A DNA stretch of 64,000 bases from positions 77,705 through 141,704 of the forward strand of contig JAKFDA010000072.1 of NCBI GenBank assembly GCA_036676355.1. The letters run 5' to 3'. Source of the stretch: Nitrosomonadales bacterium (GTDB taxonomy: Bacteria > Pseudomonadota > Gammaproteobacteria > Burkholderiales > SG8-39). Within the stretch, counting starts at the first letter, position 1. Each line of letters opens with the position of its first letter. Below are positions 1-64,000 of the stretch, one piece after another. The translations under genes were made by a program, and so were the position numbers. The notes under the pieces were generated by a model, which worked only from the letters and a program-made list of their open reading frames with translations, was not told the origin of the DNA and did no database searches.

Positions 1-878
1 ATCAGCGCGAATTCATACTCCCCAGCTTCGACATCATTCGTATCCCGCAATGGGCGGCGCGCGCCGAATACTTCGGCGACAACTTCCACACCGAAGTCGT
101 GTGGATTCCGTATCAGAGCTATGACGAAATCGGCAAACCGGGCGCTGAGTTCTATCCCGCCGGCCTGATCGCTGAAGACACGCCCGGCGCGGTGTTCGCC
201 TCGGACGATCGGCCGGCGCGCAACATTTCCAACTCGGCCTACGGTGTGCGCATGAACACGCTGCTCGCCGGCTGGGATCTCGCCGCGTTCTACTATCGCA
301 GCCACAGCGCCACGCCGACCTTCCATCGTGAAATCGATTTGAGCGGTGGCGTGCCGACGGCGATTTTCACGCCGCGCCATGAACGCATCTGGCAGGCGGG
401 CAGCACGTTGAGCAAGGATTTCGGGCCGTTCGTATTGCGCGGCGAAGCGGTCTATACGCACGGGCAGAAGTACAGCGTCGATACGCTCGATGATGTCGAC
501 GGTGTGGTGAAGCGCAACAGTCTCGACTACATCCTCAGCTTCGATATCGCCATGAGCGGCGATACGCGGTTGAACGTGCAAGGCTTCCATCGCATGATTT
601 TCGGCGACGACGGCGACATCGTGCCGAAGTCGGACGGCTTTGGCGCGAGCGTGTTGATGAGCACAAAAATCACGCCGACACTCGAGCCGCAACTGCTGTG
701 GATACAGAGTCTGTCGCACGGCGGCGATCGCATGATCCGCCCGCGCCTGAACTGGTACGTCACCCAGAACACGATGCTCGCGTTCGGGGTGGATATTTTT
801 GCCGGCCCCGATGACGGCTTTTTCGGGCGCTACGGCAATCGCGATCGCATCTATACGGAATTGCGCTACGACTTTTGA
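1..878 (+). CDS. Outer-membrane beta-barrel protein, DUF1302-like (5' partial, continues upstream of window)
   Basis: Frame 3 is open from nt 3 to the stop at 878. The sequence is beta-strand rich and ends ...YTELRYDF, an aromatic terminal residue typical of OM barrels. The family assignment rests on remembered sequence pattern only. Confidence 0.5.
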   Translation, partial: QREFILPSFDIIRIPQWAARAEYFGDNFHTEVVWIPYQSYDEIGKPGAEFYPAGLIAEDTPGAVFASDDRPARNISNSAYGVRMNTLLAGWDLAAFYYRSHSATPTFHREIDLSGGVPTAIFTPRHERIWQAGSTLSKDFGPFVLRGEAVYTHGQKYSVDTLDDVDGVVKRNSLDYILSFDIAMSGDTRLNVQGFHRMIFGDDGDIVPKSDGFGASVLMSTKITPTLEPQLLWIQSLSHGGDRMIRPRLNWYVTQNTMLAFGVDIFAGPDDGFFGRYGNRDRIYTELRYDF

Positions 879-901
879 GTCGGCTGGGTCGGATTGCATT
901 C

Positions 902-937
902 AAAAAAATGGGCAATCGCTGTTTCCAGCGATTGCCC
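902..937 (-). terminator. Rho-independent terminator for the minus-strand acyltransferase transcript
   Basis: Perfect 11-bp stem GGGCAATCGCT/AGCGATTGCCC (910-937) with a 6-nt loop. Read on the minus strand, the hairpin is followed by T7 (plus-strand A-run 902-908). It sits between convergent genes, 126 nt past the stop at 1063. Confidence 0.7.
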
Positions 938-1062
938 GATCGCGAACGGCGAGGAAGCGTTAGGCAAGTGGCTGATCAAGGCCTTTCGGTTAAGGGCATC
1001 GCCGGCGGGGCACGTCGTATCGCTTGCCCTGGCAACCCTACTTGGCGCTCGATCGCACTTCG

Positions 1063-1791
1063 CTAGGCTGCGGCCAGTTCGCTCGCGCCGTGCCGGGTCG
1101 GAGGAGGAAAGCCGCCCAGGCGCTCGCCAAGCTTGACCATATCCTGATGCAACAACACCGCTGGGGCTTGAACACGCGGACACAGGCGTTCCCCGGCCGC
1201 GACGGTGAAATCAAGCGCGCGGCGATAAAAGCGCTCGTGGCGGGGATTCACTTCGATGAACACATCCGTGACGCCTAGCTGATCGGCGATGAAATAAGCG
1301 AGTCGGAACAGGACTGCGAGTGTGGCTTGCGAATTCGCTTCCGGCGCGACGGCGAGGCAGGTCAGTTCGCAAGCGACGCCGCCGCTGTCGCGAACCATAC
1401 CCACTTCGTGGCCGTAAGCTTCATCCACATTCAAGCCGGCGATGGAATCGAAGCGCAGGGTCATCGTGCCGACCGTGTGACCACTTTGTGTTGCGAGGAT
1501 CGTGACCGCATGCGTTTCCTTGTCCGGGCGTCCCGCATCGCTCATTGATTGATAACCGCGTGCGGTATAGCGCTGTGCGACCAGTTCGCGCGCAGCAGCG
1601 AACTCGGCGTGGACACTCGCAATGCTTGCGCACAAGCCGGAGCGCACATCCTCCAGCACGCAGTTGGCGAATGAGGCCGGGGTCAGAAGTACCGGTTTCC
1701 CCTTGTTCCAGAGTTCGCTTACCGCGCTCGCGCGTTTCTTATAGGAATGGATGTCGGCGCTACCTGCCTCGGCAAGGGGAAAAATATGCAT
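1063..1791 (-). CDS. FeeM-like N-acyl amino acid synthase (GNAT/LuxI-like); probably the PEP-CTERM/exosortase-associated acyltransferase family
   Basis: 242 aa with an ATG start at 1791. The core ...GTMTLRFD...ELTCLAV...VFIEVNPRHERFYRRALDF...APAVLL matches the FeeM-type N-acyl amino acid synthase pattern. It lies next to an exosortase A locus, as described for TIGR03694 (recalled from memory). Confidence 0.65.
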   Translation of the reverse strand: MHIFPLAEAGSADIHSYKKRASAVSELWNKGKPVLLTPASFANCVLEDVRSGLCASIASVHAEFAAARELVAQRYTARGYQSMSDAGRPDKETHAVTILATQSGHTVGTMTLRFDSIAGLNVDEAYGHEVGMVRDSGGVACELTCLAVAPEANSQATLAVLFRLAYFIADQLGVTDVFIEVNPRHERFYRRALDFTVAAGERLCPRVQAPAVLLHQDMVKLGERLGGFPPPTRHGASELAAA

Positions 1792-1842
1792 GTGGTTCGT
1801 CCTGCTCTGGTTCGTTGTAAAAAATACTGCTCGGGCTGGTAG

Positions 1843-1858
1843 AGCAAGGCATGGGCCA
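1843..1858 (-). promoter_or_regulatory. Candidate sigma-54 (-24/-12) promoter of the acyltransferase gene
   Basis: The minus strand reads TGGCCC-ATGCC-TTGCT against the consensus TGGCAC-N5-TTGCW, with exact GG/GC spacing. The -12 element lies about 50 nt upstream of the ATG at 1791. An AGGA Shine-Dalgarno-like motif (within GCAGGA) lies about 9 nt before the ATG. Confidence 0.5.
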
Positions 1859-2005
1859 CCCTGAAAATGTTATGCGGTTCAGTCACTTACGGATGGTCTT
1901 AGAGAGAAGATGGAAATATTACGTCGGGATGACCAGACGATAGAGCGGGCTGATTGAGTAAGCGATTGTTTCGAGAGTGTTTTGCCCAGTCGTCATATGG
2001 CGACA

Positions 2006-2022
2006 TAGACAAACGGTGTCTA
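2006..2022. promoter_or_regulatory. Perfect palindrome TAGACA-N5-TGTCTA, candidate enhancer-binding-protein/UAS site
   Basis: A 6+5+6 inverted repeat centred about 156 bp upstream of the sigma-54 -24 element. This is the usual distance range for bEBP upstream activating sequences. The binding protein is unknown. Confidence 0.25.
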
Positions 2023-2087
2023 GCAAAAACGCGCGGCGTGCCCGGCTCTATTGGCCGAATCGCATGTCAGCGGTTCGCCGCCGCCGC

Positions 2088-3311
2088 TCAGACGTTTTGT
2101 CTGAGCGCATCCACGATCGGGGTGTCCGCAACCTTCCAGGCGGGTAGCAGACTTGCCAGCAGCGCGGCAAGAATTCCGACCGCTCCGGCTCCGGCAATGA
2201 CTTCGGGCACCAGCCGGATAAACGCGGTATAGCCCACATTGGAACTGGGCGGCGGTGGCATCGGGATGCCGATGGCTGAAATCAGCACAGCCAGCAGCAC
2301 GCCAAGCGCGGTGCCGACTGCCGCGCCAATCAGGCCAAGCAGCAGGCTTTCCGTCACGACCAGTGCAAACACATCGCGGCCGCGATTGCCGAGCGCGCGC
2401 AATGTGCCGAATTCGCCCTGGCGCTCGAATACCGCCATGTTCACGGTGTTGGTCACGCTGAGCAGAACCATGATCAGAATGATGAGACGCAGCACGCCGA
2501 ATTGGCGGTCGTAAAGCGCGACGGTCTTCTCGTAAAAATCGTTCAACTGCTGCCATGTGCGAACGGCCAGCCCTTGTTGTCTTACCGCATTTTCAATGTG
2601 TCGGGCAGACGAGCTTGTGTCGTCGGTGCGATGCAGACTGACCACGACAACGCTCACCCCCGGCGTTGCCAGCAGATCCTGCGCCGCCGCGAGCGAGAGT
2701 CTTACGGCGCGGGCGTCATAGTCCCTGGAGAAGGACTGGAACACCCCGCTGACATTGAAATCGAGCGTGTTCATCGCCCCGCCCGGCGTGCTGACCACGA
2801 GCGTGACCGGGTCGCCGGGGGCGAGCTTCAAGGTCTGCGCGACGCCTTCGCCGATGACGATGCTGTTCGCCTCATCCGGCTTGAATGGTCCGCCGGCGAC
2901 GAAGCGCAGCGACGTGCCCAGCCTCGCTTCAAGTTCGGGTTCGATACCTTCGGCGATCACTGCGAAGTCGGTGCGACCGTTATTGAGCAGGGCGTAGAAA
3001 TTCAGCCGCCCCATGACGAAGGCGACGCCGGGTTGGGCGGCGATGCGTTGCTTCAGTTCATCCGGGTTGTCGATAAGGAACTCTTCGGGTCGGCGCGAGC
3101 CTTCGCCGAAGAATTGCGGTTTCGCCACTTGCACATGGCCGCTTTGCGAATGGATGAAAGCCTCGCCCAACTGCACGAAGATATCCTGCACGAAGCCGCC
3201 GGTGAGGATGATCCCGCTGACACCGATCACGATCGCGGCCAGGGTCATTGCCGTGCGCAGCTTGTGCCGCAGGATGTTGCGCAGGGATAAGGTCAGAATC
3301 CGGCCGGTCAC
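2088..3311 (-). CDS. FtsX/MacB/LolE-like ABC transporter permease
   Basis: 407 aa, GTG start. The N-terminus TGRILTLSLRNILRHKLRT + TM1 is followed by a large periplasmic domain and three C-terminal TM helices, the typical FtsX-family layout. Confidence 0.8.
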   Translation of the reverse strand: MTGRILTLSLRNILRHKLRTAMTLAAIVIGVSGIILTGGFVQDIFVQLGEAFIHSQSGHVQVAKPQFFGEGSRRPEEFLIDNPDELKQRIAAQPGVAFVMGRLNFYALLNNGRTDFAVIAEGIEPELEARLGTSLRFVAGGPFKPDEANSIVIGEGVAQTLKLAPGDPVTLVVSTPGGAMNTLDFNVSGVFQSFSRDYDARAVRLSLAAAQDLLATPGVSVVVVSLHRTDDTSSSARHIENAVRQQGLAVRTWQQLNDFYEKTVALYDRQFGVLRLIILIMVLLSVTNTVNMAVFERQGEFGTLRALGNRGRDVFALVVTESLLLGLIGAAVGTALGVLLAVLISAIGIPMPPPPSSNVGYTAFIRLVPEVIAGAGAVGILAALLASLLPAWKVADTPIVDALRQNV

Positions 3312-3320
3312 GGCGCATCC

Positions 3321-4565
3321 TTAACGTGCATGCCGCAGCGCGTCGACGATTTCGAGCCGCGACGCGCGCCACGCCGGATAGATGCTCGCCGCCAGCGTGG
3401 TGACCACCGCGAGCAACCAGGCATCGAACGCCAACGGCAGCGTAACGCGGATTTCGCCGGTGAAGCCGCGCGCCATTCCGGGTGGCGGCGGCATCGGAAT
3501 GCCGATTTTGGAAATCAGTAGCGCGAGCGCGATGCCGAACACCAGTCCGATCGCACCGCCCATCACGCCCAGTGCCAGGCCCTCGCCGAGGAATTGCCGC
3601 AGAATCTGCCGCCGCGTGGAGCCGAGCGCGAGCGAGGTGCCGATCTCGCTGACGCGCTCGAGCACGCTCATGGTCAGAGTATTCGAAATGCTGAGCACGA
3701 TGATGATCGCGATGATCAGCTTCACCACGCCGACCTGCTTGGAGAACAGGCTGACGGTCTTGTTGTAAAAATCGGCCAACTCGTACCACGGCACGAACGA
3801 CAGCTTGAGGTTGGTTTTTCCCTGACTGGCCTGTCCACCGTACTTTGCACGCAACAACGCAAGCGTCCGGTCCGTGTGCGCGGTGTCCTGCAGCACGACG
3901 ATCCAGCTATGCGCGCCTTCGACGCGCAATAGTTGCTGTGCCATGCCAAGCGGCAGGCGCAGCGCCGAATCGTCGTAGCTTTTCGCCACCGTCGAAAATG
4001 TACCGCGCACCGGCCCCTCAACCGCGTTGATGCCGCCCGAGGGCGTGTTGGCGATCAGCACGATTGTGTCGCCGACCTGGGCGCCGAGGTTTTGCGCCAG
4101 GCCGTGGCCGAGCACCATGCCCTGCATGTCGTCGGGTGCGAGATCGCTGCCGCCGGTGATAATGGTGCCGCGGTTGAGCGAAGCTTCGCGTGCGGGCAGC
4201 ATGCCCTCGCCGATGAACGAAAGCGTAGTATCGCCGCGGCTGGCGAGTCCCGAGAAACTCAATCGCGGCGCAACGGCCACCACGTTCGGCAATCGCTCGA
4301 TGTCGCGCAGAATGGGCGATTCTTCCGGCAGCAGGTAGGCGAACGGATCGGCCTGCCCGCCTTCCAGATAACCTTGCTGCACGATCTGTATATGTCCCAG
4401 GCGCGAGCGGATCGTGTCTTCGCGCATCGCCCAGTACACCCATTCGACGAACCCGGCCGCCACCAGCAGTGCGACCACGCCGAAGGCGATCGATGCGATG
4501 CCGAACAGGCTGCGACGGCGATGCCGCAGCACATTTCGAAGCGCGATATGAAGATCGGTCAGCAA
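3321..4565 (-). CDS. FtsX/MacB/LolC-like ABC transporter permease (paralogue of the downstream gene)
   Basis: 414 aa, TTG start. It begins LTDLHIALRNVLRHRRRS + TM and has the same 1+3 TM architecture. Its stop lies 9 nt before the next permease start. Confidence 0.8.
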   Translation of the reverse strand: MLTDLHIALRNVLRHRRRSLFGIASIAFGVVALLVAAGFVEWVYWAMREDTIRSRLGHIQIVQQGYLEGGQADPFAYLLPEESPILRDIERLPNVVAVAPRLSFSGLASRGDTTLSFIGEGMLPAREASLNRGTIITGGSDLAPDDMQGMVLGHGLAQNLGAQVGDTIVLIANTPSGGINAVEGPVRGTFSTVAKSYDDSALRLPLGMAQQLLRVEGAHSWIVVLQDTAHTDRTLALLRAKYGGQASQGKTNLKLSFVPWYELADFYNKTVSLFSKQVGVVKLIIAIIIVLSISNTLTMSVLERVSEIGTSLALGSTRRQILRQFLGEGLALGVMGGAIGLVFGIALALLISKIGIPMPPPPGMARGFTGEIRVTLPLAFDAWLLAVVTTLAASIYPAWRASRLEIVDALRHAR

Positions 4566-4677
4566 GGTGCAGGGGCAATCAGGGAGGCGTTGCGCACGAT
4601 GGCGGGCGTGGTCGGCACGATACTAGCATCGGCCGGCAGACCGCCAATCGCCGACGCTTTCTGCGAGCGTATTTCAT

Positions 4678-5541
4678 TTGAACGCATTCGATTACGACAC
4701 CGCCTTCACGCGCAACATAGGATGGGTCACCCCGGCCGAGCAGCAAAAGCTGCGCCGTGCGCGCGTGGCAATCGCCGGATTGGGCGGCGTCGGCGGTTTT
4801 CACTTACTCACGCTTGCGCGGCTGGGCATCAGCGCGTTCAACCTGGCGGAATTCGATCGCTTCGGGCTGGCCAACTTCAATCGCCAGGCCGGCGCGATGG
4901 TTTCCACGCTGGGGCGGCCCAAGCTCGAGGTGATGATCGAAATGGCACGCGATATCAACCCCGAACTCGACATACGTACTTTTCCGGAAGGCGTGCAACC
5001 GCACAACGCCGACGACTTTCTGCGCGACGTGGATGTGTATGTGGATGGACTCGATTTCTTCGCTTTCGCCGCTCGCCGGCTGACCTTCGGCGCCTGCACG
5101 CGTCTGCGCGTGCCGGCCACGACGGCCGCGCCGATCGGCATGGGCGTCGCGCTGCTGAACTTCATGCCGGGCGGCATGAGCTTCGAAGATTATTTTCGCC
5201 TCGACGGCCTGTCGGAAGCCGAGATGGCACTCCGTTTCCTTGTCGGCCTAACCCCGTCGATGCTGCAGCGGACGTATCTGATGCAACGCGAAGCGGTTCG
5301 CCTCGCGCGTGGCGCCGGACCTTCCACGCCGATGGCGTGTCAGTTGTGCGCGGGTGTTGCGGCGACCGAAACGCTCAAGATCATCCTTCGCCGCGGCGAC
5401 GTCGTGGCTGTCCCGCGCGGTCTGCATTTCGATGCCTACCGCTGCAGGTACATGCGCACCTGGCGACCGGGCGGCAATGCCAATCCGCTGCAGAAAGTGC
5501 TGATGTGGATCATCGCGCGTCAACTCAGGCAGACGCGCTGA
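4678..5541 (+). CDS. ThiF/MoeB/HesA-family E1-like adenylyltransferase (stand-alone, about 287 aa)
   Basis: TTG start. Carries the nucleotide-binding motif VAIAGLGGVGG and FNRQ...GRPK typical of the ThiF family. It has no rhodanese or CxxC C-terminal domain. Confidence 0.8.
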   Translation: MNAFDYDTAFTRNIGWVTPAEQQKLRRARVAIAGLGGVGGFHLLTLARLGISAFNLAEFDRFGLANFNRQAGAMVSTLGRPKLEVMIEMARDINPELDIRTFPEGVQPHNADDFLRDVDVYVDGLDFFAFAARRLTFGACTRLRVPATTAAPIGMGVALLNFMPGGMSFEDYFRLDGLSEAEMALRFLVGLTPSMLQRTYLMQREAVRLARGAGPSTPMACQLCAGVAATETLKIILRRGDVVAVPRGLHFDAYRCRYMRTWRPGGNANPLQKVLMWIIARQLRQTR

Positions 5542-5581
5542 TGAAGAGGCTCGCACTATCGATAACAGCGAAAGTAAACGC

Positions 5582-6625
5582 GTGCTGACCGAGGAAGCGA
5601 TGCACGACATTCTCGAAGCCGGCGTGTGGGCGCCGTCTGCCGAGAATCGCCATGTGTTCCGCCACAGCGTGCAGGGCGCGAGCGTGCGGCTGCATCTGGA
5701 TCCTGCCCTTGCACGCGTCAACGCGGATCAGTATTACGTGGCGCTGCTGTCGATCGGGGCGGTGATCGAGAACATGCGTCTCGCAGCGGGCATGCATGCA
5801 CTGGATGTCGACTGGCAACGCGGCGATAGCGGCGCCGCTGCCGACGTGGTCGTGACGTTCAGACCCGATCGGCAATCGCCCGATGAGCTTGCCGAGTACA
5901 TCAAGCAACGACACACCAACCGTCGTCCGGTTTTCCAGGGGCCGCGTCTGCACGCGGCGGAGCAGCGCGCGATCGAAGCGTCGCTCGCGCCGCTCGGCGA
6001 ACGCTGGCGCGTGCACTGGTTCGACGACAGGCGTTCGCGTATCGCGTTGTGCGAATTGATGGCGGAAGCCGAGACGCATCGCTTCGCCAACGCGCAACTG
6101 CATCAAGCGATGTTCGACGGCATTCGATTCGATATCGGCTGGCGTAGCGGTGCGAGCGAAGGACTGCCGCCCGCGGCGTTGCAAATCGAACCGGGAATGC
6201 GCGCCGCGTTCGCATCGCTGCGTCATTGGCCGTTGGTGCGCACGCTGGCGCGCTTCGGTCTGCATCGCGGCATCGCCTGGCGGGCGAGCTATATGCCGGC
6301 GCGCTGGGCGCCGCATGTGTGCGTGGTGGCATCGCGCACACCGGTCGATACGAATGGCGACATGATCGAAGCGGGGCGCGCGATGGAACGCGCATGGCTC
6401 GCCGCGACGCAGCTCAATCTCGCCGTGCAACCGTTCGCAGCATCGGTCGCGCTGGCGCGACCGGGACCCGGCGCGCTCGAGGAATCGGCGCGCGCCGCGC
6501 TGGTGCGCGCCTGGCAGAAGCTCATGCCCGACGCGCAACCGGTGATGGTGTTCAGACTGGGGCATGCCGCCCCGCCGATCGTCCGCGCCGGTCGTCCTGC
6601 GCCCGCCGCGCTCGCGCTGCGCTGA
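5582..6625 (+). CDS. Nitroreductase-superfamily (FMN) protein, two-lobed Acg/SagB-like type
   Basis: 347 aa. Motifs ILEAGVWAPSAENRH and RHTNRRPF are nitroreductase hallmarks. Start is GTG at 5582 or ATG at 5600. It begins 40 nt after the ThiF stop, so it is probably co-transcribed. Confidence 0.7.
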   Translation: MLTEEAMHDILEAGVWAPSAENRHVFRHSVQGASVRLHLDPALARVNADQYYVALLSIGAVIENMRLAAGMHALDVDWQRGDSGAAADVVVTFRPDRQSPDELAEYIKQRHTNRRPVFQGPRLHAAEQRAIEASLAPLGERWRVHWFDDRRSRIALCELMAEAETHRFANAQLHQAMFDGIRFDIGWRSGASEGLPPAALQIEPGMRAAFASLRHWPLVRTLARFGLHRGIAWRASYMPARWAPHVCVVASRTPVDTNGDMIEAGRAMERAWLAATQLNLAVQPFAASVALARPGPGALEESARAALVRAWQKLMPDAQPVMVFRLGHAAPPIVRAGRPAPAALALR

Positions 6626-6962
6626 GAACCCGGTTAGGTGCGCTCGCTGCCGCGTAACGCGGTGCCGCGACAGCGCACGCCGCAGTCTTCATCACATTTA
6701 ACAACTCGGTCGACGGCTTTGGGGAATGCTGTATTCGATGTCGCGTTCACCGCTGTCGCAACGCACTTTGGCGGGCGTCGAGGGTCGGGTTAAAGATTGT
6801 CAACTTCGCGCATTTGCACAATCGGCGGAGTTAGTCTCGCGGCTCCGCTTCACTGCCCGCGCAACGTCAATCGAGTGCGCGATCAATATCCGAAGGCTTG
6901 AGTTTAAAGGTCGGCGCTTCTCGAAAATACCAATGAGCGATCCGCACAAAGGGAGATGTTTG

Positions 6963-7595
6963 ATGGCCGTTGTTTATGACTCTGTATTTCGTCGCGCGCT
7001 CCTGTTGCTTGCAATGTTCTGTTGCGCGTTGTTGACCGCATGCGGTACCGGAATCGGTTATCCGCCGGCCCCCACGGCCGCGGCAACGCCGGATTACCGT
7101 TACGTCGTCGGTCCCGGTGATCAGGTCAGCATCATCGTGTGGCGCAATCCGGAGCTATCGCTTGCCGTCCCGGTGCGTCCGGACGGTCTGATCACGACGC
7201 CGCTGGTCGAGGACTTGCCCGCGGCCGGCAAGGATCCGACCGTGCTCGCCCGCGATATCGAAAAGGCGCTCGGCAAATACATCCGCGATCCGGTCGTCAC
7301 GGTGATCGTCACCAACTTCGTCGGACCGTACAGCGAGCAGATCCGCGTGATCGGCGAGGCCGGCAAACCGCAGACGCTGCCGTACCGCCAGAACATGACT
7401 TTACTCGACGTGATGATTGCCGTCGGCGGCCTCACCGATTTCGCCGACGGCAACAGCGCGGTACTGCTGCGTACCGCGGAGGGCGGCAAGCAGTACACCG
7501 TGCGCTTGCAGGATCTCATCAAGCGCGGCGACGTGACGGCCAACGCGGACGTCAAGCCGGGCGACGTGCTGATCATTCCGCAAAGCTGGTTTTGA
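6963..7595 (+). CDS. Polysaccharide export lipoprotein (Wza/EpsE-like, PEP-CTERM locus type)
   Basis: ATG at 6963 is preceded by GGGAGA. Lipobox LLTAC. The motif YRYVVGPGDQVSIIVWRNPELS...RPDG is the Poly_export/SLBB signature. The longer ORF-track start at 6726 is unlikely. Confidence 0.8.
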   Translation: MAVVYDSVFRRALLLLAMFCCALLTACGTGIGYPPAPTAAATPDYRYVVGPGDQVSIIVWRNPELSLAVPVRPDGLITTPLVEDLPAAGKDPTVLARDIEKALGKYIRDPVVTVIVTNFVGPYSEQIRVIGEAGKPQTLPYRQNMTLLDVMIAVGGLTDFADGNSAVLLRTAEGGKQYTVRLQDLIKRGDVTANADVKPGDVLIIPQSWF

Positions 7596-7784
7596 AGAAG
7601 GCTGGCCGAGTATCAAGGATGGTCGCGAGTGCGCGAAGCTGTACGAGCGACGACAAAGCAACCGACGTCCTATGGGTGATGCACCCGCGAAAGCGCCGGT
7701 CGAGAAGTCTTCATCGAAGCCCGCTTGTCGGGTGAGTGAAGTTGAAGTAAGTGCCGTAAGCAACGAAACAAGAGGTGTGGATTC

Positions 7785-9338
7785 ATGGACGATTTGCTGC
7801 AACAACTCATGACATACCTGCGCGGCATGTGGCGCCGCCGCTGGCCCGGCCTTGCCGTGGCCTGGATCGTCGGCATCGTCGGCGCGTTCACGCTGTTCGA
7901 GATGCCGGACAAATATGAAGCGAGCGCGCGCGTATACGTCGACACCCAGTCGGTGTTGAAGCCGCTGATGTCGGGGCTCGCCGTACAGCCCAACGTCGAT
8001 CAGCAGATCTCGATTCTGAGCCGCACGCTGATCAGCCGTCCCAACGTCGAGAAACTGATCCGCATGGCCGACCTGGATCACAACGTCCAGACCAATCGCG
8101 AGAAGGAGCGCCTGATCGACGATCTGATGAAGACGCTGCAACTCAAGGGCAGCGATCGACAGAATCTGTACACCATCACTTATCGCGACACCAATCCCGC
8201 CGAAGCGAAGCGTGTCGTGCAGGCGCTGCTTTCGTTGTTTGTCGAATCGGGTATCGGCGACAAGCGCAAAGGCACGGATACCGCGCGGCGTTTCATCGAC
8301 GATCAGATTCAGACCTACGAGGCCAAACTCAAGGAAGCGGAAAACCGCGTCAAGGAATTCAAGCTCGCGCACATGGGCATGACCGGCGGTGACGGCAACG
8401 ACTACTTCTCCCAGATGCAGCGCCTCAACGAAGAACACAACCGCGTCCTGCTCGAACTGCGCGCAGCCGAACAGGCGCGCGACTCGTACAAGAACGAGTT
8501 GGGCGGCGAGGAAGCGGTCTATATGCCGGACGGCACGGCGCTCGCGCCGACGGGCCCCGCATCTGAAATCGATCTGCGGATCGAAGCGCTGCGGCGCAAC
8601 ATGGACGAACTGCTGCGTCGTTATACCGATGCTCATCCGGATGTAGTCGGCACACGCCGTGTGATCGCTTCACTGGAGGAAGAGAAGAAAACCAAGGCGT
8701 CGGTGCAGAAGGTCGACGGCACGCCGGGCGCGCGGCCGCTCAATACCAATCCCGTGTTCCAGCAGCTGAAGGTGGCGCTGGCCGAGTCCGAGGCCAACGT
8801 CGCCGCGCTGCAAGCGCGCGCCGATGAACTGCAAGTGCGCGTGGAGAAGATGAGAACGGCGGCGCAGCGGCTTCCCGAAGTCGAAGCGCAATACGCCGCG
8901 CTCAACCGTGATTACGACGTGCAGAAGCGGAATTACCAGACGCTCGTCCAGCGTCGCGAGTCCGCGACCATGTCGGGCGAAATGGATGCGGCCGCCGGCG
9001 TTGCCGATTTCCGCATCATCGATCCGCCCTCGGTCTCGGCGACGCCGGTCGCCCCCAACCGCCTGCTGATGCTGCCCGCCGTGCTGTTCGTCGCGCTAGG
9101 CGCCGGGCTGTTCTTCTCCTTCATCATCAGCCAGGCGCTGCCGACTTTCCACGATGCCCGCACGCTGCGTGAAATCGCCGCGCGCCCTGTGCTCGGCACG
9201 GTTTCCCTGTTGACGAATGCAACCATGAACCGCCAGCGACGGCGCAATGTCGCGCTCTTCGCCGGAGGACTGGCCGGATTGTTTGCGGTGTACGGAGCGG
9301 CGCTGATGCTGCTCACCATCGGTGGTCCGCGTATCTGA
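7785..9338 (+). CDS. Polysaccharide chain-length determinant (Wzz/EpsF-like, PEP-CTERM locus subfamily)
   Basis: 517 aa with an N-terminal TM, a long coiled-coil periplasmic region and a C-terminal TM pair. The N-terminus ...FEMPDKYEASARVYVD is the Wzz motif. Confidence 0.8.
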   Translation: MDDLLQQLMTYLRGMWRRRWPGLAVAWIVGIVGAFTLFEMPDKYEASARVYVDTQSVLKPLMSGLAVQPNVDQQISILSRTLISRPNVEKLIRMADLDHNVQTNREKERLIDDLMKTLQLKGSDRQNLYTITYRDTNPAEAKRVVQALLSLFVESGIGDKRKGTDTARRFIDDQIQTYEAKLKEAENRVKEFKLAHMGMTGGDGNDYFSQMQRLNEEHNRVLLELRAAEQARDSYKNELGGEEAVYMPDGTALAPTGPASEIDLRIEALRRNMDELLRRYTDAHPDVVGTRRVIASLEEEKKTKASVQKVDGTPGARPLNTNPVFQQLKVALAESEANVAALQARADELQVRVEKMRTAAQRLPEVEAQYAALNRDYDVQKRNYQTLVQRRESATMSGEMDAAAGVADFRIIDPPSVSATPVAPNRLLMLPAVLFVALGAGLFFSFIISQALPTFHDARTLREIAARPVLGTVSLLTNATMNRQRRRNVALFAGGLAGLFAVYGAALMLLTIGGPRI

Positions 9339-9348
9339 GAGGTGTGGC

Positions 9349-10278
9349 ATGAGTCTGATTGAGAAAGCAGCCAAGCGGCTTGAAGAACTGAAGCGGACAG
9401 GTGTCGCGGTGCCGGACGATCTGACCGCCGAGCGCGTCGAGCACGAAGATATTGCGCATTACGACAGCGGCGGCGAGCCGGAGTACACGCCTTTGCTGGC
9501 TACGCCGGTCGAGGAAGCGGATGGCCCGGTGCAATACAGTCGACAGGTCGACTTCGATCTGTCGCGCCTTGCCGCCATGGGCATGGTGACGCCGGAGGCG
9601 CCGCATTCGCCCATCGCCAATGAATTTCGCGTGGTCAAGCGGCCGCTGCTTGCCAATGCACAAGGCAAGTCGGCGGTGCCGGTGAAGAACGGCAATCTGA
9701 TGATGGTGACGAGCGCGCTGCCGGGCGAAGGCAAGAGCTTCAGCGCCCTGAATCTCGCCATGAGCATTGCGATGGAACTGGACAGCACGGTGTTGCTGGT
9801 CGATGCCGATGTGGCCAATCCGAATCTGTTGAAAGTGCTCGGCCTGCCGCCGGCGCGCGGATTGATGGATGTGCTCACCAGCGATGAAGTAACCCTGAGC
9901 GATGTCATTCTTCGCACGAGCGTCGAGAAGCTTTCGATCCTGCCGGCCGGTACCCATCATCAACGCGCGACTGAAGTTCTGGCAAGCGATGTGATGGCGC
10001 AACTGGTCGCGGAAATGGCGGCACGCTATCCCGATCGCGTCATCATCTTCGACTCGCCGCCGCTGCTGCCAACCACCGAGTCGCGCGTGCTCGCCACGCA
10101 TATGGGTCAGGTGGTCGTGGTGGTCGAGGCGGATACCACCACGCACAGCAATCTGAAACAGGCGCTGGGACATCTGGAAGATTGCCCGGTCGTCATGACG
10201 ATGTTGAACAAAGCCGTTCGATCCGAGGTTGCGCAGTACTACGGCTATTACGGTTACTCGCGTGCAACGCAAGCTTGA
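9349..10278 (+). CDS. Tyrosine-autokinase-like P-loop ATPase (EpsG/Wzc C-terminal-domain type)
   Basis: ATG at 9349 follows a GAGAGGTG Shine-Dalgarno motif. Walker A is SALPGEGKS and Walker B is VLLVDAD/IIFDSPP. The C-terminal tail YYGYYGYS is tyrosine rich. Confidence 0.8.
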   Translation: MSLIEKAAKRLEELKRTGVAVPDDLTAERVEHEDIAHYDSGGEPEYTPLLATPVEEADGPVQYSRQVDFDLSRLAAMGMVTPEAPHSPIANEFRVVKRPLLANAQGKSAVPVKNGNLMMVTSALPGEGKSFSALNLAMSIAMELDSTVLLVDADVANPNLLKVLGLPPARGLMDVLTSDEVTLSDVILRTSVEKLSILPAGTHHQRATEVLASDVMAQLVAEMAARYPDRVIIFDSPPLLPTTESRVLATHMGQVVVVVEADTTTHSNLKQALGHLEDCPVVMTMLNKAVRSEVAQYYGYYGYSRATQA

Positions 10279-10366
10279 GGAAGCGCCGACGAGTAGTCGA
10301 AGCTTCATCGCTCCGGAAACGCCGCCATGGACGTCGCTGTCACGTCCGGCGGGTTCCTGAGCGCGC

Positions 10367-11971
10367 ATGCGCCTATCAATATCAATAACGCTCAGGGATC
10401 TTGTGGGACAACAATTCGCCCGACGGAGAAGGGGCGCGGCCGGCGCTCGGCTTAAGCGTGCAATCGCAGCGCTCGCGGTCGCTTCGGTGTTTATCGATTC
10501 GCCTGCGCACGCGGCGAAATGGACGCTGGAGCCGTCCATTCGCGTGCAGGAAACGTTCACCAACAACGTGGGGCTGGATGAATCCGGCGACGAAGAATGG
10601 GATTTCATTACCGAAGTGGAACCGGGCATCTTCATCCGTGGCGAAGGCGACCGGCTCAATATGTCGCTCGACTATCGGGCGCTCGGGTTGTTGTACCTGG
10701 ATGACATGGATCGCAACCGCGTTAGTCATCGCTTGAATGGCAAGGGCACCTATGAAGCGGTAGAGGACCTCTTTTATGTGGATGCCGGCGCCACCGCCAC
10801 CGAGCAGTTCGAGTCCCCCTTCGGTGCGGTACCGATCGATTCCACCAGCGACACCGATAACCGTTACACCGCGTACTCGTATTATGTCGCGCCGTATTTG
10901 CGCGGCAGGCTCTTCGGCGACTCCACCTATCTGCTGCGTCACAGCAGCATCTGGACCAACTCGGGTCAGAGTTCGGTGCTGGACGACGCGTACACCAAGC
11001 AGTGGACCGGCCGCTTCAACACGCCGATCCGCACCTTCGGACTCGGTCTCACCTATGATCGCAGCGAAACCGAGTACGACAAAGGCATACAGGAACTGTC
11101 CACCGAAATCGCCAGGGCCATCGGCTATTGGCGGATCGATCCGCAGTTCATCCTGAATGCGCGGGCGGGTTACGAGAAAGTGGACTCGGTGTTCAGCGAC
11201 CGCTCGGAAGATATCTACGGCGCGGGCTTCCAGTGGTTCCCCTCGCCGCGCACTTCGATCGAAGCATTCGCCGAAGAGCGCGTGTTTGGCACCGGCTATT
11301 CCTTCAATTTCGCGCACCGGCGTCCGCTCGCCACTTTCCGCATGCGGGCGTCAAAGGATCTGACGACCTATAACCAGAACCTGTTCACGTTGCAAGAAAA
11401 CGCGGTGCCGATCGATCTGTACATGAACGTCCCGCAATTCGTATCGCAGTGGCCGGATCCGCTCGTAAGAGAGGCCGCGATCCAGGGGTTGATCCAGGAC
11501 GGCCAGCTACCCGAGACGCTGCTTGTGGGCGTGCCGTTCTACAGCCAGCAGATTCAGATCGTCGAGCGCCAGGATGCGTCGATCGCGCTGACCGGCGCCC
11601 GCAACACGGTGGTGTTCTCCGTGTATCGAAGCGAGAACGAAAACTTTTCCGGCGACGACGACGAGGCGGTGCAGCTCGACGCGCTGTTCGGTCGTCACAT
11701 CGAGCAGCGCGGAGCGCAGGTGAGCTGGACGCACAAGCTCACCGGCCGCACGCGCACCAACCTCAGTCTTTATCGCACCCATGTGGAGGAAAAGGAGCCG
11801 TTCAGCCGGGAATCCACCGCGCACACGCTGCGCGGGAGCATCAACACCGCGCTCGGCCCCAAGACCAATGCCTACGTCGGCGCACGCTACGTGATTTTCG
11901 ATGGCGACGAAGGCTCGTTTCACGACTATCGCGAGGCGGCTGTGTTCGCCGGATTCACACACAGGTTCTAG
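10367..11971 (+). CDS. PEP-CTERM-system-associated outer-membrane beta-barrel protein (TIGR03016-like)
   Basis: 534 aa with signal peptide ...FIDSPAHAAKW. It shows alternating beta-strand periodicity throughout and ends ...FAGFTHRF. Confidence 0.6.
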   Translation: MRLSISITLRDLVGQQFARRRRGAAGARLKRAIAALAVASVFIDSPAHAAKWTLEPSIRVQETFTNNVGLDESGDEEWDFITEVEPGIFIRGEGDRLNMSLDYRALGLLYLDDMDRNRVSHRLNGKGTYEAVEDLFYVDAGATATEQFESPFGAVPIDSTSDTDNRYTAYSYYVAPYLRGRLFGDSTYLLRHSSIWTNSGQSSVLDDAYTKQWTGRFNTPIRTFGLGLTYDRSETEYDKGIQELSTEIARAIGYWRIDPQFILNARAGYEKVDSVFSDRSEDIYGAGFQWFPSPRTSIEAFAEERVFGTGYSFNFAHRRPLATFRMRASKDLTTYNQNLFTLQENAVPIDLYMNVPQFVSQWPDPLVREAAIQGLIQDGQLPETLLVGVPFYSQQIQIVERQDASIALTGARNTVVFSVYRSENENFSGDDDEAVQLDALFGRHIEQRGAQVSWTHKLTGRTRTNLSLYRTHVEEKEPFSRESTAHTLRGSINTALGPKTNAYVGARYVIFDGDEGSFHDYREAAVFAGFTHRF

Positions 11972-11997
11972 GTGATTAGCGGAACAGGACACTTCTA

Positions 11998-13125
11998 ATG
12001 TACGAATCGTTTTACGGCCTCAGCGGCAAACCGTTCCAGCTCAACCCCGACCCGGCGTTCTATTACGCCAGCCGCGGTCACAAGCGCGCGTTCGCCTACC
12101 TGCAATACGGTCTGTTTCAGGGCGAGGGCTTCATTGTCATCACCGGCGAAGTGGGCGCCGGCAAGACCACGCTGCTGCGCGGTCTGCTCGAACAACTCGA
12201 CAGCAACAAAGTCGTCGCGGCGCAATTGGTCAGTACGCACCTGGACGCGGACGACATGCTCAAGGCGGTCGCCGCATCGTTCGGTCTGCCGATCAAATCG
12301 GCGGAGAAAGCGCAACTGCTGGTGCAACTCGAAAGTTATTTCGTCATGCTCGCCACCAAGCGCAAGCGCGCGCTGCTGATCGTGGATGAAGCACAGAATC
12401 TCACGCCGCGCGCGGTCGAAGAGTTGCGCATGCTGTCGAATTTCCAGCTCGACAATCACGCGCTGCTGCAGAGTTTTCTCATCGGTCAGCCGGAATTGCG
12501 CGAAACCATGCGCAGCCCGCACATGCAGCAACTGCGACAGCGTGTGCTCGCGTCCTATCACCTCGGGCCGCTCGATCAGGACGAAGGGCGGGCGTATATC
12601 GAACACCGCCTGCGGCGTGTCGGCTGGCAAGGCGATCCGGCTTTCGACACCGAGGCCTTCGAGGAAATACATCGCGCCACCAAAGGCATTCCGCGCCGCA
12701 TCAATACGCTGTGCAACCGCCTGATGATGTCGGGCTACCTCGGCGAAACGCATCGTTTCGAGGCGGGCGACGTGCTCACCGTGGCCGAGGAAATCAAGGA
12801 CGAACTCGGCGTCGAACTGGCGCCGGCCAGCGATGGGCAGTCCACGCGCGCCTATCCGGCATCGATCGCCCCCGCACCCGAGTCGATGCACAACGGCTTC
12901 CCGCGCGTGCCGCAGGCGAGCGAGTTCAATGGCGGCCGGCTTGCGGTCGATGCGGCGCACGCCGATCGCGCGCAGCAACTGTTGAGCGGCAGCGTGCTTT
13001 CCGGTCTGGAAGGGCGCATCACCAATCTGGAGCAGACGCTGCACGCCACGCTGTCGCTGCTGCAGCAACTTGCGCAGGTGCGCGCCGAATCGGCGGAGAC
13101 CACCGCAGAAAATCAGAGGCATTGA
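11998..13125 (+). CDS. ExeA-like AAA ATPase, PEP-CTERM locus subfamily (EpsI/secretion ATPase)
   Basis: Begins MYESFYGLSGKPFQLNPDP, with Walker A GEVGAGKTT and Walker B LLIVDEAQ. This is the characteristic N-terminus of this family. Confidence 0.85.
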   Translation: MYESFYGLSGKPFQLNPDPAFYYASRGHKRAFAYLQYGLFQGEGFIVITGEVGAGKTTLLRGLLEQLDSNKVVAAQLVSTHLDADDMLKAVAASFGLPIKSAEKAQLLVQLESYFVMLATKRKRALLIVDEAQNLTPRAVEELRMLSNFQLDNHALLQSFLIGQPELRETMRSPHMQQLRQRVLASYHLGPLDQDEGRAYIEHRLRRVGWQGDPAFDTEAFEEIHRATKGIPRRINTLCNRLMMSGYLGETHRFEAGDVLTVAEEIKDELGVELAPASDGQSTRAYPASIAPAPESMHNGFPRVPQASEFNGGRLAVDAAHADRAQQLLSGSVLSGLEGRITNLEQTLHATLSLLQQLAQVRAESAETTAENQRH

Positions 13126-13126
13126 G

Positions 13127-14290
13127 ATGGGCGATTTCGGACGCGGCCCCGGTCCGATCGTGTGCGTAGTTGGCGCCAGGCCGAATTACATGAAGATGGC
13201 GCCGATTCTGCGCGCCATCGCCGCCGAGCCGACCCTGCCGCGCGCGTTGCTGGTGCATACCGGGCAGCATTACGACGTGGCGATGAACGGACAACTGTTC
13301 AACGATCTGCGTTTGCCGCACCCCGATCTCAATCTCGAAGTCGGTTCGGCGACGCATGCCGTACAAACGGCCGAGGTCATGCGTCGCTTCGAACCCGTGC
13401 TCGACGATTTGAAGCCCTGCTGCGTGGTGGTCGTGGGCGATGTCAATTCCACGCTGGCTTGCGCGCTGGTGGCATCGAAGAAAAACGTGCCGATCGCGCA
13501 TGTCGAAGCGGGATTGCGCAGTTACGACCGTCGCATGCCGGAGGAGATCAATCGCGTCCTCACCGATCAGATCGCCGATCTGCTCTATACGAGCGAGCGC
13601 GATGCGCACGCCAACCTCGCCGCGGAAGGCATCGACGGGCAGCGCATCCACTTCGTCGGCAACGTCATGATCGACTCGCTCATGACGCATCGCGCCGGCG
13701 CGGTGCCGGCGAGTCAGACGCTCGCGCGTGCGGGCGCCTCGCTGGCCGTGCTCGATCATCCCGCCGGCTATGGCGTGGTGACGCTGCATCGCCCGTCCAA
13801 CGTCGATCAACCCGAAGCGCTGCGCGACACGCTCGATATCCTGCGCGAGGTGAGCGAACGATTGCCGCTGATATGCGCCCTGCATCCGCGCACGCGCCGC
13901 AACATCGAGCGCTTCGGCTTGAGCGAGCTGATCGCAGGGCCGACCTTCGCGGTGCTGCCGCCGCAGGGCTATCTCGAAATGCTCGGCTTGCAATCGTGCG
14001 CAACCATGGTGCTGACCGATTCGGGCGGCATGCAGGAAGAAACCACGGCCTTGTCGGTGCCGTGTCTGACGTTGCGCGAAAACACCGAGCGGCCGATCAC
14101 GGTCGAGCAGGGCACCAACATCGTGGTCGGACGCGATCGCCGGCTCGTGCTCGACAGCGTCGCGGCGATTCTGCGCGATGGCGGCAAGCGCGGGCGCGTA
14201 CCGGAACTGTGGGACGGCCATGCGGCCGAGCGGATTGCCGCGCATCTTGCACGGTGGCTGCATAGACAGCCGGTATACGCGGGGGCATGA
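13127..14290 (+). CDS. wecB: UDP-N-acetylglucosamine 2-epimerase (non-hydrolysing)
   Basis: ATG at 13127 lies 1 nt after the previous stop. Motifs VVGARPNYMKMAPI, VHTGQHYD, VVGDVNST, HVEAGLRS and TDSGGMQEE are the WecB/MnaA signature set. Confidence 0.9.
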   Translation: MGDFGRGPGPIVCVVGARPNYMKMAPILRAIAAEPTLPRALLVHTGQHYDVAMNGQLFNDLRLPHPDLNLEVGSATHAVQTAEVMRRFEPVLDDLKPCCVVVVGDVNSTLACALVASKKNVPIAHVEAGLRSYDRRMPEEINRVLTDQIADLLYTSERDAHANLAAEGIDGQRIHFVGNVMIDSLMTHRAGAVPASQTLARAGASLAVLDHPAGYGVVTLHRPSNVDQPEALRDTLDILREVSERLPLICALHPRTRRNIERFGLSELIAGPTFAVLPPQGYLEMLGLQSCATMVLTDSGGMQEETTALSVPCLTLRENTERPITVEQGTNIVVGRDRRLVLDSVAAILRDGGKRGRVPELWDGHAAERIAAHLARWLHRQPVYAGA

Positions 14291-14294
14291 AGCC

Positions 14295-15149
14295 ATGCTA
14301 CCCGTCCGTGCGGAAGATTTCGTCAATGCACTCACCATCGACGTCGAAGACTATTTTCAGGTCTCCGCGATGGCGCCCTACATCCCGCGCAGCGAGTGGG
14401 GACAGGTGCAGTGCCGTGTCGAGCGCAACGTCGAACGGATTCTGGAACTGCTGTGCGAGAACGGCGCGCGCGCGACCTTCTTCACGCTGGGCTGGGTGGC
14501 GGAGCGTTATCCCAGCCTGATCCGCGCCATTGTCGAAGAAGGGCACGAGCTCGCCAGCCACGGCTACGGCCATCATCGCGTGAGCGATCAATCGCCCGAA
14601 GCATTCCGCGCCGATATCCAGCTCGCCAAGATCGTGTTGGAAGACGCCGCCGGTGTGGAAGTGAAAGGCTATCGAGCACCGAGCTTCTCCATCGGCGAAA
14701 GCAATCTATGGGCGTTCGACTGCATCGCCGAAGCGGGTTATCGCTACAGCTCGAGCGTCTATCCGATTCGCCACGATCACTACGGCATGCCCGATGCGCC
14801 GCGCTTTCCTTACGAAGCGCGCGTCGGCCTGCTCGAAGTGCCGATCACCACGGTGCGAATGTTCAACGCCAATTTTCCCGGCGGCGGCGGCGGTTATTTC
14901 CGTCTCATGCCTTACGGCGTTTCGCGTTGGCTGATCAATCGCGTCAATCACCAGGACAGACGTTCGGCCATTTTTTATTTTCATCCTTGGGAAATCGATC
15001 CGGAACAGCCGCGCGTCAAAGGCATCGGCGCCAAAACGCGGTTCCGTCATTACGTCAATCTGCACCATACCGAGCGGCGCCTGCGCCGTCTATTGCGCGA
15101 TTTCAACTGGGATCGTGTCGACAAGGTGTTTCTGGGAGCGTACGCATGA
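14295..15149 (+). CDS. Polysaccharide deacetylase, PEP-CTERM locus subfamily (NodB fold)
   Basis: Starts ...NALTIDVEDYFQVSA. Contains ATFFTLGWVAE and ELASHGYGH. The ORF-track N-terminal extension (from 14178) overlaps wecB and is discounted. Confidence 0.85.
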   Translation: MLPVRAEDFVNALTIDVEDYFQVSAMAPYIPRSEWGQVQCRVERNVERILELLCENGARATFFTLGWVAERYPSLIRAIVEEGHELASHGYGHHRVSDQSPEAFRADIQLAKIVLEDAAGVEVKGYRAPSFSIGESNLWAFDCIAEAGYRYSSSVYPIRHDHYGMPDAPRFPYEARVGLLEVPITTVRMFNANFPGGGGGYFRLMPYGVSRWLINRVNHQDRRSAIFYFHPWEIDPEQPRVKGIGAKTRFRHYVNLHHTERRLRRLLRDFNWDRVDKVFLGAYA

Positions 15150-16210
15150 AGCCGGCCGACGCGCGTGTGTCCACCGAAGCGGCCATGCGCGTGCGCGCCT
15201 ATACGCCCGACGATGCGGAGCGCTGGGAAGCGTTCGTCGAATGCTGCCCGGACGCGACCTTCTTTCATCGCATCGGTTGGAAGACCGTGCTGGACGAAGT
15301 GTTTCGCCATCGCACGCATTACCTGATTGCCGAGCGCGACGGCGGCATCGTCGGCGTGTTGCCGCTGGCCGAGGTGAAGACCTTGCTGTTCGGTCACGCC
15401 TTCACGTCTCTGCCCTTCGGCGTGTACGGCGGCGTGGCGGCGACGGAGGCCGGCGCAATCTCTGCGCTGCATCGAGCCGCGCAGGACCTCGCTGAACGCA
15501 GCGGGGTATCCCATCTCGAATTGCGCAATCGCGCGCCGCGGGAGGAGACCTGGCCGCGGCAGGAGCTATACGTCACCTTTCGCAAGGACATCCTGCCCGA
15601 CGTGGAAGCCAACATGCTCGCCATACCGCGCAAGCAGCGCGCAATGGTGCGCAAGGGCATCCGGCACGGTCTGACGGGTCGCATCGATGCGTCGATCGAT
15701 CGTTTCTTTCGCCTGTATGCGGACAACGTCAGGCGGCATGGCACGCCGGCATTGTCGCGCAGGTATTTCGAAACGCTGCAGCGCGTGTTCGGCGACGATT
15801 GCGAAGTGCTGACCGTCACGGACGCGCGGGGCGTGCCGCTATCGAGTGTGCTGTCGTTCTATTTTCGCGACGAAGTGCTGCCCTATTACGCCGGCGACGA
15901 CGTGCGTGCGCGCGCTGTGGCCGCGAACGACTTCAAGTACTGGGAACTGATGCGCCGCGCGTGTGAGCGCGGTTGCAAGGTGTTCGATTACGGCCGCAGC
16001 AAGCGCGACAGCGGCTCGTTCGATTTCAAGAAGAACTGGGGCTTCGAGCCGACGCCGTTGTTCTACGAATATCGCCTCTATCGGTGCGAAGAGGTGCCGC
16101 AGCACAACCCGAACAATCCGAAATATCGCGCGCTGATCGCGTTATGGCGACGATTGCCGACGCCGGTCGCCAACGCACTCGGCCCTTATCTGGTGCGCGG
16201 GCTTGGATGA
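15146..16210 (+). CDS. FemAB-family protein, PEP-CTERM system-associated
   Basis: The ATG overlaps the previous TGA (ATGA). Motifs FFHRIGWKTV..., LPFGVYGG and YYAGDD...NDFKYWELM resemble the FemAB/GNAT-pair fold. The 604-aa ORF in the track is an upstream out-of-context extension. Confidence 0.75.
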   Translation: MKPADARVSTEAAMRVRAYTPDDAERWEAFVECCPDATFFHRIGWKTVLDEVFRHRTHYLIAERDGGIVGVLPLAEVKTLLFGHAFTSLPFGVYGGVAATEAGAISALHRAAQDLAERSGVSHLELRNRAPREETWPRQELYVTFRKDILPDVEANMLAIPRKQRAMVRKGIRHGLTGRIDASIDRFFRLYADNVRRHGTPALSRRYFETLQRVFGDDCEVLTVTDARGVPLSSVLSFYFRDEVLPYYAGDDVRARAVAANDFKYWELMRRACERGCKVFDYGRSKRDSGSFDFKKNWGFEPTPLFYEYRLYRCEEVPQHNPNNPKYRALIALWRRLPTPVANALGPYLVRGLG

Positions 16211-16231
16211 GCGACATGATCGGCATCGCTA

Positions 16232-17818
16232 ATGATCGAGGAGCACGCCGTGCATGCTGAACGGCAGATCGAAGCGCAACTGGCGCTCGCGCTGCGACCC
16301 AGGCGAGCCGGCCTGATCTTGATCGTCGCGCTGTCGCTCATCGCCATCTTCGCCTGGCACTGGGAAACCTTCTATTCCATGGCGACGACATGGTGGCGTA
16401 CGGAGACTTTCGCCCACGGTCTGCTCGTTTTGCCGATATTCGGCTATCTGGTGTGGCGCGATCGCGATCGCCTCGGTGCGGTCACGGTGCGCCCTCACGC
16501 ACCTGCGCTGATCGGTCTGGCGCTTGCCGGTTTCGTCTGGATGCTCGGCGATCTTTCCGCGACCATCGGTGTGTCGCAGTTCGCCATGGTGGCGATGGTG
16601 CCGCTCGCGGTGTGCGCGCTGCTCGGCGTCGCGGCGGTTCGCGCACTCGCCTTTCCGCTCGCTTTCCTTTTCTTCGCGGTGCCCTTCGGCGGTTTCATGT
16701 TGCCCTGGCTGATGCAGATGACGGCCGACTTCACCGTTGCCGCCGTGCGGTTGAGCGGCGTGCCGGTGTACCGTGAAGGGATGATGTTCTTTCTTCCCAC
16801 CGGCGCATGGTCGGTGGTCGAAGCGTGCAGCGGCCTGCGCTATCTCATCGCGTCGATCATGGTCGGCGCCCTGTACGCCTATTTGACCTATCGCTCGCCA
16901 CGGCGGCGATTGCTGTTCGTCGGCGTGTCCATTGTCGTGCCGCTGATCGCCAACTGGTTGCGCGCTTATCTGATCGTGATGCTCGGCCATCTCAGCGACA
17001 ACCGGCTCGCAACCGGTGTGGATCACCTGATTTACGGCTGGGTCTTCTTCGGGCTCGTGATGCTGATCATGTTCTGGATCGGCGCGAAGTGGCGCGAAGA
17101 TCTGGACGACACGCAGCCGGTACGCAAACCGGTGCTCGAGGTGGAAACGGAAAAATACGGCGTGTCGCGCTCCGGCATAGCAGTGATCATCCTGGCGACA
17201 GCGCTGATCGGATTGTGGAAGCCGGCGGCTTACGCGCTCAACGAACCGACCGGACAGAGCAGTGTTGCGCTGCAACCGATCACATCGACCGCTGACTGGA
17301 CCGCGACGGCGCGGCCGTCGATCGAATGGGTGCCGGCATTCGATGAGCCGAGCGCGTCTTTGCATCAGGCATTTCGCAACGGCGATGCCGAGGTCGCATT
17401 GCTCGTTGCGTACTACCGGGAGCAAACCCAACAGTCCGAGGCGGTGAGTGGCGAGGGCGACCTGGTCGAAAGCGCGGATCGGCAATGGCGGTTGATCAGT
17501 ACGCGGCGCATTCCGCTTGCGATCGGCGCTGACCGCGTGAGCGCCGTGCGCACGGAATTCGTTCATCCGCGCGAGCGCGTGGTGGCCTGGCGCTGGTATT
17601 GGGTCGGCGGGCACATGACCGCCAACGCCTACACCGCCAAGGCCTACCTCGCCTGGGCCAAGCTGACGCAACAGGGCGATGACTCGGCCGCCATCGTGCT
17701 CTATACGCGCAAGCGCGATACGACCGATCCCGCCGACCCGCGCCTGGCGGATTTGCTTGCCGAGATGTCACCGCAGCTTGTCGCCACTTTGCAGCGCGCG
17801 CACGCGCAGACGCCATGA
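16232..17818 (+). CDS. xrtA: Exosortase A (XrtA/EpsH) fused to a C-terminal EpsI-family domain
   Basis: 528 aa. The multi-TM N-terminal half carries the exosortase catalytic motifs ACSGLRYL (Cys), NWLRAY (Arg) and DHLIYGWVFF (His). One further TM is followed by about 200 aa resembling EpsI/DUF3485 (...VALLVAYYREQ...WRWYWV). Confidence 0.9.
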   Translation: MIEEHAVHAERQIEAQLALALRPRRAGLILIVALSLIAIFAWHWETFYSMATTWWRTETFAHGLLVLPIFGYLVWRDRDRLGAVTVRPHAPALIGLALAGFVWMLGDLSATIGVSQFAMVAMVPLAVCALLGVAAVRALAFPLAFLFFAVPFGGFMLPWLMQMTADFTVAAVRLSGVPVYREGMMFFLPTGAWSVVEACSGLRYLIASIMVGALYAYLTYRSPRRRLLFVGVSIVVPLIANWLRAYLIVMLGHLSDNRLATGVDHLIYGWVFFGLVMLIMFWIGAKWREDLDDTQPVRKPVLEVETEKYGVSRSGIAVIILATALIGLWKPAAYALNEPTGQSSVALQPITSTADWTATARPSIEWVPAFDEPSASLHQAFRNGDAEVALLVAYYREQTQQSEAVSGEGDLVESADRQWRLISTRRIPLAIGADRVSAVRTEFVHPRERVVAWRWYWVGGHMTANAYTAKAYLAWAKLTQQGDDSAAIVLYTRKRDTTDPADPRLADLLAEMSPQLVATLQRAHAQTP

Positions 17819-19011
17819 ATCCGACCACGCCGTTCTTCTCCGATACGCGGCCGCTGGTCGTGCATGTGCTGCATCGCTTCGCCGTTGGCGGGCTGGAAAA
17901 CGGCGTGGTCAATCTGATCAACCGCATGCCGCGGAGCACATTCCGCCACGCCATCGTCGCGATGACCGAGATTACAGAATTCAAGGATCGCATCGATCAC
18001 GACGATGTGCAGTACATCGCGTTGAACAAGCCGTCCGGTCACGCGATTCGCCTGTATCCGGCGCTGATTCGTCTGTTTCGCAAACTGCGGCCGGCGGTGG
18101 TGCACACGCGCAATCTGTCGGCGCTCGAAGCATCGGTGCCCGCCGCGCTGGCCGGTGTGCCGGTGCGTATCCATAGTGAGCACGGCCGGGATGTCGCGGA
18201 TCTCGATGGTTCGAGCGCCAAGTATCGCTGGATGCGGCGTGCCTTCAGTCCTTTTGTGCATCGCTACGTTGCGCTGTCGTGCGATCTCGAACGCTACCTC
18301 GTCGATCGTGTCGGTATTGCCCCTTATCGCGTGGCGCAAATCTACAACGGCGTCGATACGGTGCATTTCCGGCCGGCGCCACAGGGGCGCGCGCCGATCG
18401 ACGGCTCGCCGTTCAACGATCCCGCGCTATGGGTCGTCGGCACGGTGGGGCGCATGCATGCGGTGAAAGATCAACTCACGCTGGTGCGGGCGTTTCTGCA
18501 TGCGCTCGAAACCGTGCCCGATGCGAAGGCGCGGATGCGCCTCATGCTTGTCGGCGATGGACCGCTGCGCGCCGAGGCCGAGCAGATGCTGCGTGCAAGC
18601 GGTGCGACCGATTACGCCTGGCTCACCGGGGAACGCCGCGATGTGCCCGAACTGATGCGCGCCATGGATTGCTTTGTGTTGCCCTCGCTGGCCGAGGGGA
18701 TTTCCAACACCATCCTCGAAGCCATGGCGTGCGGACTGCCGGTCATCGCCACGCGCGTCGGCGGCAATCCGGAACTGGTGCTCGATCAGCTGACGGGCAC
18801 ACTAATTTCATCCGGCGATGCTGTTGCGTTGATGACCGCGATGAACGGCTATTACGCACTGCCTGAACTCGCGCGCGATCACGGTCGTGCTGGACGCGCG
18901 CGCGTGGAACGCAAATTCAGTCTCGATTACATGGCGCATCGCTACGAAGCGCTCTACACGAGCCTGTTCGGCGCGAGCGCAATGAGTCGCGCCGGACTCA
19001 AAACCACCTGA
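17815..19011 (+). CDS. GT4 glycosyltransferase, PEP-CTERM/EpsH1-associated (stp2-like)
   Basis: ATGA overlap with xrtA. The N-terminus VVHVLHRFAVGGLENGVVNLIN is typical. The C-terminal motif LPSLAEGISNTILEAMACGLPVIAT is the GT4 E-x7-E region. Confidence 0.85.
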   Translation: MNPTTPFFSDTRPLVVHVLHRFAVGGLENGVVNLINRMPRSTFRHAIVAMTEITEFKDRIDHDDVQYIALNKPSGHAIRLYPALIRLFRKLRPAVVHTRNLSALEASVPAALAGVPVRIHSEHGRDVADLDGSSAKYRWMRRAFSPFVHRYVALSCDLERYLVDRVGIAPYRVAQIYNGVDTVHFRPAPQGRAPIDGSPFNDPALWVVGTVGRMHAVKDQLTLVRAFLHALETVPDAKARMRLMLVGDGPLRAEAEQMLRASGATDYAWLTGERRDVPELMRAMDCFVLPSLAEGISNTILEAMACGLPVIATRVGGNPELVLDQLTGTLISSGDAVALMTAMNGYYALPELARDHGRAGRARVERKFSLDYMAHRYEALYTSLFGASAMSRAGLKTT

Positions 19012-19027
19012 GGAACTGAACCCGATC

Positions 19028-20953
19028 ATGTGCGGCCTCGTCGGCATTTTCGATACACGCGGAAAGCGCGACATTGCGCGTTCCGTGCTGCATCGCATGA
19101 ACGAATCGCAACTGCATCGCGGTCCGGATCAAGGCGGGCTGCATGTCGAGCCGGGACTCGGGTTGGGTCATCGACGCTTGTCGATCATCGATCTGTCCTC
19201 GGGACGGCAACCGATATTCAATGAGGACCACACCGTGGCGGTGGTCTACAACGGCGAGATTTACAACTACCTGCCGCTGATTGCCGAACTGAGCGCGCTC
19301 GGGCACGTCTTCCGTACGCGCAGCGACAGCGAAGTGATCGTGCATGCATGGGAAGCATGGGGCGAACGATGCGTCGAACGTTTTCGCGGCATGTTCGCTT
19401 TCGCCGTCTGGGATCGCAATCGCGAAACGCTCTTCCTTGCGCGCGACCGCCTGGGTGTCAAGCCGTTGCACTATGCGGTGTTGCCGGACGGCATGGCGCT
19501 GTTCGGATCCGAACTCAAATCGCTGCTCGCGCACGGTTCGCTCAAGCGCGACATCGATCCATGCGCGGTGGAAGAATATTTCGCGCTCGGCTACGTGGCC
19601 GAGCCGCGCACGATTTTCAAGGGCGTCTGCAAACTACCGCCGGCGCATACGCTTTGTATCCGGCGCGGACAACCGATCCCGGCGCCGCGCGAATACTGGG
19701 ACGTGCGCTTCACGCTCGACAATCGCATCGGCGATGCGGACGCATTCGCGGAACTCGAAGCCCGGCTGAAGGAATCGGTACAACTGCGGCTGATGTCCGA
19801 AGTACCGCTCGGCGCCTTCCTGTCCGGCGGGGTGGATTCGAGCGCGGTTGTTGCAATGATGGCCGGCGTATCGAATGAGCCGGTCAATACCTGTTCCATT
19901 GCCTTCGACGACCCGGTGTACGACGAGAGCAAATACGCCCGGCAGGTGGCGGAACGCTATTGCACCCGCCATTACGTCGAGCAGGTTGGCAGCGATGATT
20001 TCGATCTGATCGATACGCTGGCCGGACTGTACGACGAACCGTATGCCGACAGCTCGGCCATTCCGACCTATCGCGTCTGTCAGCTTGCGCGCAAGCGCGT
20101 GACGGTTGCGTTGTCCGGCGACGGCGGCGATGAAAATTTCGCCGGTTATCGGCGCTACCGCCTGCATCTGTCCGAGGAGCGCATGCGCGGGGCCTTGCCG
20201 CTGGCGTTGCGCAAATCGGTATTCGGACTGCTCGGGCGCATGTATCCGAAAGCGGACTGGGCGCCGCGCGTGCTACGCGCCAAAGCCACGTTCGAAGCCC
20301 TGTCGCGCGATGCGGTCGAAGCCTATCTCGCCGGCGTCTCGATCGTGCGCGACAACGCGCGTCGCGAACTGTTCAGCGGCGCCTTTCGCGCGCAACTGGG
20401 CGGCTACTCCGCGGCGGAAGTGTTTCATCGTCATGCCGCGCGCGCCGACGTTGACGATCCGCTCGCGCTGGTGCAATACCTCGATCTCAAGACCTATCTG
20501 GTCGGCGACATCAATACCAAGGTCGATCGCGCGAGCATGGCGCATTCGCTCGAGGTGCGCGAACCGCTCATGGATCACCCGCTGGTGGAATGGCTGGCGA
20601 CCCTGCCGTCCGCGCTCAAGGTGCGCGGGCACGAAGGCAAATACCTGCTCAAGAAGGCGATGGCGCCGCACCTGCCGGACGAGATCCTGTATCGGCGCAA
20701 GCGCGGGTTCGCCGTCCCGCTGGCGCGCTGGTTCCGCGGTCCGTTGCGCGAGCGCGTGCGCGAATCGGTGCTCGGACCGCGCCTGCTCGATACCGGCATC
20801 TTCAATCCGCTGCAGTTGCAGCGTCTGATCGACCAGCATCAATCCGGTATTCGCGACCACAGCGCCGCGCTGTGGTCGCTGCTGATGTTCGAAGCCTTCG
20901 TGCGTCAAACCGATGTCGCGATTCACGACCAACCGCTGCGCTACGCAAGCTGA
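19028..20953 (+). CDS. asnB: Asparagine synthase (glutamine-hydrolysing) family amidotransferase, exosortase A-associated
   Basis: Begins MCGLVGIF (Ntn Cys2). Contains HRRLSIIDL, NGEIYNY and SDSEV. The PP-loop is FLSGGVDSS. Confidence 0.9.
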   Translation: MCGLVGIFDTRGKRDIARSVLHRMNESQLHRGPDQGGLHVEPGLGLGHRRLSIIDLSSGRQPIFNEDHTVAVVYNGEIYNYLPLIAELSALGHVFRTRSDSEVIVHAWEAWGERCVERFRGMFAFAVWDRNRETLFLARDRLGVKPLHYAVLPDGMALFGSELKSLLAHGSLKRDIDPCAVEEYFALGYVAEPRTIFKGVCKLPPAHTLCIRRGQPIPAPREYWDVRFTLDNRIGDADAFAELEARLKESVQLRLMSEVPLGAFLSGGVDSSAVVAMMAGVSNEPVNTCSIAFDDPVYDESKYARQVAERYCTRHYVEQVGSDDFDLIDTLAGLYDEPYADSSAIPTYRVCQLARKRVTVALSGDGGDENFAGYRRYRLHLSEERMRGALPLALRKSVFGLLGRMYPKADWAPRVLRAKATFEALSRDAVEAYLAGVSIVRDNARRELFSGAFRAQLGGYSAAEVFHRHAARADVDDPLALVQYLDLKTYLVGDINTKVDRASMAHSLEVREPLMDHPLVEWLATLPSALKVRGHEGKYLLKKAMAPHLPDEILYRRKRGFAVPLARWFRGPLRERVRESVLGPRLLDTGIFNPLQLQRLIDQHQSGIRDHSAALWSLLMFEAFVRQTDVAIHDQPLRYAS

Positions 20954-20967
20954 GGACAAGAAAAAAC

Positions 20968-22371
20968 ATGCGCGACTTCTACACCAGACTGTGTGCGAAT
21001 GTGATTTTCCCGCTGCACGAGCGTGCCAAGGGCCATCGCAGCGTGGCGATGCTGCATGAACTGATGCAGTCTCAATGGCACGATGCGGATCGGCTGGCGC
21101 AATTGCGCATCGAGCGGCTGCGCCATCTGCTTGTCTTCGCCGGCGCAAACGTGCCGTACTACCGCGACACTTTCGCGCGCCTCGATTTCGATCCGTCGCG
21201 CGTGACGTCGCTCGACGAGCTTGCGCGCCTGCCCTTGCTGACCAAGGATGTGATGCGCGACGAAGGCGACCGCATGGGCACGGCCGCGGCAGCGGATCTG
21301 CCGTGGCGGTACACCACCGGCTCGACCGGCGACCCGCTGCGTTTCAAGACCGGCATCGGACGCAAAAGCGCGGATGTCGCGGCGAAATGGCGCGCAACGC
21401 GCTGGTGGGATGTCGACATCGGTGATCGCGAGCTGGTGTGCTGGAGTTCGCCGATCGAGATCAAGGCGCAGGACCGTGTGCGCGATGTGCGCGACGCGCT
21501 GCTGCGCAGCATGACGCTGTCCACCATGGCGCTGACGCCGGAGCGACTGGACGAGATCGTCGCACGCATCCGCGCCGTGCGCCCCAGAATGCTGTTCGGC
21601 TATACCTCGTCGCTGACGCTCATCGCGCAGCATGCCTTGGTGCGCGGTGTCGATCTCACGCGACAGGGCATCAAGGTGGTATTCGTCACTGCCGAGCGGC
21701 TCGATCCATATCAGCGCGACGCGATCACGCGCGGCTTTGGTTGCCCGGTGGCCAACGGCTACGGCGGCCGCGATGCCGGGTTCATCGCCCATGAATGCCC
21801 GCATGGCGGAATGCATATCACCGCCGAGGACATCATCGTCGAAATCGTCGACGAACAGGGGCGCGTTCTGCCGCCGGGCGAGGCCGGCCAGGTGCTGGTG
21901 ACGCATCTGCACTCGCACGATTTTCCCTTCGTGCGCTACAGCAACGGCGACATTGCGGTGCTGGACGATGCGCCGTGTGTGTGCGGACGCGGTTTGCCGC
22001 TCATCCGCGAGGTGCAGGGCCGTAGTGCGGAGCTGGTCTACGCGCTGAACGGCGCGCGCGTGCATTCCACTTCGTTTTCCGCCGGCCTGCGCCAACTCCC
22101 CGGCATGTTGGCGTTCAAGGTGATCCAGGAGACGCTCCAGCGCATCCGTCTGCAACTCGCGGTGACGCCGCAATTCGATGCGCCGCGGGCGTTGCCGGAC
22201 ATCGAGCGCCGCTTCCGTCATTTCCTCGGCCCGGTCGACATCGAAGTGGAATTCGTCGAACGGATCGAACCGGAGCCGAGCGGCAAATACGCCTACGTGG
22301 TGACGCGCGTGCAAACCCCGCCCCCGCAGCCGGTTGCGCGTCCGGCCGATGCGATCGCGAGCGAGGCCTGA
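20968..22371 (+). CDS. Phenylacetate-CoA ligase/F390-synthetase-like adenylate-forming enzyme
   Basis: ATG at 20968 gives 467 aa. The N-terminus ...ERLRHLLVFAGANVPYYRD and the motif YTTGSTGDPLRF (AMP-binding P-loop-like) fit the PaaK-type family. The ORF-track start at 20590 overlaps asnB. Confidence 0.7.
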   Translation: MRDFYTRLCANVIFPLHERAKGHRSVAMLHELMQSQWHDADRLAQLRIERLRHLLVFAGANVPYYRDTFARLDFDPSRVTSLDELARLPLLTKDVMRDEGDRMGTAAAADLPWRYTTGSTGDPLRFKTGIGRKSADVAAKWRATRWWDVDIGDRELVCWSSPIEIKAQDRVRDVRDALLRSMTLSTMALTPERLDEIVARIRAVRPRMLFGYTSSLTLIAQHALVRGVDLTRQGIKVVFVTAERLDPYQRDAITRGFGCPVANGYGGRDAGFIAHECPHGGMHITAEDIIVEIVDEQGRVLPPGEAGQVLVTHLHSHDFPFVRYSNGDIAVLDDAPCVCGRGLPLIREVQGRSAELVYALNGARVHSTSFSAGLRQLPGMLAFKVIQETLQRIRLQLAVTPQFDAPRALPDIERRFRHFLGPVDIEVEFVERIEPEPSGKYAYVVTRVQTPPPQPVARPADAIASEA

Positions 22372-22373
22372 CG

Positions 22374-23600
22374 ATGCGCATCCTGCACATACTCGACCAC
22401 TCGCTGCCGCTGCACAGCGGGTATGCGTTTCGTACCATCTCACTGCTGCGCGAACAGCGGGCGTGCGGCTGGGAAACGATCCAACTCACCACGCCGCGTC
22501 ATGGCGTGCCCAGCACGGCGGTGGAAGACGTCGACGGCTGGGAGTTTCATCGCACCAACAGCTTGTCGAGGCGCTGGCACAAGCTGCCGGGTGCGTTGTA
22601 CGTCGGCGAAATGTACGCCACGGCCAGGCGCATCGACGAACTGGTGCGGCGTTACAAACCCGACGTACTGCATGCGCATTCGCCCGTGTTGAACGTGCTG
22701 CCGGCGATTCGCGTCGGACACAGACACGGCATCCCGGTGGTGTACGAACTGCGCGCGCTGTGGGAGGACGCCGCGGTCGACCACGGCACGACCACACAGG
22801 GGAGCGTGCGCTATCGCATATCGCGCGCGCTCGAAAGCTATGCGCTGCGCCATGTCGATCACGTCACGACGATTTGCGAAGGGTTGCGTCGCGACATCAC
22901 GCTGCGCGGTATAGACCCGGCGCGCGTCACCGTGATTCCCAACGCGGTCGATCCGCGCGCCTTTCAACTCGGCGGCGCGCCGGATCTGACCCTGCGCAAA
23001 CGTCTCGGACTCGACGGCGCAACGGTGCTCGGTTTCGCCGGCTCGTTCTACTCCTACGAAGGCCTTGATCTGCTGATCGACGCCGTTTCGCAACTCGCAG
23101 CACGCCGTCCCGATATCCGCGTGCTGCTGGTCGGCGGCGGTCCGCAGGAAGCGGCGTTGCGCAAGCAGGCGCGCGAACTGGGCATCGAAAGCCGCATCAT
23201 TTTCACCGGTCGCGTGCCGCATGTTGAAGTGCAGCATTACTACGATCTCGCCGATGTGCTGGTCTATCCGCGCCGCGCGATGCGGCTGACCGAAATCGTC
23301 ACGCCGCTCAAGCCGCTCGAAGCGATGGCGCAGGGACGCATGCTGATCGCCTCCGATGTCGGCGGGCATCGCGAACTGATTCGCGACGGCGAAACGGGTT
23401 TCATGTTTCGCGCCGGCGATGTCTACGCGCTTGCCGCGACGATCGAAGCCGTTCTGGCCCAGCGCGCGAACTGGGAAGGCGTGCGGGCGAAGGCGCGCCG
23501 CTATGTGGAAACGGAGCGCACCTGGGCGAGCAGCGCGGCGCGCTATGTTCATGTTTACCGTCAGCTGCCGTCGCGCGGACGCGCGCCGCTGGCGGTGTAG
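22374..23600 (+). CDS. GT4 glycosyltransferase, exosortase A system-associated
   Basis: Begins MRILHILDHSLPLHSGYAFRT and contains the C-terminal TPLKPLEAMAQGRMLIASDVGG. It starts 2 nt after the previous stop. Confidence 0.85.
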   Translation: MRILHILDHSLPLHSGYAFRTISLLREQRACGWETIQLTTPRHGVPSTAVEDVDGWEFHRTNSLSRRWHKLPGALYVGEMYATARRIDELVRRYKPDVLHAHSPVLNVLPAIRVGHRHGIPVVYELRALWEDAAVDHGTTTQGSVRYRISRALESYALRHVDHVTTICEGLRRDITLRGIDPARVTVIPNAVDPRAFQLGGAPDLTLRKRLGLDGATVLGFAGSFYSYEGLDLLIDAVSQLAARRPDIRVLLVGGGPQEAALRKQARELGIESRIIFTGRVPHVEVQHYYDLADVLVYPRRAMRLTEIVTPLKPLEAMAQGRMLIASDVGGHRELIRDGETGFMFRAGDVYALAATIEAVLAQRANWEGVRAKARRYVETERTWASSAARYVHVYRQLPSRGRAPLAV

Positions 23601-23617
23601 CGGAGCGGATACCGGTC

Positions 23618-25540
23618 ATGTGCGGCATCTACGGCATCTATCAGCTCGACGACAACGCGGCGCCGCGCGAACTGCTCGCGCGCATGGGTGCGGCCACGTT
23701 GCATCGTGGGCCGGACGATGAAGGCATGCACGCCGACGGACGTTGCGCCATCGGCATGCGGCGTCTGTCGATCATCGATCTGACCGGCGGCCATCAGCCG
23801 CTATCGAGCTCGGACGAGCGCATCTGGCTGGTATGCAACGGCGAGATCTACAACTATCGCGCGCTGCGTCAGTCGCTCGAGCCCAAAGGCTATCGCTTCA
23901 AGACGCAAACCGATTGCGAGGTGCTGATCGCGCTGTATCAGGAATACGGCGACGACTTCGTGTGCCATCTCAACGGCATGTTTGCCTTCGCGCTGTGGGA
24001 CGGACGCCGCCAACGCATGCTCATCGGGCGCGATCGACTGGGCATCAAGCCGCTCTATCTTTGTCGCGAGGGAAGGCGCTTCGCTTTCGCCAGCGAGGCG
24101 AAAGCGCTGCTCGCGCTGCCCGATATGCGAATCGATATCGATGCCGCCGCGCTCGATTCTTACTTGCACCTCGGCTATGTGCCCGCGCCGCAATCGATGT
24201 TTCTCGGCATCGAGAAGCTTCCTCCGGCAACTTTGATGGTCATCGAAAACGGCCGTGTGACGGCACGGCGTTATTGGCAGATGCCGCAGCAGATGGATCG
24301 CAGTCTGGATGAACACGAATGGACGGACGCCGTGCGCGCGCAACTGGAAACGTCGGTGCGCATGCAGATGGTGAGCGACGTGCCGATCGGCGCGTTCCTG
24401 TCCGGCGGGGTCGATTCGAGCGGCGTGGTCGGCTTCATGGCGCGGCACAGCGAGCGGCCGATCAAGACTTATGCCATCGGCTTCGAAGGCGAGGGCGCGG
24501 AAAACTTCTACAACGAACTGCCCTATGCCCGCCGGGTTGCGCAGCGCTTCGGCACCGAGCATCACGAGATTCTCGTGCGCCCCGATGTGGTGAGTTTGCT
24601 GCCGCAACTGATGTGGCATATGGACGAGCCGATCGCCGACACCGCATTCATCACCACCTATCTGGTATCCGAATTCGCCCGCCGCGATGTGACGGTGATT
24701 CTGTCCGGCGTCGGCGGCGACGAACTGTTCGGCGGCTATCGACGCTATCTCGGTCACCGCTATCAGCGTTACTTCGATCGTCTGCCGGCGTGGGCGCGCC
24801 GTGCGGCGGTGTCCGCTGCCGGCCGGCTGCCCGCTGACCGGCACTCCCCGCTGCTCAATCTCAGCCGTTATGCCAAGGGCTTTCTGGCCGGCGCAGAACA
24901 GTCGTTCGAAAACCGCTATCGCTCCTACATCCAGGTGTTCTCGCCCGACATGGCGTACACGCTGCGACAGATCAACGGCGTGGAGCGCTGGGACGCGCTC
25001 GATGCGGCCTTTGGCCGCGCCTGTTCCGACGATCCGCTCAACCGCATGCTGGTGGTCGATACCGAAACGCAGCTGCCGGACGACCTGCTCATGCTGACCG
25101 ACAAGATGTCGATGGCGACTTCACTCGAATGCCGGGTGCCGCTGCTCGATCATGAACTCGTCGAACTCGCCGCGCGCATGCCCGAAGGCGTGAAGATTCG
25201 AGGCGGCCGATTGAAGCATCTGCTCAAGCGTTCGCTCCACGACCTGTTGCCGCAGGACATCCTGCAACGTCGCAAGCGCGGCTTCGGCACGCCGATGGGT
25301 GCGTGGCTGAAAAAGGATCTCGCGCCGGTATTGCGCCACCTGTTGTCCGACGATGCGGTCAAGGCGCGCGGCATTTTTCGACCGGACACGGTGCGCGAAC
25401 TCATGGTTGCGCATGACGCCAGCCGCATTGACGGCACTGACCGGCTGCTTGCCCTGCTGAACCTGGAAATCTGGTCACGCATCTATCTGGATCGTCGCAG
25501 TCCGAGCGACGTGGCCGATGAGCTCAAGGCGGCCGCATGA
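23618..25540 (+). CDS. asnB: Asparagine synthase (glutamine-hydrolysing) family amidotransferase, second copy
   Basis: Begins MCGIYGIY (Cys2). Contains MRRLSIIDL, NGEIYNY and TDCEV. The PP-loop is FLSGGVDSS. Confidence 0.9.
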   Translation: MCGIYGIYQLDDNAAPRELLARMGAATLHRGPDDEGMHADGRCAIGMRRLSIIDLTGGHQPLSSSDERIWLVCNGEIYNYRALRQSLEPKGYRFKTQTDCEVLIALYQEYGDDFVCHLNGMFAFALWDGRRQRMLIGRDRLGIKPLYLCREGRRFAFASEAKALLALPDMRIDIDAAALDSYLHLGYVPAPQSMFLGIEKLPPATLMVIENGRVTARRYWQMPQQMDRSLDEHEWTDAVRAQLETSVRMQMVSDVPIGAFLSGGVDSSGVVGFMARHSERPIKTYAIGFEGEGAENFYNELPYARRVAQRFGTEHHEILVRPDVVSLLPQLMWHMDEPIADTAFITTYLVSEFARRDVTVILSGVGGDELFGGYRRYLGHRYQRYFDRLPAWARRAAVSAAGRLPADRHSPLLNLSRYAKGFLAGAEQSFENRYRSYIQVFSPDMAYTLRQINGVERWDALDAAFGRACSDDPLNRMLVVDTETQLPDDLLMLTDKMSMATSLECRVPLLDHELVELAARMPEGVKIRGGRLKHLLKRSLHDLLPQDILQRRKRGFGTPMGAWLKKDLAPVLRHLLSDDAVKARGIFRPDTVRELMVAHDASRIDGTDRLLALLNLEIWSRIYLDRRSPSDVADELKAAA

Positions 25541-26763
25541 ACATCCTCTACGTCTGCCATCGCTTTCCCTTTCCGCCCAAACGCGGCGGCAAGATCCGGC
25601 CGTTCAACATGATCAGGCATCTGAGCGAGACGCACGCCGTGACGGTCGCCTCGCTGGTGAGATCGGACGTCGAAGAGAAGGAAGGCGCCGGCATCGCCGC
25701 GCATTGCGCCGAGTTTCTAATGGGCCGCGTCGACAATAGCGTGCAGGCCGCGCGCATGGTGGCGCGCCTGCCGACATTGCGGCCTTCGTCGTTCGGATTC
25801 TTCTATTCGTCCCGACTGGCGGAAAAAATCCGCGCAACGCTGGCGCGCAAGCGCTACGACCTGATCTTCGTGCACTGCTCGTCGGTTGCGTCCTACGTCG
25901 CGCAGGTGCAGGGCATCCCGAAAATTCTCGATTTCGGCGACATGGATTCGCAAAAGTGGCTGGAGTACGCGCAGTACAAGCGCTTTCCGCTTTCGGCCGG
26001 CTACTGGCTGGAGGGCCACAAGCTGGTGCGCGAGGAAAAGCGGCTGGCGCGCAAGTTCGATCTGTGCACCGCCACCACGCGCGCGGAGTGGGAGACGCTC
26101 AACGGTTATGGCGTCGATGTGCCGACCGACTGGTTCCCCAACGGCGTGGACAGCAATTACTTCGCCCCGATCGACAGCGCCTACGACCGGGACACCATCA
26201 GCTTCATCGGGCGCATGGACTACTACCCGAATCAGGAATGCATGTTCGAGTTCTGCGCCGTCACTTTGCCGAAGTTGCGCGCGCGCCGCCCGAACATCAA
26301 GTTGATGATCATCGGCGCCGATCCGCCGCCGGCGGTGCGCCGTCTGGGTGAGTTGCCCGGCGTGACGGTGACCGGTTCGGTGCTCGACGTGCGCCCCTAT
26401 GTACGCTGTTCCGCGCTGATGGTCGCGCCGCTCAATATCGCGCGCGGCACGCAGAACAAGATTCTCGAAGCGATGGCGATGGGCGTGCCGGTCGTCACCA
26501 GCCGCATCGCCGCCGGCGGCGTGGACGCGGTGGACGAAGAACACTTTCTCGTCGCCGACGACACTGACGCTTGCGTGCGCAAGATTCTGCGCGTGCTCGA
26601 CGACCCCGGCGAACGCAGACGACTGGCGCGCGCCGGCCGTGCCCGCATGTTGTCGCATCACGCCTGGCCGAAATCAATGCAACGGCTGGATCGCATCATC
26701 GATCGCTGCGTGCGCGGCGGCACCGCGGACGCATTCACTCTGGAAAAGGAAACCGCGCAGTGA
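25537..26763 (+). CDS. GT4 glycosyltransferase, PEP-CTERM/EpsH1-associated (stp1-like)
   Basis: ATGA overlap with the previous gene. The N-terminus MNILYVCHRFPFPPKRGGKIRPFNMIRHL is characteristic of the stp1 family. Confidence 0.85.
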   Translation: MNILYVCHRFPFPPKRGGKIRPFNMIRHLSETHAVTVASLVRSDVEEKEGAGIAAHCAEFLMGRVDNSVQAARMVARLPTLRPSSFGFFYSSRLAEKIRATLARKRYDLIFVHCSSVASYVAQVQGIPKILDFGDMDSQKWLEYAQYKRFPLSAGYWLEGHKLVREEKRLARKFDLCTATTRAEWETLNGYGVDVPTDWFPNGVDSNYFAPIDSAYDRDTISFIGRMDYYPNQECMFEFCAVTLPKLRARRPNIKLMIIGADPPPAVRRLGELPGVTVTGSVLDVRPYVRCSALMVAPLNIARGTQNKILEAMAMGVPVVTSRIAAGGVDAVDEEHFLVADDTDACVRKILRVLDDPGERRRLARAGRARMLSHHAWPKSMQRLDRIIDRCVRGGTADAFTLEKETAQ

Positions 26764-28127
26764 AAATCAGCATTTTCGGATTGGGATACGTCGGCGCCGT
26801 TTCGCTCGCTTGCCTTGCGCGCGACGGTCATCAAGTCATCGGTGTGGATATCGATCTAACCAAACTCGACCTGATCGCCGAGGGTAAAACGCCGGTGGTG
26901 GAAGAGGGCATGGTCGACCTGATGCGCGAAGGCGTCGCGACAGGGCGAGTTGCGGTGACGCAGGACGTGACGCAGGCGATCAAGGACAGCGAGATGTCGC
27001 TGATCTGCGTCGGCACGCCGTCGGCGCCGAACGGTAGTCAGGATCAGTCCGCGCTGTTGCGCATGGCCGCCGAACTGGGTGCGGCGATGCGCGAAAAAAT
27101 CGGCATGCACGTGTTCGTTTTTCGCTCGACCGTGGTGCCGGGCACGGTGGAAGATGTGCTGCGGCCCATTCTCGAACGCGAGTCGGGCAAGACCGACGGC
27201 GTTGATTTCCATATCTGCTTTCAACCGGAATTCCTGCGCGAAGGCTCGTCGATCAGGGATTACGACCAGCCGCCTTTCACCATTGTCGGCGCCGATCATG
27301 CCGATGCGACGGCGGCGTTGCGCGCGCTGTTCGGCCATCTGCCGTGCGAGTTCATCAACACTTCGGTGCGCGCGGCCGAAACGGTCAAGTATTGCTGCAA
27401 TAACTTCCACGCGTTGAAGATCACCTTCGCCAATGAGACCGCGCGATTGTGCGAGGCGCTCGACGTCGATCCCTTCGAGGTGATGGATCTGCTGTGTCGC
27501 GACACGCAATTGAATATATCCAGGGCGTATCTGCGACCCGGCTTCGCCTTCGGCGGTTCGTGTCTGCCCAAAGATCTGCGCGCGACCAACTACCTTTCGA
27601 AAATGCGCGATGTGGAGTTGCCGATGCTCGGCAATATCCTTGCGTCCAATCGCGCCCATCTCGATCATGCGATCGCCAAGATCGCGGCCACGGGGAAACG
27701 GCGCATCGGCCTGATCGGTCTGTCGTTCAAGACCGGCACCGATGACTTACGCGAAAGCCCGCTGGTGCTGCTGGCCAAGCATCTCATCGGCGAGGGCATG
27801 CAGTTGCTGGTGTACGACCCGGAAGTGCATCTGTCCCGCCTGCTCGGCGCCAACCGCCGCTTCATCGAAGAGCAGGTGCCGCATCTGGGTCTGCTCATGC
27901 GGCCCGATCTGGAAACGGTGGCGCGCGAATCCGATCTGCTGATCGTCGGTCTGAACGACGCGCAGACGTTGGAATCGCTCAAGCGCCACGCGCGCGACGA
28001 ACACACCATTCTCGATCTGGTGCACCTGGCGGATCGTGCCGGCTTGCGCGGCCGTTATGTCGGGCTGTGCTGGCAGGCGCAGACCGGCGGAGACGATGAT
28101 GCTCAAGAGCGACGCGCTGCCGCCTGA
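26760..28127 (+). CDS. Nucleotide-sugar 6-dehydrogenase, GDP-mannose dehydrogenase (AlgD)-like
   Basis: The GTG start overlaps the previous TGA (GTGA). VKISIFGLGYVGAVSLACLARDGHQVIGVD closely resembles the AlgD N-terminus as I remember it. The catalytic-Cys region is GFAFGGSCLPKD. Confidence 0.8.
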   Translation: MKISIFGLGYVGAVSLACLARDGHQVIGVDIDLTKLDLIAEGKTPVVEEGMVDLMREGVATGRVAVTQDVTQAIKDSEMSLICVGTPSAPNGSQDQSALLRMAAELGAAMREKIGMHVFVFRSTVVPGTVEDVLRPILERESGKTDGVDFHICFQPEFLREGSSIRDYDQPPFTIVGADHADATAALRALFGHLPCEFINTSVRAAETVKYCCNNFHALKITFANETARLCEALDVDPFEVMDLLCRDTQLNISRAYLRPGFAFGGSCLPKDLRATNYLSKMRDVELPMLGNILASNRAHLDHAIAKIAATGKRRIGLIGLSFKTGTDDLRESPLVLLAKHLIGEGMQLLVYDPEVHLSRLLGANRRFIEEQVPHLGLLMRPDLETVARESDLLIVGLNDAQTLESLKRHARDEHTILDLVHLADRAGLRGRYVGLCWQAQTGGDDDAQERRAAA

Positions 28128-29031
28128 AGCCGCGCGCGTGCGGCGCATCGAAAGCGTGCGGTTGCGCAATGCGCTGCTGCTGCAACCGAGCACGTCCGCC
28201 GATTTTTTCTGGACGCCTGCGCACGTGCCGGCCGCGTTCGAGGTCGAACGGCGTGCGCCCCCGCCGCTGTTCGCGCAGGTCGTCGCAGGTCTCGATATCG
28301 AACGACTGGGCGATTGGGACAAGGCGCGCGCGCTGGCCTCGCATCTCACCGAGTGCGCGCAGGACAGGGGGGCGATTCAGTCGGACCTGGGCACCACGTA
28401 TCGGCGCATTCGCGAGGGATACGGTCATTGCGCCGATTTCGCCAAGGTCTATCTCGCGCTCGCGCACGCGGCCGGTCTGTTCGTGCGCCAGTGGGCGTTC
28501 ACGCATAACGGTTTCGGCGGCAATGGCCACGTCCTCACCGAAGTGTGGGATTCGCTGCGCGGAAAATGGCTGATGCTCGATGTGTACAACAACTTCTACG
28601 CCGTCGATGCGGTATCGAATCGTGCGCTGAGTGCGCTGGAATTTCGCGACAGCGTATTGGGCACGCGCGCGCCCGCGATGGTGCGACCGATCGGCGTGGG
28701 GCGCCCCGGTTTCATTCATCACGCCAAACTGATGGAGTATTACCGGCGCGGCGCAGGCGAGTGGTACCTGATCTGGGGCAACGCGGTTTACTCCGCCGAA
28801 AGCAATCCGATCGTGCGTGCAGCGATCCGCCTGCATCCGGCGGCGGGGCATGCGGCGGCGATGCTGTTTCGCGCATCGCCGGGCATTCGCGTGTATGTCA
28901 CCGCCGGCAACCGCGCGGCGGTCGAAGCGCTGGTGAACCTCGGACGCAGTGTGCGCTTTGCCCTATGGTCGGCGGTCATGCTCGGCGCGGGCGCGGCAGC
29001 GATCGCGCTTGTTGCATCGAGGGCGCCATGA
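28096..29031 (+). CDS. Transglutaminase-like (papain-fold Cys-His-Asp) protein with C-terminal TM anchor
   Basis: Carries GYGHCADFAKVYLALAHAAGL (Cys), GHVLTEVW (His) and WLMLDV (Asp) in canonical order and spacing. The C-terminal hydrophobic helix is FALWSAVMLGAGAAAIALVA. The start is uncertain (ATG 28096/28099 or GTG 28138). Confidence 0.6.
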   Translation: MMLKSDALPPEAARVRRIESVRLRNALLLQPSTSADFFWTPAHVPAAFEVERRAPPPLFAQVVAGLDIERLGDWDKARALASHLTECAQDRGAIQSDLGTTYRRIREGYGHCADFAKVYLALAHAAGLFVRQWAFTHNGFGGNGHVLTEVWDSLRGKWLMLDVYNNFYAVDAVSNRALSALEFRDSVLGTRAPAMVRPIGVGRPGFIHHAKLMEYYRRGAGEWYLIWGNAVYSAESNPIVRAAIRLHPAAGHAAAMLFRASPGIRVYVTAGNRAAVEALVNLGRSVRFALWSAVMLGAGAAAIALVASRAP

Positions 29032-29990
29032 GTCTGCGCTGGGCCTTCGATGCGTTGTCGCCGGCCGGCAAGGGCGGCCGCTTGTCAGTGCTTATTTTCC
29101 ATCGCGTACGGCCGCATAAGGATGAACTCTTTCCCAACGAGCCGGACGCGGAAGAGTTCGAAGCGCAACTCGGCTGGATACGGCGATGGTTCCGCGTGCT
29201 GCCGCTGGCCGATGCGTTGAGCAGTTTGCGGGCCGGCACATTGCCCGCGCGCGCCGCCGCCATCACCTTCGACGACGGTTACGCGGACAACTGCACGGTG
29301 GCGCTGCCGCTCCTGCGCTCGCTCGGCCTGCACGCCACGTTCTTCATCGCGGTTGGTTATCTCGATGGCGGGCGCATGTGGAACGACACGGTCATCGAGG
29401 CCGTGCGCGGTGCGAGCGGCCCCGAACTCGATCTGACCACGCTGCAACTCGGCAGCCACCCGATTGCCACGCCGGCGGAACGAACCGCGGCCATCCAGCG
29501 CGTCGTCAAACAACTGAAGTATTACGCGCTGGAGCAGCGCGGCGTGGTTGCGGACGCGCTGGCCGCACAATCGGGCGCGGCCTTACCCGATGACCTGATG
29601 ATGAGTTCGGCGCAATTGCTCAAGCTCAAACAGGGCGGCATGGGCATCGGCGCGCACACCATCAGTCATCCGATCCTCGCCAACGTGACCAACGAGCGCG
29701 CTTGGCACGAGATCGACGAAGGCAGGCGTCGACTGGAAGCGATCGTGCGCGATCCGGTGACGCTGTTCGCCTATCCGAACGGCAAGCCGGAGCGCGACTA
29801 CAACGCGACGCATGTGCGCATGGTGCGCGAGGCGGGCTTCGATGCCGCGTTGTCGACCGCCTGGGGTGCGGCGAGATTCGGTTGTGATCCATTCCAGATT
29901 CCCCGTTTCACGCCCTGGGATCGTGCGGCGTGGCCGTATGCCTTGCGTCTGATGCGCAACCTGAGGAGGCCGCACTATGCTGCCGCGTGA
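29028..29990 (+). CDS. Polysaccharide deacetylase (NodB homology domain), second copy
   Basis: ATGA overlap with the previous gene. Motifs AITFDDGYADN, ATFFI and IGAHTISHP are present. Confidence 0.8.
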   Translation: MSLRWAFDALSPAGKGGRLSVLIFHRVRPHKDELFPNEPDAEEFEAQLGWIRRWFRVLPLADALSSLRAGTLPARAAAITFDDGYADNCTVALPLLRSLGLHATFFIAVGYLDGGRMWNDTVIEAVRGASGPELDLTTLQLGSHPIATPAERTAAIQRVVKQLKYYALEQRGVVADALAAQSGAALPDDLMMSSAQLLKLKQGGMGIGAHTISHPILANVTNERAWHEIDEGRRRLEAIVRDPVTLFAYPNGKPERDYNATHVRMVREAGFDAALSTAWGAARFGCDPFQIPRFTPWDRAAWPYALRLMRNLRRPHYAAA

Positions 29991-31128
29991 GCCTGAGAAG
30001 GATGTCGAGCGGGCGAACGCGTCACGCTCGCCACGGCGCGTCGGACTGATCGGACCGTTGCCGCCGCCGGCCGGCGGCATGGCGAATCAGACGCGACAGC
30101 TCGCCTGGTTGTTGCGTGAGGCGGGCATTGAAGTCGAACTGGTGCAGGTGAATGCGCCGTACCGGCCGTCGTGGATCGCACACGTGCGCGTGCTGCGCGC
30201 AGTCTTTCGTTTGCTGCCCTATCTACTGCGGCTGTGGCGCTGCGCCGGCAGCGTCGATCTCATGCACGTCATGGCCAACTCCGGCTGGGCCTGGCACCTT
30301 TACGCCGCACCGGCAGTGTGGCTCGCGCGCTTGCGCGGCACCCCGGTGGTGGTCAACTACCGAGGCGGTAGCGCCGATATTTTTTTGCAGGCGCAAGCGC
30401 GCTGGGTGCGACCGACTTTGCGCCGTGCCAACTTCGTGGCGGTGCCCTCCGGTTTCCTGCATGCGGTATTCGCGCGTTACGGCGTCGACACCGAGATCGT
30501 GCCGAATATCGTCGACCTGGCCCGTTTCTCTCCGACTGTGCGTTCGCGCAGCGCCGTACGGAGCGGCCCGCATCTGATCGTCACGCGCAATCTCGAACCG
30601 CTCTACGACGTCGAAACCGCGCTCGAAGCATTGGTGCTTATCCGCGCCGAAGCGCCGCACGCGCGCCTGAGCATTGCGGGCAGCGGGCCGTTACGCCACC
30701 AACTCGAAGCGCGTTGCCGCGAACTCGATATCGCGGACGCGGTGCGCTTCACCGGCCGGCTCGATCCCGAGGGCATGGCGGCGCTGTATCGCACGGCGGA
30801 CGTGATGCTCAATCCTTCGCGCGTGGACAACATGCCGAATTCGGTGCTCGAAGCTTTTGCCAGCGGCGTACCGGTGGTCAGCACCAACGTGGGCGGTATT
30901 CCCTACTTCGTCGAGGACGGCAAGACCGCGCTGCTGGTCGCGCCGCGCGATCCGGCGGCAATGGCGCAAGCCGCATTGCGGCTGGTGCACGATCCTCTGC
31001 TCGCTGCCGCCTTGAGGGCCAACGCGTTATGGGCCACGTCCGCGTACAGCTGGCCGAACGTGCGCGCACGTCTGTTCGAAGTGTATGCGGCGGCGGTGCT
31101 GCAAGGCGCGCCGCAGCGTCGGCTTTAG
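29977..31128 (+). CDS. GT4 glycosyltransferase
   Basis: ATG follows a GAGGAGG Shine-Dalgarno motif and overlaps the previous gene by 14 nt. The C-terminal motif is NPSRVDNMPNSVLEAFASGVPVVSTNVGG. Confidence 0.8.
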   Translation: MLPREPEKDVERANASRSPRRVGLIGPLPPPAGGMANQTRQLAWLLREAGIEVELVQVNAPYRPSWIAHVRVLRAVFRLLPYLLRLWRCAGSVDLMHVMANSGWAWHLYAAPAVWLARLRGTPVVVNYRGGSADIFLQAQARWVRPTLRRANFVAVPSGFLHAVFARYGVDTEIVPNIVDLARFSPTVRSRSAVRSGPHLIVTRNLEPLYDVETALEALVLIRAEAPHARLSIAGSGPLRHQLEARCRELDIADAVRFTGRLDPEGMAALYRTADVMLNPSRVDNMPNSVLEAFASGVPVVSTNVGGIPYFVEDGKTALLVAPRDPAAMAQAALRLVHDPLLAAALRANALWATSAYSWPNVRARLFEVYAAAVLQGAPQRRL

Positions 31129-31263
31129 CGAAACCGATATGCGCCATAAAAATTTGCAACGAGCGGTGCAGCGATTGCCTCTTTCCGGTGGTTCGGCCGG
31201 CGGCCGAAGCCAACGAACAACAGCGACTGCGACGAATCCTGGCGGTTGACGGGGACGAAGATC

Positions 31264-32583
31264 ATGCCGATACGCGACATCACCCTTGTACTGTTTGTGC
31301 TCAGCGTGCTGCCTTTTGCGCTGTCGCGTCCGCATGTGGGCATCCTGCTGTGGACGTGGATCGGTTTGATGAACCCGCACAAGCTCACCTGGGGCTTTGC
31401 CTACAACATGCCGTTCGGCGTCATAAGCGGGCTGGCGACGCTGGTGGCGATGGTGGTTTCCAGGGAGCCCAAGCGGCTGCCGTTGCAGCCGCCGGTGATC
31501 GCGCTGATTCTGCTGGCGTGCTGGATGGCCGTCACCACCACATTCAGCATCAATACCAATCACGCTCTGGGCCAGTGGGAGAAGGTGTTCACCATTCAGG
31601 TGTTCATTTTCATCATGCTGATGGTGATGCAGACCAGGGAACGGATTCAGTGGCTGGTATGGGTCTCGGCCCTGTCCATTGCGTTTTTCGGCATCAAGGG
31701 CGGGCTTTACACACTCATGGGCGGCGGCGGCTATGTGCTCGGGCCGCCCGGCGGTTTTACGCAGGGCAACACGGAAATCTCGCTGGCGCTGACCATGGCG
31801 GTTCCGTTGCTTTGGTATCTGACGCTGCAGTCGAACAACGCCTGGGTCAAGCTCGCGCTCAAGGCGGCCATTGTGCTGACCGCGATCGCCGTGATCGGCT
31901 CGTACTCACGTGGCGGTCTGCTCGCCATTCTCGGCATGAGCGTTTTCCTGTGGTTCAAGAGCCGCAAGAAAATCGCCATCAGCCTGATCGTGCTGATGAT
32001 GATCCCGGCCATGCTGAGCTTCATGCCGGATACCTGGTTCGAAAAGATGGCGACGATCGAGACCTACAAGCAGGATTCCTCGGCGATGGGCCGCATCAAC
32101 GCCTGGGGCTTCGCCACCAATCTGGCACAGGATCGTCCGTTCACCGGCGGCGGCTTCGGCGCGTTCACGCGCGAGAATTTCTACAAATACGCGCCGATTC
32201 CGGAGGATTTCCACGATGCGCACAGTATCTGGTTCGAAATGCTGGGCGAACACGGCTTCATCGGCCTGCTGCTGTTCATCGGTGTCTGGGTGACGGCATG
32301 GCGGGTCGGCAATCGCGTCATCGCGCTGACCAAGGGCAACGAAGCGTTGCGCTGGGCGCGCGACCTTGCCGCGATGATTCAGGTCAGTTTGATCGGCTAT
32401 TTTGTCGGCGGCTCTTTCCTTGGCCTGGCGTACTGGGATTTTCCTTATGTGCTGATGGCGCTGCTGGTTCTTACGCATGTGGTCGTGCAACGTGAGTTGG
32501 CGCCGCACGCGGTGCCGCGCGCTGTGGCAACGCCGCAGCCGGCGGCGCTCGAGCCACCCGCGCCGGCGGGAGCGCGTGGCTAG
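31264..32583 (+). CDS. O-antigen ligase/Wzy-like membrane protein (putative O-glycosylation ligase, exosortase A-associated)
   Basis: About 10 TM helices with a periplasmic loop ...YSRGGLLAI... and ...DAHSIWFEMLGEHGFIG (Wzy_C pattern). The N-terminus resembles the TIGR03097 family as recalled. The TTG at 31246 is an alternative start. Confidence 0.75.
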   Translation: MPIRDITLVLFVLSVLPFALSRPHVGILLWTWIGLMNPHKLTWGFAYNMPFGVISGLATLVAMVVSREPKRLPLQPPVIALILLACWMAVTTTFSINTNHALGQWEKVFTIQVFIFIMLMVMQTRERIQWLVWVSALSIAFFGIKGGLYTLMGGGGYVLGPPGGFTQGNTEISLALTMAVPLLWYLTLQSNNAWVKLALKAAIVLTAIAVIGSYSRGGLLAILGMSVFLWFKSRKKIAISLIVLMMIPAMLSFMPDTWFEKMATIETYKQDSSAMGRINAWGFATNLAQDRPFTGGGFGAFTRENFYKYAPIPEDFHDAHSIWFEMLGEHGFIGLLLFIGVWVTAWRVGNRVIALTKGNEALRWARDLAAMIQVSLIGYFVGGSFLGLAYWDFPYVLMALLVLTHVVVQRELAPHAVPRAVATPQPAALEPPAPAGARG

Positions 32584-32696
32584 ATGCGCCGCTATAAGGT
32601 GCCGATCGGCCCTTTCCTTGCACAGAGGTCGGCGACTCCACTCGCTCGGCGATGCACTACCGGGACCATGTCCCGGTATCGCTGTGCACACTCTCA

Positions 32697-33221
32697 ATGA
32701 ATTCAGCAGCCGCCGGTGAAAATCGCACCCAGCACGACAAACTCGATGTCAACGATGACCTCGACTTCCAGCGTCGGGTGTGGCGCTTCGAGCGCGCGGG
32801 GTGGGTGGCGATGGGCCTCATCGGCCTGGCCGGCCTGCTCGGACTGCTGGGGGCAGGTTTATTGAGCGGTGCGGAGTCGGGCGATGGTCGCCTGCGCATC
32901 GAGTACGAGCGCTTTCATCGGCATCTTTCGCCGGTCGAACTGACCGTCCATATCGACAAAGCGGCAATAAAGGACGGTGCGGTGGGGCTCGTGCTGAATG
33001 AGGGTTTCGCCGACAAATTCCAGATCCAAACGATCATGCCGCAGCCGACACAATGGCGACTCGCCGGCGACGGCATGCACGTGCGCTTTCTTGCGGCTGA
33101 TTTCGAGTCGCCCGCGACGGTGCGCTTCTATCTCAAGCCGCAAGGCTACGGCCCGGCCTCGGTCGCGATCGGGCTCGAAGGCGCACAGCCGCTGACCTTG
33201 CCGCAGTTCATCTATCCCTAG
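32697..33221 (+). CDS. Hypothetical single-pass membrane protein
   Basis: Has a TM helix WVAMGLIGLAGLLGLLGAGLL followed by about 120 aa of beta-rich sequence. I recognise no family. The start is uncertain (32652 or 32697). Confidence 0.4.
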   Translation: MNSAAAGENRTQHDKLDVNDDLDFQRRVWRFERAGWVAMGLIGLAGLLGLLGAGLLSGAESGDGRLRIEYERFHRHLSPVELTVHIDKAAIKDGAVGLVLNEGFADKFQIQTIMPQPTQWRLAGDGMHVRFLAADFESPATVRFYLKPQGYGPASVAIGLEGAQPLTLPQFIYP

Positions 33222-33232
33222 ACGGGGGCGAC

Positions 33233-33676
33233 ATGGATGCCGTATTGCGCGCCATCGCGATCTATCTCGTACTCCTGCTTCTGTTTCGCGTAGCCGGGCG
33301 GCGTACGCTGGCGGAAATCACCACCTTCGATTTCGTGCTGCTGCTCATCATCGGCGAGGCCACGCAGCAGGCGCTGCTCGGCGAAGATTTCTCCGTTACC
33401 AACGCCGTCGTCGTGATCGCCACGCTGCTGTTCGCCGATGTGATGTTTTCGCTGATGAAATCGCGTTCGAAGAAAATGGAAAAGGTGCTCGACGGCGTGC
33501 CCACCATCGTGGTCGACAATGGCCGTTGTCTGACCGAACTGATGAAGAAAGCGCGCGTGGACGAAGACGACGTGATGGAGGCCGCGCGCCGTCTGCAGGG
33601 CATCGAGCGGATCGATCAGATCAAGTATGCGGTGCTCGAAGTGAACGGCGGCATCACCATCATTCCCTATCGCTAA
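33233..33676 (+). CDS. DUF421 (YetF-like) membrane protein
   Basis: Begins MDAVLRAIAIYLVLLLLFRVAGRRTLAEITTFDFVLLLIIGE and ends with the C-terminal domain ...VDEDDVMEAARRLQGIERIDQIKYAVLEVNGGI, typical of DUF421. Confidence 0.7.
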   Translation: MDAVLRAIAIYLVLLLLFRVAGRRTLAEITTFDFVLLLIIGEATQQALLGEDFSVTNAVVVIATLLFADVMFSLMKSRSKKMEKVLDGVPTIVVDNGRCLTELMKKARVDEDDVMEAARRLQGIERIDQIKYAVLEVNGGITIIPYR

Positions 33677-33727
33677 CGGTGCGGCCCGGTCGTTCGCGAT
33701 TCCCGCCGCGGCGCCGCTTGATCCGCG

Positions 33728-33931
33728 CTAGTCTGTCTCATCCTTGAGCATTTGCCGCAATTCCTCGCGCAATTCCTGCGTGGCCGCATGGCCGTGGGCC
33801 GATACGGCGTGCTGCGTCGCGGCGCTCAGCACTTCGTCTTCCGTGCCGGAAATCTTGAGCGAGCAGTTGTTGGCGCTGGGATAAAGCCGGCAGTCGATCG
33901 ACTTGCGCGGCGCGGACGTGGCGGTTTGCAT
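33728..33931 (-). CDS. DUF1059-like small protein
   Basis: 67 aa from the ATG at 33931. The segment ...CSLKISGTEDEVLSAATQHAVSAHGH... resembles DUF1059. The 104-aa ORF-track version has an Arg-rich leader that is unlikely to be real. Confidence 0.55.
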   Translation of the reverse strand: MQTATSAPRKSIDCRLYPSANNCSLKISGTEDEVLSAATQHAVSAHGHAATQELREELRQMLKDETD

Positions 33932-34086
33932 GGTGCGCCTCCTGGCGGTGGAGCGTTCTAAATGTAGTCCTTGCGGTGAGACATTCAAGAAGCGCGAGCC
34001 GCCTTTGTCGGCACGCGCCGACGTTTCGCTCGTCCGGTACATGCATTGCTGCCTTTTCCATTCATTCGCCCGAGCGGAGGCCTGCC

Positions 34087-34827
34087 ATGCAGCGGCGCGA
34101 AAAAATCAATCTCATGCGGATCGACCGCTTGGGTTATCTGGTGTGCGGACTGGCGCTGGTCGGCTGGGGGATGCGTCGACGCAGCATCGCGCGCAGTGGC
34201 GCCGCCGGACTTGGCGGCTGGCTGCTCTATCAGGCGTATACCGGTTACAACCCGATGTTCACCCCGCTTGGCATACGCGTGAATCGCGAACCGGGCGAAG
34301 CGACTGCCAACGAAACGATCGTGCTCGACCAGGCCATCACCATCAACGCCACGCGTGAGGAGCTGTATCGCTTCTGGCGCAATCTCGAAAACCTGCCGAA
34401 CTTCGCGCCGCGTGTCTCGCGCGTCGAAGTGTTCGATGAAATCCATTCACGCTGGCACATCGAGGCGATGAACGGCCGCGCCGCGGTGTGGGAGTCCGAA
34501 GTTACGCGCGACGACCCCGGCCGCGAAATCGCCTGGCGTTCGACCCATAACGAGGTATTGAATCATTTCGGCAGCGTGCAGTTTCGCGACGCCCCGGGCG
34601 GCCGCGGCGCGGTGGTGGCGGTGCACCTCGAGTATGTTTCCCCGGCCGGCTCGCTTGGCGCGGCGGTAGCGCGCATGGCCGGACAGGCCCCCGAGCGTTA
34701 TGTCACCGACGCGCTGCGGCGTCTGAAGCAGCTCGTGGAAATCGGAGAAGTCGTTACGACATACGGTCAGCCGGCCGGGGCCAATCGCACGGAAGGCGTG
34801 GCGGGCGTCGATTCCAGCGCTCATTAG
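34087..34827 (+). CDS. SRPBCC (cyclase/dehydrase-like) protein with N-terminal membrane segment
   Basis: ATG follows a GGAGG Shine-Dalgarno motif. Two N-terminal hydrophobic helices are followed by INATREELYRFWRNLENLPNF..., the typical polyketide_cyc2/SRPBCC opening. Confidence 0.6.
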   Translation: MQRREKINLMRIDRLGYLVCGLALVGWGMRRRSIARSGAAGLGGWLLYQAYTGYNPMFTPLGIRVNREPGEATANETIVLDQAITINATREELYRFWRNLENLPNFAPRVSRVEVFDEIHSRWHIEAMNGRAAVWESEVTRDDPGREIAWRSTHNEVLNHFGSVQFRDAPGGRGAVVAVHLEYVSPAGSLGAAVARMAGQAPERYVTDALRRLKQLVEIGEVVTTYGQPAGANRTEGVAGVDSSAH

Positions 34828-34898
34828 TGCGGCGCAGGAGTGTGCGTCGCGTTTGGCGATGCCGAGCGCTCGGCCGGGTTCGTTAGAGGAGTGCTGCA

Positions 34899-36068
34899 AT
34901 GAAAGCCACGTGCTGGTACGGCAAACACGATGTGCGCGTCGAGCAGGTGCCCGATCCGAAAATACTGAACGAGCGCGATGCCATCGTGCGCGTCACCGCG
35001 ACCGCGATCTGCGGTTCGGACCTGCACTTATACGACGGCTTTGTGCCGACCATGATGAAGGGCGACATTCTCGGCCATGAGTTCATGGGCGAAGTGATGG
35101 AGATCGGCAGCGCGGTGCGGAACCTCAAGGTGGGCGATCGCGTGGTGGTGCCGTTTCCGATCGCCTGCGGCGCATGTTTTTTCTGCGATAAGGAGTTGTA
35201 CTCGCTATGCGAGAACTCCAATCCCAACGCCTGGATGGCGGAAAAGATGTGGGGCCATTCGCCCTGCGGGATATTCGGATACTCGCATCTGCTCGGTGGG
35301 TATGCGGGCGGACAGGCCGAGTATGTGCGCGTGCCGTTCGCCGACGTCGGGCCGATCAGAATTCCCGCCGGCCTCCAGGATGAACAGGTTCTGTTCCTGT
35401 CCGACATTCTGCCGACGGGCTACATGGCTGCCGAACAATGCAGCATCGACAACGGCGATACCGTCGCGGTGTGGGGTTGCGGGCCGGTCGGTCAGTTCGC
35501 CATCGCCAGCGCGTTCATGCTCGGCGCGGAGCGCGTTATCGCGATAGACCGTTTTCCAGAGCGCTTGCGCATGGCGGCGCGGGAGCACGGGGCCGAATCG
35601 CTGAACTACGAAGAAGTGGAGATTGCCGAAGCGCTGAAGGATCTGACCGGCGGTCGCGGTCCGGACGCGTGCATCGACGCGGTCGGCATGGAGGCCCATG
35701 CGCACGACGGCGTCGGCGCCTATGACCGCATCAAGACGGCCATGATGCTCGAGACCGATCGCCCGATTGCCTTGCGCGAGGCGCTCATGTCATGCCGCAA
35801 TGGCGGCACGGTGTCGGTCGCGGGTGTTTATGGCGGCCTCGCCGACAAGATTCCCCTCGGTGCGCTGATGAACCGTTCCCTCACCATCCGAACCGGCCAG
35901 ACCCATGTCCATCGCTATATGCGGCCGCTGCTCGAGCGCATCGAGAGTGGCGACATCGATCCGAGCTTCGTCATCACGCACCGGCTCTCGCTCGACCGGG
36001 TGGCGGACGGCTATCGGATGTTCCGCGACAAGCAGGACGAGTGCATCAAGGTGGTCCTGCGGCCCTGA
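34899..36068 (+). CDS. Zn-dependent alcohol/formaldehyde dehydrogenase family (MDR)
   Basis: Carries [17 protein letters not shown] and the structural-Zn cysteines [15 protein letters not shown]. The Rossmann motif is VWGCGPVG. Confidence 0.9.
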
Positions 36069-36097
36069 TTGGGCCATGGGCCTTGCCGCGGACGCCC

Positions 36098-36316
36098 TCA
36101 GCGCTTGGGACCGACCAGCAGCAGCACCACGCCGAGCGCGATCGCGCCGACGCCTGCCCATACCGGCACGTTCACGCTTTCCTTTTCCTGAATGGAAAAC
36201 TCGATCGGGCCGAGTTTGGCTTCGTGTGTGTCCTTGGTGTAGGTGAAGCTGCCGTACGCCAGCCCCAGTGCGCCCGCTACGATCAGTGCAATGCCGATCA
36301 ATTTGGTGAAGCCCAT
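36098..36316 (-). CDS. Small two-TM membrane protein (DUF3185-like)
   Basis: 72 aa from an ATG with a GGAGG Shine-Dalgarno motif. It has hydrophobic helices at both ends. The family call is tentative. Confidence 0.5.
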   Translation of the reverse strand: MGFTKLIGIALIVAGALGLAYGSFTYTKDTHEAKLGPIEFSIQEKESVNVPVWAGVGAIALGVVLLLVGPKR

Positions 36317-36668
36317 GCAACGCCTCCGCTGTTTGTAACTATTCCTGACGTCGCCCGAAGAATAACGTCTGTGCGGTTCTGCGGGTAACCGTTTGCCTGA
36401 ACGGTACAAAACCCCCGGTTTGCGCCGGGCGGGCGGTTTCCCCGTCCCGGTTGTGGTCTTTGCCGGAGCGGCGTACTCTTATTTGGCACTTCTTCCGCGC
36501 TTCGTAGTATGCGTGCGCGCATGAAGCCGAATGAAGGGTCGCAGCGGCGATGGATCGGCCGACCAATCATTGGCGGTGAGCTTTCTTTGTTGTACGACCA
36601 CGCCGACGTTAAAAACAGTCATTGCGTGAAAGCGGGTATCTACCCGAAACAAAAGGAGAGTGTGGTCC

Positions 36669-36899
36669 ATGTACAAGTGCATAGCGATTATTTCATTGAT
36701 GGTCGTTGCGTTGGCAGGCTGCGGGGAGAAAAGCGCCGATACGACGGCGACCAGTCCGAGCTCGACAGCCAGCGCCCCCGCCGCCGATGCGTCCAGCTCT
36801 TCCGGCACGCCTGCGGCGGAGGTGCCTTCCGTGTGGACGAGTTCCGGCTCCGAAACCGCGACATCGAGCGGTTCGTCACCGTCCACGGAAAGCAAATAG
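36669..36899 (+). CDS. Small lipoprotein with Ser/Thr/Ala/Pro-rich low-complexity body (copy 1)
   Basis: ATG lies 8 nt after GGAGAG. The signal peptide and lipobox read MYKCIAIISLMVVALAGC. The remainder is 59 aa of S/T/A/P/G-rich sequence. Confidence 0.55.
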   Translation: MYKCIAIISLMVVALAGCGEKSADTTATSPSSTASAPAADASSSSGTPAAEVPSVWTSSGSETATSSGSSPSTESK

Positions 36900-36957
36900 C
36901 AGCCTTTCGATGGCGCGAGCGCGCCATCGGCTCCGAAAGCAAAGATCGCGTCAAATT

Positions 36958-36980
36958 GCAGAGGCGCGCAGCGCCTCTGC
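36958..36980 (+). repeat. Conserved hairpin GCAGAGGCGC-GCA-GCGCCTCTGC (copy 1)
   Basis: Perfect 10-bp stem with a 3-nt loop, 59 nt after the lipoprotein-1 stop. A near-identical copy follows lipoprotein 2. No U-tract follows. Confidence 0.6.
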
Positions 36981-37195
36981 ACACCTCTCCGGACACCCCG
37001 GAATCGGTCCCCCCACCGCCAGGTTGAGTCGCGCCGTTTCGTCCGGTTGAATCGAGCGCCTCGCTCTTCCATCGTTCATCGCAAGCCCGCGTCCGACAGG
37101 GGACGCTGGCCTCGTATCGCCGCATGGATCGCGGACCCCGGGAACAGTGCTTGCGTCATAGCAGGTATTGATCGAAAAACACGGAGAGTGTGTCC

Positions 37196-37570
37196 ATGTA
37201 CAAATGCGTAGGGATTATTTCATTGGCGGCAGTTGTCTTGGTCGGCTGCGGAGAACAGGGCGCTGATACCGAAACGAACCCCACCGGCCCGACTGCTGTC
37301 GCGCCCGGTACGTCCGGTTCTTCCGGCGCACCCGCCACGGAGGCGCCCGCGGTCACCGGTTCCGGCGCGCCTGGCAGCGAGACAGGCTCGACCGGCTCGG
37401 TACCGGATGCGCCTCCGGCCGGATCCTCGGCCAGCACAGCGGGGAGCGAGCCGCTCCCGGACAAGGAACTGACGCCAAAAGAGGAGTCGCAGAGCATGCC
37501 CCAATCCGGACAGGCAAACGACTACTCGACCCCCGAGCGCAGCGATGCTATGGGCACAGGCAGCAAGTAA
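37196..37570 (+). CDS. Small lipoprotein with Ser/Thr/Ala/Pro/Gly-rich low-complexity body (copy 2, paralogue)
   Basis: Begins MYKCVGIISLAAVVLVGC. The Shine-Dalgarno region, start region and first ~80 nt are clearly homologous to copy 1. Confidence 0.55.
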   Translation: MYKCVGIISLAAVVLVGCGEQGADTETNPTGPTAVAPGTSGSSGAPATEAPAVTGSGAPGSETGSTGSVPDAPPAGSSASTAGSEPLPDKELTPKEESQSMPQSGQANDYSTPERSDAMGTGSK

Positions 37571-37603
37571 GTTAAACGAAATTCAGAGGGAATGCGATCG
37601 ATT

Positions 37604-37626
37604 GTGGAGGCGCGCAGCGCCTCTGC
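37604..37626 (+). repeat. Conserved hairpin (copy 2): GTGGAGGCGC-GCA-GCGCCTCTGC
   Basis: Same hairpin as 36958-36980. Its two left-arm substitutions become G-U/U-G wobble pairs in RNA. It lies 34 nt after the lipoprotein-2 stop. Confidence 0.6.
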
Positions 37627-37967
37627 AATTCGATTCGGCCGATCACGCCGGCCGTATTCGCACCGCGGCGGCCGCAACGGCCGCCGCGTTATCGAAGTCG
37701 CTTTGAGATACCCGCACTAGGCTCACCCGGCGCATTGCCGGACAGTGCTCGGCATGGCCCAGGCCGCTTACCGAGCCTGCGCCAATTCGCCCTTTGATGC
37801 CCCTTATGTCGCCCGCATCGCCGATAAAATGCGACGATGACGGTGCGCTGTGGCGACGATCTTCGCCCGAGCGTTCCGAACGCGAATCGCGCGCGGCCTG
37901 ATGCGCGGTCTGTTCACGAAAGCGAAGATTGAAATTCGTTCAATACCTCAAATCCGTCGCTGATCGG

Positions 37968-40376
37968 ATGTCCGCACCTTGGCGTATCGCCAGGGCATCG
38001 GATCAACCCGCGCTTACCCGCATAAAGGCCGTCTTCACCGGGCTGGTGAGGCTGGCGGTCGCGGCGGTCTTGCTGCTGGTGGCGTACACGCTGTTGCTCA
38101 TCCCGTTCACGCCCGACGTGACGAACGCGTACAAGGGCAGCACCGAACAACCCTCGGTGCTGCTCTCGTCCGACGGCAAGACGCTGGCCTCTTATCGACG
38201 CATGAATCGCAGCTGGGTGAGCCTCGACAAAATCTCGCCGCACGTGGTCAAGGCGCTGATTGCCACCGAGGACCATCGCTTCCACGAACACCACGGTATT
38301 GACTGGCGACGCACGCTGTCCTCCGTTGCACTCACGCTTTCCGGTGATCTGCAGGGCGGCTCGACCATCACGCAACAACTGGCGCGCAATCTCTACCCGG
38401 AGCAGATGGGGCGCTCGCGCTCGGTGACGCGCAAGCTCAAGGAAATGATCACCGCGCTCAAACTCGAGTACGTTTATGACAAGACGGAAATCCTCGAGCT
38501 TTATCTCAACACGGTGCCTTTTCTCTACAACGCCTACGGCACCGAAATGGCGGCGCGGACCTACTTCGACAAACACGCCGCCCAACTCGATGTGCTGGAA
38601 AGCGCGACGCTGGTCGGCATGCTCAAGGGCACCTATTACTACAACCCGCGCATTCATCCGGAGCGGGCGGTGGAGCGACGCAACGTGGTGCTGTCGCAAA
38701 TGGCCAAGCGCGGCGTGCTGACCGAAGCAGCGGCCGCAAGTCTGCAAAAAAAACCGCTGCGGCTCGATTTCGAACTGCAGACGGAAGCCATGGGTCCGGC
38801 GCCGCATTTCGCCCTGCATATCAAGAACTGGCTGATCGACTGGGCCGACCAGAACGGTTATGACGTTTACGCCGACGGGCTGCGGGTGCACACCACCATC
38901 GACAGTCGATTGCAGGCTCTCGCCAATCAGGCGGTCGAGCGCCAGCTCACCTACCTGCAGGCCGTGGCGGAGGTGGAATGGGCCTCGCCATCCAGACGTC
39001 TGCTTTCCACCGATCCGCAACGCTATGTCGCATTGAGCAAGCGCGTAACGCCGTTCGAACATTTCTGGAACAGCAAGGCCGATCTGCTTGCGCAATTCAT
39101 CGCCGCGAGCCCGGAGTACAAGAAGGCGATCGCCAACGGCGACGCCGAAGAAGCGGTATTGGCCCAGTTGCGCGCGGATGGCGCCTTCATGAAAAGACTG
39201 CAGTCCGACAAGACGCGGTTGCAGGCCGGCTTCGTGGCGATCGAACCGTCTTCGGGCGCCGTGCGCGCGTGGGTCGGCAGCCGCGATTTTTCGACCGATC
39301 AGTACGACCATGTCAGCACCGCGCAGCGCCAACCCGGCTCGACCTTCAAGGCTTTCGTGTATGGCGCGGCGTTGCAGGACGGCATGTCTTCGCGCCAGAC
39401 TTTTCCCGATGTGGTGGTCGAAATCCCGATGCCGGACGGCAGCGTGTGGCGACCCTCGGATGCGCGCGGGCCGAGCGGCGAACAAATCAGCATGCGCGAC
39501 GGCCTGGTTTATTCGAAGAACACCATCACGGCGCAGGTGATGCGCGAGATCGGTACCAAGCGGGTGGTCCAACTCGCACAAAAGATGGGCGTGCGCGACA
39601 GCAAGATGACGCCGGTGCCGTCGCTCGCGCTCGGTACGAGCCCGGTCACACTGCTGGAAATGGTCACGGGCTACGCCACGATCGCTGACCGGGGTCGCTA
39701 CAAGGCGCCGTGGCTGGTCTGGCGCATCACCGATAAGGACGGCACGGTGCTCGCCGAGTTCAGCCGCGAGAGCGAAGTCGCGATGAAGGAGGAAACCGCG
39801 GTCGAGCTGGTCGACATTCTGCGTGACGCGATCGACGAAGGAACGGGCCAGGGCATCCGCACCCGATTCGGTATCGACGCCGACGTCGCGGGCAAGACCG
39901 GTACCACGCAGAGCAACGCGGACGGCTGGTTCATCCTGATGCATCGCCAACTCGTGGCCGGCGCGTGGGTCGGCTTCAACGATCCGCGCGTGCATATGCG
40001 CAGCGGGTACTGGGGGCAGGGCGGTCATAACGCGCTTCTCGTGGTGGGTGATTTCTATCGTCACGCCTTGCGTGCGCGCCTGATCAACGCGTCGATGCGT
40101 TTCCCCAATCCGCCGACTGAAAATATCTTCCGCAACTGGTACGAAGAACTCGAACGCCAGTTCCGCCGATGGGGCGGTGAAGAGCAGTCGCCGCCATCGC
40201 GCGCGCCGGCGCAGCGACGACCGCCTCCATCCGACGAGGAGTCGGAGGACGAATCCGCCTATGCGGATATCGAGGAAGCGGCGCGCGATGTCGAGCAAGG
40301 CCTGCGCAAGCTCGAAGAAATCGGCGACCTGATTCAGCGTCGGTTCGGCGGCGCGCCCGAGCGCGAGGGGCGCTAG
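37968..40376 (+). CDS. Class A penicillin-binding protein (bifunctional transglycosylase/transpeptidase, PBP1A family)
   Basis: GT51 motifs are ATEDHRFHEHHGID and GGSTITQQLARN. Transpeptidase motifs are STFK, YSKN and KTGTT. It has an N-terminal TM anchor and an acidic low-complexity C-terminal tail. The start is ATG 37968 or TTG 37929. Confidence 0.9.
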   Translation: MSAPWRIARASDQPALTRIKAVFTGLVRLAVAAVLLLVAYTLLLIPFTPDVTNAYKGSTEQPSVLLSSDGKTLASYRRMNRSWVSLDKISPHVVKALIATEDHRFHEHHGIDWRRTLSSVALTLSGDLQGGSTITQQLARNLYPEQMGRSRSVTRKLKEMITALKLEYVYDKTEILELYLNTVPFLYNAYGTEMAARTYFDKHAAQLDVLESATLVGMLKGTYYYNPRIHPERAVERRNVVLSQMAKRGVLTEAAAASLQKKPLRLDFELQTEAMGPAPHFALHIKNWLIDWADQNGYDVYADGLRVHTTIDSRLQALANQAVERQLTYLQAVAEVEWASPSRRLLSTDPQRYVALSKRVTPFEHFWNSKADLLAQFIAASPEYKKAIANGDAEEAVLAQLRADGAFMKRLQSDKTRLQAGFVAIEPSSGAVRAWVGSRDFSTDQYDHVSTAQRQPGSTFKAFVYGAALQDGMSSRQTFPDVVVEIPMPDGSVWRPSDARGPSGEQISMRDGLVYSKNTITAQVMREIGTKRVVQLAQKMGVRDSKMTPVPSLALGTSPVTLLEMVTGYATIADRGRYKAPWLVWRITDKDGTVLAEFSRESEVAMKEETAVELVDILRDAIDEGTGQGIRTRFGIDADVAGKTGTTQSNADGWFILMHRQLVAGAWVGFNDPRVHMRSGYWGQGGHNALLVVGDFYRHALRARLINASMRFPNPPTENIFRNWYEELERQFRRWGGEEQSPPSRAPAQRRPPPSDEESEDESAYADIEEAARDVEQGLRKLEEIGDLIQRRFGGAPEREGR

Positions 40377-40405
40377 ATGTCGCGCATCGAACCGATGCGC
40401 GACAT
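40377..40405 (+). terminator. Perfect 13-bp-stem hairpin immediately after the PBP stop codon
   Basis: ATGTCGCGCATCG-AAC-CGATGCGCGACAT starts at the nucleotide after the TAG stop. No U-tract follows, so intrinsic-terminator status is uncertain. Confidence 0.4.
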
Positions 40406-40664
40406 CCTCGGCACTTAATCGGACATTCCCTAAGCCTTTTAAATTCGACGCACGACAGTGCGGCCGCTAAAATCGCGCCGCCCTTTCGGCGCATGTCGAA
40501 GCACGGTTCTCGCTGCATCGAACCGTGCGGTGCCGCCTCCCTTTGGCGACACGGGTGTTCCGTTCTACTCCCCGAATAGCAAGGCGCTCGTCGCTCGTCT
40601 ATTTTCTGGCGAGCGCGCTTGATTCGATCGTGATTTTCAAACAACAACAACACAGGAGCATTTC

Positions 40665-41786
40665 ATGATTCGCACTGTAGTTCTACGCGCCGCGGCGGCC
40701 ATCGGCATCGCGGTTGCAAGCACCGCGTTCGCGCGAGGGCCGATTCTTGTCGGTCAATCCGCGCCGCTGTCCGGCCCGAGCATGGAAGTCGGCCAGGATA
40801 TACGCGCCGGCGCATTGGCCTATTTCAACAAGGTCAACGCCGCGGGCGGCGTGAACGGTCAAAAGATCGAATTGATCTCGCTCGACGATGCGAGCACGAC
40901 GTCCAGATCGGAAGCCAACACCATCACCCTCGTCGAACAGCGCAATGTGATCGCGCTGTTCGGCTATGGCAGCGCGACGTTGAGCGTGCCGGCGCTCGGT
41001 ATTGTGGAACGCGCGAAGGTGCCGTTCTTCGCGCCATTCAGCGGCGCCGATGTGCTGCGTCAGGCCAATCCATACGTTTACAACCTGCGCGCGAGCTACG
41101 CCGACGAACTGGAGAAGATCGTCGAGCACTACAGCACGCTGGGCATGAGCCGCTTCGCTGTCCTTCACTATGATGACGCGATAGGCAAGCAGAACCTTGG
41201 CGCAGTGGAACGCGCGCTGAAAAGCCACAAGCTGTCCGCAGTTGCGGCTGCGCCGATCAAGCGCGGGCAGACCGATGTGGCGGCGCAGGTCAGCGCCATT
41301 CTGAACGTCAAGCCGCAGGTCGTCATTGCCACGACGCGTTTCGACGGCACGGCCGAGTTCATCAAGCGCGCGCGCCGCCAGGGTTCGGCGGCGCAATTTG
41401 TCAGCACCTCGTTCGCCGGCGCGAACGCGCTTGCCGAGGAACTCGGCGGTGAGGGCGTTGGCGTGTTGATGTCGCAGGTCGTTCCGACACCATCGCGCGG
41501 CTCCGTGCGGATCGTGAAGGAATTCAAGCAGGCGATCGCCAGTGTGGCCCCTGAAAGAAGCGAGTCGTTCACCGCGCTGGAGAGTTTCATTGCGGCGAAG
41601 GCGCTTGCCGAGGGCATCAGGCGCGCCGGTGCGAATCCGACCCGCGCCGGCTTGCTGCGCGCGCTCGATTCGCTGCACGATTACGACGTCGGCGGCTACG
41701 CCGTGCGTTTCTCCCCGGAAAATCGCAACGGCAGCACGTTCGTCACGCTGACCATGCTCGGTCGCGATCTGAGCTTCCGCGAATAG
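40665..41786 (+). CDS. ABC transporter periplasmic substrate-binding protein (LivK/branched-chain amino acid type, Peripla_BP_6)
   Basis: The signal peptide is followed by ILVGQSAPLSGPSMEVGQDIRAGALAYFNKVNAAGGVNGQKIELISLDD, the typical family opening. No cognate permease or ATPase gene is adjacent. Confidence 0.85.
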   Translation: MIRTVVLRAAAAIGIAVASTAFARGPILVGQSAPLSGPSMEVGQDIRAGALAYFNKVNAAGGVNGQKIELISLDDASTTSRSEANTITLVEQRNVIALFGYGSATLSVPALGIVERAKVPFFAPFSGADVLRQANPYVYNLRASYADELEKIVEHYSTLGMSRFAVLHYDDAIGKQNLGAVERALKSHKLSAVAAAPIKRGQTDVAAQVSAILNVKPQVVIATTRFDGTAEFIKRARRQGSAAQFVSTSFAGANALAEELGGEGVGVLMSQVVPTPSRGSVRIVKEFKQAIASVAPERSESFTALESFIAAKALAEGIRRAGANPTRAGLLRALDSLHDYDVGGYAVRFSPENRNGSTFVTLTMLGRDLSFRE

Positions 41787-41802
41787 AGACGGTAAAGGTT
41801 TC

Positions 41803-41834
41803 GGCGCAGGGGGGACGTTTGCCTGCCCTACGCC
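41803..41834. terminator. Imperfect hairpin between convergent genes
   Basis: GGCGCAGGG...CCCTACGCC forms a 9-bp stem with one mismatch. It lies between the SBP stop (41786) and the PEP-CTERM gene stop (41932). No clear U-tract follows. Confidence 0.25.
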
Positions 41835-41931
41835 GTAAACCGGTAGTTGCGCACGAGTTCGACCAAGCGCGACTAACGCAATCGAATGTCGCTGTTCTGA
41901 ACGCTCGCGCCGTGACTTGAATGCAAAGGGC

Positions 41932-42774
41932 TCAGTCGCGCCGGCGGCCCCGACGTACGTAAACGAAGGCGAGCAATGCCACGCCGAACAGTGCCGTGGG
42001 GCCGGGCTCGTCCACCTGTTGCAGCAGCGCTTGAACGGCGAGCGATGGCTGCGCCGAAATGAAGAAATAGGGCTGAAATGCGGTGGTGGCATTCTCACGC
42101 GTCATCATGCCGAGGCACCCGGGCGCGAGCGCGACGGCGCGGCAAGCGTCCGGTAGCAGCGGGACGACACCGGGCGCGATGATCGAAATCGTATAAAGCC
42201 ACTCGTCGAACGCGAACTGGATGGGCTGCAACTCCGCCGGATTCGCGAGCGCGAAAATATCGCGGCAGCCGCGAAGATTGAGCGGATCGAAAATCGACGT
42301 GCCGTCGGCGCACACGCGCGATGCCGGTCGATTGGGCGACTCATGGAAGAGCAGATCGAACTCCAGCGTCGGCCCGTTCAGCGTAAAAGCGCCATTGAAC
42401 GGCGGATTGGGCGCAATGGGCGCCAGTCGCAGCACATTGCGCAGTGTCACCGTGTCGAGTGTGAACTCCGAAGGATTGACATGATTGTGGTGCAATAGCC
42501 CGGAGCCGGGCGCAAAACCGAAGGTCGAAACGACGCCGCTGCTGTTGCCATCCGCGATCAGGGTGTTGCGTTCGCCCGAACCCCAGCTCAACGTCGTCGG
42601 CAGATTCAGCGCTTCGCCGGAATTGCCGCTAACCGAAATGCCGTCTCCGCTGTAGTCCGAGAAACCGATTTCATCGTAATACTGCCATTGCGTAATCAGT
42701 GCGGCGTTCGCTGCGCCGGACCAGGTAAACGCCGCGATTGCCGCGGCGGCCATGCATTTCACAACGTGCTTCAA
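41932..42774 (-). CDS. PEP-CTERM sorting-domain protein (predicted exosortase substrate)
   Basis: TTG start lies 6 nt after a GGAGGA Shine-Dalgarno motif. The signal peptide is MKHVVKCMAAAAIAAFTWSGAANA. The C-terminus VDEPGPTALFGVALLAFVYVRRGRRRD comprises a PEP-like motif (DEP), a TM helix and a basic cluster. Confidence 0.8.
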   Translation of the reverse strand: MKHVVKCMAAAAIAAFTWSGAANAALITQWQYYDEIGFSDYSGDGISVSGNSGEALNLPTTLSWGSGERNTLIADGNSSGVVSTFGFAPGSGLLHHNHVNPSEFTLDTVTLRNVLRLAPIAPNPPFNGAFTLNGPTLEFDLLFHESPNRPASRVCADGTSIFDPLNLRGCRDIFALANPAELQPIQFAFDEWLYTISIIAPGVVPLLPDACRAVALAPGCLGMMTRENATTAFQPYFFISAQPSLAVQALLQQVDEPGPTALFGVALLAFVYVRRGRRRD

Positions 42775-42837
42775 ACTTCATCCTCCATCGAACCGGCGAC
42801 CGCCCGATGCGTCGCCACGGAACCGATGGAACGATGC

Positions 42838-42869
42838 AGTTCACAAGCCGGGATTCGGGTTTGTGAACT
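42838..42869 (-). promoter_or_regulatory. 9-bp perfect inverted repeat (AGTTCACAA-N14-TTGTGAACT) upstream of the PEP-CTERM gene
   Basis: It lies 64-95 nt upstream of the start codon at 42774. It could be an operator or a 5'-UTR hairpin. Confidence 0.3.
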
Positions 42870-42959
42870 TGTTTTGCAGTTGAAGGGTGCGTGCCATGAA
42901 GTTCCTCGATATCGGCGCATCGCCGCGGTGGACAAAGACGTGCGCGCAATGCGCCGGAT

Positions 42960-43928
42960 TCAACAGCCCAATACGCACCGGCCTTTACTGTCGAACTGCA
43001 TCGGCTTGCCGCTTAGCGGTATGTACACCGGGACCTTGGTCGCCTCCTTGAAGGTTGTGGTTTTGGTCCGGGGCAGCAGCTTGCCGTTTTGCGTGGCGGC
43101 TTCGTTCGCATGCGAGGCGATGACGCCGTTCGGTTTCACCAGTTCATTGATGACGTAGGCGGCTTCGGTCGGGCCGGTCGTGAAGGTGCCGCCGATATTG
43201 AGTACGGCGAGGCTTGCCTTGTAGAAGCGGCGCACAACCATATCCTGCTCGGCGGTGATGCCGGTGTCGCCGGACAGATAGACCACCAGGCCGTTGGTGA
43301 ACATCAATACATATCCACCGGGCGGGCCGATGTAGGCGGTGAGGCCGCTGGCGGCGAGCGCCTCGCCGTGGCCGTGATCGAGAAATTTCGGATCGAGACC
43401 GTTGCTATGCACCGCAGGTACGCCGGCAATTGCAACGCCGCCGACTTTTGTCAGACCACCGAAGCGCAATCCCTGCACTTGCGCGGGATCGCCGCCCGCG
43501 GCCTTCAACTTCGGCCCGAAGAATGACGGCATCTCGCCGCCGAGTATCAGCTGCGCTTTTTTCGCGACGGCGATGTTCACGGTATTGGATGTCGGCGTGA
43601 CCTTCACCGAAAAATCGGGTGCCGCGCAGGTTCCCGCATTGGCTTCGGGTTGATGCACATCGCCGAGATGATCGCCATGCACATGGCTCAACAGCACCGC
43701 ATCGCTCTTGCCGAGGCGCGGATGTTCGCCGCCGCGCACCGTCCTGCCCGCATCGTAAAGAATGCGCGTGCCGTCTGGGTCTTCGAAAATCAATGCGCGG
43801 TCATAACGGCAGAATTCGCCGTCATGGCTGCCCAGCGGCGTGACCGTGACATTCGCTGCAACAGATTGAGTCGCCATGCCGACAAAACCGAGCGACAGCA
43901 CGATCAGGGCTCCGGACAATTTCTTCAT
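42960..43928 (-). CDS. Secreted MBL-fold metallo-hydrolase
   Basis: ATG at 43928 follows an AGGAGA Shine-Dalgarno motif. The signal peptide is MKKLSGALIVLSLGFVGMATQSVAA. The metal-binding motif is LLSHVHGDHLGD. Confidence 0.8.
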   Translation of the reverse strand: MKKLSGALIVLSLGFVGMATQSVAANVTVTPLGSHDGEFCRYDRALIFEDPDGTRILYDAGRTVRGGEHPRLGKSDAVLLSHVHGDHLGDVHQPEANAGTCAAPDFSVKVTPTSNTVNIAVAKKAQLILGGEMPSFFGPKLKAAGGDPAQVQGLRFGGLTKVGGVAIAGVPAVHSNGLDPKFLDHGHGEALAASGLTAYIGPPGGYVLMFTNGLVVYLSGDTGITAEQDMVVRRFYKASLAVLNIGGTFTTGPTEAAYVINELVKPNGVIASHANEAATQNGKLLPRTKTTTFKEATKVPVYIPLSGKPMQFDSKGRCVLGC

Positions 43929-43992
43929 CGACCTCTCCTTGACGTAGCGCATATCGTTGAGCGGCGGGCGAAGTGCAAGTCCGGCGAGGCCC

Positions 43993-44541
43993 TCACAGCG
44001 GCAGCCCGGCCTGCGTCGCGCCGTATCGGAGCGCTCCGTCGACGATGCGCGCAGCGGATGTGTAGGGATGCTCCACTGCCTTGCCCTTTTCCATAATGTG
44101 CAGCACCTGCGTGCCTCCGGCCTTCAAAGCGTCCGCAATCATCGAGCGATGACAGCGCCACCAGACCGCTTCCGAGCACAACAACGCCGCACGCCGTGCG
44201 CGTGCGGCGTCGACGAATCGTTCAAGACCGTCCTTGAACGCCGCCGTATCCATGTAATCGGCGTAGCCGCGAAAGGAAACATTGCGCCACACGGTATGCG
44301 GCGAGTCCGGTTTCGCCGTCCGGCGTCCGCCCAGTTCGGCAAACGCCTCGTAGGCAATGCCCGATTGCGCGAGCGACGCAGCGAGCGGTTCCGGATTGAA
44401 CTGCGGATACTTGCGCGATCCCGCGTGGCGGCGCACGTCTCCAACAAGTTCGATCCGCTGAGCGCGAAGCAGCGCGAGAAATTCGTCGATCGTGCGAGTC
44501 GAATGCCCGATGGTCCAGACAGTGAGCGGAGCGAGGGACAT
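43993..44541 (-). CDS. DUF488 family protein
   Basis: TVWTIGHSTRTIDEFLALL..., YADYM... and ALLCSEAVWWRCHRSMIAD form the characteristic DUF488 pattern. Confidence 0.8.
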   Translation of the reverse strand: MSLAPLTVWTIGHSTRTIDEFLALLRAQRIELVGDVRRHAGSRKYPQFNPEPLAASLAQSGIAYEAFAELGGRRTAKPDSPHTVWRNVSFRGYADYMDTAAFKDGLERFVDAARARRAALLCSEAVWWRCHRSMIADALKAGGTQVLHIMEKGKAVEHPYTSAARIVDGALRYGATQAGLPL

Positions 44542-44606
44542 GAAATTTGTGGGTGGCACGGCAAGCTATGGTGTACGCGTTTGCTGCAGGATCGGTGCCG
44601 CGCCGG

Positions 44607-44939
44607 TTAATCGCCTGTCGGCGCGAACATGATGATCGCCATTCCGGCGAGCGCGACGGATGAGCCGATCAGATCCCATGTCGTCGGCCTGATGCCGTCC
44701 ACGGTCCAGAGCCACAGGATCGCCACGCAGACATAAATGCCGCCGTATGCCGCATAAACCCTTCCTGCCGCGGTCGGATGCAGCGACAGCAGCCACGCGA
44801 ACAACGCCAGACTCAACGCCGCCGGTATCAGCAGCCACACGCTTTTGTCTGCACGAAGCCAGAGATAGGGTAGATAGCAGCCGACAATCTCGGCGACCGC
44901 TGTTACGACAAAGAGGGAAATCGTTTTCAGTTCGAACAT
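44607..44939 (-). CDS. ynfA: YnfA/UPF0060 family small membrane protein
   Basis: 110 aa with 4 TM helices. The sequence ...[14 protein letters not shown]...[12 protein letters not shown]...W matches YnfA. Confidence 0.8.
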
Positions 44940-44992
44940 GGCGCCGCACAAAAAGAAGCGAGGCGTCGAAGATAACAGCCGCAAAGCCACCT

Positions 44993-45187
44993 TCAGGTTT
45001 TTGTTCCCAAGGCCTTTTCGATTTTCTTGTCGGTCTTGTATTGACTCAACGCATACACCGCCCAGATTGCGGCCGGTATCCAGCCGATCAGCGTGAACTG
45101 CAGGATCAGGCAGATGATCCCGGCGATCGGGCGGCCGATGGTGAAGAATACGAAGAACGGCAGAAAGAGCGCGAGTATCAGGCGCAT
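44993..45187 (-). CDS. YqaE/Pmp3-like small membrane protein
   Basis: 64 aa with two TM helices. The segment ...[15 protein letters not shown] resembles the Pmp3 signature. Confidence 0.55.
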
Positions 45188-45275
45188 AAGGGATCCTTTG
45201 CGGGCGTGTTCATTTCCGGTGATGGATTGGGCGAGACCGGTCGAGCGGGGCGCTCAACCGGTCGTGCGCGCCATA

Positions 45276-45719
45276 TCAGGCATTGTCGCCGCCGCGCAGC
45301 ATGGCAAGGCCGCGCGAGATCAGGTCGTCGTGATTCTCCGGAATTTTTCCGTCGGGCGTCAGTCGATCGACGATTTCGGGCAGGATGCGCGCCAGCGCCA
45401 AACTCGTTTCACTTTTCGGTGTGCCGAGTTGCGATGCGATGTCGCCGATCGTCGAAGGCCCGAACGCCTGCTCGAGCTGTTCACCGGACACCTCCATGTT
45501 GGGGCCGGTGCCGATCCAGGATTCAGCCTGCTGCCCCAGGCCCTTTCTGCGCAGCAGATCAAGCACGCCGGACAGACCGCCGTACTGCTGCAACAGGGAC
45601 ATGGCGGCCGTAATCAAATCATTGTCGTCCTCGCCGCCGAGACCGTCGAGCAACCCGCCCAACGGGCCCGACGACTGCGACGCTGCATCGTTGCCGAAAA
45701 TTCCATTCAAGAGTCCCAT
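45276..45719 (-). CDS. YidB/DUF937 family protein
   Basis: MGLLNGIFG...GGLSGVLDLLRRKGLGQQAESWIGTGPN..VSGEQLEQAFG...IASQLG is the typical YidB pattern. Confidence 0.7.
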   Translation of the reverse strand: MGLLNGIFGNDAASQSSGPLGGLLDGLGGEDDNDLITAAMSLLQQYGGLSGVLDLLRRKGLGQQAESWIGTGPNMEVSGEQLEQAFGPSTIGDIASQLGTPKSETSLALARILPEIVDRLTPDGKIPENHDDLISRGLAMLRGGDNA

Positions 45720-45964
45720 AGCGATCTCCCGAAGAAGAGTTAGGGAATGGCTGATCAAGTGCCGAGCTGTACGAGCGAGGACAAAGCAATCAATCGCTTA
45801 TGCGAAACGAACTGGCGATCGCCTCGATCAAACAACCTTAATCAGAGCTTCCTTAGCCGTACTCGGTACACCGGCACCGCGCCGCTGCGCCGAGGCGAAA
45901 TGGAATCATGCGAACCTTATTCCCAGAGCATTTTCCATTGAAACGTTGTGGACGAAATCGAACC

Positions 45965-46801
45965 TCAGGGTTGCGCCGCCGCCTGGCCAGCAACGTGCCG
46001 GCGAATCTCGCGCAGCTTCGCTTTGAGGCGTTGCCTGTTGTCCGGCCCGGCGCGCAGCAGCATCTTCTGGCCGGCCGATAAAGCCTCGAGTTCGGGATTG
46101 ACGAAGCGGTAATTGACCCACGGGCGTACCCGTTCCGTCTCGCTCTCGACCGCGGTCAGTTTGACCTTGAGCGGACCGGCCGGATCTGGCGTGGCGAGCA
46201 GGTGATCGATAACAGCGACCAGCCGGTCGTTGAAATAGGCGTCGGGATAGCCCAGGTCCTCGTATGCGCGCTGGAAAAGCGCGTAGTGTTTTTTGTAGAG
46301 CGCGGCCGCGCCCGCCACGTCGACGGATTCGATGAAATGCACGAACGGCACGTAGCGTTTGCTGTTCTCGTCGCTGATCACGCCCTCGCTTTCGCTTCCT
46401 TCCACGGTGAAGCGCGTCGGGGCCGGATTCACCGGCCATACTTTCGGGCTGGCGTGGCTACGCGCCAGATTGTCGACCGTGGCTACCGCGCGCATGGGGA
46501 AGTCGTTGATGCGCAGAAACGAAGCGACCGCGTCACGGCCGAGCAGATCGATGAGCGCGGCATCGATACGCTGATCCGCTTCCTCCAGCGTCGGCGCGGA
46601 GGCAGCGTCTTTTTCCGTGGGCGTCACCGACTCGATCGGGTACTTGATTGCCGGTGCTTTGGGCGCGGGCTGCTCGATTTGCGGTTCGGTTGTGGGCGCG
46701 GCGATGTCCGCCGGCGGTGGCGCTTGTCGCTGCCACCACAAGAACGCAGCGCCGGCGGCGGCGACTACCAATAGCGCAAGGACGAGTACGGTTTTATTCA
46801 T
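45965..46801 (-). CDS. DUF3014 family protein (N-terminal membrane anchor)
   Basis: A TM anchor and Pro-rich linker are followed by ...LLGRDAVASFLRINDFPMRAVATVDNLAR...YVPFV..., as in DUF3014. Confidence 0.65.
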   Translation of the reverse strand: MNKTVLVLALLVVAAAGAAFLWWQRQAPPPADIAAPTTEPQIEQPAPKAPAIKYPIESVTPTEKDAASAPTLEEADQRIDAALIDLLGRDAVASFLRINDFPMRAVATVDNLARSHASPKVWPVNPAPTRFTVEGSESEGVISDENSKRYVPFVHFIESVDVAGAAALYKKHYALFQRAYEDLGYPDAYFNDRLVAVIDHLLATPDPAGPLKVKLTAVESETERVRPWVNYRFVNPELEALSAGQKMLLRAGPDNRQRLKAKLREIRRHVAGQAAAQP

Positions 46802-46834
46802 GACATTCTCGCAAGCGGCCGGTGAAGTCGAACC

Positions 46835-47230
46835 TCATTCTAACAACCGGTCAGTCTGGCGGGCGTAGCTGACCGTAAGCATCTCCCACTGATGCCCGTC
46901 GGGCTCGTTCCAGTAGACATTGCCGAATTGGGCATTGACCTGCATGTCCACGGGTCCGTGCACCGCGCTGCGATACGCGATCCCGGCTGCTTTGATGCGC
47001 GCGAGAATGGCATCGAACGTTTCCCGGCTGACGCGGAAACAATAGTGATGGACAGGAAAGGGCTCCTGCGTTTCGACGAAGTCGAGCGTCAAATCGTCGT
47101 TGAGGTAGACAGGCGCAAAGGGGCCCATGCCGGTCTCCGCCCATGCAACACCGAGCAGTTCCGCCAGGCATTTTGCCGATGCAACCTTGTCGTGTGTCGG
47201 CACGATGAAGTGATCGAGATATATGGCCAT
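46835..47230 (-). CDS. VOC (glyoxalase/bleomycin-resistance/dioxygenase) family protein
   Basis: 131 aa from the ATG at 47230. Segments LDHFIVPTHD...HHYCFRV...FDAILARIKAAGI...DPDGHQWE are typical. Confidence 0.75.
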   Translation of the reverse strand: MAIYLDHFIVPTHDKVASAKCLAELLGVAWAETGMGPFAPVYLNDDLTLDFVETQEPFPVHHYCFRVSRETFDAILARIKAAGIAYRSAVHGPVDMQVNAQFGNVYWNEPDGHQWEMLTVSYARQTDRLLE

Positions 47231-47307
47231 CGCCGGCCTCCCGGTTCGCGTTCGGTGTCGATGCTCTACACGAGCAACTCCGCTGGAACGGCAGCGGTAC
47301 AACGACG

Positions 47308-48825
47308 TTATGGCGCGCCACCGGAGGCTCGAGCCAAATGTGCTCGCAGGGCGCGAAGGATTGTCTCCCTCTCCGCGTCGTCTTCCTCGGCGCTCGTCAG
47401 GACGCGTGCTGCGTCGGCCTTCACCATCGCCGCGGCCAGGTAGGAAACGCTATAAGCGCCTGCGATACCACCATCGAGCGAGTAGTCGACGAGAATGCTT
47501 CCATAACCGGGGTTGTGGCCACTCGAAGCGACCATCATGGCGCCTCTGCTTTGATAGCTGCCCTCCACCCGGATACCCATGAGCCAGGATTTCCATAACG
47601 TTTCCGAAAGAGGAAAGTTCGCCACCAGCAATGCAAGGCTGCCGAATAGCAGCAGCGCGAATGAAGTCCACCAATGATCGAGTATCGGCTCGTGCGCAGC
47701 ACGCCACAGCATCACATAACCGATCGCCCCTGTAAGAATGCCGAGGACCCCGAACATCACGGCGAAATTGCGAACCGGCTTCGATGAACCGACCTGCTGC
47801 AGGACGGCGCCGTACTCTCCGGCCGCCAGCGCCACGAAAGTGCCGCCGGACGTGCTCCTTTGTTCATCGAGGCTTACGGCCAGGTCACCGACTTTTGAAT
47901 AGATCCCGAACGGTTTCGTCTGCGCGAGGATGCTTTTGAACGCATCCATGATGCTCTGAGGGTGGACGGCCGCCGAGTCGCTCAGTTGAATGCGCGAGCG
48001 CTCCAACTGTGCATCCGGCCCATCGGAGCGAAGCCAGGCGAGAACCAGGATTCCTCCTGCTATGACCACCGTTCCCACGACCGCGATCGTGCTCCACGGC
48101 TGAAGCGACGGCGCCAAGGCGACTTCCATTCCCAGAAAGTGCGTGACAAAAGCCATTAATGCGATGCCGGCAAGCAGAGCGCCAATCGTGTTGATGATGC
48201 GACCGGTGGAGAGCTTGCGCCCCCAATCCGCGGCGCTATAAATGTTCTTCAGCATTGCCAGCCAGTAGGCATATACCAGCAGGACGATTCCCGCAAATAG
48301 CCATGACAGCACCGCATCGGCCACTTCCGGGCGGCCGCCTGCCGCGCCGAAAACGCGAAGCAGCGGAACGAGGACCAGGACTATCGCTCCGAATGCGATG
48401 GCGGTAAGCGCGACCTCAACCACGCGCTGATAAGGCGCAGGCAGTCGAAAGAAGCGGTCGCTGGCGCGAGCCGCCCATCTTCCGACCCAACTGAGATATT
48501 TGTCGTTAGGCGAAACGCCGGAGAGCATCAGCGCCTCGATTTCGTCGGGTGCGTACGTTGCGCCGATTCCCCTGGGCTCCAGCGAGCGCGCGGGCAGGCG
48601 CAGGCCGGTGCGAAACGCCAAGGATCCATCCAGTATTGCGAACGCCAGCAAAACCAATGCGGCGAGGAATGCGATCGAACTCGAACCGGCGAACCCGTTC
48701 ATGATTCCCGCAGCCGATTCGAGCAATATCGATATCGCTAGAATGGCTGCTACGGCCGCTCTGATAGCCATGGGAATCGACAAAGGCTTCAGCGGATTTC
48801 TTTCGAGTTCAGTCTTTGTCGCCAT
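47308..48825 (-). CDS. Uncharacterised polytopic (about 8 TM) membrane protein, last gene of the GT2-HlyD operon
   Basis: ATG at 48825 lies 6 nt after GAGGTG; the TTG at 48897 is an alternative. TM pairs are separated by soluble loops of about 70 aa and about 110 aa, followed by a soluble tail of about 110 aa. I recognise no family. By spot counts GC is visibly lower than in flanking genes. Confidence 0.5.
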   Translation of the reverse strand: MATKTELERNPLKPLSIPMAIRAAVAAILAISILLESAAGIMNGFAGSSSIAFLAALVLLAFAILDGSLAFRTGLRLPARSLEPRGIGATYAPDEIEALMLSGVSPNDKYLSWVGRWAARASDRFFRLPAPYQRVVEVALTAIAFGAIVLVLVPLLRVFGAAGGRPEVADAVLSWLFAGIVLLVYAYWLAMLKNIYSAADWGRKLSTGRIINTIGALLAGIALMAFVTHFLGMEVALAPSLQPWSTIAVVGTVVIAGGILVLAWLRSDGPDAQLERSRIQLSDSAAVHPQSIMDAFKSILAQTKPFGIYSKVGDLAVSLDEQRSTSGGTFVALAAGEYGAVLQQVGSSKPVRNFAVMFGVLGILTGAIGYVMLWRAAHEPILDHWWTSFALLLFGSLALLVANFPLSETLWKSWLMGIRVEGSYQSRGAMMVASSGHNPGYGSILVDYSLDGGIAGAYSVSYLAAAMVKADAARVLTSAEEDDAERETILRALRAHLARASGGAP

Positions 48826-48901
48826 GAGCTTCACCTCGCTCAGTACCGATTCATGGTGCCGTAAAAACGTTTGCGCGCAATGGCTCGTGTCTTTCAACGT
48901 C

Positions 48902-49804
48902 TCATACGGCCTCCGGCCGCAGCAGCTTGCTCAAGCTGTGGTAGTTCTCGAAAATCAAACCCCGGCATAAGGATTCCGCTTTGAGGTCTTGCCACAGGTT
49001 CTGCATGTGCGCCTCGAAGGCCGGAGGCTGCAGGCCGTGATACGAAACGCCGGGTTCCTTGGGCGGATTGCTGAGCACGCCCATGCGCCAGGGCAGCTTC
49101 AGAGTCTGCAGGCGTGCGACCGCTGCATCGGCCGCCTCAAGCTGGCGCCGCGGCGTGTCGCGATACGCCATCAGCGACACTTCCTGTACGTGCGGCACGA
49201 TACGGCCGAGGAAGTCTTCACCCCCGGCGAGTTCCTGCAAGGCGTATTTCGGATTCAGCGCGAGTTGCAGGCTCATCTTCGGCGGCATCGCTTCCCGTGC
49301 CCGCCGAGCGAGGTCGGCAACGCCCTGCATCAAGGTGGCCCGCCCGCCGGGTTGACGCCAAAGGGAGAGCGAGTGGGGCTCGACGTCGAGATGCAGACCG
49401 TCGAATACGAGATGACGCCGCTGTAATTCCAATAGCTCCGCAATGGTGCGGGGTAACCGGGTTTGCTCGGCCCACTGCGGCTCGCCGGCAAGGGCGAAGC
49501 ATGCGCATTCCTGCGACTTCAGATCGCGCAGAGTGCGCAGCGCTGGCGTAGCCGGATCGAGCAGTTCCGCGCGGGCCGGCTTGCGGAAATGAATCATCAG
49601 CGCACTGAAGCGATAGTCGAGCGCGAAGCGCGACAGCGCCGGGAGTTCGTCGAGCGACTTGAGCCACACCCACACCGCCTTCGGCAAGGTGAGAAATTGT
49701 TCGCCTTGCGCGAAGGTTATGGACGGCCACATGCCGACGCATAGTCCGGCAACCGCGCCTTTGAGCAGGAGGCGCCGGACGCGGCGCGCTTCATCCAGAC
49801 TCAT
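48902..49804 (-). CDS. Tat-signal periplasmic protein, possible (beta/alpha)8-barrel glycan-processing enzyme
   Basis: The N-terminus ARRVRRLLLKGAVAGLCVGMWPSITFAQG has a twin-Arg motif, an h-region and AxA-like TFA-QG. About eight hydrophobic beta-like segments alternate with helical stretches. The DVEP motif follows segment 4. The fold and function are inferred only. Confidence 0.45.
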   Translation of the reverse strand: MSLDEARRVRRLLLKGAVAGLCVGMWPSITFAQGEQFLTLPKAVWVWLKSLDELPALSRFALDYRFSALMIHFRKPARAELLDPATPALRTLRDLKSQECACFALAGEPQWAEQTRLPRTIAELLELQRRHLVFDGLHLDVEPHSLSLWRQPGGRATLMQGVADLARRAREAMPPKMSLQLALNPKYALQELAGGEDFLGRIVPHVQEVSLMAYRDTPRRQLEAADAAVARLQTLKLPWRMGVLSNPPKEPGVSYHGLQPPAFEAHMQNLWQDLKAESLCRGLIFENYHSLSKLLRPEAV

Positions 49805-50836
49805 TCATCCTCTGAGCGAGCGCAGCAGCAGCGCCACCGGGCTCAAATCCCACGCCACTTCAACGGTGGTGAACAACGGCGGCAGATCCTGCCCCGGATC
49901 GATTGCGATGCGGACCAATTGCTCGCGCTGCGTGCTCTCGAACGCCTTCTGGAATTCCTGCGGCAGTTGCGAAGCGACCGGCAGCAGCGCCTCGACCTTG
50001 CCGGTCAACACCTGGAAACCGGTGCGCACCTGTACCGCATCGCCGGGCTTGACGGTGTAAAGCGTACCGGTCGGCACATACGCCAGGACATAACTTTCGC
50101 CGTGGTAGATGCGCATGATCGGCTCGCCCGGTCGCACCACGGCGCCCGGCTGCACGCGTACTTCGGATGCGGTGCCGTCCACCGGCGAGGTCAGGATGCC
50201 GCCGGCGTAGGCGGTGCGCAGATCGTCGAGGCTCGCCTGTGCACGTTGCACGCTGCGTTCCAGTTCCGGCACTTGCGCTGCGATGACTTTCGCTTCAAGT
50301 TCCAGTTCGCGCAAATCGGCGACGCTGTCGTAAGCGTCGTGTACCACGCGCGCGCGCTGCATGATGGTGATCATGCCCGCTTCCTTGAATTTCTCCACCC
50401 TGCGCCACTCTTCTTCGGAGACAGCCGCGCGTCGCCGCGCATCGGGCAGCATCGCGTCGATGCGTCCGCTTTTGAGTTTCATCTCGCCCAATGCCACCTG
50501 ATATCGAACCAGCTCGGTGGTCATTTTTGCCATCGAGTCGGCCATTTCCTGCGACGAGAGTCGCGCGACGGTGCTTCCGCGCGTGACGGGCGAACCCTCC
50601 GAAACATCGAGCGAAACGATGCGCGCGGTATGTTCGGAGGCCACTGCGGCCGCTTCGCGCGTCACCATCCCTTCGGCCTTCAGATAAAGCAGGCTGCCGG
50701 CGGTCAGATCGATCGCCCACGCGCCGAGCCCGAGCAGCAGACCGATGTAGATGTATTTGCCGAAGCGCCCGCGTTTGCGCACACGCGGTTCGGTACGCAG
50801 GGCATCCACACGCTGGGGTTTACGGATGTATTTCAT
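49805..50836 (-). CDS. HlyD-family membrane fusion / periplasmic adaptor protein
   Basis: It has an N-terminal TM (YIYIGLLLGLGAWAI), a lipoyl-like motif ...VSLDVSEGSPVTRGSTVARL, a long coiled coil, ...ILTSPVDGTASEVRVQPGAVVRPGEPIMRI and a beta-barrel domain. Confidence 0.8.
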   Translation of the reverse strand: MKYIRKPQRVDALRTEPRVRKRGRFGKYIYIGLLLGLGAWAIDLTAGSLLYLKAEGMVTREAAAVASEHTARIVSLDVSEGSPVTRGSTVARLSSQEMADSMAKMTTELVRYQVALGEMKLKSGRIDAMLPDARRRAAVSEEEWRRVEKFKEAGMITIMQRARVVHDAYDSVADLRELELEAKVIAAQVPELERSVQRAQASLDDLRTAYAGGILTSPVDGTASEVRVQPGAVVRPGEPIMRIYHGESYVLAYVPTGTLYTVKPGDAVQVRTGFQVLTGKVEALLPVASQLPQEFQKAFESTQREQLVRIAIDPGQDLPPLFTTVEVAWDLSPVALLLRSLRG

Positions 50837-50851
50837 GGCACAGTCTTCCTG

Positions 50852-52114
50852 TCAGAACTGGTCTTGCGCGTTGTGGACCTTGAGCGGGTAATAGTCGTCG
50901 CGATAGGAGCGGCGCAGCACCAGCTCGCTCACGTAAGCGATCAGACGGTTGAGGCGCTGGTAATAGCCGACGTAGAACGTCTGCGCCGGCAGATAGGGAA
51001 CCAGGCCGAGCATGCCGGGTCGGCCATGAAACATCCACGCGACGCCGAACTCGATGCACTTGAACACGAAGTTGATCGCGTACAGCGACAGCATGATGAT
51101 CAGCGCGAAACGCCCGTAATGCGTCACCGCCCAGATCAGATAAATAACGAAGCTGAAGGTGAGGAAGACGTTGAACCAGAGCAGATTCAGAATCGCGAAC
51201 ATGTCGTCGAAAGAGAAATTGTCCGGCAGAGGGTTGAACACCACCCGCCATTTGCGCAGCCGGTGACGGATCAGGCTGCGACTCCAGCGCATGCGCTGTC
51301 GCCACAGCGCTTCGTGCGTCGCCGGCACTTTGGTCAAGGCCCAGGCTTCCGGCACGAAAACCACTTTCCATCCGGCGCGGCGCACCTTGACGGTGATGTT
51401 CGAATCGTCACCCGGACCGACATCCCAGCGGCCGACCTGATCGATGGCTTGACGCCGGAACGCACCGAACGCGCCCGAAACGATCATCAGCCAGTTCATC
51501 ATCGAGGTGAACTGGCGGCCCACGGTGATGTTGCTGTAGTACTCGATCGCCTGCATGCGCGTCAGCAGCGACTCTTCCAGATTGCGCACCTGAAGGTTGC
51601 CGCTGACTGCCCCGATGCGCGGGTCGGCGACCAGCGGGGAAACGAGTTGCGACACAGCATCGCGGTCGAACGATGTATCGATGTCGAGGACCAGAATGAT
51701 GTCGTGCTTGCAGTAATGCAGCGCGAGGTTCAGTCCGGAGACTTTCCCGCCGCGCGTGCCGCAACGGAACACGTTGTCGACCATCCCGTGCTGCAGCAGT
51801 GCGACGGCGGCTTCACCCATGCCGTCGGTCGAGCCGTCGTCCACGACGATCAGTTGCAGATTAGTGTGCGTCTGTTCGCGCAGCGACATCACCGAACGGC
51901 GCAGCCCGTCCGCTTCATTGAAACCGATCAGCAGCACGCTGACCGGCACGTTTGGATCAGCTTTGGGATATTTCCTACCGAAGGCCGCATGAAAACCGAC
52001 CGCAAAAGTCGACAGGCAATAGCGCGGCATTTCGAACAGCCAGAAAAACCAGAACACAGTCAGTACGCCCGCCATGTCGAGCGAACGCATGAAGTTGATC
52101 GATTCCTGCAGCAT
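50852..52114 (-). CDS. Membrane-embedded processive family-2 glycosyltransferase (polysaccharide synthase; PgaC/NodC/HAS/BcsA clan)
   Basis: 420 aa. Motifs VVDDGSTD, LDIDTS, GAFGAFRR, GDDSN and QRMRW (QxxRW) are present. TM helices flank the catalytic domain, 2 N-terminal and about 3-4 C-terminal. There is no PilZ domain. Confidence 0.85.
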   Translation of the reverse strand: MLQESINFMRSLDMAGVLTVFWFFWLFEMPRYCLSTFAVGFHAAFGRKYPKADPNVPVSVLLIGFNEADGLRRSVMSLREQTHTNLQLIVVDDGSTDGMGEAAVALLQHGMVDNVFRCGTRGGKVSGLNLALHYCKHDIILVLDIDTSFDRDAVSQLVSPLVADPRIGAVSGNLQVRNLEESLLTRMQAIEYYSNITVGRQFTSMMNWLMIVSGAFGAFRRQAIDQVGRWDVGPGDDSNITVKVRRAGWKVVFVPEAWALTKVPATHEALWRQRMRWSRSLIRHRLRKWRVVFNPLPDNFSFDDMFAILNLLWFNVFLTFSFVIYLIWAVTHYGRFALIIMLSLYAINFVFKCIEFGVAWMFHGRPGMLGLVPYLPAQTFYVGYYQRLNRLIAYVSELVLRRSYRDDYYPLKVHNAQDQF

Positions 52115-52120
52115 GCGAAT

Positions 52121-53476
52121 CTACTTGCTCAGTTGTTCGATGAGCAGAGGCACCTGTTCTTCGTTGAGTCGTGCCGCCAGTTGCACCCGCCGGCCCAGCG
52201 CTTCGGCCGCACGCAACTGCAAGCGTTCGATAAGCACATCGCATTTGTCGTTGGAGGTCTCCGGTAGCAACAGCAGGAGTCGCCGATCGACTGCGGCGAA
52301 AAAATCCGTCTCGCGCACCGTCTCGCGCACGAGGTCAATCATCAGGCTCTGAATTTGCGCGGCGCCCGCCCTGCCGAATTCGGCAATCGCATCGGCCGTC
52401 GCAGCGGTATCGAGCTGCAGCAACGAGTAGGGTCGACGGTAGCGCGTGCTCAGCCGATGGCTCATGTCGAGCGACAGGGCGAAGTCGCGCGGGGTGCGCC
52501 ATCCCGGCATGCCGTTGAGAAAATTTTCGAGATTGATGCCGGGCAGCCGGCCTTCCATCACCGCCGAATGCGCGACCTCGGTCGGGCTGTAGCTGAACCA
52601 GTCCATGGTCTGCGCATCGATCCCCCGCGTGGTAGCGTGGCAGTCGGCGCAGCGAAAACGTACCTCCGGCTCAGGCGAGGTCTTATGACAGTCGAGACAG
52701 AAGCAGACCGGGCCGGGCGCGTCGTAATCCACGCCGAAGTGGCGCAGCGTGCGGTTGCACTTCGGGCACACCAGTTCGTCGCCCCGCAGGAATTGCGGCT
52801 TCGGCGCTTGTTCGCCGCAGCGATAGTGGTGAATCAATGTCTGCTGTTCGAGATGCGCCGAGCCGCAGGCAGGGCACACATCGCGCGCCAGCATGCGGCT
52901 GCCGTTACAATCGTCGCACAGATAAGTACGATCGCTGAAATCGCGCTTGAGCAATTTTGCGGCCGCGAGCGTTTCCACGATCGAACGCTGATCGGCAATG
53001 CCGGCGAGCAACGGATAGTCGAACATCGACGGCCGATCCGCGTTCAGGCGCGGCGCGATATCGCACTCCCGGGTGATCGACAGGGCGAGCACCGTCAGGC
53101 CGACGCGATCATCATTGTTGGGAATGGCGGCGAGTGCGGCGCATTTTTCCCGCAACGACATGGCGGTCTCGATGCCGCGTGCAAGACTGTCCGGCCCGGC
53201 GGTTGGCGCGACAAAATCGGCGCGCGCCGACTGTGCGCCGCTTAAATCGATCACGGCGGCGAGCAGATTCCCGCCATGCGCCATGCGCGCGTAAACGCTG
53301 TTCGCATCCGAGCCGGGCAGAAGAATGACTGCATCCACCGAGGCGGACTCGTCCAGCTCAACGAGCGAAACGGCATGGCGTTTAAGCGCTTCACTGAAGA
53401 AGGGCGACAGCGTGCCCGCCAGGGCAATGCGCAAGACTCGCGCGTGTTGCGTTGAAACCTGGGGCGCCGACGCCAT
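52121..53476 (-). CDS. Multi-zinc-ribbon protein with C-terminal degenerate GGDEF domain retaining the RxxD I-site (putative c-di-GMP receptor)
   Basis: ATG at 53476 lies 7 nt after GAGGAG. Five CxxC pairs are present (CDDC, CPAC, CPKC, CLDC, CADC). The C-terminus aligns without gaps to the remembered PleD GGDEF core, with GGEEF->DRRLL while RETD is conserved 5 residues upstream. Confidence 0.6.
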   Translation of the reverse strand: MASAPQVSTQHARVLRIALAGTLSPFFSEALKRHAVSLVELDESASVDAVILLPGSDANSVYARMAHGGNLLAAVIDLSGAQSARADFVAPTAGPDSLARGIETAMSLREKCAALAAIPNNDDRVGLTVLALSITRECDIAPRLNADRPSMFDYPLLAGIADQRSIVETLAAAKLLKRDFSDRTYLCDDCNGSRMLARDVCPACGSAHLEQQTLIHHYRCGEQAPKPQFLRGDELVCPKCNRTLRHFGVDYDAPGPVCFCLDCHKTSPEPEVRFRCADCHATTRGIDAQTMDWFSYSPTEVAHSAVMEGRLPGINLENFLNGMPGWRTPRDFALSLDMSHRLSTRYRRPYSLLQLDTAATADAIAEFGRAGAAQIQSLMIDLVRETVRETDFFAAVDRRLLLLLPETSNDKCDVLIERLQLRAAEALGRRVQLAARLNEEQVPLLIEQLSK

Positions 53477-53861
53477 ACTGCTACTCCTCAACGCGAATCG
53501 TTGGCGGTGCGTTTTTTAACGCTGACTGGCATTTGTGCAAGCTTTGCGCCGAGGGGAGAAGCTATTGATTTACCATGCGATCCGGGCCCGTTCGGAGACT
53601 CGCTGTAAGGTATGGCGACGCCCTCGTGTATGCGTCGAGGACGAAACGGCGTTTGTCAGCAGCCGGCCACGGGCGCGCTTACTTAGTTGCCAAACGTGAG
53701 GAATCGCGGACTCGTTGGTTCGACGGGTTCACCATACAAACGTTTTCGCGACAGACTTAGTCGGATCTCCCCTCGATCGGTACATCGTTTCGCCAAGTAC
53801 AAACCGTTGAGGCACGAACAGGACAAGGCTACCCGCAGGCTGCTTGCGATGGATCGTCCGG

Positions 53862-55757
53862 TTACACGAGCGCGGACGGTCGCGGTTGCAAGTCAGGCGT
53901 TGCAGGTGCGGATGCATGCGCCTGCATCCATAGCTCGAGCATCATGAGTATCCACACCATCTCGCCGTAGTAACCGGGATGCTCATGCAGTTTGGACTGG
54001 AACAGATCATTGACGAAACGCGGTTGAATCCAGCCGCGATCGCGTATCGCTTCCAGCGACCCGAACGCCAGTTCATGCAGCGCGGGATGATTGGTGACCC
54101 AGCGCCCGAATGGCAGGCCGAAACCGTGCTTTTTCTTATTGATGATTTCCGGCGGCAGAAAGTCGCTTAGCGCTTTCTTGAAAAAATATCGCAGTTTCGT
54201 GCCGCGCAGTTTGTAATTCGGCCGCAGGCGTAGCGAAAAATCGACGAGTTGATCGTCGATCAACGGGAAGGCGGCTGTGGCGCCGGCGAGCGTGGATGTC
54301 GTGATGACTTTGCGCAGATCGTTATCGGCCAGCGTGTACTTCCAGTCGTACGCCAGCAGGCGGTTGATCAGCGCGCCGGCGGGCGTCGCCTCGTAAACAC
54401 GACGCTGTTGCTCGCCGGGTTGATTGCGATCGATCGGAACAAGCCAATCGTCGGTAAGCACTTCGTGCTCACCCAGACGACGGAGCAGGTTATAGCGTTC
54501 GAGCCGATCCGGCACCGAAGCGCTGGCATATTGATGAAAACTTACGGCCTTCCGTATCAGTGGCAGTTTCGCCGCTGACGATGATTGCGACAGCGATCCG
54601 ACCAGCCCGCGCAAGGGCGCCGGGACATGACCGTACAGACTGAGCGCGCGTTGAAGTGCATAGCGCGTGTTGCCACCGAACAACTCGTCGCCGCCGTCAC
54701 CGCCGAGCATTGTGTCGACGCCATCCTGCTTCGCGATCAGGGCGCAGTAGTAGGCCGGCAGCGCGGAAGAATTGCCGAACGGTTGATCGTAGGCCGCGGC
54801 GACGCGAGGAATGCCGGCCACCAGATCATCGGCCGTAAGGTAATGTTCGTGATGCCGGCAGTCAAAGTGCTGCGCGGCAATGCGCGCGTAAGCGGTTTCG
54901 TCGTAGCCCGCGGCGGCGAAGCCGATCGAGTACGTGCGTGCGCGTTGCTCCGTTACGCGCGTCAACATGCCGGCGATTGTGGAACTGTCGGTGCCGCCGC
55001 TGAGAAAGCAGCCGACATTGCCTTCGGCTTCGCGTGCCACGGCGTTGCGCAGAAGTTCGCGGAACTCCTTGCGCAGTGAACGATACGAAGCATCGCTGTG
55101 TTCTTCGAACACCGGCACCCAATGTTTGTGCAGTGCCAGACGGCCGCTGTCCAGATGCGCGGTTTCGCCGCCGAGCAGTCGATGCACGTCGTTGAAAATG
55201 GTTTGCGGCGCCGGGATGAAGTGGAACCAAAGGTAGTTGTAAATCGCCTGCCGATCGAATTCGACGTTGCATCGGCGCCCGACCGCATCGGCGCGATCGG
55301 AAAAACTGAGACGGGAGCCTTCGATGTGAAAGCACAGCGTTTCGCGCGCGAAACGATCGCATGCGAGCAGCGCCCGGCGGGTATGGAAATCTGCCAGGAA
55401 TACGCCGTAACTACCCTCGACGCTCTTTGCGGCATTGGCCTGATTCACGCGCCACGCTTCGGCCCAGCCGTCCAGCACCTGTTCGCGCTGTGGCTTGCCG
55501 GTGCTGCGGAATCGCGGTGTCCCGATCGACGCGATCAAGAGCGGGCCGCGCATGCCGCAGATCACCCGCCGCGGGTCGAAATGCAATTCGAGACTCGCGT
55601 CATTCAGCGAGCCGGCGGCATAGGCTTGATCGCTGAATCGCGGCGTCTGTCCGCCTTTGAGTTGAGCAAAGTCGATCCAGCCATCGAGCATCGTGCGCAA
55701 TGGCGCGGGAATGTCGTGCAGGGAGAGATTCGTCACGGCAGTTCGCGCCGTGCGCAT
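53862..55757 (-). CDS. Asparagine-synthase-family protein with degenerate glutaminase domain (synthetase/PP-loop domain intact)
   Basis: The PP-loop FLSGGTDSS and the C-terminal AsnB-like region are intact. There is no Cys2 (it begins MRTART...). The RLSIxD, NGEIYN and SD(S/C)EV motifs present in the two canonical copies are absent. Confidence 0.8.
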   Translation of the reverse strand: MRTARTAVTNLSLHDIPAPLRTMLDGWIDFAQLKGGQTPRFSDQAYAAGSLNDASLELHFDPRRVICGMRGPLLIASIGTPRFRSTGKPQREQVLDGWAEAWRVNQANAAKSVEGSYGVFLADFHTRRALLACDRFARETLCFHIEGSRLSFSDRADAVGRRCNVEFDRQAIYNYLWFHFIPAPQTIFNDVHRLLGGETAHLDSGRLALHKHWVPVFEEHSDASYRSLRKEFRELLRNAVAREAEGNVGCFLSGGTDSSTIAGMLTRVTEQRARTYSIGFAAAGYDETAYARIAAQHFDCRHHEHYLTADDLVAGIPRVAAAYDQPFGNSSALPAYYCALIAKQDGVDTMLGGDGGDELFGGNTRYALQRALSLYGHVPAPLRGLVGSLSQSSSAAKLPLIRKAVSFHQYASASVPDRLERYNLLRRLGEHEVLTDDWLVPIDRNQPGEQQRRVYEATPAGALINRLLAYDWKYTLADNDLRKVITTSTLAGATAAFPLIDDQLVDFSLRLRPNYKLRGTKLRYFFKKALSDFLPPEIINKKKHGFGLPFGRWVTNHPALHELAFGSLEAIRDRGWIQPRFVNDLFQSKLHEHPGYYGEMVWILMMLELWMQAHASAPATPDLQPRPSALV

Positions 55758-55793
55758 TGAAGGAGCGGCATTGGAGGCGCTGCTGTCGTCATT

Positions 55794-56555
55794 TCATTCT
55801 TTCCATTCTCCGACTTTCTGCAGCTTGTTCTTGAGACCGGGCAGATTGAAGCCGCGCGAATACGCTTTCTTCGCATAGTCGCGCGCCTTGTCGTAGTCCT
55901 TCAGATCGAAGTAGGCGAGACCCATGTTGTAGTACAGGTTGCCGCTCGTGCCGTGCTCTTCGGCCTTGCGGAACTGATTCAGCGCTTCTTTCGGTTTGTC
56001 GTCCTTGAGCAGTTGCACGCCGTAGACGCCGCGCACATTCGGATCGTCCGGGGCGAACGCCAATGCGCGCTGGAACCAGCAGTCGAGCGTGAATTCAGAG
56101 CCTTTCGGTTGGATGTTTTTTTCGCGCCGCGAGAGATTCGCCATCGCGTTCAAAGCACGCGGATGGTTGGGGAAGGCGCGCAGCGTGTAGGAAATATCCT
56201 TGCCGATCACCGCATTCGACGCGCCCTTGCGCAGATGTTCCACTTGTGGGGTGAAGTGGTAGTCCTCGACGATCTTGCGCCGCTCCAGCGGGGCTGTGCG
56301 GTAGTCGAAAGGGCCAAAGTGGTTTTCCAGCGAGCCGCAGGCGCCGTCCTGAGCAAGGACTGTCGGCACGTTGAACAAGGCGGCGGCGAAAATCACCGCA
56401 GCGGCGTGTATGAACTTGATGGAGCGTTGATGGTCGATACGTCCGTCTTCCGTTCGCCCTGAGTCGGCCGAGGAGTGAACAGGAACTTTCGCCGTCGATG
56501 GGTTCGCCATGAGCGGCTTTGCGAGGCGCTTGATCGGATATGCATTAACTTTCAC
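55794..56555 (-). CDS. TPR-like repeat protein with internal signal-anchor
   Basis: GTG start lies 5 nt after GGGAGG. A hydrophobic segment FIHAAAVIFAAALFNVPTVLAQD occurs about 45 aa in. The C-terminal repeats ...YYNMGLAYFDLKDYDKARDYAKKAY are TPR-like. Confidence 0.55.
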   Translation of the reverse strand: MKVNAYPIKRLAKPLMANPSTAKVPVHSSADSGRTEDGRIDHQRSIKFIHAAAVIFAAALFNVPTVLAQDGACGSLENHFGPFDYRTAPLERRKIVEDYHFTPQVEHLRKGASNAVIGKDISYTLRAFPNHPRALNAMANLSRREKNIQPKGSEFTLDCWFQRALAFAPDDPNVRGVYGVQLLKDDKPKEALNQFRKAEEHGTSGNLYYNMGLAYFDLKDYDKARDYAKKAYSRGFNLPGLKNKLQKVGEWKE

Positions 56556-57516
56556 GTAGACCTCCCGTCAGAGTGCTGGACACCTTGATCGCGGCGCAAC
56601 GCGCGGCGGCGCCGACGCAATAGGCAAGGGTCCTGGGACGAAAATCGAAATGATGCAGGGCGAGCTTGAACGACTCGTACGCAACGCAGACGTCGCCCCG
56701 CCGGTAGTGCCGGTAGCCGTGGCTGAAGCACAGTCGCGACAGCCGGCGATCCAGGCTCGCGCGATCGACGCGTTGCCCGTCCGCGCCGGTTTTGCCGAAT
56801 CGTTCGAGTGCGCGCAGCAGCACGCGATATTCGTTGTTCTCGCGCCGTTCCGCCGCCGTGGTCGAGGCGGCGTGGATGCGATACAACGCGAGCGTGCGAG
56901 ACAGCTTCGCCACGCGAAAGCGCTGCGTCGCGCGTAGCCACAGGTCGTAGTCCTCGCCGGTGCGCAGGCTTTCGTCGAAGCCACCGATCGCTTCGAACAC
57001 GCTGCGGTGCGCAACGGCTGTGATTGAATGAATCATGCTGTCGAGCAGCATGTCGGTGTAGATCGAGCCGGATGCAGCCTCGTCGATGTCATCCCCGCAC
57101 TCGTTGGACGGGCGCATGAATTCTTGCGCGCTGCCCGTGTCGCCGCGCCAGCGTTGCCAGCGGCCGTACACGATGCTGATGTCCGGGTGCCGCGCGAAGT
57201 ACGCTATCTGTGCGCTGATCTTGCCGGGCAGCCACAGATCGTCGGCATCCAGAAAGGCGATGTATTCGCCTTGTGCGATGGAGAGTGCGCGATTGCGTGC
57301 CGCGGCCGGGCCGCTGTTCGGCTGGCGAACGAGCCTGATGCGATGCTGCAGCGGAGCGATCGCGTCGGCCGTGCCGTCGGTCGAACCATCATCGACGACG
57401 ATGACTTCGAGATTCGGGTAGTCCTGCGCGAGCACGCTCTCCAACGCGTCGCGTATATAGGCAGCGCAGTTATAGGCGGGAATGATCACCGAGACGCGCG
57501 GCGTGGTCATGAGCAT
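56545..57516 (-). CDS. GT2 glycosyltransferase
   Basis: Contains VSVIIPAYNCAAYIRDALESVLAQDYPNLEVIVVDDGSTDGT and FLDADD. Confidence 0.85.
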   Translation of the reverse strand: MLMTTPRVSVIIPAYNCAAYIRDALESVLAQDYPNLEVIVVDDGSTDGTADAIAPLQHRIRLVRQPNSGPAAARNRALSIAQGEYIAFLDADDLWLPGKISAQIAYFARHPDISIVYGRWQRWRGDTGSAQEFMRPSNECGDDIDEAASGSIYTDMLLDSMIHSITAVAHRSVFEAIGGFDESLRTGEDYDLWLRATQRFRVAKLSRTLALYRIHAASTTAAERRENNEYRVLLRALERFGKTGADGQRVDRASLDRRLSRLCFSHGYRHYRRGDVCVAYESFKLALHHFDFRPRTLAYCVGAAARCAAIKVSSTLTGGLRES

Positions 57517-57517
57517 C

Positions 57518-58723
57518 TCAATGTGCTTGCGTGCGCGTTTGCCACGGCGGCATGCCGGGCAGTGTCGCGCCGTACAGTCGCGCGGCGATGCGGATCAGCT
57601 TCAGCCGCATGGTGCGGTCGCTCGAGCGCCGGCGTGCGACGCCGAGCAGCCCGCGCGCCAGAGCATGCAGCACCGCACGGCCCGTACCGCTGCGACGCAG
57701 CCCGCGCGCCGCGCTGTAGAAATTCAGCGGATCTTCCAGCAGACGCAAGACGAAATAGCGCTGCTGTGCAGCCTGCGCGATCGCGCGGCGCTCGTCGCGG
57801 GTGGGGCTCATCCCGCTGCCGTCGGTCAGCGCGGCGTAACTCAGTGCGTCTTCGATCATTTCCTCGTCCAATCCCTTGCCGGCCATCACGCTCATGCGAT
57901 TCAGCAAAGCCAGCCGCTTGAGCGAGGCGTCGCACACCGTGTCGCGTACCGGTATGAGGTATTCGCCCAATGACGTATCCGCACGCAGCGCGCGTCCCAG
58001 CATGCGGTCGTGATGCGCAAACAATTGCTCGCGTTCATCGTGCGCATAGCGCTGCGCGGCCGGTCCGCGCTCGCCTTCGTGACGACGGAACACGAAGGTC
58101 GGCCGATCGAGCAGGGCCACCGGATAGCGGCGTACCAGTCGCAACAGCATTTCGTAATCTTCGGAGGCCACCAGATCCTCGCGGAATGGCCCGACCTGCC
58201 GGTAACACTCGCTCCGCACCAGCGCACCCTGCAGTGTGGTGAAGCAACTGCGCATGAACTGCAGACGGAAACTACTTTCATCGACCTTGGGCCAGTGATG
58301 CTCCGCCGTGGGCTCGATCGCGCCGTTCTCGCCGCTGCGTCCCCAAAGATGGTTGCTCAGCACCACCTTGGCGTCCGGACGACGATCGAGCAGTGCAAGC
58401 CGGCTCTGGATCGAAGTGAGCATCGCGACGTCGTCGTCGTCGAATATCCATACCCATTCGCCCGTGACCATCGGCAGCGCGAAATTGAGCGCGCGCGGCT
58501 TGCCGCCATTCTCCTTGCGTACGTAGCTGATGCGACGGTCGCAACAATTGTTCACGCTTCGCACGCGTTCCGCGGTGTCGTCGGTCGAGCCGTCGTCCAC
58601 CACGATGATCTGATGCGCCGGCACCGTTTGGGCGAGCAGCGAATGCAGACATTCCTCCAGCAGCGCGGCGCGATTGTAGGTCGGCACCAGTACGGAAACG
58701 GTGCGCGTATGCGTGCCGCTCAT
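57518..58723 (-). CDS. GT2 glycosyltransferase with about 200-aa C-terminal extension (paralogue A)
   Basis: ATG at 58723 overlaps the upstream TGA (ATGA). Contains VSVLVPTYNRAALLEECLHSLLAQT and IIVVDDGSTDDT. FDDDDV occupies the DxD position. The upstream half of the 747-aa track ORF is an Arg-rich artefact. Confidence 0.8.
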   Translation of the reverse strand: MSGTHTRTVSVLVPTYNRAALLEECLHSLLAQTVPAHQIIVVDDGSTDDTAERVRSVNNCCDRRISYVRKENGGKPRALNFALPMVTGEWVWIFDDDDVAMLTSIQSRLALLDRRPDAKVVLSNHLWGRSGENGAIEPTAEHHWPKVDESSFRLQFMRSCFTTLQGALVRSECYRQVGPFREDLVASEDYEMLLRLVRRYPVALLDRPTFVFRRHEGERGPAAQRYAHDEREQLFAHHDRMLGRALRADTSLGEYLIPVRDTVCDASLKRLALLNRMSVMAGKGLDEEMIEDALSYAALTDGSGMSPTRDERRAIAQAAQQRYFVLRLLEDPLNFYSAARGLRRSGTGRAVLHALARGLLGVARRRSSDRTMRLKLIRIAARLYGATLPGMPPWQTRTQAH

Positions 58724-59637
58724 GCAGCGCCCGCCGGGGTCAGGTCGATAACGGTCGGCGCCGCTTGTTCGCGTCGATACAGCACGCGGTTGCCGTCTGC
58801 GCTTTCCCTCACCGGCACGTACCCGGCCTGTGCGAAGGCGCGCTGCGCCCGGCGGATGGTCGGCGTGCCGATTTCGTGCGGGTGGAAGGCGATGAGTACT
58901 TTGCGAATGCCAAGCTCGATCACGTCCTTGATCAACTGACATTCCGCCCCATCGACGTCGATGATCAGAAAGGTCGGACGATGCGCGCGCAGAGCATCGC
59001 GCAGCGTGCGGCCGGGCACGAGGAACTTGCGTGCGTATCGACCGGGGCTCGTGTCGCCCAACGTGTCGCTTGCATGCAACGTGCGCATGCCGGTAACGCA
59101 ACCGAGCGCGCAGTGTTCGAGTCGCGGTGCAATGCCGTTCAGCGCGAACGTATCGCGCGCGGCCTGCACCATCGCCGGGTGCGATTCGAAGGCAACGATT
59201 CGATTCGACCCGAGCCGACGCGCGCACAGCGCGGCAATCACGCCGATACCGCTGCCGACCTCCATCACCACGTCGTCGTCTTCCAGTGCGTCGCGCACCA
59301 GTCGGCGCTCCACGCCGGCATAGGTGCGTGCGAGCAGATCGCGTGCGAGTTGCAACGAATAGTGCGGACGCAACTGCACCTTCACCCCATCCAGTTCGAC
59401 CACCCGTCCCGTAGTGCGTGCAACCGCGACATGAAGTCGCGCGCTGACCAGATCGGCACAGCGCCGCGGGTTGCTCAACATCCAGCGGCCCGAGCAGTAG
59501 CCGCGTTTGGCGTAGTCCATCGCGGCATCCATTAGGCTGTCGTTGCGCTTCTCCGTCGCGCTCGGCAGACTTATCGCGGCACGCTGCCATCCATGAGGAG
59601 TGGGTTCGTCGTCGCTGTAAAACGGGATCTGGCGCAT
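58720..59637 (-). CDS. FkbM-family SAM-dependent methyltransferase
   Basis: VVMEVGSGIGVIAA is SAM motif I. FLIIDVDGAECQLI matches the FkbM-type K-x-D-x-E-G-x-E region. The start is assigned to the ATG at 59637. Confidence 0.7.
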   Translation of the reverse strand: MRQIPFYSDDEPTPHGWQRAAISLPSATEKRNDSLMDAAMDYAKRGYCSGRWMLSNPRRCADLVSARLHVAVARTTGRVVELDGVKVQLRPHYSLQLARDLLARTYAGVERRLVRDALEDDDVVMEVGSGIGVIAALCARRLGSNRIVAFESHPAMVQAARDTFALNGIAPRLEHCALGCVTGMRTLHASDTLGDTSPGRYARKFLVPGRTLRDALRAHRPTFLIIDVDGAECQLIKDVIELGIRKVLIAFHPHEIGTPTIRRAQRAFAQAGYVPVRESADGNRVLYRREQAAPTVIDLTPAGAA

Positions 59638-59642
59638 GGATG

Positions 59643-60869
59643 TCACCGTTCCAGGTAAGCGCGGACGACAGGCCGCGGGCCGGCAAAGGCAGCAACACGC
59701 AGCCACACGCGCCAGAGAACGGATCGGCCGAGCGCCACATGTTCGGATTTGCGAGCGGCATGCAGCAATCCGCGCGCCAGGCAACCGGCGAACAATCGCA
59801 TCAATGGTCCGGACGAACGCGCACGCAGCTCGCGCAGGAAGCCCTTGGGATCTTCCTGCACGCGGGCGAGCCAATACGGTTGCGTCATGGCGCGCGCGCA
59901 CAGTGCCCGTTCTTCGCGACTCAATCCGCCGATGCCGCAATGCGCTTGAATTGCCGCAGCGGCGGCGAGATCGTCGAGCGCTTCATCGACGAGGCCTTTG
60001 CTTGCCATCACGCTCATGCGCGTGAGTAGCGCAAGGCGCGATTCGCAGGGCGTGAGCGCACGGCCGGATACCGATGGAGCGAGATACTCCCCGAGCGCGA
60101 GTTCGCCTCGAATGCGCCGGCCGAGTCGGCCGTCGAATTCCATCCATATTTTTTTACGTTTAGACTCGTCGTGACGCAGCGCCTTCGGTCCGCGCATGCC
60201 GGCGTGGTCGCGCCACACGAATGTCGGTTCGTGCAACACCGCGGCCTTGTAACGACGCAGCAGTCGCACGGTCATTTCGTAGTCGGCGCTGCGCAGAAAA
60301 CCGGTATCGAAGTTGCCGACGGCACGCAGGCAGTCAAGCCGGATCAGCATGCCCTGAAACAGAAACAGATGATTGCGCAGCGTGCTGATGAACAGGCGGT
60401 GATCGGCCGGGCCGCGTGCCGATATGCGTCGACCGCGTTGAATTCGCCCATCCGGACCGTCGATGCCGAGATAGTGTTCGCTCATCACGATGTCCGCTTC
60501 GGGCTGCGCGTGCGCCGCGTCCAGTCGACGCTCGATGGAATCGCGCAGCGCGACGTCGTCATCATCGAAGAACCACAGCCATTCGCCGGTGGCGAGTTCC
60601 AGCGCGCGGTTGAACGCCGCCGGCCGACCGGCATTGGGTTGCCAGACATAAGTGATGCGATCCGCGTAGCGCGCAATGACGCTATGCGTGTCTTCGTCCG
60701 AGCCGTCGTCGATCAGGATGACCTGCTCGGGCGGGTGCGTCTGACGCAGCACACTGTCGAGACACTCGTTCAGGTAGGTGGTGCGGTTGTAAGTCGCGAT
60801 GATTACCGTGACGGTGTCGCGATCCGGTCCATTACGGGACGCAGCCGATGTGGAGATCATCGAATTCAT
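59643..60869 (-). CDS. GT2 glycosyltransferase with about 200-aa C-terminal extension (paralogue B)
   Basis: ATG at 60869 overlaps the flippase TGA. Contains VTVIIATYNRTTYLNECLDSVLRQT, ILIDDGSDEDT and FFDDDDV. The C-terminal region is collinear with paralogue A (GEYL..., LALLxRMSVMAxKGL). Confidence 0.8.
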   Translation of the reverse strand: MNSMISTSAASRNGPDRDTVTVIIATYNRTTYLNECLDSVLRQTHPPEQVILIDDGSDEDTHSVIARYADRITYVWQPNAGRPAAFNRALELATGEWLWFFDDDDVALRDSIERRLDAAHAQPEADIVMSEHYLGIDGPDGRIQRGRRISARGPADHRLFISTLRNHLFLFQGMLIRLDCLRAVGNFDTGFLRSADYEMTVRLLRRYKAAVLHEPTFVWRDHAGMRGPKALRHDESKRKKIWMEFDGRLGRRIRGELALGEYLAPSVSGRALTPCESRLALLTRMSVMASKGLVDEALDDLAAAAAIQAHCGIGGLSREERALCARAMTQPYWLARVQEDPKGFLRELRARSSGPLMRLFAGCLARGLLHAARKSEHVALGRSVLWRVWLRVAAFAGPRPVVRAYLER

Positions 60870-62365
60870 GTCTGCCTCCTCGTGCGCCAGGGGCTTTGCC
60901 GCAGGACACCCCCGGCCATGCGCAGCAGGCGCGCTTCGGCGCCGTCTTCGCGACCGCCCAGATGCCATAGCAGCAGCAGCGAAATCGTGTAAACAATTGC
61001 GCCGGCCAGAATCAGCGCCAGCAGCATCGCCAGTTGCGAAGCGGTCGATACAGGCTGCCAGTAGCCCGTACCTCGTAGTGCAAGCAGCGCTCCGGTCATC
61101 AGCAGCGACGCGGCGACTGGCCGGAACAGCGCGGCGAGGACGCGTGTGCTGCGCAGCTCCAGATATGTTCGCAGCAACCAGATGTTGAGCGTGCCGGTGG
61201 CGATGTAGACGCCGGTCAGGCCCCAGGCCGCGATGGCAAGGTCGTAGTACGTCAGCAGGAAGAAGAACAGGGGGAAGGCGAGCACGATGTACAGCGCCAT
61301 CAGCTTGGCCGACAGATGCTGTTGTCCCAGCGCAAGATAGGTTGTGCCGAAGGTGCCCTGCAGCGAACGGATGGCGCCGTATATCGCGAGTGGAGCCATC
61401 AGCGGAATCACCGAGACCCACTTCGGCCCGAGCATCACCATCACGAACAGATCGGCGAGACACGACAGGCCCGCGGCGACCGGCAGGGACAATACGGCCA
61501 CGAGCTGGAACACGGTGATGAATCCGTCGGCGAGCCTGGGCTTATCGCCCTGCAGGCGGGAGTAGCCCGGATACACCGCGCGCATAAGCGGGTAGGTCAG
61601 CTCCGTGGTCGGCAGGCTCGATACTTCATAGGCAATGTTGTACGCGCCGAGCGCCGCCGGGCCGGCTCGGTTGCCGAGGATGAAATCGGTGCCACGCTGC
61701 TGAATGAAGAACAGAATGCTGTTGCCGGTCACCCACTTGGAGAAGTGGAAAAAATCTTTCGCATGCGAGAGCGTGAGGCGCGGCCGGTACGAAAACAGCG
61801 CATAGCTCAGCAGCACACTGACCACGCTGCGAGTGAGTATGCCGAACAGCAGCGCCCAGAAACTCTGCCAGTAAAAGGCCAGGCCGACGGTAACGGTGAA
61901 GGACGCAAGCTTGGAGATCAGGCCGAGCGCGAAGATTCGCTTGAAGCGCAGCGCCTGTTCGTGCAGCACTACGCCGATGTTGCGAAAGCTGCCGAAAAAA
62001 GCGGTGAAGGCGAGCACGCCCATGATGCTCGCGACGCGCGGCTCATGGTAGATCGCAATCGCCACGGGGGCGAGCGCGAGCAGCAGCGCTGCTTTGAGCA
62101 CGCCGATGCAAATGTTCAGCGTCCACGCCGAATCCAGATGCGCGCGCTCCTGCGTCTGGCGCTGGATGATCGCCCACTCCAGTCCCACCGCGGTGGTGGC
62201 CTCCAGTGCGGCGAGAATAGACGTGCCCATCGCGATCAGACCGAAATCAGCCGGTACCAGCAGACGCGCGAGAATCAGGGTGCTGACCAGACCGATGATG
62301 CGCGTCGACATGCGCATGGCCAAGGTCCAGCCCGCACTTTTGGCGATTTCGTTGCCGAGGCTCAT
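60866..62365 (-). CDS. Wzx-type oligosaccharide flippase (MOP/PST family)
   Basis: 499 aa from the ATG at 62365, with about 12-14 TM helices. The N-terminus ...AKSAGWTLAMRMSTRIIGLVSTLILARLLVPADFGL is the typical polysaccharide biosynthesis protein opening. Confidence 0.8.
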   Translation of the reverse strand: MSLGNEIAKSAGWTLAMRMSTRIIGLVSTLILARLLVPADFGLIAMGTSILAALEATTAVGLEWAIIQRQTQERAHLDSAWTLNICIGVLKAALLLALAPVAIAIYHEPRVASIMGVLAFTAFFGSFRNIGVVLHEQALRFKRIFALGLISKLASFTVTVGLAFYWQSFWALLFGILTRSVVSVLLSYALFSYRPRLTLSHAKDFFHFSKWVTGNSILFFIQQRGTDFILGNRAGPAALGAYNIAYEVSSLPTTELTYPLMRAVYPGYSRLQGDKPRLADGFITVFQLVAVLSLPVAAGLSCLADLFVMVMLGPKWVSVIPLMAPLAIYGAIRSLQGTFGTTYLALGQQHLSAKLMALYIVLAFPLFFFLLTYYDLAIAAWGLTGVYIATGTLNIWLLRTYLELRSTRVLAALFRPVAASLLMTGALLALRGTGYWQPVSTASQLAMLLALILAGAIVYTISLLLLWHLGGREDGAEARLLRMAGGVLRQSPWRTRRQT

Positions 62366-63390
62366 CGCAGCGCGCTCGCGTCGACCGCCGCCGGCGCCGG
62401 ATCGCGCAGATAGTGATTCGCGATCGCCTCGAGCTGCGCTTCGCCATAGCGGCTTTCCATCGTTCTGCGCGCCGCGGCGCCGATGCGCGCTTGCAGCGCA
62501 CGGTCTTCCCGCAGACTGAGCAGGATCTCCATCACCTCGTCGTTCGAGTCGGCGATGAAACCGTTGACGCCGTGATCGATGTGCTGCGCGATTCCGGCGG
62601 TCGAACCGACGATGGGCGGTACGCCGCAGGCCATCGCTTCGGCGATCACACGCCCGTAGGCTTCGGGCCATGCAGTTGACGTGCGATATAGAAAACAATC
62701 GAGCTGCTGCATGAAGCGCGGCAGCGCGAGCGGCGACATCATCGGCATAAGCTCGATGCGCGGATGAGACGCGACGCGTTCGCGCAGGCAGGTGCCGCCC
62801 GCGATGCGTAAGTGAAAGCCCGCGCCGGCGAGCCGCTCATACAGCGCCGGATCGCCGTCGGCAAATTTGACCGGGTCATCCCGGCTCGCCCGACCGACGA
62901 CGAATGCGCTACCGTGCGCCGACGTCGACGGCGTGTACACGTTCAGATCGATGGGCGAGTCCTCCACGATGCCGGGCAGCCCCGCGTCGGCCTTGAGATT
63001 TTCCGACGCATAAATCATTTCCACGTTGCGCTGTCCGTCGAGGGAAAGACGTTTGAGGGTGCGCTCGAGACGCTTGTGATTGACGATGTTGTAGAGCAAC
63101 AACGTGCGCGCAGGTTTGGCCCAGCGCCACCACGCGCCGATGTCGAAATACGCGCCGACAAATAGAAACACGCCCTGTTTTGGAAAGCGCAGCCGCGGCA
63201 GATTGATCTTCTGGATCGGCGCAAGTTCGGCGAGTTGCGGATCGGGATCGCGTTCGGTCCAGATGGATGTGCGCGCGTGACGCGACAGCACGCGATACAT
63301 ATCCATCGTGTGCAGTTCCGATCCGCCGATTTCGGTCATCGGATTGAGCAGATTTACTTCTGGACGCGGTGGAACGTCATCGCACTTCAT
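62362..63390 (-). CDS. GT4-like glycosyltransferase
   Basis: The C-terminal motif ...WPEAYGRVIAEAMACGVPPIVGSTAGIAQHIDHGVNGF is the GT4 E-x7-E region. The N-terminal half is divergent. There are ATGA overlaps at both ends. Confidence 0.7.
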   Translation of the reverse strand: MKCDDVPPRPEVNLLNPMTEIGGSELHTMDMYRVLSRHARTSIWTERDPDPQLAELAPIQKINLPRLRFPKQGVFLFVGAYFDIGAWWRWAKPARTLLLYNIVNHKRLERTLKRLSLDGQRNVEMIYASENLKADAGLPGIVEDSPIDLNVYTPSTSAHGSAFVVGRASRDDPVKFADGDPALYERLAGAGFHLRIAGGTCLRERVASHPRIELMPMMSPLALPRFMQQLDCFLYRTSTAWPEAYGRVIAEAMACGVPPIVGSTAGIAQHIDHGVNGFIADSNDEVMEILLSLREDRALQARIGAAARRTMESRYGEAQLEAIANHYLRDPAPAAVDASALR

Positions 63391-63992
63391 GTTGCGCCCC
63401 CATGCGGCGGAAAAACACACAGCACCGGACGGCCGTCGCGATCGGGTTGTCGACGCAGCGATTCACAGTGCTGGATGTGCAGCCATTGGCGCGTGCCGAC
63501 GCAATAGAACGTCACGGTGCCGAGCGGAACGGCACCGAGTCGGCTGTGAGCGTTGAGCGAACCGGCGTTGTAGGCGTTGACGCGACTCATGGTCCATTGC
63601 ACGCCCCGCTCGCGTAGATAGGCAAAGGCCGTATCCCATAAGCGCAGAAAAACGCGACTCGCGCGATGGGCCGGGTGAACCCATACGTCAAAGTCCCACG
63701 CCGCCTGCGTGGCCGGTCGCGGCAGGAACAGGCAGCGCACAGCGTCCTCCTCGTAGGCATCGTGCTTGAGCCAGAGAAAACCGAGCAGCATGTCGGCCTT
63801 GAATGCGGCAACACATTCCGCGCCGTGTGCCAGGCGCGCGCGGACGACGGCGGCCGGACGCGGCGACTGCGCAATCAATGCCGCACACATCGGGTGATTC
63901 TCAGTGATGCGCTCGACGCGCAGCGCGCCGGCACGAGGTGCAGGAAGCAGTGGCGTCGGCGCGACCGGTTGCGCCGTCAATTGATACTTCAC
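63387..63992 (-). CDS. GNAT-family N-acetyltransferase (tentative)
   Basis: WVHPAHRASRVFLRLWDTAFAYLRERGV...NAYNAGSLNAHSRLGA fits GNAT motif A/B spacing. The upstream end is close to the window edge. Confidence 0.55.
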   Translation of the reverse strand: MKYQLTAQPVAPTPLLPAPRAGALRVERITENHPMCAALIAQSPRPAAVVRARLAHGAECVAAFKADMLLGFLWLKHDAYEEDAVRCLFLPRPATQAAWDFDVWVHPAHRASRVFLRLWDTAFAYLRERGVQWTMSRVNAYNAGSLNAHSRLGAVPLGTVTFYCVGTRQWLHIQHCESLRRQPDRDGRPVLCVFPPHGGAT

Positions 63993-64000
63993 GATGCGGA

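Follow-up and report, generated by a model that had tools for sequence, protein, structure and literature searches.

Genes and signals at the locus

The window, that is, the whole 64,000-nucleotide stretch of DNA analysed here, carries near its left end five genes whose open reading frames are present at the coordinates given by the original prediction, followed by an exosortase locus. The features are as follows.

3..878, + strand: DUF1302-family outer-membrane beta-barrel, C-terminal 291 codons, cut by the window start (Pfam)
910..937, - strand: strong terminator (hairpin and T-run); 12-bp stem, then ATTTTTTT
1063-1791, - strand: FeeM-type N-acyl amino acid synthase (NAS), 242 aa (PF21926)
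1843..1858, - strand: sigma-54-like -24/-12 element TGGCCCatgccTTGCT, a weak to moderate lead
1989..2004, - strand: 16-bp palindrome GTCGCCATATGACGAC, candidate activator site, in a block conserved with the related locus L001
2088-3311, - strand: FtsX/MacB-type permease 2 of a type VII ABC transporter, 407 aa (MacB_PCD + FtsX)
3321-4565, - strand: FtsX/MacB-type permease 1, 414 aa (MacB_PCD + FtsX)
4566-4677, no strand: divergent intergenic region, 112 bp, holding a sigma-54-like match
4678-5541, + strand: ThiF-family ATP-dependent adenylating cyclase, TyzB-like, 287 aa (PRK08223)
5582-6625, + strand: tandem-lobe nitroreductase-fold flavin-dependent oxidase (FDO), TyzC-like desaturase, 347 aa (AF2/Foldseek)
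6726..13125, + strand: start of the XrtA/PEP-CTERM exopolysaccharide locus (above curated cut-offs)
16232..17818, + strand: exosortase A fused to EpsI (TIGR03109 + TIGR02914)
41932..42774, - strand: THxN-family PEP-CTERM protein (NF038125)

The identities originally proposed for the five genes are borne out by the HMM results. The predicted 112-bp divergent gap corresponds to 4566-4677 and the 40-nt gap between the ThiF and nitroreductase (NTR) genes to 5542-5581, while the strings EVNPRHERFYRRALDF and APAVLL, quoted as an acyltransferase signature, are found in the 242-aa translation. YcaO and carrier protein genes, said to be absent, are indeed missing among the genes annotated in 1-36 kb. 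No conserved small ORF was seen in the 296-bp gap at 1792-2087, and no Rfam families were found in window positions 1-8000.

The sigma-54-like element precedes the FeeM start codon by ~52 nt, and one occurs at the equivalent place in L001 (TGGCGCggggcTTGCT) and in L008 (TGGCGCacatcTTGCA). A match of at least 9/11 is present upstream of 7 of the 58 FeeM-type NAS genes versus 2.5% of control windows; the element is a weak to moderate lead. The palindrome stands ~130 nt further upstream. It falls within a conserved block shared by the window and L001, the surrounding intergenic DNA having diverged, and the L001 version is a perfect palindrome; it is a candidate activator site. The terminator, with 8 GC pairs in its stem, separates the convergent DUF1302 and FeeM genes. 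In the divergent region, the sigma-54-like match CGGCACgatacTAGCA (4613-4628, + strand) is only a lead, since the regions in front of ThiF in other loci show no conservation of such a motif, its score distribution being equal to that of controls.

The acyltransferase, ThiF and nitroreductase-fold enzymes

When the family of the acyltransferase was checked by HMM, it scored 142 bits with the Pfam FeeM model PF21926 (cut-off 27); it also matches the FeeM structure 2G0B (E 2e-5). Its anticipated place in the exosortase-associated family TIGR03694 did not hold. This model (cut-off 111.95 bits) gives no match at E<=1 with the window FeeM or with either L001 FeeM, yet it reaches 200-265 bits with the NAS genes of L084, L085, L088, L105, L150 and L161. 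The window acyltransferase is therefore not a member of TIGR03694 and, judged by its sequence, belongs to the FeeM/PRK14852-N-terminal clade. The link between long-chain NAS and exosortases is credited to Craig et al. 2011 in PMC7293339.

The ThiF protein scores 133 bits with PF00899 and 444 bits with NCBIfam PRK08223 (cut-off 266). Among the fusion models, it reaches 298 bits with PRK14851, which we take to contain OxzB, and 262 bits with PRK14852, but only 55 bits with the Rv1355c family. Its adenylation site is intact (GxGxxG, NRQ, Lys, Asp), comprising G34-G40, N68-R69-Q70, K82, D123 and D126. The GxGGxGG and NRQ motifs, K82 and D123/D126 are invariant across 26 homologues and align to TcdA/ThiF motifs; the Asp is probably equivalent to the one mutated as D217A in TrzS. 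The protein resembles TyzB and the ThiF domain of OxzB. Its closest solved relative is TcdA, itself a cyclodehydratase (PMC12596934).

The ThiF superfamily acts mostly on polypeptides or tRNA (PMC12596934), and one CxxC (C221, C224) is invariant among the 26 homologues. These features would suit a model in which the substrate of ThiF and NTR is a protein or peptide, ThiF being a sulfur-carrier activator of the MoeB/ThiF type or the pair making a TOMM, pantocin or microcin C-type RiPP, with the acyltransferase and permeases as unrelated neighbours. We regard this as highly improbable. The MoeB, ThiF and MoeZ models give only 52-77 bits against cut-offs of 152-647, and neither a small carrier ORF of the ThiS/MoaD type nor a YcaO gene or conserved small ORF is found nearby. 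A sulfur-carrier activator was rejected on these grounds, and a TOMM (azoline/azole) RiPP on the lack of YcaO in the 1-36 kb annotation, the lack of a conserved small ORF and the Acg/FDO-like character of the NTR. Likewise, the TOMM/pantocin analogy of the original prediction gives way to the chemistry of the characterised homologues, in which a small N-acyl amino acid is converted by ThiF to a 5(4H)-oxazolone and desaturated between C-alpha and C-beta by the FDO.

For the NTR, the Pfam Nitroreductase match is weak, and two further models stay below cut-off: that of the Rv1355c family, matched in its C-terminal half, gives 113 bits (cut-off 476), and that of the Acg family 104 bits (cut-off 199). 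The AF2 model (pLDDT 93.3, pTM 0.93) has as its best Foldseek match the Acg homologue 2YMV, which covers it at full length (E 6e-14, TMq 0.67), whereas other nitroreductases cover only half of the protein. All positions conserved at 90% or more in the family are retained. The enzyme is thus a monomeric, tandem-lobe Acg-like nitroreductase of the FDO subgroup, adjoining ThiF here and fused to it in the families of the models PRK14851, PRK14852 and PRK07877. Between loci the FDO is only 24-40% identical, versus 60-70% for ThiF, and therefore its substrate or chemistry may differ, which counts against a lipid-oxazolone product.

That the three enzymes are functionally linked, as had been proposed, is supported by Rosetta-stone fusions: the Rv1355c family (the ThiF-FDO fusion 'MoeY' named in the original prediction does exist), PRK14851, and the triple NAS-ThiF-NTR fusion PRK14852/DVU_RS16045. 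Successive segments of the 989-aa PRK14852 model are matched by the three window enzymes. In Desulfovibrio vulgaris DVU_RS16045, residues 32-211, 312-586 and 614-971 are colinear with the window acyltransferase, ThiF and FDO, at 29%, 50% and 25% identity, respectively. Synteny points the same way. Of the 49 ThiF loci in GTDB species genomes that have flanks of 8 kb or more on each side, 47 had an FDO neighbour and 40 a NAS within 10 kb; an FtsX pair was present in 27, any exporter part in 32 and XrtA export genes in 12. The NAS-domain fusion and the near-universal adjacency of FDO and NAS argue for a small-molecule N-acyl amino acid as the substrate.

The window trio matches the enzymes of the N-acyl oxazolone pathways OxzAB (2021), TyzABC (2023) and TrzAS/Rv1355c (2025), so the chemistry is already known. 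The placement with OxzB, TyzB and TyzC rests on the NCBIfam fusion models, fold and context. The original statement that none of this had been characterised is accordingly incorrect, the OxzAB (10.1101/2020.06.11.147165), TyzABC (PMC10404671) and TrzAS (PMC12856293) enzymes having been reconstituted.

The proposed exporter and the XrtA/PEP-CTERM context

The two permeases, 36.8% identical to each other, remain below the cut-off of the LolCE model (TIGR02212, cut-off 362), with 111 bits for permease 2 and 99 bits for permease 1. The DUF1302 frame is open from base 3, and the fragment aligns, at 82% identity, to residues 198-488 of the 488-aa L001 protein; this barrel is the probable outer-membrane component of the exporter. 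The L001 ThiF is 86% identical to that of the window, and the gene order there is HK, FeeM2, LolA_like, ABC ATPase, DUF1302, FeeM, FtsX and FtsX, then, across the divergent region, ThiF, NTR and the XrtA locus. The ATPase gene thus precedes DUF1302 and is adjoined by the LolA_like gene, which suggests that a LolD-like ATPase, a LolA-like gene and the rest of DUF1302 lie just beyond the left edge of the window. The L001 ATPase scores 231 bits with the LolD model (cut-off 307.75). The exporter is Lol-like in architecture but, judging from these scores, its proteins are not members of the Lol families.

On the other side of the enzymes, the presence of an exosortase locus was confirmed by above-cut-off matches to TIGR03027, TIGR03007, TIGR03018 and TIGR03016 from 6726 on. 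The genes of 6726..13125 encode an export protein, a chain-length determinant, a tyrosine autokinase, the TIGR03016 outer-membrane protein and the TIGR03015 ATPase. XrtA itself (16232-17818) scores 338 bits with TIGR03109 (cut-off 208) and 129 bits with TIGR02914; TIGR03015, 03019, 03088, 04063, 03087, 03108 and 03097 are above cut-off as well. In related loci, PEP-CTERM genes of the floc_PepA, EDSAP-1 and THxN families follow ThiF; 44 of 65 loci have at least one in the first 5 kb downstream. Their density there is 1.38 per 10 kb versus 0.11 elsewhere in the same loci. The window has no such gene directly after the NTR, the nearest being the THxN gene 35 kb away (NF038125 127.8 bits; cut-off 85). 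Together with the FtsX pair in 27/49 loci, the 44/65 count upholds the suggested tie of the permeases and the XrtA/PEP-CTERM system to the module.

The neighbourhood was also surveyed starting from the exporter. Among 13 metagenome loci that span 15 kb or more around the LolA-like gene, there is an ABC gene in 13, DUF1302 in 12, an FtsX pair in 10, NAS in 10 and a PepA-like PEP-CTERM gene in 8, with ThiF-NTR in only 4, so that the primary partner of the exporter would be NAS plus the PEP-CTERM gene rather than the oxazolone step. In Janthinobacterium, ThiF-NTR and a PEP-CTERM gene occur with no exporter or detectable NAS within 10 kb. The exporter might then serve the PEP-CTERM/EPS system, or carry plain N-acyl amino acids, with ThiF-NTR as merely co-located, co-regulated tailoring genes. 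We consider this rather unlikely because the FtsX pair is the immediate neighbour of ThiF, in divergent or tandem arrangement, in the 27 loci just mentioned, which span several orders, and because many exporter loci have no EPS genes within 10 kb. Moreover, LolCDE, YbbAP-TesA and other extractors of the type VII ABC class are suited to a hydrophobic small molecule (PMC12646458).

On balance, we favour the view that the locus is a split OxzAB/TyzABC-type oxazolone-lipid pathway with an envelope exporter, tied to the XrtA/PEP-CTERM matrix system. We infer the product, cargo and biological role of the module, and every step of the mechanism, by analogy with homologous enzymes that have been reconstituted, or else on the basis of architecture and synteny. 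The FeeM-type synthase would N-acylate an amino acid, in all likelihood an aromatic one like that of every characterised case, using fatty acyl-CoA or acyl-ACP. ThiF would adenylate the free carboxylate, whereupon the amide oxygen closes the 5(4H)-oxazolone ring, and the Acg-like flavin oxidase would introduce the C-alpha/C-beta double bond before or after this closure. The two paralogous permeases are predicted to form a LolCDE-like type VII ABC machine that would depend on the LolD-like ATPase, on a periplasmic protein of the LolA-like kind and on the DUF1302 barrel. This machine would remove the lipid from the inner membrane and convey it through the periplasm as far as the outer membrane or the cell surface. 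The module may work with the XrtA/PEP-CTERM exopolysaccharide and floc-protein system.

Several observations count against an oxazolone lipid. The NAS gene lies on the opposite strand, two permease genes away from ThiF-NTR, and seems to be driven by a promoter of its own. O2 is used by the characterised FDOs, but the triple fusion is found in an anaerobe, D. vulgaris. As for the exporter step, the ATPase and LolA-like genes are outside the window and are taken from the 86%-identical relative.

Some producers have yielded only ring-opened N-acyl dehydrotyrosines: producers of thalassotalic acid, kyonggic acid and stieleriacine carry ThiF and NTR (PMC12479983). Furthermore, oxazolones hydrolyse in hours at pH 8 (10.1101/2020.06.11.147165). 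The free oxazolone might thus not be the end product. With the enzymes unchanged, the azlactone would be a chemically activated acyl donor that, once exported, either reacts with water to give an N-acyl dehydro-amino acid serving as surfactant or signal, or acylates amines without ATP; the targets would be amines located outside the cytoplasm, either on the deacetylated exopolysaccharide or on a PEP-CTERM protein of the PepA type. The PEP-CTERM genes close to ThiF are consistent with such targets, as are the position of the D. vulgaris fusion between XrtA genes and THxN PEP-CTERM genes and the polysaccharide deacetylase and FemAB-like transferase encoded in the window XrtA locus. This model, drawn from chemical plausibility and gene neighbourhood, seems unlikely to us. 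Lipidated EPS or PEP-CTERM protein is without a published report, PepA gave several bands of undefined nature (PMC9850573), and the window NTR is not directly followed by a PEP-CTERM gene.

We found no published description of the exporter/PEP-CTERM context of this gene set. Its recurrence in many bacteria hints at the purpose of the oxazolone lipids.

Comparison with known systems

The exporter shares with LolCDE-LolA, MacB and YbbAP-TesA (PMC12646458) two paralogous four-TM FtsX permeases with MacB-type periplasmic domains, and relatives of the locus carry a LolD-like ATPase and a LolA_like (PF17131) periplasmic protein. It differs from LolCDE-LolA in scoring well below the Lol equivalog cut-offs, in having a DUF1302 barrel and not LolB as outer-membrane partner, and in being embedded in a lipid-biosynthesis module. 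In Azoarcus, where NAS-FtsX-FtsX diverges from ThiF-NTR as in the window, the slot of the window FeeM after the FtsX pair is filled by a TIGR03694 protein, a model that the window acyltransferase does not match.

DVU_RS16045 (PRK14852; D. vulgaris Hildenborough pDV, 989 aa) unites NAS, ThiF and FDO in one polypeptide annotated 'ThiF family adenylyltransferase'. As in the window, XrtA-associated genes (kinase, chain length, export) are adjacent, and two THxN-family PEP-CTERM proteins flank the fusion according to annotation and HMM. In contrast, it is a fused protein encoded on a megaplasmid of an anaerobic Desulfovibrionaceae, and it has no adjoining FtsX pair, an ABC permease gene being annotated ~7.6 kb downstream, where the examined stretch ends.

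TrzA/TrzS (Rv1356c/Rv1355c, 'MoeY') form an N-acyl tryptazolone pathway in which TrzS cyclises and then desaturates N-acyl tryptophan (PMC12856293). They differ from the window enzymes by a distant ThiF subcluster (55 bits), fusion, actinobacterial origin and short acyl chains. OxzA/OxzB of Pseudoalteromonas rubra and other proteobacteria make tyrazolones and phenazolones and have the three catalytic modules in common with the window (10.1101/2020.06.11.147165). The window ThiF also scores far better with the proteobacterial ThiF-NTR fusion model PRK14851 than with the Rv1355c/TrzS model (298 versus 55 bits). However, OxzB is a ThiF-NTR fusion directly following oxzA, whereas the window domains are separate genes, and no exporter or PEP-CTERM link has been reported for oxzAB (10.1101/2020.06.11.147165).

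In the N-acyl tyrazolone pathway TyzABC of M. tuberculosis (Rv2336/Rv2338c/Rv2337c), TyzA is the acyltransferase, TyzB the ATP-dependent ThiF cyclase and TyzC the O2-dependent FDO desaturase (PMC10404671). There, as here, ThiF and FDO are neighbouring genes of a single operon, with the acyltransferase encoded on the other strand. The differences are that tyzC precedes tyzB, while ThiF comes first in the window; that two permease genes stand between NAS and the ThiF-FDO pair in the window; and that MmpL9 is the neighbour in M. tuberculosis, versus a type VII ABC system in the window, whose host is a betaproteobacterium with an XrtA locus.

Gene content of the module

Five genes at the left end of the window form two divergent groups separated by 112 bp, the ThiF and nitroreductase genes of the rightward group being 40 nt apart. 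The coordinates of the five ORFs are exactly those of the original prediction, and the gene identities that it proposed were borne out by HMM scans (FeeM, MacB_PCD + FtsX, PF00899/PRK08223 and nitroreductase similarity).

Features of the module and of the adjoining exosortase A (XrtA) locus
3-878: DUF1302 gene, last 291 codons (82% identity to the DUF1302 protein of L001, a locus from a close relative)
1063-1791, minus strand: acyltransferase, 242 aa (Pfam FeeM, 142 bits)
2088-3311, minus strand: FtsX/MacB-type permease (MacB_PCD + FtsX)
3321-4565, minus strand: FtsX/MacB-type permease (MacB_PCD + FtsX)
4678-5541, plus strand: ThiF protein, 287 aa (PF00899; NCBIfam stand-alone model PRK08223, 444 bits against a cut-off of 266)
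5582-6625, plus strand: nitroreductase, 347 aa (C-terminal half of the Rv1355c family and Acg family, both below cut-off)
from 6726: XrtA/PEP-CTERM exopolysaccharide (EPS) locus
16232-17818: exosortase A
41932-42774: THxN PEP-CTERM gene

No Rfam family is found within positions 1-8000 at E ≤ 0.1, and the 296-bp gap upstream of FeeM contains no conserved small ORF or precursor peptide. The GC content of this gap is only 53%, and GC3 of the FeeM gene (1063-1791) is 0.675 versus 0.76-0.80 for its neighbours. For the EPS export gene (6726-7595), the longest ORF has 289 aa, of which TIGR03027 covers residues 125-289 only, and the L001 orthologue has 206 aa. Translation probably begins near 6975 instead; the nitroreductase gene would then be followed by some 350 nt without coding sequence.

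The acyltransferase is a Pfam FeeM-family protein and matches the sequence of the FeeM crystal structure. Membership of the exosortase-associated family TIGR03694 is ruled out: a search with this model finds nothing in the protein, even at E ≤ 1. With the same model, the synthases of related loci reach 200-265 bits, which indicates that two N-acyl amino acid synthase (NAS) clades serve these loci, the one in the window being of the FeeM/PRK14852-N-terminal type. Azoarcus has a TIGR03694 protein in the slot that FeeM occupies here, after the permease pair. Three tandem TIGR03694 NAS genes adjoin a DUF1302 - ABC - LolA-like set on a metagenome contig without ThiF-NTR (L088:5032-7718).

Relationship to N-acyl oxazolone enzymes

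The acyltransferase, ThiF protein and nitroreductase (NTR) match consecutive segments (33-200, 312-586 and 614-795) of the single 989-aa NCBIfam model PRK14852. A natural example of this fusion, DVU_RS16045 (989 aa; L086:8068-11037, NC_005863.1), is encoded on the megaplasmid of Desulfovibrio (Nitratidesulfovibrio) vulgaris Hildenborough and aligns colinearly with the window's FeeM (29% identity), ThiF (50%) and NTR (25%). Enzymes of this kind are known. N-acyl tyrazolones and phenazolones are the products of the acyltransferase OxzA together with OxzB, in which ThiF and nitroreductase are fused (10.1101/2020.06.11.147165). Mycobacterium tuberculosis has a split version composed of the acyltransferase TyzA, the ATP-dependent ThiF cyclase TyzB and TyzC, an O2-dependent desaturase that is a nitroreductase-fold flavin-dependent oxidase (FDO) (PMC10404671). 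The fusion Rv1355c, named in the original prediction, is TrzS, which yields N-acyl tryptazolones (PMC12856293), and the producers of kyonggic acid, thalassotalic acid and stieleriacine carry split ThiF and NTR genes beside NAS (PMC12479983). Because this Oxz/Tyz/Trz literature accounts for the trio, the initial statement that nothing of the kind had been characterised was mistaken. The analogy to TOMM and pantocin chemistry holds only as a superficial likeness: the substrate here is small, an N-acyl amino acid, and is closed to a 5(4H)-oxazolone ring. Judging from sequence, the three enzymes quite probably make an N-acyl amino acid and turn it into a cyclised and/or desaturated derivative. The amino acid may well be aromatic and the free oxazolone would be the final product. 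The assignment draws on homology to reconstituted enzymes, on the fusions and on synteny.

The ThiF protein retains the adenylation-site elements GxGGxGG, NRQ, K82 and DxxD, which align with those of TcdA and ThiF and do not vary across 26 homologues. Its score on PRK14851, the proteobacterial ThiF-NTR fusion model, is 298 bits versus only 55 bits on the Rv1355c family, and the MoeB, ThiF and MoeZ models give 52-77 bits, far under their cut-offs.

A sequence search of the PDB found no match to the NTR, so a fold search was needed. Its predicted structure is a tandem-lobe monomer (pLDDT 93.3, pTM 0.93), and the sole full-length structural match is 2YMV, the Acg homologue of M. smegmatis (E 6e-14, TMq 0.67). 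The FDO domain of TrzS likewise has 2YMV as its closest structure (PMC12856293), and the TyzC model has been described as Acg-like (PMC10404671). Every position that is at least 90% conserved among 71 family members is kept in the window (APSxxN, G59, E63, R110, R114, R167, W216, G265, R270, W272 and Q283-P284). Identity between the FDOs of different loci is only 24-40% (the 34-40% subgroup includes Thiobacillus, Nitrotoga and Rhizobacter), whereas ThiF identity across the loci of Beta- and Gammaproteobacteria is 60-70%. This suggests that it is the FDO, rather than ThiF, that may diversify with the substrate. It must be noted that the NAS-ThiF-NTR fusion occurs in the anaerobe D. vulgaris, although the known FDOs use O2.

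Conserved neighbours and the putative exporter

Alignment of ThiF homologues (59-95% identity) retrieved 80 loci from GTDB species genomes, mostly of Beta- and Gammaproteobacteria and including Azoarcus, Thauera, Aromatoleum, Zoogloea, Thiobacillus, Nitrotoga, Accumulibacter, Methyloversatilis and Janthinobacterium. Profile HMMs were built for the analysis, that of the NTR from domain-trimmed seeds, and counts were restricted to the 49 loci whose flanks reach 8 kb or more on each side. The FDO is present in 47 of these and NAS in 40; the FtsX pair is found in 27/49, any of FtsX, LolA-like or DUF1302 in 32/49, and XrtA-type export and chain-length genes in 12/49. These counts show that the linkage on which the original prediction depended is clearly conserved in other genomes.

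The two permeases are paralogues, 36.8% identical. L001 represents the closest long relative, with 86% ThiF identity. Its gene order is histidine kinase, second FeeM, LolA_like (PF17131, 178 bits), LolD/DevA-like ABC ATPase and DUF1302 (488 aa), followed by FeeM - FtsX - FtsX / divergent ThiF - NTR - XrtA locus; by analogy, the genes to the left of FeeM presumably lie at or beyond the left edge of the window. The FtsX paralogues, together with the ATPase, LolA-like and DUF1302 genes of the relative, indicate a LolCDE-like type VII ABC system. Since all Lol equivalog scores are far under cut-off, the transporter would work like Lol without being Lol.

In a reverse test, the LolA-like protein served as the starting point for a scan of metagenome contigs, and features were counted in the 13 loci that span 15 kb or more. 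The ABC ATPase is found in 13/13, DUF1302 in 12/13, the FtsX pair and NAS in 10/13 each, a PepA-like PEP-CTERM gene in 8/13 and ThiF-NTR in 4/13. The exporter's primary association is therefore with the synthase and the PEP-CTERM gene, the oxazolone-forming ThiF-NTR pair being an optional tailoring addition, though a frequent one. The ABC system may export the oxazolone, but this optional character limits the claim that oxazolone is the cargo.

In the window, the XrtA locus directly follows the NTR gene. In 44 of 65 loci, the 5 kb downstream of ThiF contain a PEP-CTERM-tailed ORF (at least 200 aa); the density there is 1.38 per 10 kb versus 0.11 elsewhere in the same loci (about 12-fold). Examples at about 0-3 kb downstream of NTR, in loci L007 to L085, are L007:12191-13057, L050:13091-14131 and L085:12216-13136. 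One similarity cluster contains 43 of the downstream ORFs, and the NCBIfam names are flocculation-associated PepA, EDSAP-1 family or THxN family. In Janthinobacterium, the PEP-CTERM gene is present despite the lack of the exporter and of a detectable NAS. DVU_RS16045 is flanked by XrtA-associated kinase, chain-length and export genes on one side and by two THxN PEP-CTERM genes on the other, with a sigma-54-interacting regulator nearby; the association thus recurs in a different phylum. A report on PepA in Aquincola (PMC9850573) makes no mention of ThiF, nitroreductase or acyltransferase neighbours, and a full-text literature search found no paper pairing oxazolone/tyrazolone with FtsX, DUF1302 or LolA.

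An EryCIII-like glycosyltransferase is encoded close to ThiF-NTR and the PEP-CTERM gene in Azoarcus (L084:11993-14344, where there is also an NAD-dependent epimerase/dehydratase) and in Janthinobacterium (L050:14260-15492). Their presence hints that the products may be glycosylated. Some oxzB genes likewise have glycosyltransferases nearby, according to De Rond et al.

A polysaccharide deacetylase (PF01522 + DUF3473) immediately precedes a FemAB-family TIGR03019 protein at 14178-16210 of the window. Their fusion as a 604-aa ORF (14396-16210) was rejected, the deacetylase being a separate ORF (14178-15149). With a deacetylase in the XrtA locus, the polymer would carry free, acylatable amines.

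Putative regulatory signals and possible role

The permease-FeeM unit ends at a strong terminator (910-937). A sigma-54-like -24/-12 element (1843-1858) lies about 52 nt upstream of FeeM and has the same place in L001 and a further locus, L008; matches of at least 9/11 occur upstream of 7 of 58 FeeM-type synthases versus 2.5% of control windows (about five-fold). Some 130 nt further upstream, a 16-bp palindrome (1989-2004, GTCGCCATATGACGAC) is perfect in L001 and sits in a stretch of about 22 nt that is conserved although the intergenic DNA around it has diverged; the palindrome is a possible enhancer-binding-protein site. The sigma-54 motif upstream of ThiF (9/11 in the window) is a weak lead, as its score distribution over 81 loci equals that of controls. 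A sigma-70 promoter scan gave nothing above chance, and Haft's PEP-CTERM upstream motif 1 (ending TTTACA) is not recognisable upstream of FeeM or of the window's THxN gene. Taken together, the regulatory evidence is weak.

From sequence and synteny, it seems moderately likely that the module as a whole combines synthesis of an aromatic-type N-acyl oxazolone lipid, ABC export and service to the XrtA/PEP-CTERM system. The oxazolone may serve the matrix, and the context suggests a place for oxazolone lipids in matrix or floc biology, instead of or in addition to stress signalling. A more specific scheme, which we regard as improbable, assumes that the oxazolone is a pre-activated azlactone that is made in the cytoplasm and crosses the envelope through the Lol-like ABC / LolA-like / DUF1302 route. 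Outside the cell, where there is no ATP, it would covalently lipidate amines of deacetylated XrtA exopolysaccharide or, alternatively, of PepA/EDSAP-1/THxN PEP-CTERM proteins, and the matrix of the floc or biofilm would thereby be anchored to the outer membrane. If true, the lipid oxazolone would supply the chemistry, so far missing, that connects N-acyl amino acid synthases with the exosortase system.

We know of no export route for N-acyl oxazolones; for M. tuberculosis, nothing beyond an mmpL9 gene nearby has been remarked on. The NAS-exosortase link was reportedly drawn by Craig et al. in 2011, as cited by later papers, to our knowledge without a mechanism. The enzymology of N-acyl oxazolones dates from 2021-2025, and their physiological role has been called "a major unresolved question" (PMC12856293). 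The conserved context bears directly on what they are for, and makes this question and that of the NAS-exosortase link accessible to knock-out and lipidomics work in tractable floc formers such as Zoogloea, Aquincola, Azoarcus or Thauera. In searchable papers, no description was found of this conserved tie between the enzymes and a Lol-like exporter, PepA-type PEP-CTERM proteins and an XrtA locus. The enzymatic core is a further member of a known pathway type. Unlike in OxzB, ThiF and NTR are separate genes in the window, and the context of Lol-like exporter, PepA-type floc proteins and XrtA locus is shared by Beta- and Gammaproteobacteria, and Desulfovibrionaceae show an echo of it.

Follow-up and report, generated by a model that had tools for sequence, protein, structure and literature searches.

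The locus lies within a 64,000-nucleotide stretch of DNA from a Nitrosomonadales bacterium (the window) and consists of five minus-strand genes, designated here A to E (Table 1). The five open reading frames, their spacings and the motifs quoted in a preliminary description of the window are all present in the sequence: A and B are 6 nt apart, B and C are 15 nt apart, the start of D abuts the stop of C, and the distance between D and E is 4 nt or 76 nt with the TTG or the ATG start of E, respectively. No outer-membrane gene occurs within the five-gene stretch. The module presumably has its own promoter in the intergenic region upstream of A, although no match to the sigma-70 consensus was found on the minus strand of this region.

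Table 1. Coordinates of the genes and features of the locus (positions in the window)
Feature	Position	Strand	Remarks
Intergenic region 5' of A	53477..53861	(-)	385 nt; separates the A start from the stop of an Asn-synthase-like gene (53862)
Gene A	52121..53476	(-)	451 aa; start ATG 53476, preceded by a GAGGAG ribosome-binding site
TackOD1 domain of A	52589..53089	(-)	aa 130-296; Pfam TackOD1 E 1.4e-46
Degenerate GGDEF-fold domain of A	52124..52492	(-)	aa 329-451; D-R-R-L at the GG(D/E)EF position
RxxD of A, R388-E-T-D391	52304..52315	(-)	GGDEF inhibitory-site motif; candidate c-di-GMP contact; R418 27 residues downstream
Gene B	50852..52114	(-)	420 aa
Gene C	49805..50836	(-)	343 aa
Gene D	48902..49804	(-)	300 aa
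Gene E	47308..48825	(-)	505 aa from ATG; ORF 47308-48897 from TTG

The protein A, in which hydropathy analysis detects no transmembrane segment, is composed of a beta/alpha domain (aa 15-113), TackOD1 zinc ribbons preceded by a helix-plus-hairpin segment, and a degenerate GGDEF domain (AF2 model, pLDDT 86). The ribbons contain five CxxC motifs and one HxxC motif (C187/C190, C201/C204, H217/C220, C237/C240, C260/C263, C276/C279), which agrees with the definition of the TackOD1 domain (PMC5847659), and these ligands are invariant in 22 homologues, representing the most conserved residues of A. Pfam GGDEF does not match A even at E 0.1, while the profile search against PDB recovered diguanylate cyclases (3ign with E 5.9e-12, WspR, PleD, and DosC), and Foldseek with the AF2 model recovered isolated GGDEF domains (TM ~0.6, rmsd 2.3-3.1 Å). 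The motif G[GAS][DE]EF is absent in all 51 homologues analysed, and the metal-binding Asp has decayed in this family together with the catalytic motif. The R and the D of RxxD are each present in 41 of the 51 genome homologues; R418, the arginine downstream of RxxD, is kept too, with at least 90% conservation. In the alignment with the GGDEF domain 3ign, which has c-di-GMP bound, R388-D391 corresponds to RQSD and R418 to ERIR. The earlier description of A, a soluble protein combining zinc ribbons with a GGDEF domain that is catalytically dead but retains RxxD, is supported.

Pfam assigns the product of B to GT2 families and Chitin_synth_2; it is a membrane GT2 possessing, as was described previously, the full motif set of processive synthases (DDGS 92, DID 144-146, GDD 235, and QRMRW 273, conserved at 95% or more in 42 orthologues) and no nucleotide-sensing module; a PilZ domain was found neither in B nor in C using Pfam and NCBIfam. 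In addition, B carries a family-specific conserved C-terminal tail (R387 to V413). None of the NCBIfam equivalog cut-offs is reached by B: its best family-level match is PgaC_IcaA (E 2.8e-47), and the score of 161.6 bits against the cut-off of 422.3 rules out B as a PgaC orthologue. Weaker values were obtained for NodC (E 1.3e-25) and CelA (29.6 bits), and the profile search against PDB gave hyaluronan synthases (E 3e-12) and BcsA (4e-6). The nearest characterised relatives of B are PgaC/HmsR, NodC, and HasA at 25-32% identity (26-31% for plasmid-borne pgaC/hmsR), all of which use UDP-GlcNAc. The product of C is a HlyD/EmrA-type membrane-fusion (periplasmic adaptor) protein with an N-terminal anchor, as proposed before and confirmed by Pfam HlyD_3 and HlyD_D23; its NCBIfam matches (EmrA/MdtN/RND_mfp) are at the subfamily level, and all are below the cut-offs.

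Of 55 independent genome loci from Alpha-, Beta-, and Gammaproteobacteria, 49 have the genes A, B and C adjacent, co-oriented and in this order, and C comes after B in at least 49 loci. The three genes are co-located in 52 loci; an insertion separates A from B in two of these, and the order is changed in one. The other three of the 55 are broken off by the contig or locus end. The commonest junction, including that of A and B, is a 4-nt start/stop overlap. Apparent A-B fusions, which would favour direct contact of the two proteins, proved to be frameshift artefacts. The arrangement of A-B-C is far beyond chance, which is not the case for D and E. Since the neighbourhood survey revealed no additional gene conserved around the trio, A-B-C is probably self-sufficient, and a housekeeping precursor is expected; neither TolC nor another outer-membrane gene is linked to the module in the 55 loci. 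A hint at the sugar precursor of B comes from the Rhodomicrobiaceae loci, where an NDP-sugar dehydrogenase gene, nearest to UDP-ManNAc and UDP-GlcNAc dehydrogenases, and two genes of the SDR epimerase/dehydratase family are located between A and B. Genes for GT2 and a membrane-fusion protein are likewise found downstream of those for REC-TackOD1-GGDEF and REC-x-TackOD1 proteins, and a Pirellulaceae locus encodes the trio in another order: adaptor, TackOD1-only protein, and GT2. Therefore, TackOD1 is the constant partner of this pair, and the input part, be it a dead GGDEF or a REC domain, seems exchangeable.

The protein D has a conserved twin-arginine N-terminus, and its AF2 model (pLDDT 90.6) is a (beta/alpha)8, or TIM, barrel. 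Its profile matches 10yv_A, “Putative GH97 from Cellulomonas fimi” (E 3.5e-12), with which it has the LDVEP motif in common; the Foldseek matches to GH18, the PgaB C-terminal domain, and PslG are weak (TM 0.4-0.54), and aldolases score alike. Homologues of D form only 16 clusters, all of the Burkholderiales type, and it adjoins A-B-C in loci L002 and L059-L061. The export signal and the barrel fold ascribed to D earlier were upheld, while its general membership in the system was not: D is a clade-specific, glycoside-hydrolase-like accessory, and its association with the core is confined to a small clade of Burkholderiales.

We suggest, with a probability of about 0.6, that the three genes A-B-C make up a self-contained module for synthase-dependent exopolysaccharide secretion with A as the c-di-GMP receptor and C as the adaptor, in which D performs trimming and to which E does not belong. 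Directly established here are the gene order and its conservation, the domain identities, the folds, and the motifs. In the proposed mechanism, B would be an inner-membrane processive GT2. Its substrate would be one of the common nucleotide sugars, with UDP-GlcNAc or a related HexNAc as the most likely, and the chain would cross the membrane by a channel formed by B itself. With its anchor in the inner membrane, C would form the periplasmic conduit and probably dock to a TolC-type channel encoded elsewhere, by which, judging by analogy, the polymer may pass the outer membrane. In the cytoplasm, A may bind c-di-GMP at the inhibitory site that its dead GGDEF domain has kept (R388/D391/R418), and the TackOD1 ribbons would relay the signal to the synthase/adaptor complex, turning the polymerisation on. 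In this Burkholderiales lineage, D may be a glycosidase-like enzyme that reaches the periplasm by Tat export and there trims the polymer or clears it, similarly to BcsZ, PslG, and the PgaB C-terminal domain in their systems.

It is possible, although unlikely, that A represents a c-di-GMP-responsive transcription factor, the ribbons and helix/hairpin of which bind the operon promoter, the control being transcriptional and not allosteric. Zinc ribbons are often nucleic-acid binders, A homologues show weak Pfam matches to zinc ribbons, those of the TFIIB type among them, archaeal REC-wHTH-TackOD1 architectures are known (PMC5847659), and the operon starts with A, which has the 385-nt intergenic region upstream. 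However, the AF2 model has before the ribbons two helices and not the canonical three-helix winged HTH, and the 4-nt overlap, the commonest form of the A/B junction among the loci, fits subunits of a stoichiometric complex better than a regulator required in a few copies. Moreover, no conserved k-mer or inverted repeat exceeded the shuffled controls upstream of A in the 55 loci, which is a weak argument since operators may diverge.

Similarly doubtful is the suggestion that B produces a short oligosaccharide or a glycan retained in the periplasm or membrane (compare the NodC products and periplasmic glucans), with C working in the manner of Alg44 or BcsB, as a periplasmic co-polymerase or scaffold, and not as an adaptor for TolC. 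NodC and PgaC are similar to B in length, B has a match to NodC, no outer-membrane component is linked to any of the loci, and C has no partner ABC, MFS, or RND pump. Nevertheless, B is far closer to the polymer synthase PgaC than to NodC (E 2.8e-47 versus 1.3e-25), a periplasmic glycosidase partner such as D is typical of polymer-secretion systems, and the studied pairs of GT2 and adaptor export polymers, TolC being needed by BgsAB (PMC13438883).

We consider it quite improbable that the dead GGDEF domain binds no nucleotide and serves for dimerisation or as a scaffold, with the input being redox or metal perceived by the twelve Cys/His of TackOD1, or phosphorylation in the REC variants. In favour of such a role are the top conservation of the Cys/His ligands in A, the TackOD1-only partner of the Pirellulaceae GT2 and adaptor, and the loss of RxxD in ~10 of 51 homologues that keep A-B-C, including the Roseibium/Breoghania and Aminobacter clades, where Hpt, histidine-kinase, and response-regulator genes are located nearby. 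This loss also limits the main proposal, since c-di-GMP cannot be the universal input. On the other hand, R388, D391, and R418 are kept in ~80-90% of homologues while the catalytic motif and metal-binding Asp have decayed, which is the pattern expected with the I-site under selection, and the proven receptors PelD (as is generally known) and PssE (PMC4125290) show an identical one.

The preliminary description united all five genes into one secretion system, which is very improbable: the genes are co-directional and closely spaced, with no terminator-like site found between D and E, but E is missing from the closest syntenic contigs L059-L061, where a DUF3014 gene directly follows D, and from another syntenic relative, L002. 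E is an 8-TM membrane protein of unknown function, with eight hydropathy peaks and no Pfam or NCBIfam family; its start is more likely ATG 48825, which has a GAGGTG ribosome-binding site and is called in an identical public contig, than TTG 48897, so the 76-nt gap and the gene's own ribosome-binding site also speak against the five-gene system. E homologues form only 8 clusters (versus ~1000 for A) and occur in unrelated contexts, next to trypsin-like proteases or alone. The five-gene unit is rejected because other genomes do not show synteny of all five, wide synteny being found for A-B-C only; this reading is largely refuted, and E is probably a neighbouring gene outside the system.

Among the known systems, A-B-C resembles BgsA/BgsB/TolC as a minimal operon pairing a membrane GT2 with a HlyD-type membrane-fusion protein. 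BgsA reportedly senses c-di-GMP by its own C-terminal domain, whereas B is only 420 aa long and the predicted sensor, A, is soluble and encoded by a gene of its own. The similarity of B is to PgaC, NodC and HasA and is weak to the cellulose-synthase type (BcsA, CelA), and the gene order is bgsBA in S. meliloti versus A-B-C here. The likeness to systems of GT2 and membrane-fusion protein noted earlier is apt: the mixed-linkage beta-glucan system BgsA/BgsB of Sinorhizobium meliloti is controlled by c-di-GMP and requires TolC, encoded elsewhere (PMC13438883), and a TolC-like exit is used for cellulose by XcsA/XcsB/XcsC (Tll0007) of cyanobacteria (cited in PMC13438883 and PMC12430437). Alg8/Alg44 (alginate) and XcsA/XcsB/XcsC also combine a GT2 synthase with a membrane-fusion-type partner, but the Alg44 adaptor carries a PilZ c-di-GMP receptor, which C does not, and each of the two systems possesses outer-membrane and modifying components of its own but no TackOD1 protein.

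PelD of the Pel system and YdaK of Bacillus are degenerate-GGDEF I-site receptors acting in trans. In the Listeria Pss system, the same role is played by PssE, a dead GGDEF protein with RxxD that is a trans-acting c-di-GMP receptor for the polysaccharide synthase of its operon (PMC4125290). All three are similar to A in the dead GGDEF domain, the retained RxxD, and the synthase gene in the same operon. However, they are membrane-anchored, PelD having a GAF domain, whereas A has no transmembrane segment and carries the TackOD1 triple zinc ribbon and the N-terminal beta/alpha domain; on the synthase side they are partnered by BcsB-like proteins or GT4 enzymes, in place of which a HlyD adaptor is found here. 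With PgaABCD/HmsHFRS (PNAG), the module shares the PgaC/IcaA similarity of B and the weak resemblance of D to the PgaB C-terminal glycosidase barrel, but it is devoid of PgaD, the PgaA porin, and the PgaB deacetylase; in the Pga system, c-di-GMP is bound directly by the PgaC-PgaD pair.

Archaeal response regulators have the same Pfam domain (PF18551) and the same pattern of five CxxC and HxxC as A. In Thaumarchaeota, type IV pilus loci encode TackOD1 behind a REC domain, with a function described as “obscure” (PMC5847659), whereas in A it is placed between the beta/alpha domain and the dead GGDEF and is tied to the pair of GT2 and adaptor. In the literature searched, we found no publication on the A-B-C module, which is in line with the earlier statement that this gene combination matches no characterised EPS system. 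A-B-C looks like an undescribed variant of the signal-controlled polysaccharide-export machines.

The preliminary description had placed five genes, A to E (a zinc-ribbon regulator, a GT2 synthase, a HlyD-type adaptor, a Tat-signal barrel protein and an 8-TM protein), in one operon for a candidate c-di-GMP-gated polysaccharide secretion system. All five minus-strand ORFs are present where they were claimed, as is the close spacing, with 6 nt between A and B, 15 nt between B and C, and C and D abutting. A scan with the regulator alignment, taking one genome per species, yielded 55 loci, which were then searched with the five window proteins by tblastn. In 49 of these loci A, B and C lie side by side with their order preserved; A and B are split by an insertion in L014 and L015, three loci (L006, L048, and L049) are cut at a contig or locus end, and one, the Pirellulaceae locus L056, is reordered. 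D was found solely in L002, a 65%-identical relative, and E in none of the 55. The single A–E unit therefore has to be abandoned: the synteny results identify A–B–C as the conserved unit and argue for D as a clade-specific accessory of this triad and for E as most likely a bystander. The neighbourhood comparison suggested earlier, with the regulator and the 8-TM protein as queries, thus holds for A–B–C and fails for E, whose homologues lie elsewhere.

The triad occurs in Alpha-, Beta-, and Gammaproteobacteria, including Thalassospira, Roseibium, Breoghania, Bradyrhizobium, Rhodopila, Defluviicoccus, and Halomonas, and also on an Aminobacter plasmid, where its genes are annotated as hypothetical, GT2 and HlyD. 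Its genes most often meet in a 4-nt overlap. When the ORFs within 4.5 kb of A–B–C were clustered for 50 loci, no family occurred in more than eight of them, so that no conserved fourth gene was found; the flanking families (histidine kinase, response regulator, Hpt) are clade-specific.

Table. Positions of the genes and sites discussed (window or numbered locus; residue numbers where indicated)
Feature	Sequence	Position	Strand	Remark
Exosortase/PEP-CTERM-type exopolysaccharide locus	window	7785-32583	plus	
Wzz/GNVR chain-length protein	window	7785-9338	plus	
AAA_22 ATPase	window	11998-13125	plus	
UDP-GlcNAc 2-epimerase	window	13070-14290	plus	
FemAB-like/GNAT protein	window	14396-16210	plus	
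Exosortase EpsH fused to DUF3485	window	16232-17818	plus	
Two full AsnB-type amidotransferases	window	19028-20953, 23618-25540	plus	
Wzy_C-type polymerase/ligase	window	31246-32583	plus	
Four GT4s, AMP-binding enzyme, NDP-sugar dehydrogenase, polysaccharide deacetylase	window	within 7785-32583	plus	
DUF3014 gene	window	45965-46801		
155-aa ORF	window	46835-47302	minus	no Pfam match; between E and DUF3014 gene
E	window	47308-48897	minus	ATG 48825 the likelier start
D	window	48902-49804	minus	
C	window	49805-50836	minus	
C, R18	window	50783-50785		short cytoplasmic N-tail
B	window	50852-52114	minus	
B, cytoplasmic C-tail	window	50852-50956		residues 386-420
B, catalytic motifs	protein B	DDGS 92, DID 144-146, GDD 235, QRMRW 273	minus	residue numbers
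A	window	52121-53476	minus	ATG 53476 with GAGGAG 5' of start
Wzx-type cluster	window	53862-63420	minus	directly upstream of A
Asn_synthase-domain protein	window	53862-55757	minus	Wzx-type cluster
GT4, Polysacc_synt_3 flippase, three GT2s, small TPR protein	window	within 53862-63420	minus	Wzx-type cluster
Three nucleotide-sugar genes	L015	9167-12632		between regulator and GT2
Adaptor, TackOD1-only protein, GT2	L056	5990-9757		Pirellulaceae MAG
E homologue with two protease genes	L057	7333-11470		soil-metagenome contig
Lone TackOD1-GGDEF protein	L066	5584-6966		Aeromonas caviae plasmid pKAM345_3

The first member of the triad is the regulator. TackOD1, a domain of about 190 aa, is defined by five CxxC plus one HxxC motif, and its function was termed obscure in 2018 (PMC5847659, the one paper mentioning the domain in the literature searched). 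Residues 130-296 of A match it (PF18551, E 1.4e-46) with 158.9 bits, far above the Pfam gathering cut-off of 32, and the 12 Cys/His ligands of the five CxxC and the HxxC are invariant in 22 homologues. The Pfam GGDEF model (PF00990) gives no match to A reaching E 0.1. The profile of the A family nevertheless matches diguanylate cyclases in the PDB over residues ~309-421 (3ign, E 5.9e-12; also WspR, DosC, and PleD), and the AlphaFold2 model (pLDDT 86) superposes on isolated GGDEF domains in Foldseek with TM ~0.6 and an rmsd of 2.3-3.1 Å. The position of GG(D/E)EF is occupied in A by D-R-R-L, and the active-site motif is absent from all 51 genome homologues; together with the sub-threshold Pfam score, this marks A as a protein with the GGDEF fold that is not a diguanylate cyclase. 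A does retain the RxxD motif characteristic of degenerate-GGDEF I-site receptors of the PelD/PssE/YdaK type, with R388 and D391 each kept in 41 of the 51 homologues. R418, 27 residues past RxxD, is at least 90% conserved, and its counterpart in the alignment with 3ign, a GGDEF domain with c-di-GMP bound, is the Arg of “ERIR”; we take R418 to correspond to R390 of PleD. Profile searches, modelling and homologue counts hence bear out the original view of A as a zinc-ribbon protein with a dead GGDEF domain that keeps RxxD. Residues 1-113 are modelled as a beta/alpha domain, for which none of five representatives gave a Pfam match even at E ≤1; judging from this fold and the “DAVILLPG” strand, it may be a pseudo-receiver. 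With 1074 clusters (50% identity, E ≤1e-30) the regulator family is a large one, spread over rhizobia-related, marine, and wastewater bacteria and plasmids; in public records its members are called just “hypothetical” or “TackOD1 domain-containing”. A protein search also located a member in Pseudazoarcus.

The second member, B, has the features of processive membrane GT2 synthases of the BcsA/PgaC/NodC/HAS/Alg8 type, that is, a GT-A domain between TM helices that bears D, DxD, a catalytic base of the (T/G)ED type and QxxRW. The motif set attributed to it earlier is complete, with conservation of at least 95% among 42 orthologues; hydrophobic segments lie towards the C-terminus, at 306-357, and Pfam reports GT2 and Chitin_synth_2. 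B is not an orthologue of a characterised synthase by NCBIfam scores: PgaC/IcaA (TIGR03937) is its best family match with 161.6 bits (cut-off 422.3), followed by NodC (TIGR04242) with 90.3 (cut-off 550) and CelA with 29.6 (cut-off 699.1). Their usual partners are likewise missing: no PgaA/B/D-like genes occur in the operon or the conserved neighbourhood of the triad, no nodA or nodB lies near B, and neither BcsB nor a PilZ domain of the BcsA/CelA type was found with it. Pfam thus agrees with the reported absence of PilZ from the synthase, and adaptor C lacks this domain as well. In the PDB, B matches hyaluronan synthases (E 3e-12) and BcsA (E 4e-6), and among plasmid proteins B is closest to orthologues from triads of the same type (up to 39% identity), then to PgaC/HmsR (26-31%), NodC (28-32%), and HasA (25.6%).

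Protein C is a membrane-fusion protein of the HlyD/EmrA type (Pfam HlyD_3, E 3.3e-12; HlyD_D23, E 1.4e-9; Biotin_lipoyl), a type recognised by an N-terminal anchor, lipoyl/barrel-sandwich halves around an alpha-hairpin and a following beta-barrel. It scores under every NCBIfam subfamily and equivalog cut-off and can therefore be assigned to the superfamily only. No linked outer-membrane-factor gene occurs among the window ORFs examined or in the 55 loci.

Comparison of the variants shows which part of the regulator stays constant. Relatives with REC-TackOD1-GGDEF and REC-x-TackOD1 architectures are also followed by the GT2 and the adaptor. RxxD is lost (“YFGESA...”) in the Roseibium/Breoghania loci L040, L042-L045, L047, and L050, which keep the GT2 and the adaptor and where a hybrid histidine kinase, a response regulator and an Hpt protein adjoin the module; in L064 a true REC is fused to the regulator, and Hpt, histidine-kinase, and response-regulator genes are nearby. 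This suggests that in these clades and in L064 c-di-GMP input was replaced by phosphorelay input. In the planctomycete version (L056) the order is adaptor, TackOD1-only protein, GT2, and no GGDEF domain is present: the 283-aa protein has an N-terminal domain that matches no family and, of TackOD1, the zinc-ribbon part alone, and the 544-aa HlyD-type adaptor carries a long N-terminal cytoplasmic extension. Judging from these three kinds of variant, TackOD1 is the invariant partner of synthase and adaptor, and dead GGDEF and REC seem to behave as exchangeable input modules. The regulator type exists outside the triad too, as shown by a lone TackOD1-GGDEF protein on a mobilizable 29-kb plasmid (L066) with no GT2 or adaptor nearby; its annotation as an active “diguanylate cyclase” is doubtful, SEEIL standing in place of GGEEF, with RDTD kept.

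The insertion in L014 and L015 (Rhodomicrobiaceae MAGs) consists of an NDP-sugar dehydrogenase nearest to UDP-ManNAc/UDP-GlcNAc dehydrogenases and two genes of the SDR epimerase/dehydratase family. Taken together with the nearest relatives of B, it leads us to infer a HexNAc-type substrate, and it hints at a polymer containing aminouronic acid in that clade.

We propose that c-di-GMP would bind the candidate I-site of A, which, via TackOD1, would switch on B at the inner membrane; B would polymerise and translocate the chain, C would provide the periplasmic conduit, probably recruiting TolC, and D would trim the polymer in the periplasm. Candidate docking sites for A are the cytoplasmic C-tail of B, where R387, R390, E397, S403, D406, P410, and V413 are at least 95% conserved in orthologues, and the N-tail of C, whose R18 is at least 90% conserved. 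PelD is a precedent for a dead-GGDEF I-site receptor. PssE is another (PMC4125290), BgsA/BgsB require TolC (PMC13438883), and the cyanobacterial Xcs system is described, where PMC13438883 and PMC12430437 cite it, with a HlyD-like and a TolC-like partner. The main rival explanation is that A acts as a transcription factor. A conserved operator upstream of A, which would speak for this, was not found in 55 upstream regions, k-mer and inverted-repeat counts being at or only slightly above those of shuffled controls; as operators may diverge, this speaks only weakly against the rival. Direct contact between A and B would have been argued by gene fusions. Two seeming fusions (L034 and L041) run in one frame without a stop, but translation past the LLVVLP segment gives out-of-frame Arg/Gly-rich junk, and they were set aside as frameshift artefacts or pseudogenes. 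A terminator-like site at 52333-52310 was also discarded: it lies within the coding region of A, and such sites are fewer than in shuffles.

D carries a Tat-export signal (VRRLLLKG...ITFA-QG) with the twin-arginine motif, hydrophobic region and AxA-type cleavage site, and most of the 12 homologues with an N-terminus keep RR (one reads SRRATL). It is modelled by AlphaFold2 as a (beta/alpha)8 barrel (pLDDT 90.6) and matches no Pfam family; its family profile finds the PDB entry 10yv_A, “Putative GH97 from Cellulomonas fimi” (E 3.5e-12), with the LDVEP motif common to both. Foldseek matches are weak (GH18 chitinases, GH153, the PgaB C-terminal domain, and PslG; TM 0.4-0.54). FDGLHLDVE resembles the GH18 motif DGxDxDWE, but TM-scores are low and Pfam GH18 is absent, and we retain this assignment as a lead only. 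The conserved D140-x-E142 is no more than a candidate for the catalytic pair. The D family has 16 clusters, and those with a named source all belong to Burkholderiales.

E, a protein with eight hydropathy peaks and without family assignment, was rejected as a system component on synteny and probably has nothing to do with the synthase module. Its start is more likely ATG 48825 than 48897, given the GAGGTG upstream and the fact that in an identical public contig the gene is called from there; this leaves a D-E gap of 76 nt. Its family has eight clusters only, with homologues either 3' of two trypsin-like protease genes or alone; in L057 the E homologue is directly 3' of two secreted ones, with a 1-nt overlap. 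E and the 155-aa ORF separate D from the DUF3014 gene in the window. Both are missing from the syntenic loci L059-L061, which read Asn-synthase-like, TackOD1, GT2, adaptor, D, DUF3014, and they therefore look like a two-gene insertion.

Two further polysaccharide loci, of the exosortase/PEP-CTERM and Wzx types, lie in the window, which belongs to an uncultured Burkholderiales-type genome. The Asn_synthase protein of the Wzx-type cluster has no Pfam glutamine-amidotransferase match, unlike both AsnB copies of the exosortase locus. In L059-L061 the same succession of GT2, TPR, and Asn_synthase genes stands ahead of the TackOD1 module. The two loci accompany A–D only in close Burkholderiales relatives, and in the clustering of 50 loci they did not recur elsewhere; a link with A–D was rejected on this ground, and we treat them as separate systems.

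All parts of the module are of known kinds; what is new is the way they are combined and the role that this implies for TackOD1, and the novelty claimed for the combination stands, as no description of such a module was found in the literature searched. A bolder reading than the mechanism proposed above, to which we give a probability of only about 0.35, is that TackOD1 serves as a dedicated adaptor domain through which different cytoplasmic inputs (c-di-GMP via a fossil GGDEF I-site, or REC phosphorylation) are coupled to a GT2-adaptor(-TolC) machine, and that together they represent a distinct and widespread class of synthase-dependent exopolysaccharide system with a HexNAc-type polymer.

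The principal effectors of biofilm formation driven by c-di-GMP are the synthase-dependent exopolysaccharide systems (cellulose, PNAG, alginate, Pel and, more recently, mixed-linkage glucan), and each newly found one has coupled signal to polymerisation differently. The module offers a function for TackOD1 that can be tested; if the bolder reading is true, it would be the first for this domain, which archaeal response regulators share. The three-gene unit is compact, and its transfer into a host could reveal a new polymer; lineages that keep the c-di-GMP site and those that seem to have phosphorelay input instead offer a natural comparison.

Follow-up and report, generated by a model that had tools for sequence, protein, structure and literature searches.

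The window, a 64,000-nucleotide stretch of DNA from a Nitrosomonadales bacterium, carries a tight run of genes on the minus strand, headed by a gene for a 451-amino acid protein with a TackOD1 domain and a degenerate GGDEF domain, a predicted c-di-GMP sensor (Table 1). An identical protein is present in public data (entry P0001), and the Shine-Dalgarno sequence lying 7 nt before the ATG at position 53476 favours this start over the TTG at 53491. The protein is acidic both as a whole (pI 5.8) and in its TackOD1 part (pI 6.1, net charge -3), and no transmembrane segment was found in it, the Kyte-Doolittle mean over 19 residues peaking at 1.34. Being soluble and acidic, the protein is better suited to the role of a partner-binding subunit than to that of a DNA binder. 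The peptides quoted in an initial annotation of the stretch (RIALAG, DAVILLPG, CDDC, CPAC, CPKC, CLDC, CADC, RETD, DRRLL and PETS) are all present in the translation. A promoter and terminator scan returned counts lower than the shuffled expectation, the sole hairpin within the sensor gene being a repeat that codes for RETVRETD, and the PADLOC defence models gave no match.

Table 1. Coordinates of the predicted sensor gene, its domains and key residues, and the genes that follow it in the window
Feature	Position	Strand	Basis or remarks
TackOD1-degenerate-GGDEF CDS	52121..53476	minus	451 aa plus TAG stop; from translation
Shine-Dalgarno AGGAG	53484..53488	minus	7-nt spacer to ATG; sequence read
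N-terminal pseudo-receiver, aa 14-113	53138..53437	minus	AF2 and Foldseek; beta-alpha-beta-beta-alpha-beta-alpha, CheY/flavodoxin-like
TackOD1 domain, aa 130-296	52589..53089	minus	Pfam PF18551; helical start, then zinc-knuckle beta module
Metal-ligand block, C187..C279	52640..52918	minus	CDDC, CPAC, H217-YR-C220, CPKC, CLDC, CADC
Degenerate GGDEF domain, aa 329-451	52124..52492	minus	Family profile against PDB, Foldseek, Pfam GGDEF in relatives
R345, WspR R198 equivalent	52442..52444	minus	Alignment and numbering
R388-E-T-D391, core I-site RxxD	52304..52315	minus	Aligns with 3ign RQSD and WspR R242xxD245
V396-DRRL-L401, remnant of the GG(D/E)EF hairpin with one-residue deletion	52274..52291	minus	HMMER alignment
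R418, Arg of ERI motif in helix after PET motif	52223..52225	minus	Profile 'veRi' on 3ign 'CERI'
Processive family-2 glycosyltransferase (GT2), 420 aa	50852..52114	minus	Pfam GT2 families; DDG, DID, GDD, QRMRW
HlyD-family membrane-fusion protein (periplasmic adaptor), 343 aa	49805..50836	minus	Pfam HlyD_3, HlyD_D23
300-aa protein, hydrophobic N-terminal segment, no known domain	48902..49804	minus	Start codon abuts HlyD stop
Hydrophobic protein, 505-529 aa, no known domain	47308..48897	minus	Last gene in tight run

Domain architecture of the TackOD1-GGDEF protein

The protein consists of three parts, a CheY-like pseudo-receiver, TackOD1 and a C-terminal degenerate GGDEF domain. An AF2 model of residues 1-312 (pLDDT 94) was run through Foldseek against the PDB, and residues 14-113 gave compact but uniformly weak matches (rmsd 4-5.5 A, TM-target 0.43-0.48), which include the atypical receivers AmeGlnR 4o1h (E=7e-3, probability 0.99), TadZ 4lda and HP1043 2pln as well as type II dehydroquinases, whose fold is also flavodoxin-like. 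Pfam REC (PF00072) has no match in the protein, and the phospho-acceptor Asp after the third strand is absent, as the strand ends AVILLPGSD compared to an LLD-type Asp in REC-bearing relatives; D87, in the motif RADF, is kept in 45 of 51 family sequences. Structure and sequence therefore bear out the receiver- or Rossmann-like N-terminus without phospho-acceptor context that had been described initially.

TackOD1, which the initial annotation had offered only tentatively, was the correct name for the central domain, given a strong match to the Pfam model (158.9 bits, the gathering cut-off being 32; E=1.4e-46; covering positions 14-186 of the 188 in the model) and a RefSeq homologue named 'TackOD1 domain-containing metal-binding protein'. 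The published definition of TackOD1 comprises five CXXC motifs and one HXXC, with 11 conserved cysteines (PMC5847659), and the window protein agrees with this pattern (C187/190, C201/204, H217/C220, C237/240, C260/263 and C276/279, each 98-100% conserved among 51 sequences). The five CxxC pairs had been noted before but the sixth knuckle, H217-x-x-C220, had been missed; grouped by motif order, the ligands could form three predicted Cys4 or Cys3His sites rather than 'at least two'. A faint Pfam match to a rubredoxin-like zinc ribbon, zf-ChsH2, was also seen (E=0.021), and a Foldseek search with the N-terminal 312 residues found no significant PDB structural match for the TackOD1 part. From the order of secondary-structure elements over residues ~124-200 in the model (helix, short strands, helix, beta hairpin), the start of the domain may be read as winged-helix-like. 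At 50% identity, an exhaustive search places TackOD1 in about 2,000 clusters. When it was catalogued in 2018, its function was termed 'obscure'; the only literature found on the cassette described below or on TackOD1 function was this 2018 domain census and a 2016 survey of archaeal pili, with no experimental work on TackOD1.

Taken as a single sequence, the protein has no match to Pfam GGDEF at E<=0.1, a faint NCBIfam match to DgcQ (E=0.057) and E-values of only 0.65-1.5 when its C-terminal 142 residues are compared by phmmer with solved GGDEF domains in the PDB. At the family level, however, the identity of the C-terminal region as a GGDEF-fold homologue is firm. A profile of 29 family members matches about 40 diguanylate cyclase domains in the PDB (3ign best with E=2.1e-14; PleD 1w25, E=1.3e-4), the best 50 Foldseek matches of the AF2 model (pLDDT 87) to the PDB are all GGDEF domains (probability 1.0, TM-target ~0.5), and four relatives (P0017, P0049, P0058 and P0059) exceed the Pfam GGDEF gathering score. 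Both GGDEF-fold matches and structural similarity, on which the initial annotation had staked its assignment, were thus found, the former in the family but not in the single sequence. Since the single-sequence match is non-significant, the residue mapping given below rests on family-level alignments and on the AF2 model, in which the C-terminal helices are moderately confident (pLDDT 61-77 at residues ~360-390).

Active-site and I-site residues across the family

The distance between D391 and P405 is one residue less than in canonical GGDEF domains, a gap that HMMER assigns to the first G of GGEEF. It follows that the ungapped PleD alignment of the initial annotation fails to accommodate RxxD and PET together and is one residue off after the hairpin, the counterpart of GGEEF being (-)DRRL. 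The counterparts of WspR K214, N217 and D226 in the window protein are A361, I364 and A373, while D356, present in 8 of 51 family sequences, falls on WspR D209, the first metal-binding Asp. The GG[DE]EF motif was found in none of 151 family representatives. Judged by the loss of this motif and of the substrate and metal residues, the C-terminal domain is unable to make c-di-GMP, in keeping with the destroyed A-site originally reported.

The roles of WspR R242, D245 and R198 at the I-site are documented, with R198 being the Arg by which a neighbouring GGDEF domain completes the site in trans (PMC2270323). RETD of the window protein lies at the canonical I-site place, as had been claimed, and few features of the domain are as well conserved. 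R418 occupies what we take to be the position of PleD R390. In silico, the four residues with which active cyclases hold an intercalated c-di-GMP dimer at the I-site are all kept, as R388, D391, R418 and R345. Among members without a REC domain, D391 is the sole invariant residue of the C-terminal domain, and R345 (95%), R388 (90%) and R418 (90%) fall within its top eight positions. The full RxxD is present in 38 of 43 non-REC loci and missing in 36 of 113 non-REC representatives, some of which may be truncated REC forms, indicating that the I-site is not universal even where a REC domain is lacking.

Relatives with an N-terminal REC domain differ in this respect. The locus set used for residue counts comprised 51 sequences (43 non-REC and 8 REC), in which the non-REC loci keep R345 in 41, R388 in 39, D391 in 42 and R418 in 38 of 43 cases, whereas the REC loci keep R345 and R418 in none, and R388 and D391 in one each, of eight. 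Among representatives at 50% identity, RxxD occurs in 0 of 22 REC compared to 77 of 113 non-REC sequences (Fisher p=5e-10, phylogeny uncorrected). The REC-type relatives retain the same C-terminal fold without the I-site residues, and PAS-HisKA-HATPase kinases are often encoded nearby; Roseibium and Breoghania have REC forms with a PAS kinase adjacent. The decay of the I-site and addition of a genuine REC domain in this sister group suggest that the TackOD1 core can take its signal from either c-di-GMP or phosphorylation. We note that the contrast between the two forms may stem from just one or two evolutionary events. One locus (L048) is seemingly frameshifted, as its ORF beyond about residue 275 is Arg/Pro/Ala-rich and unalignable to the family.

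A conserved cassette of predicted sensor, synthase and adaptor

The sensor gene heads the GT2-HlyD operon, a lead position already recognised in the initial annotation. Gaps of 6, 15 and 0 nt separate the sensor gene from the GT2 gene, the GT2 gene from the HlyD gene and the HlyD gene from the 300-aa gene, respectively, which suggests co-translation. The GT2 protein has membrane segments at its N- and C-terminus, NCBIfam matches to PgaC_IcaA (2.8e-47, below cut-off) and NodC, and PDB matches to a minimal cellulose-synthase-like GT2 (6yv7) and to hyaluronan synthases. Only GT2-type families match it in Pfam and NCBIfam, and it contains neither a PilZ domain nor a BgsA-type C-terminus that could sense c-di-GMP. 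The HlyD protein is of the EmrA/MdtN type according to NCBIfam and matches EmrA in the PDB. No Pfam, NCBIfam, PADLOC or PDB match was obtained for the 300-aa protein, the hydrophobic segment of which is a possible signal peptide or anchor; 16 homologues of it were found, none with a Pfam domain, and the only two with a named source are from Burkholderiales MAGs. Among the fetched loci its gene is present in L001 alone, making it a lineage-restricted accessory. The last gene of the run encodes what is probably a multi-pass membrane protein, has no Pfam or NCBIfam match and does not share the conservation of the cassette. Both of these proteins are confined to close relatives of this lineage.

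By contrast with these last two genes, the GT2 gene directly follows the sensor gene on the same strand in all 50 loci, drawn from Alpha-, Beta- and Gammaproteobacteria, and the HlyD gene comes next in 47 of them, the contig ending in the other three. In L003 and L009 the ORF ends overlap. No other gene family, such as an outer-membrane factor or hydrolase, is conserved around the cassette across the 50 loci, and no canonical GGDEF ORF that could represent a linked diguanylate cyclase was found in the window or, for any of the 50 cassettes, at a distance of up to 8 kb. The cassette is found in cultured marine and soil Proteobacteria, including Halomonas, Thalassospira, Stappia, Roseibium, Microvirga and Pseudazoarcus. 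Cultured hosts with an orthologue of the sensor include Halomonas daqiaonensis CGMCC 1.9150, Thalassospira lucentensis DSM 14000, Stappia sediminis and Pseudazoarcus pumilus. An apparent sensor-GT2 fusion of 869 aa in L038 was traced to a 1-nt frameshift, with the normal C-terminus and stop of the sensor lying in the +1 frame.

Proposed function and relationship to known systems

A dead GGDEF domain that keeps its c-di-GMP pocket, encoded at a fixed place before a synthase and adaptor, is most likely a c-di-GMP switch for slime production. We propose, with a probability of about 0.7, that the protein is a cytosolic regulator which binds c-di-GMP and controls the GT2-HlyD polysaccharide machine encoded downstream. 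The ligand would bind to the C-terminal pocket and, as R345 is the equivalent of the in-trans Arg of WspR, binding would probably cross-link two C-terminal domains. On the template of WspR and PleD, an intercalated c-di-GMP dimer joining two GGDEF domains would rearrange the TackOD1 zinc modules, which may then act as the output by contacting the GT2 on its cytosolic face, the HlyD protein at its short basic N-terminal tail, or both proteins. This contact would license polymerisation and export by the GT2 and HlyD-type adaptor, with a TolC-like outer-membrane factor, encoded elsewhere, probably completing the machine. That activation is direct, post-translational and by contact is a more guarded part of the proposal, to which we give slightly less than even odds. 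The polymer made by the cassette possibly contains GlcNAc or uronic acid, the latter being hinted at by genes for UDP-sugar dehydrogenases that follow the cassette in Halomonas and Chelativorans.

A pocket for c-di-GMP could also serve a transcription factor that binds DNA upstream of its own operon and leaves the synthase untouched, and several features would suit such a role. The predicted order of elements at the start of TackOD1 is compatible with a winged helix, zinc ribbons commonly bind nucleic acids, and the original definition of TackOD1 makes it the output domain of archaeal response regulators, some of which also carry a wHTH. In addition, the sensor gene is preceded by 385 nt of non-coding DNA, and autoregulators, too, are often first in the operons they regulate. 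We nevertheless regard this explanation as unlikely, as the TackOD1 part is acidic, neither a DNA-binding Pfam match nor a wHTH or other DNA-binding structure among the Foldseek matches was obtained, and the invariant gene order with its 6-nt gap and occasional overlaps suggests that the proteins are made together in stoichiometric amounts, as subunits of a complex typically are.

Less probable again is that the GGDEF remnant has a purely structural or dimerising role, or that its ligand is a different nucleotide, and that the protein is a constitutive synthase scaffold, an assembly factor or, by way of its 11 Cys and 3 His, a redox or metal sensor, and receives no c-di-GMP signal. The four residues conserved at the c-di-GMP-contact positions of WspR, PleD and 3ign are lost jointly with the gain of a REC input, a pattern that a purely structural constraint fails to explain, even if the persistence of the C-terminal fold in REC relatives implies a role for the domain besides ligand binding. 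The lack of a cyclase gene linked to any locus is also consistent with a protein that does not sense c-di-GMP, and the faint zf-ChsH2 match with a redox or metal function, as such Cys4 sites can hold iron. The idea of a diguanylate cyclase that is still active through an unorthodox catalytic site could appeal to the GGDEF fold and to the alignment of D356 with WspR D209, but the replacement of GGEEF by -DRRL with a hairpin deletion, the loss of the WspR K214, N217 and D226 equivalents, the rarity of D356 and the complete absence of GG[DE]EF from the family leave this with a negligible chance.

The proposed c-di-GMP-binding regulator has several counterparts among known systems. Receptors with a degenerate GGDEF domain and an I-site, a type to which PopA also belongs, have been described in the synthase operons of PelD (PMC2170427), PssE (PMC4125290) and YdaK (PMC5422440). 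As in the window protein, the GGDEF domains of PelD (Pseudomonas aeruginosa), PssE (Listeria) and YdaK (Bacillus subtilis) are dead and keep RxxD, the operon is shared with a glycosyltransferase expected to be activated, and c-di-GMP is the presumed signal. All three are membrane-anchored and PelD also has a GAF domain, whereas the window protein is soluble, lacks a membrane anchor, and combines a pseudo-receiver with the TackOD1 triple zinc-knuckle. It is partnered by a GT2-HlyD pair in place of the Pel, Pss or Yda machineries, and outside the GGDEF fold no sequence relationship is detectable. In enterobacterial cellulose secretion, BcsE has a degenerate REC-GGDEF 'GIL' module with an I-site RxxD (PMC7439463). 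It resembles the window protein in being soluble and cytosolic, with a degenerate receiver-like domain, a degenerate GGDEF domain that bears an I-site-like RxxD, and a GT2 complex as its target, c-di-GMP sensing and action on the GT2 being predictions in our case. BcsE differs in having no zinc-knuckle or TackOD1 domain and in acting with BcsA, which has its own PilZ, and with BcsQ, BcsR and BcsF, whereas here the GT2 lacks PilZ and is, with HlyD, the only conserved partner. In view of PelD, PssE, YdaK and BcsE, the statement in the initial annotation that this is not a described receptor class was too strong; what is new is that the predicted receptor is fused to TackOD1, that its three-domain architecture is soluble and that it belongs to a conserved cassette of three genes.

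The synthase and adaptor recall the BgsBA proteins for mixed-linkage beta-glucan in Sinorhizobium meliloti, a c-di-GMP-activated GT2 and an HlyD-like protein that need TolC, and the cyanobacterial cellulose synthase-HlyD-like-TolC system cited alongside them (PMC5567048, PMC13438883). These systems share with the present one a processive GT2, an HlyD-like membrane-fusion protein, an outer-membrane factor encoded elsewhere and control by c-di-GMP, the last two being predictions here. In BgsA the c-di-GMP site is the C-terminal domain of the synthase itself, whereas the predicted sensor is a separate protein in our cassette, and the short synthase is nearest to PgaC, NodC and hyaluronan-synthase types, unlike BgsA. 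The gene order also differs, being sensor-GT2-membrane-fusion protein as opposed to the bicistronic bgsBA. With WspR and PleD the window protein shares a receiver-like N-terminus, a C-terminal GGDEF fold and the same I-site residues (WspR R198, R242 and D245 and, presumably, the PleD R390 position). WspR and PleD are active response-regulator diguanylate cyclases that use the I-site as a feedback brake (PMC2270323), whereas catalysis is gone here, the receiver has no phospho-acceptor and a 170-residue TackOD1 is inserted between the domains.

Archaeal REC-TackOD1 proteins (arCOG06883) are encoded in thaumarchaeal type IV pilus loci (PMC5847659, PMC4858521). Their TackOD1 has the same five CXXC and one HXXC, lies downstream of a signalling input and is found beside an envelope-spanning secretion or assembly machine; the partner is a pilus, however, and the published architectures are TackOD1 alone, REC-TackOD1 and REC-wHTH-TackOD1, with GGDEF not listed. 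More tentatively still than direct contact with the synthase, we suggest that TackOD1 is a zinc-stabilised output module that gates envelope-spanning machines, namely bacterial GT2-HlyD(-TolC) systems and thaumarchaeal type IV pili, through interchangeable inputs, and that the cassette represents a new, widespread exopolysaccharide system. The inputs to such a module would be c-di-GMP cross-linking of a dead GGDEF domain or REC phosphorylation. If true, these proposals would provide a functional context for TackOD1 and extend the few known c-di-GMP receptors with a degenerate GGDEF domain by one that is soluble and carries zinc knuckles. The I-site and REC forms of one core would constitute a clean natural experiment on how different inputs drive one output, and a compact, portable three-gene exopolysaccharide cassette would be flagged in cultured Proteobacteria.

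Domain anatomy of the predicted sensor

The predicted sensor gene (AGGAG 7 nt upstream of its ATG; an upstream in-frame TTG at 53491 is a less likely start) encodes an acidic protein (pI 5.8) of 451 amino acids with no transmembrane segment, and every peptide quoted in the initial annotation is present in its translation. An identical protein occurs in public assemblies, and its 90%-identity cluster mates are proteins of Burkholderiales MAGs annotated only as hypothetical. TackOD1 (PF18551, E=1.4e-46), tentatively named in the initial annotation, is the sole strong Pfam domain. Besides the five CxxC pairs already recognized, the sensor has an overlooked sixth motif, H217-x-x-C220, and therefore matches the published TackOD1 signature of 5 CXXC + HXXC (PMC5847659). 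All metal ligands are 98-100% conserved across 51 orthologues and, grouped by motif order, could form three four-ligand metal sites, which corrects the earlier estimate of at least two zinc ribbons. The AF2 model of residues 1-312 is very confident (pLDDT 94), and a structure search with it gave no significant PDB match for the TackOD1 part. The compactly aligned structural neighbours of the N-terminal unit, all weak, are AmeGlnR 4o1h (E=7e-3), TadZ and HP1043, which are atypical phosphorylation-independent receivers, together with other flavodoxin-like folds. Given these neighbours, the absence of a Pfam REC match in the sensor and the presence of ...ILLPG at the phospho-acceptor aspartate position, we regard the modelled unit as a pseudo-receiver, consistent with the receiver-like N-terminus without a phospho-acceptor first described.

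GGDEF homology of the C-terminus is not proven by the single sequence: no Pfam GGDEF hit comes up at E<=0.1, the NCBIfam match to DgcQ is faint (E=0.057), and a phmmer search of the PDB with residues 310-451 reaches the cyclases WspR and 3ign at E 0.65-1.5. At the family level, however, the proposed homology is clear: a profile built from 29 homologues matches ~40 solved diguanylate-cyclase GGDEF domains (3ign, E=2.1e-14; DgcR, 1.4e-10; PleD, 1.3e-4), the Foldseek top 50 for the full-length AF2 model (pLDDT 87) are GGDEF domains only (probability 1.0, TM-target ~0.5), and four relatives of the sensor's architecture pass the Pfam GGDEF gathering threshold.

Features of the window
Feature	Position	Strand	Remark
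Exosortase-type exopolysaccharide locus	7785-32583	+	large
Wzz/GNVR chain-length protein	7785-9338	+	
Exosortase EpsH + DUF3485	16232-17818	+	
Two ~640-aa ORFs	19028-20953, 23618-25540	+	MCG start like Ntn amidotransferases
UDP-glucose/GDP-mannose dehydrogenase	26571-28127	+	
Wzy_C/DUF5935 protein	31246-32583	+	
DUF3014 gene	45965-46801	-	
300-aa and ~505-529-aa genes	47308-49804	-	no family match
782-aa ORF	49919-52267	+	rejected
Sensor CDS	52121-53476	-	start ATG at 53476
Predicted pseudo-receiver	sensor aa 14-113		beta-alpha-beta-beta-alpha-beta-alpha, AF2 model
TackOD1	sensor aa 130-296		
Terminator-like hairpin + T-run	52310-52333	-	within sensor CDS
Second polysaccharide gene cluster	53862-63420	-	
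Asparagine-synthase-like amidotransferase	53862-55757	-	best NCBIfam XrtA/PEP-CTERM amidotransferase, below cut-off
Several GT2-like genes, possible methyltransferase	within 53862-63420	-	by eye only
Flippase-like membrane protein	60866-~62350	-	by eye only
GT1-like gene	62362-63420	-	by eye only

A dead A-site and a conserved I-site tetrad

HMMER alignment to WspR places sensor D356 on D209 and, bearing out the destroyed A-site noticed initially, A361 on K214, I364 on N217, A373 on D226 and -DRRL on G251-GEEF255. Because there is a one-residue gap at GGEEF, the claimed gap-free alignment to PleD is out of register by one position beyond the hairpin. GG[DE]EF is absent from all 151 family representatives, so diguanylate cyclase catalysis is, on sequence grounds, excluded across the sensor family. 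In WspR the I-site core is R242xxD245, and R198 of a neighbouring GGDEF domain completes the site around an intercalated c-di-GMP dimer (De et al. 2008, PMC2270323). Sensor R388 and D391 align with R242 and D245, the I-site position originally assigned to this RxxD, and R345 aligns with R198. Profile alignment to c-di-GMP-bound 3ign likewise places RetD on RQSD, PEt on PET and R418 on the ERI arginine, which we take to be the position of PleD R390. D391 is the sole invariant residue of the C-terminal domain in orthologues without added REC domains (non-REC forms), and R345, R388 and R418 are 90-95% conserved. The terminator-like hairpin in the sensor CDS is formed by a direct peptide repeat, VRET-VRET-DFF, which includes the I-site, and is probably coincidental since the scan yielded fewer such sites than shuffled sequence.

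The sensor-GT2-HlyD cassette

As first proposed, the sensor leads a synthase operon: a 420-aa processive GT2 gene (motifs DDG, DID, GDD and QRMRW) follows after 6 nt, a 343-aa HlyD-family adaptor gene 15 nt later, then the 300-aa gene at 0 nt and the ~505-529-aa gene, probably encoding a membrane protein. A pattern scan over one genome per species returned 50 related loci spanning Alpha-, Beta- and Gammaproteobacteria (hosts include Microvirga, Halomonas, Stappia, Chelativorans, Thalassospira, Roseibium, Breoghania, Defluviicoccus and Spiribacter). The GT2 gene directly follows the sensor gene on the same strand in all 50, HlyD comes next in 47, the contig ending in the remaining three, and no further conserved gene family surrounds the cassette in these loci; the conserved unit is therefore sensor-GT2-HlyD. 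The two downstream genes are accessory and confined to close relatives. Neither product matches Pfam, NCBIfam or PADLOC; the ~505-529-aa protein is hydrophobic, and the 300-aa protein has a hydrophobic N-terminal segment, no PDB sequence match and only 16 homologues, both organism-named ones being from Burkholderiales MAGs. Both could be accessories peculiar to this lineage, perhaps a hydrolase or a modifier, in a new polysaccharide system. A DUF3014 gene lies downstream of the operon; the closest relative also has a homologue next to its cassette (L001:12668-13432), but the other loci do not.

Among family models the GT2 is closest to PgaC/IcaA and NodC, and among structures to hyaluronan synthases. 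UDP-glucose/GDP-mannose dehydrogenase-family genes follow HlyD in Halomonas daqiaonensis (L003:11699-12994) and Chelativorans sp. J32 (L009:12962-15423, with an NAD-dependent epimerase gene as well), reminiscent of the hasA-hasB pairing. Together, these genes and the synthase similarities hint at a GlcNAc- or uronic-acid-containing chain.

The 782-aa ORF antisense to GT2 and HlyD is a shadow ORF of GC-rich DNA and no gene; comparable shadow ORFs inflated ORF clustering of the related loci. An apparent sensor-GT2 fusion (L038:7872-10481), in a MAG with a contig name indicative of long-read assembly, is a single-base frameshift with the normal C-terminus and stop codon in the +1 frame, and so carries no weight as evidence. 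Another MAG locus (L048:7893-9485) looks, from its reading frame, frameshifted after the TackOD1 part. Neither locus is a new architecture: each is an assembly error or a pseudogene.

The second polysaccharide gene cluster shares the strand of the sensor operon and immediately precedes it, with 385 nt between the cluster and the sensor gene. With the exosortase-type locus alongside its other polysaccharide genes, the window holds at least three separate polysaccharide systems.

Alternative REC input and predicted regulation

In eight loci (L037, L039-L042, L044, L046 and L047, from Roseibium, Breoghania and a Hyphomicrobiales MAG) the same GT2-HlyD cassette contains a longer sensor of 620-934 aa, in which the pseudo-receiver-TackOD1-C-terminal core carries an N-terminal extension of one or two genuine REC domains (Pfam E as low as 1e-33); proteins P0056 and P0057 are also such REC forms. 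PAS-HisKA-HATPase kinases lie near seven of the eight (exception L044). The I-site tetrad is largely lost in these loci compared with non-REC loci (R345 kept in 0/8 versus 41/43, R388 in 1/8 versus 39/43, D391 in 1/8 versus 42/43, R418 in 0/8 versus 38/43). Exhaustive phmmer with the TackOD1 segment gave, at 50% identity, 2,003 clusters, of which 1,325 have E<=1e-10; among the best 150 of the 2,003, RxxD survives in 0/22 REC forms versus 77/113 non-REC forms (Fisher p=5e-10, ignoring shared ancestry; the contrast may be the product of few events). P0059, a REC-TackOD1-degenerate-GGDEF form with RAADF instead of GGDEF, retains RxxD (RKVD).

We predict, with a probability of about 0.68, that the sensor is a c-di-GMP-binding regulator of the downstream GT2-HlyD polysaccharide machine. 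c-di-GMP would bind at the I-site and, R345 being the counterpart of the arginine that WspR supplies in trans, would probably bridge two C-terminal domains and re-orient the TackOD1 modules, which might then activate the machine through direct contact. A separate receptor is plausible because Pfam and NCBIfam detect no c-di-GMP domain, PilZ or BgsA-like, in the GT2. No cyclase gene is linked to the cassette in the window or lies within 8 kb of any of the 50 cassettes, which is neutral for a receptor reading the cellular c-di-GMP pool. The export route may resemble that of BgsBA, whose c-di-GMP-activated GT2 and HlyD-like adaptor need TolC (PMC5567048, PMC13438883).

The winged-helix-like element order in the first TackOD1 part, and the frequent binding of nucleic acids by zinc ribbons, would suit a c-di-GMP-dependent transcription factor, but we consider this unlikely: the acidic TackOD1 domain matches neither models nor structures of DNA-binding proteins, and subunits of a complex are the more usual products of genes in an invariant order with minimal gaps. 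More doubtful still is a role that is purely structural or redox, since the four I-site residues are conserved together and lost together, and an active cyclase is excluded by the replaced A-site residues and the family-wide lack of the signature motif.

As a predicted c-di-GMP receptor, the sensor groups functionally with PelD, PssE, YdaK and BcsE, degenerate-GGDEF I-site receptors controlling synthase-dependent exopolysaccharides (PMC2170427, PMC4125290, PMC5422440, PMC7439463), but falls outside their families, having no membrane anchor, no GAF or GIL context, and a TackOD1 module that they lack. In pairing GT2 with HlyD, the cassette is similar to BgsBA and to the cyanobacterial cellulose system, although BgsA places the c-di-GMP sensor on the synthase itself, unlike the separate sensor predicted here. 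In the searchable literature TackOD1 appears only in a 2018 census, which called its function obscure (PMC5847659), and in a 2016 archaeal pilus-locus survey, as arCOG06883 (PMC4858521). The observation of the initial annotation is confirmed and its interpretation supported in silico with three corrections; the receptor class it thought undescribed has precedents and the principle is familiar, whereas the architecture, conserved cassette and I-site/REC input swap appear undescribed. The loss of the I-site in REC forms argues that this site serves as a functional signal input, dispensable once phosphorylation supplies the input, and that TackOD1 and the C-terminal fold constitute a common output core.
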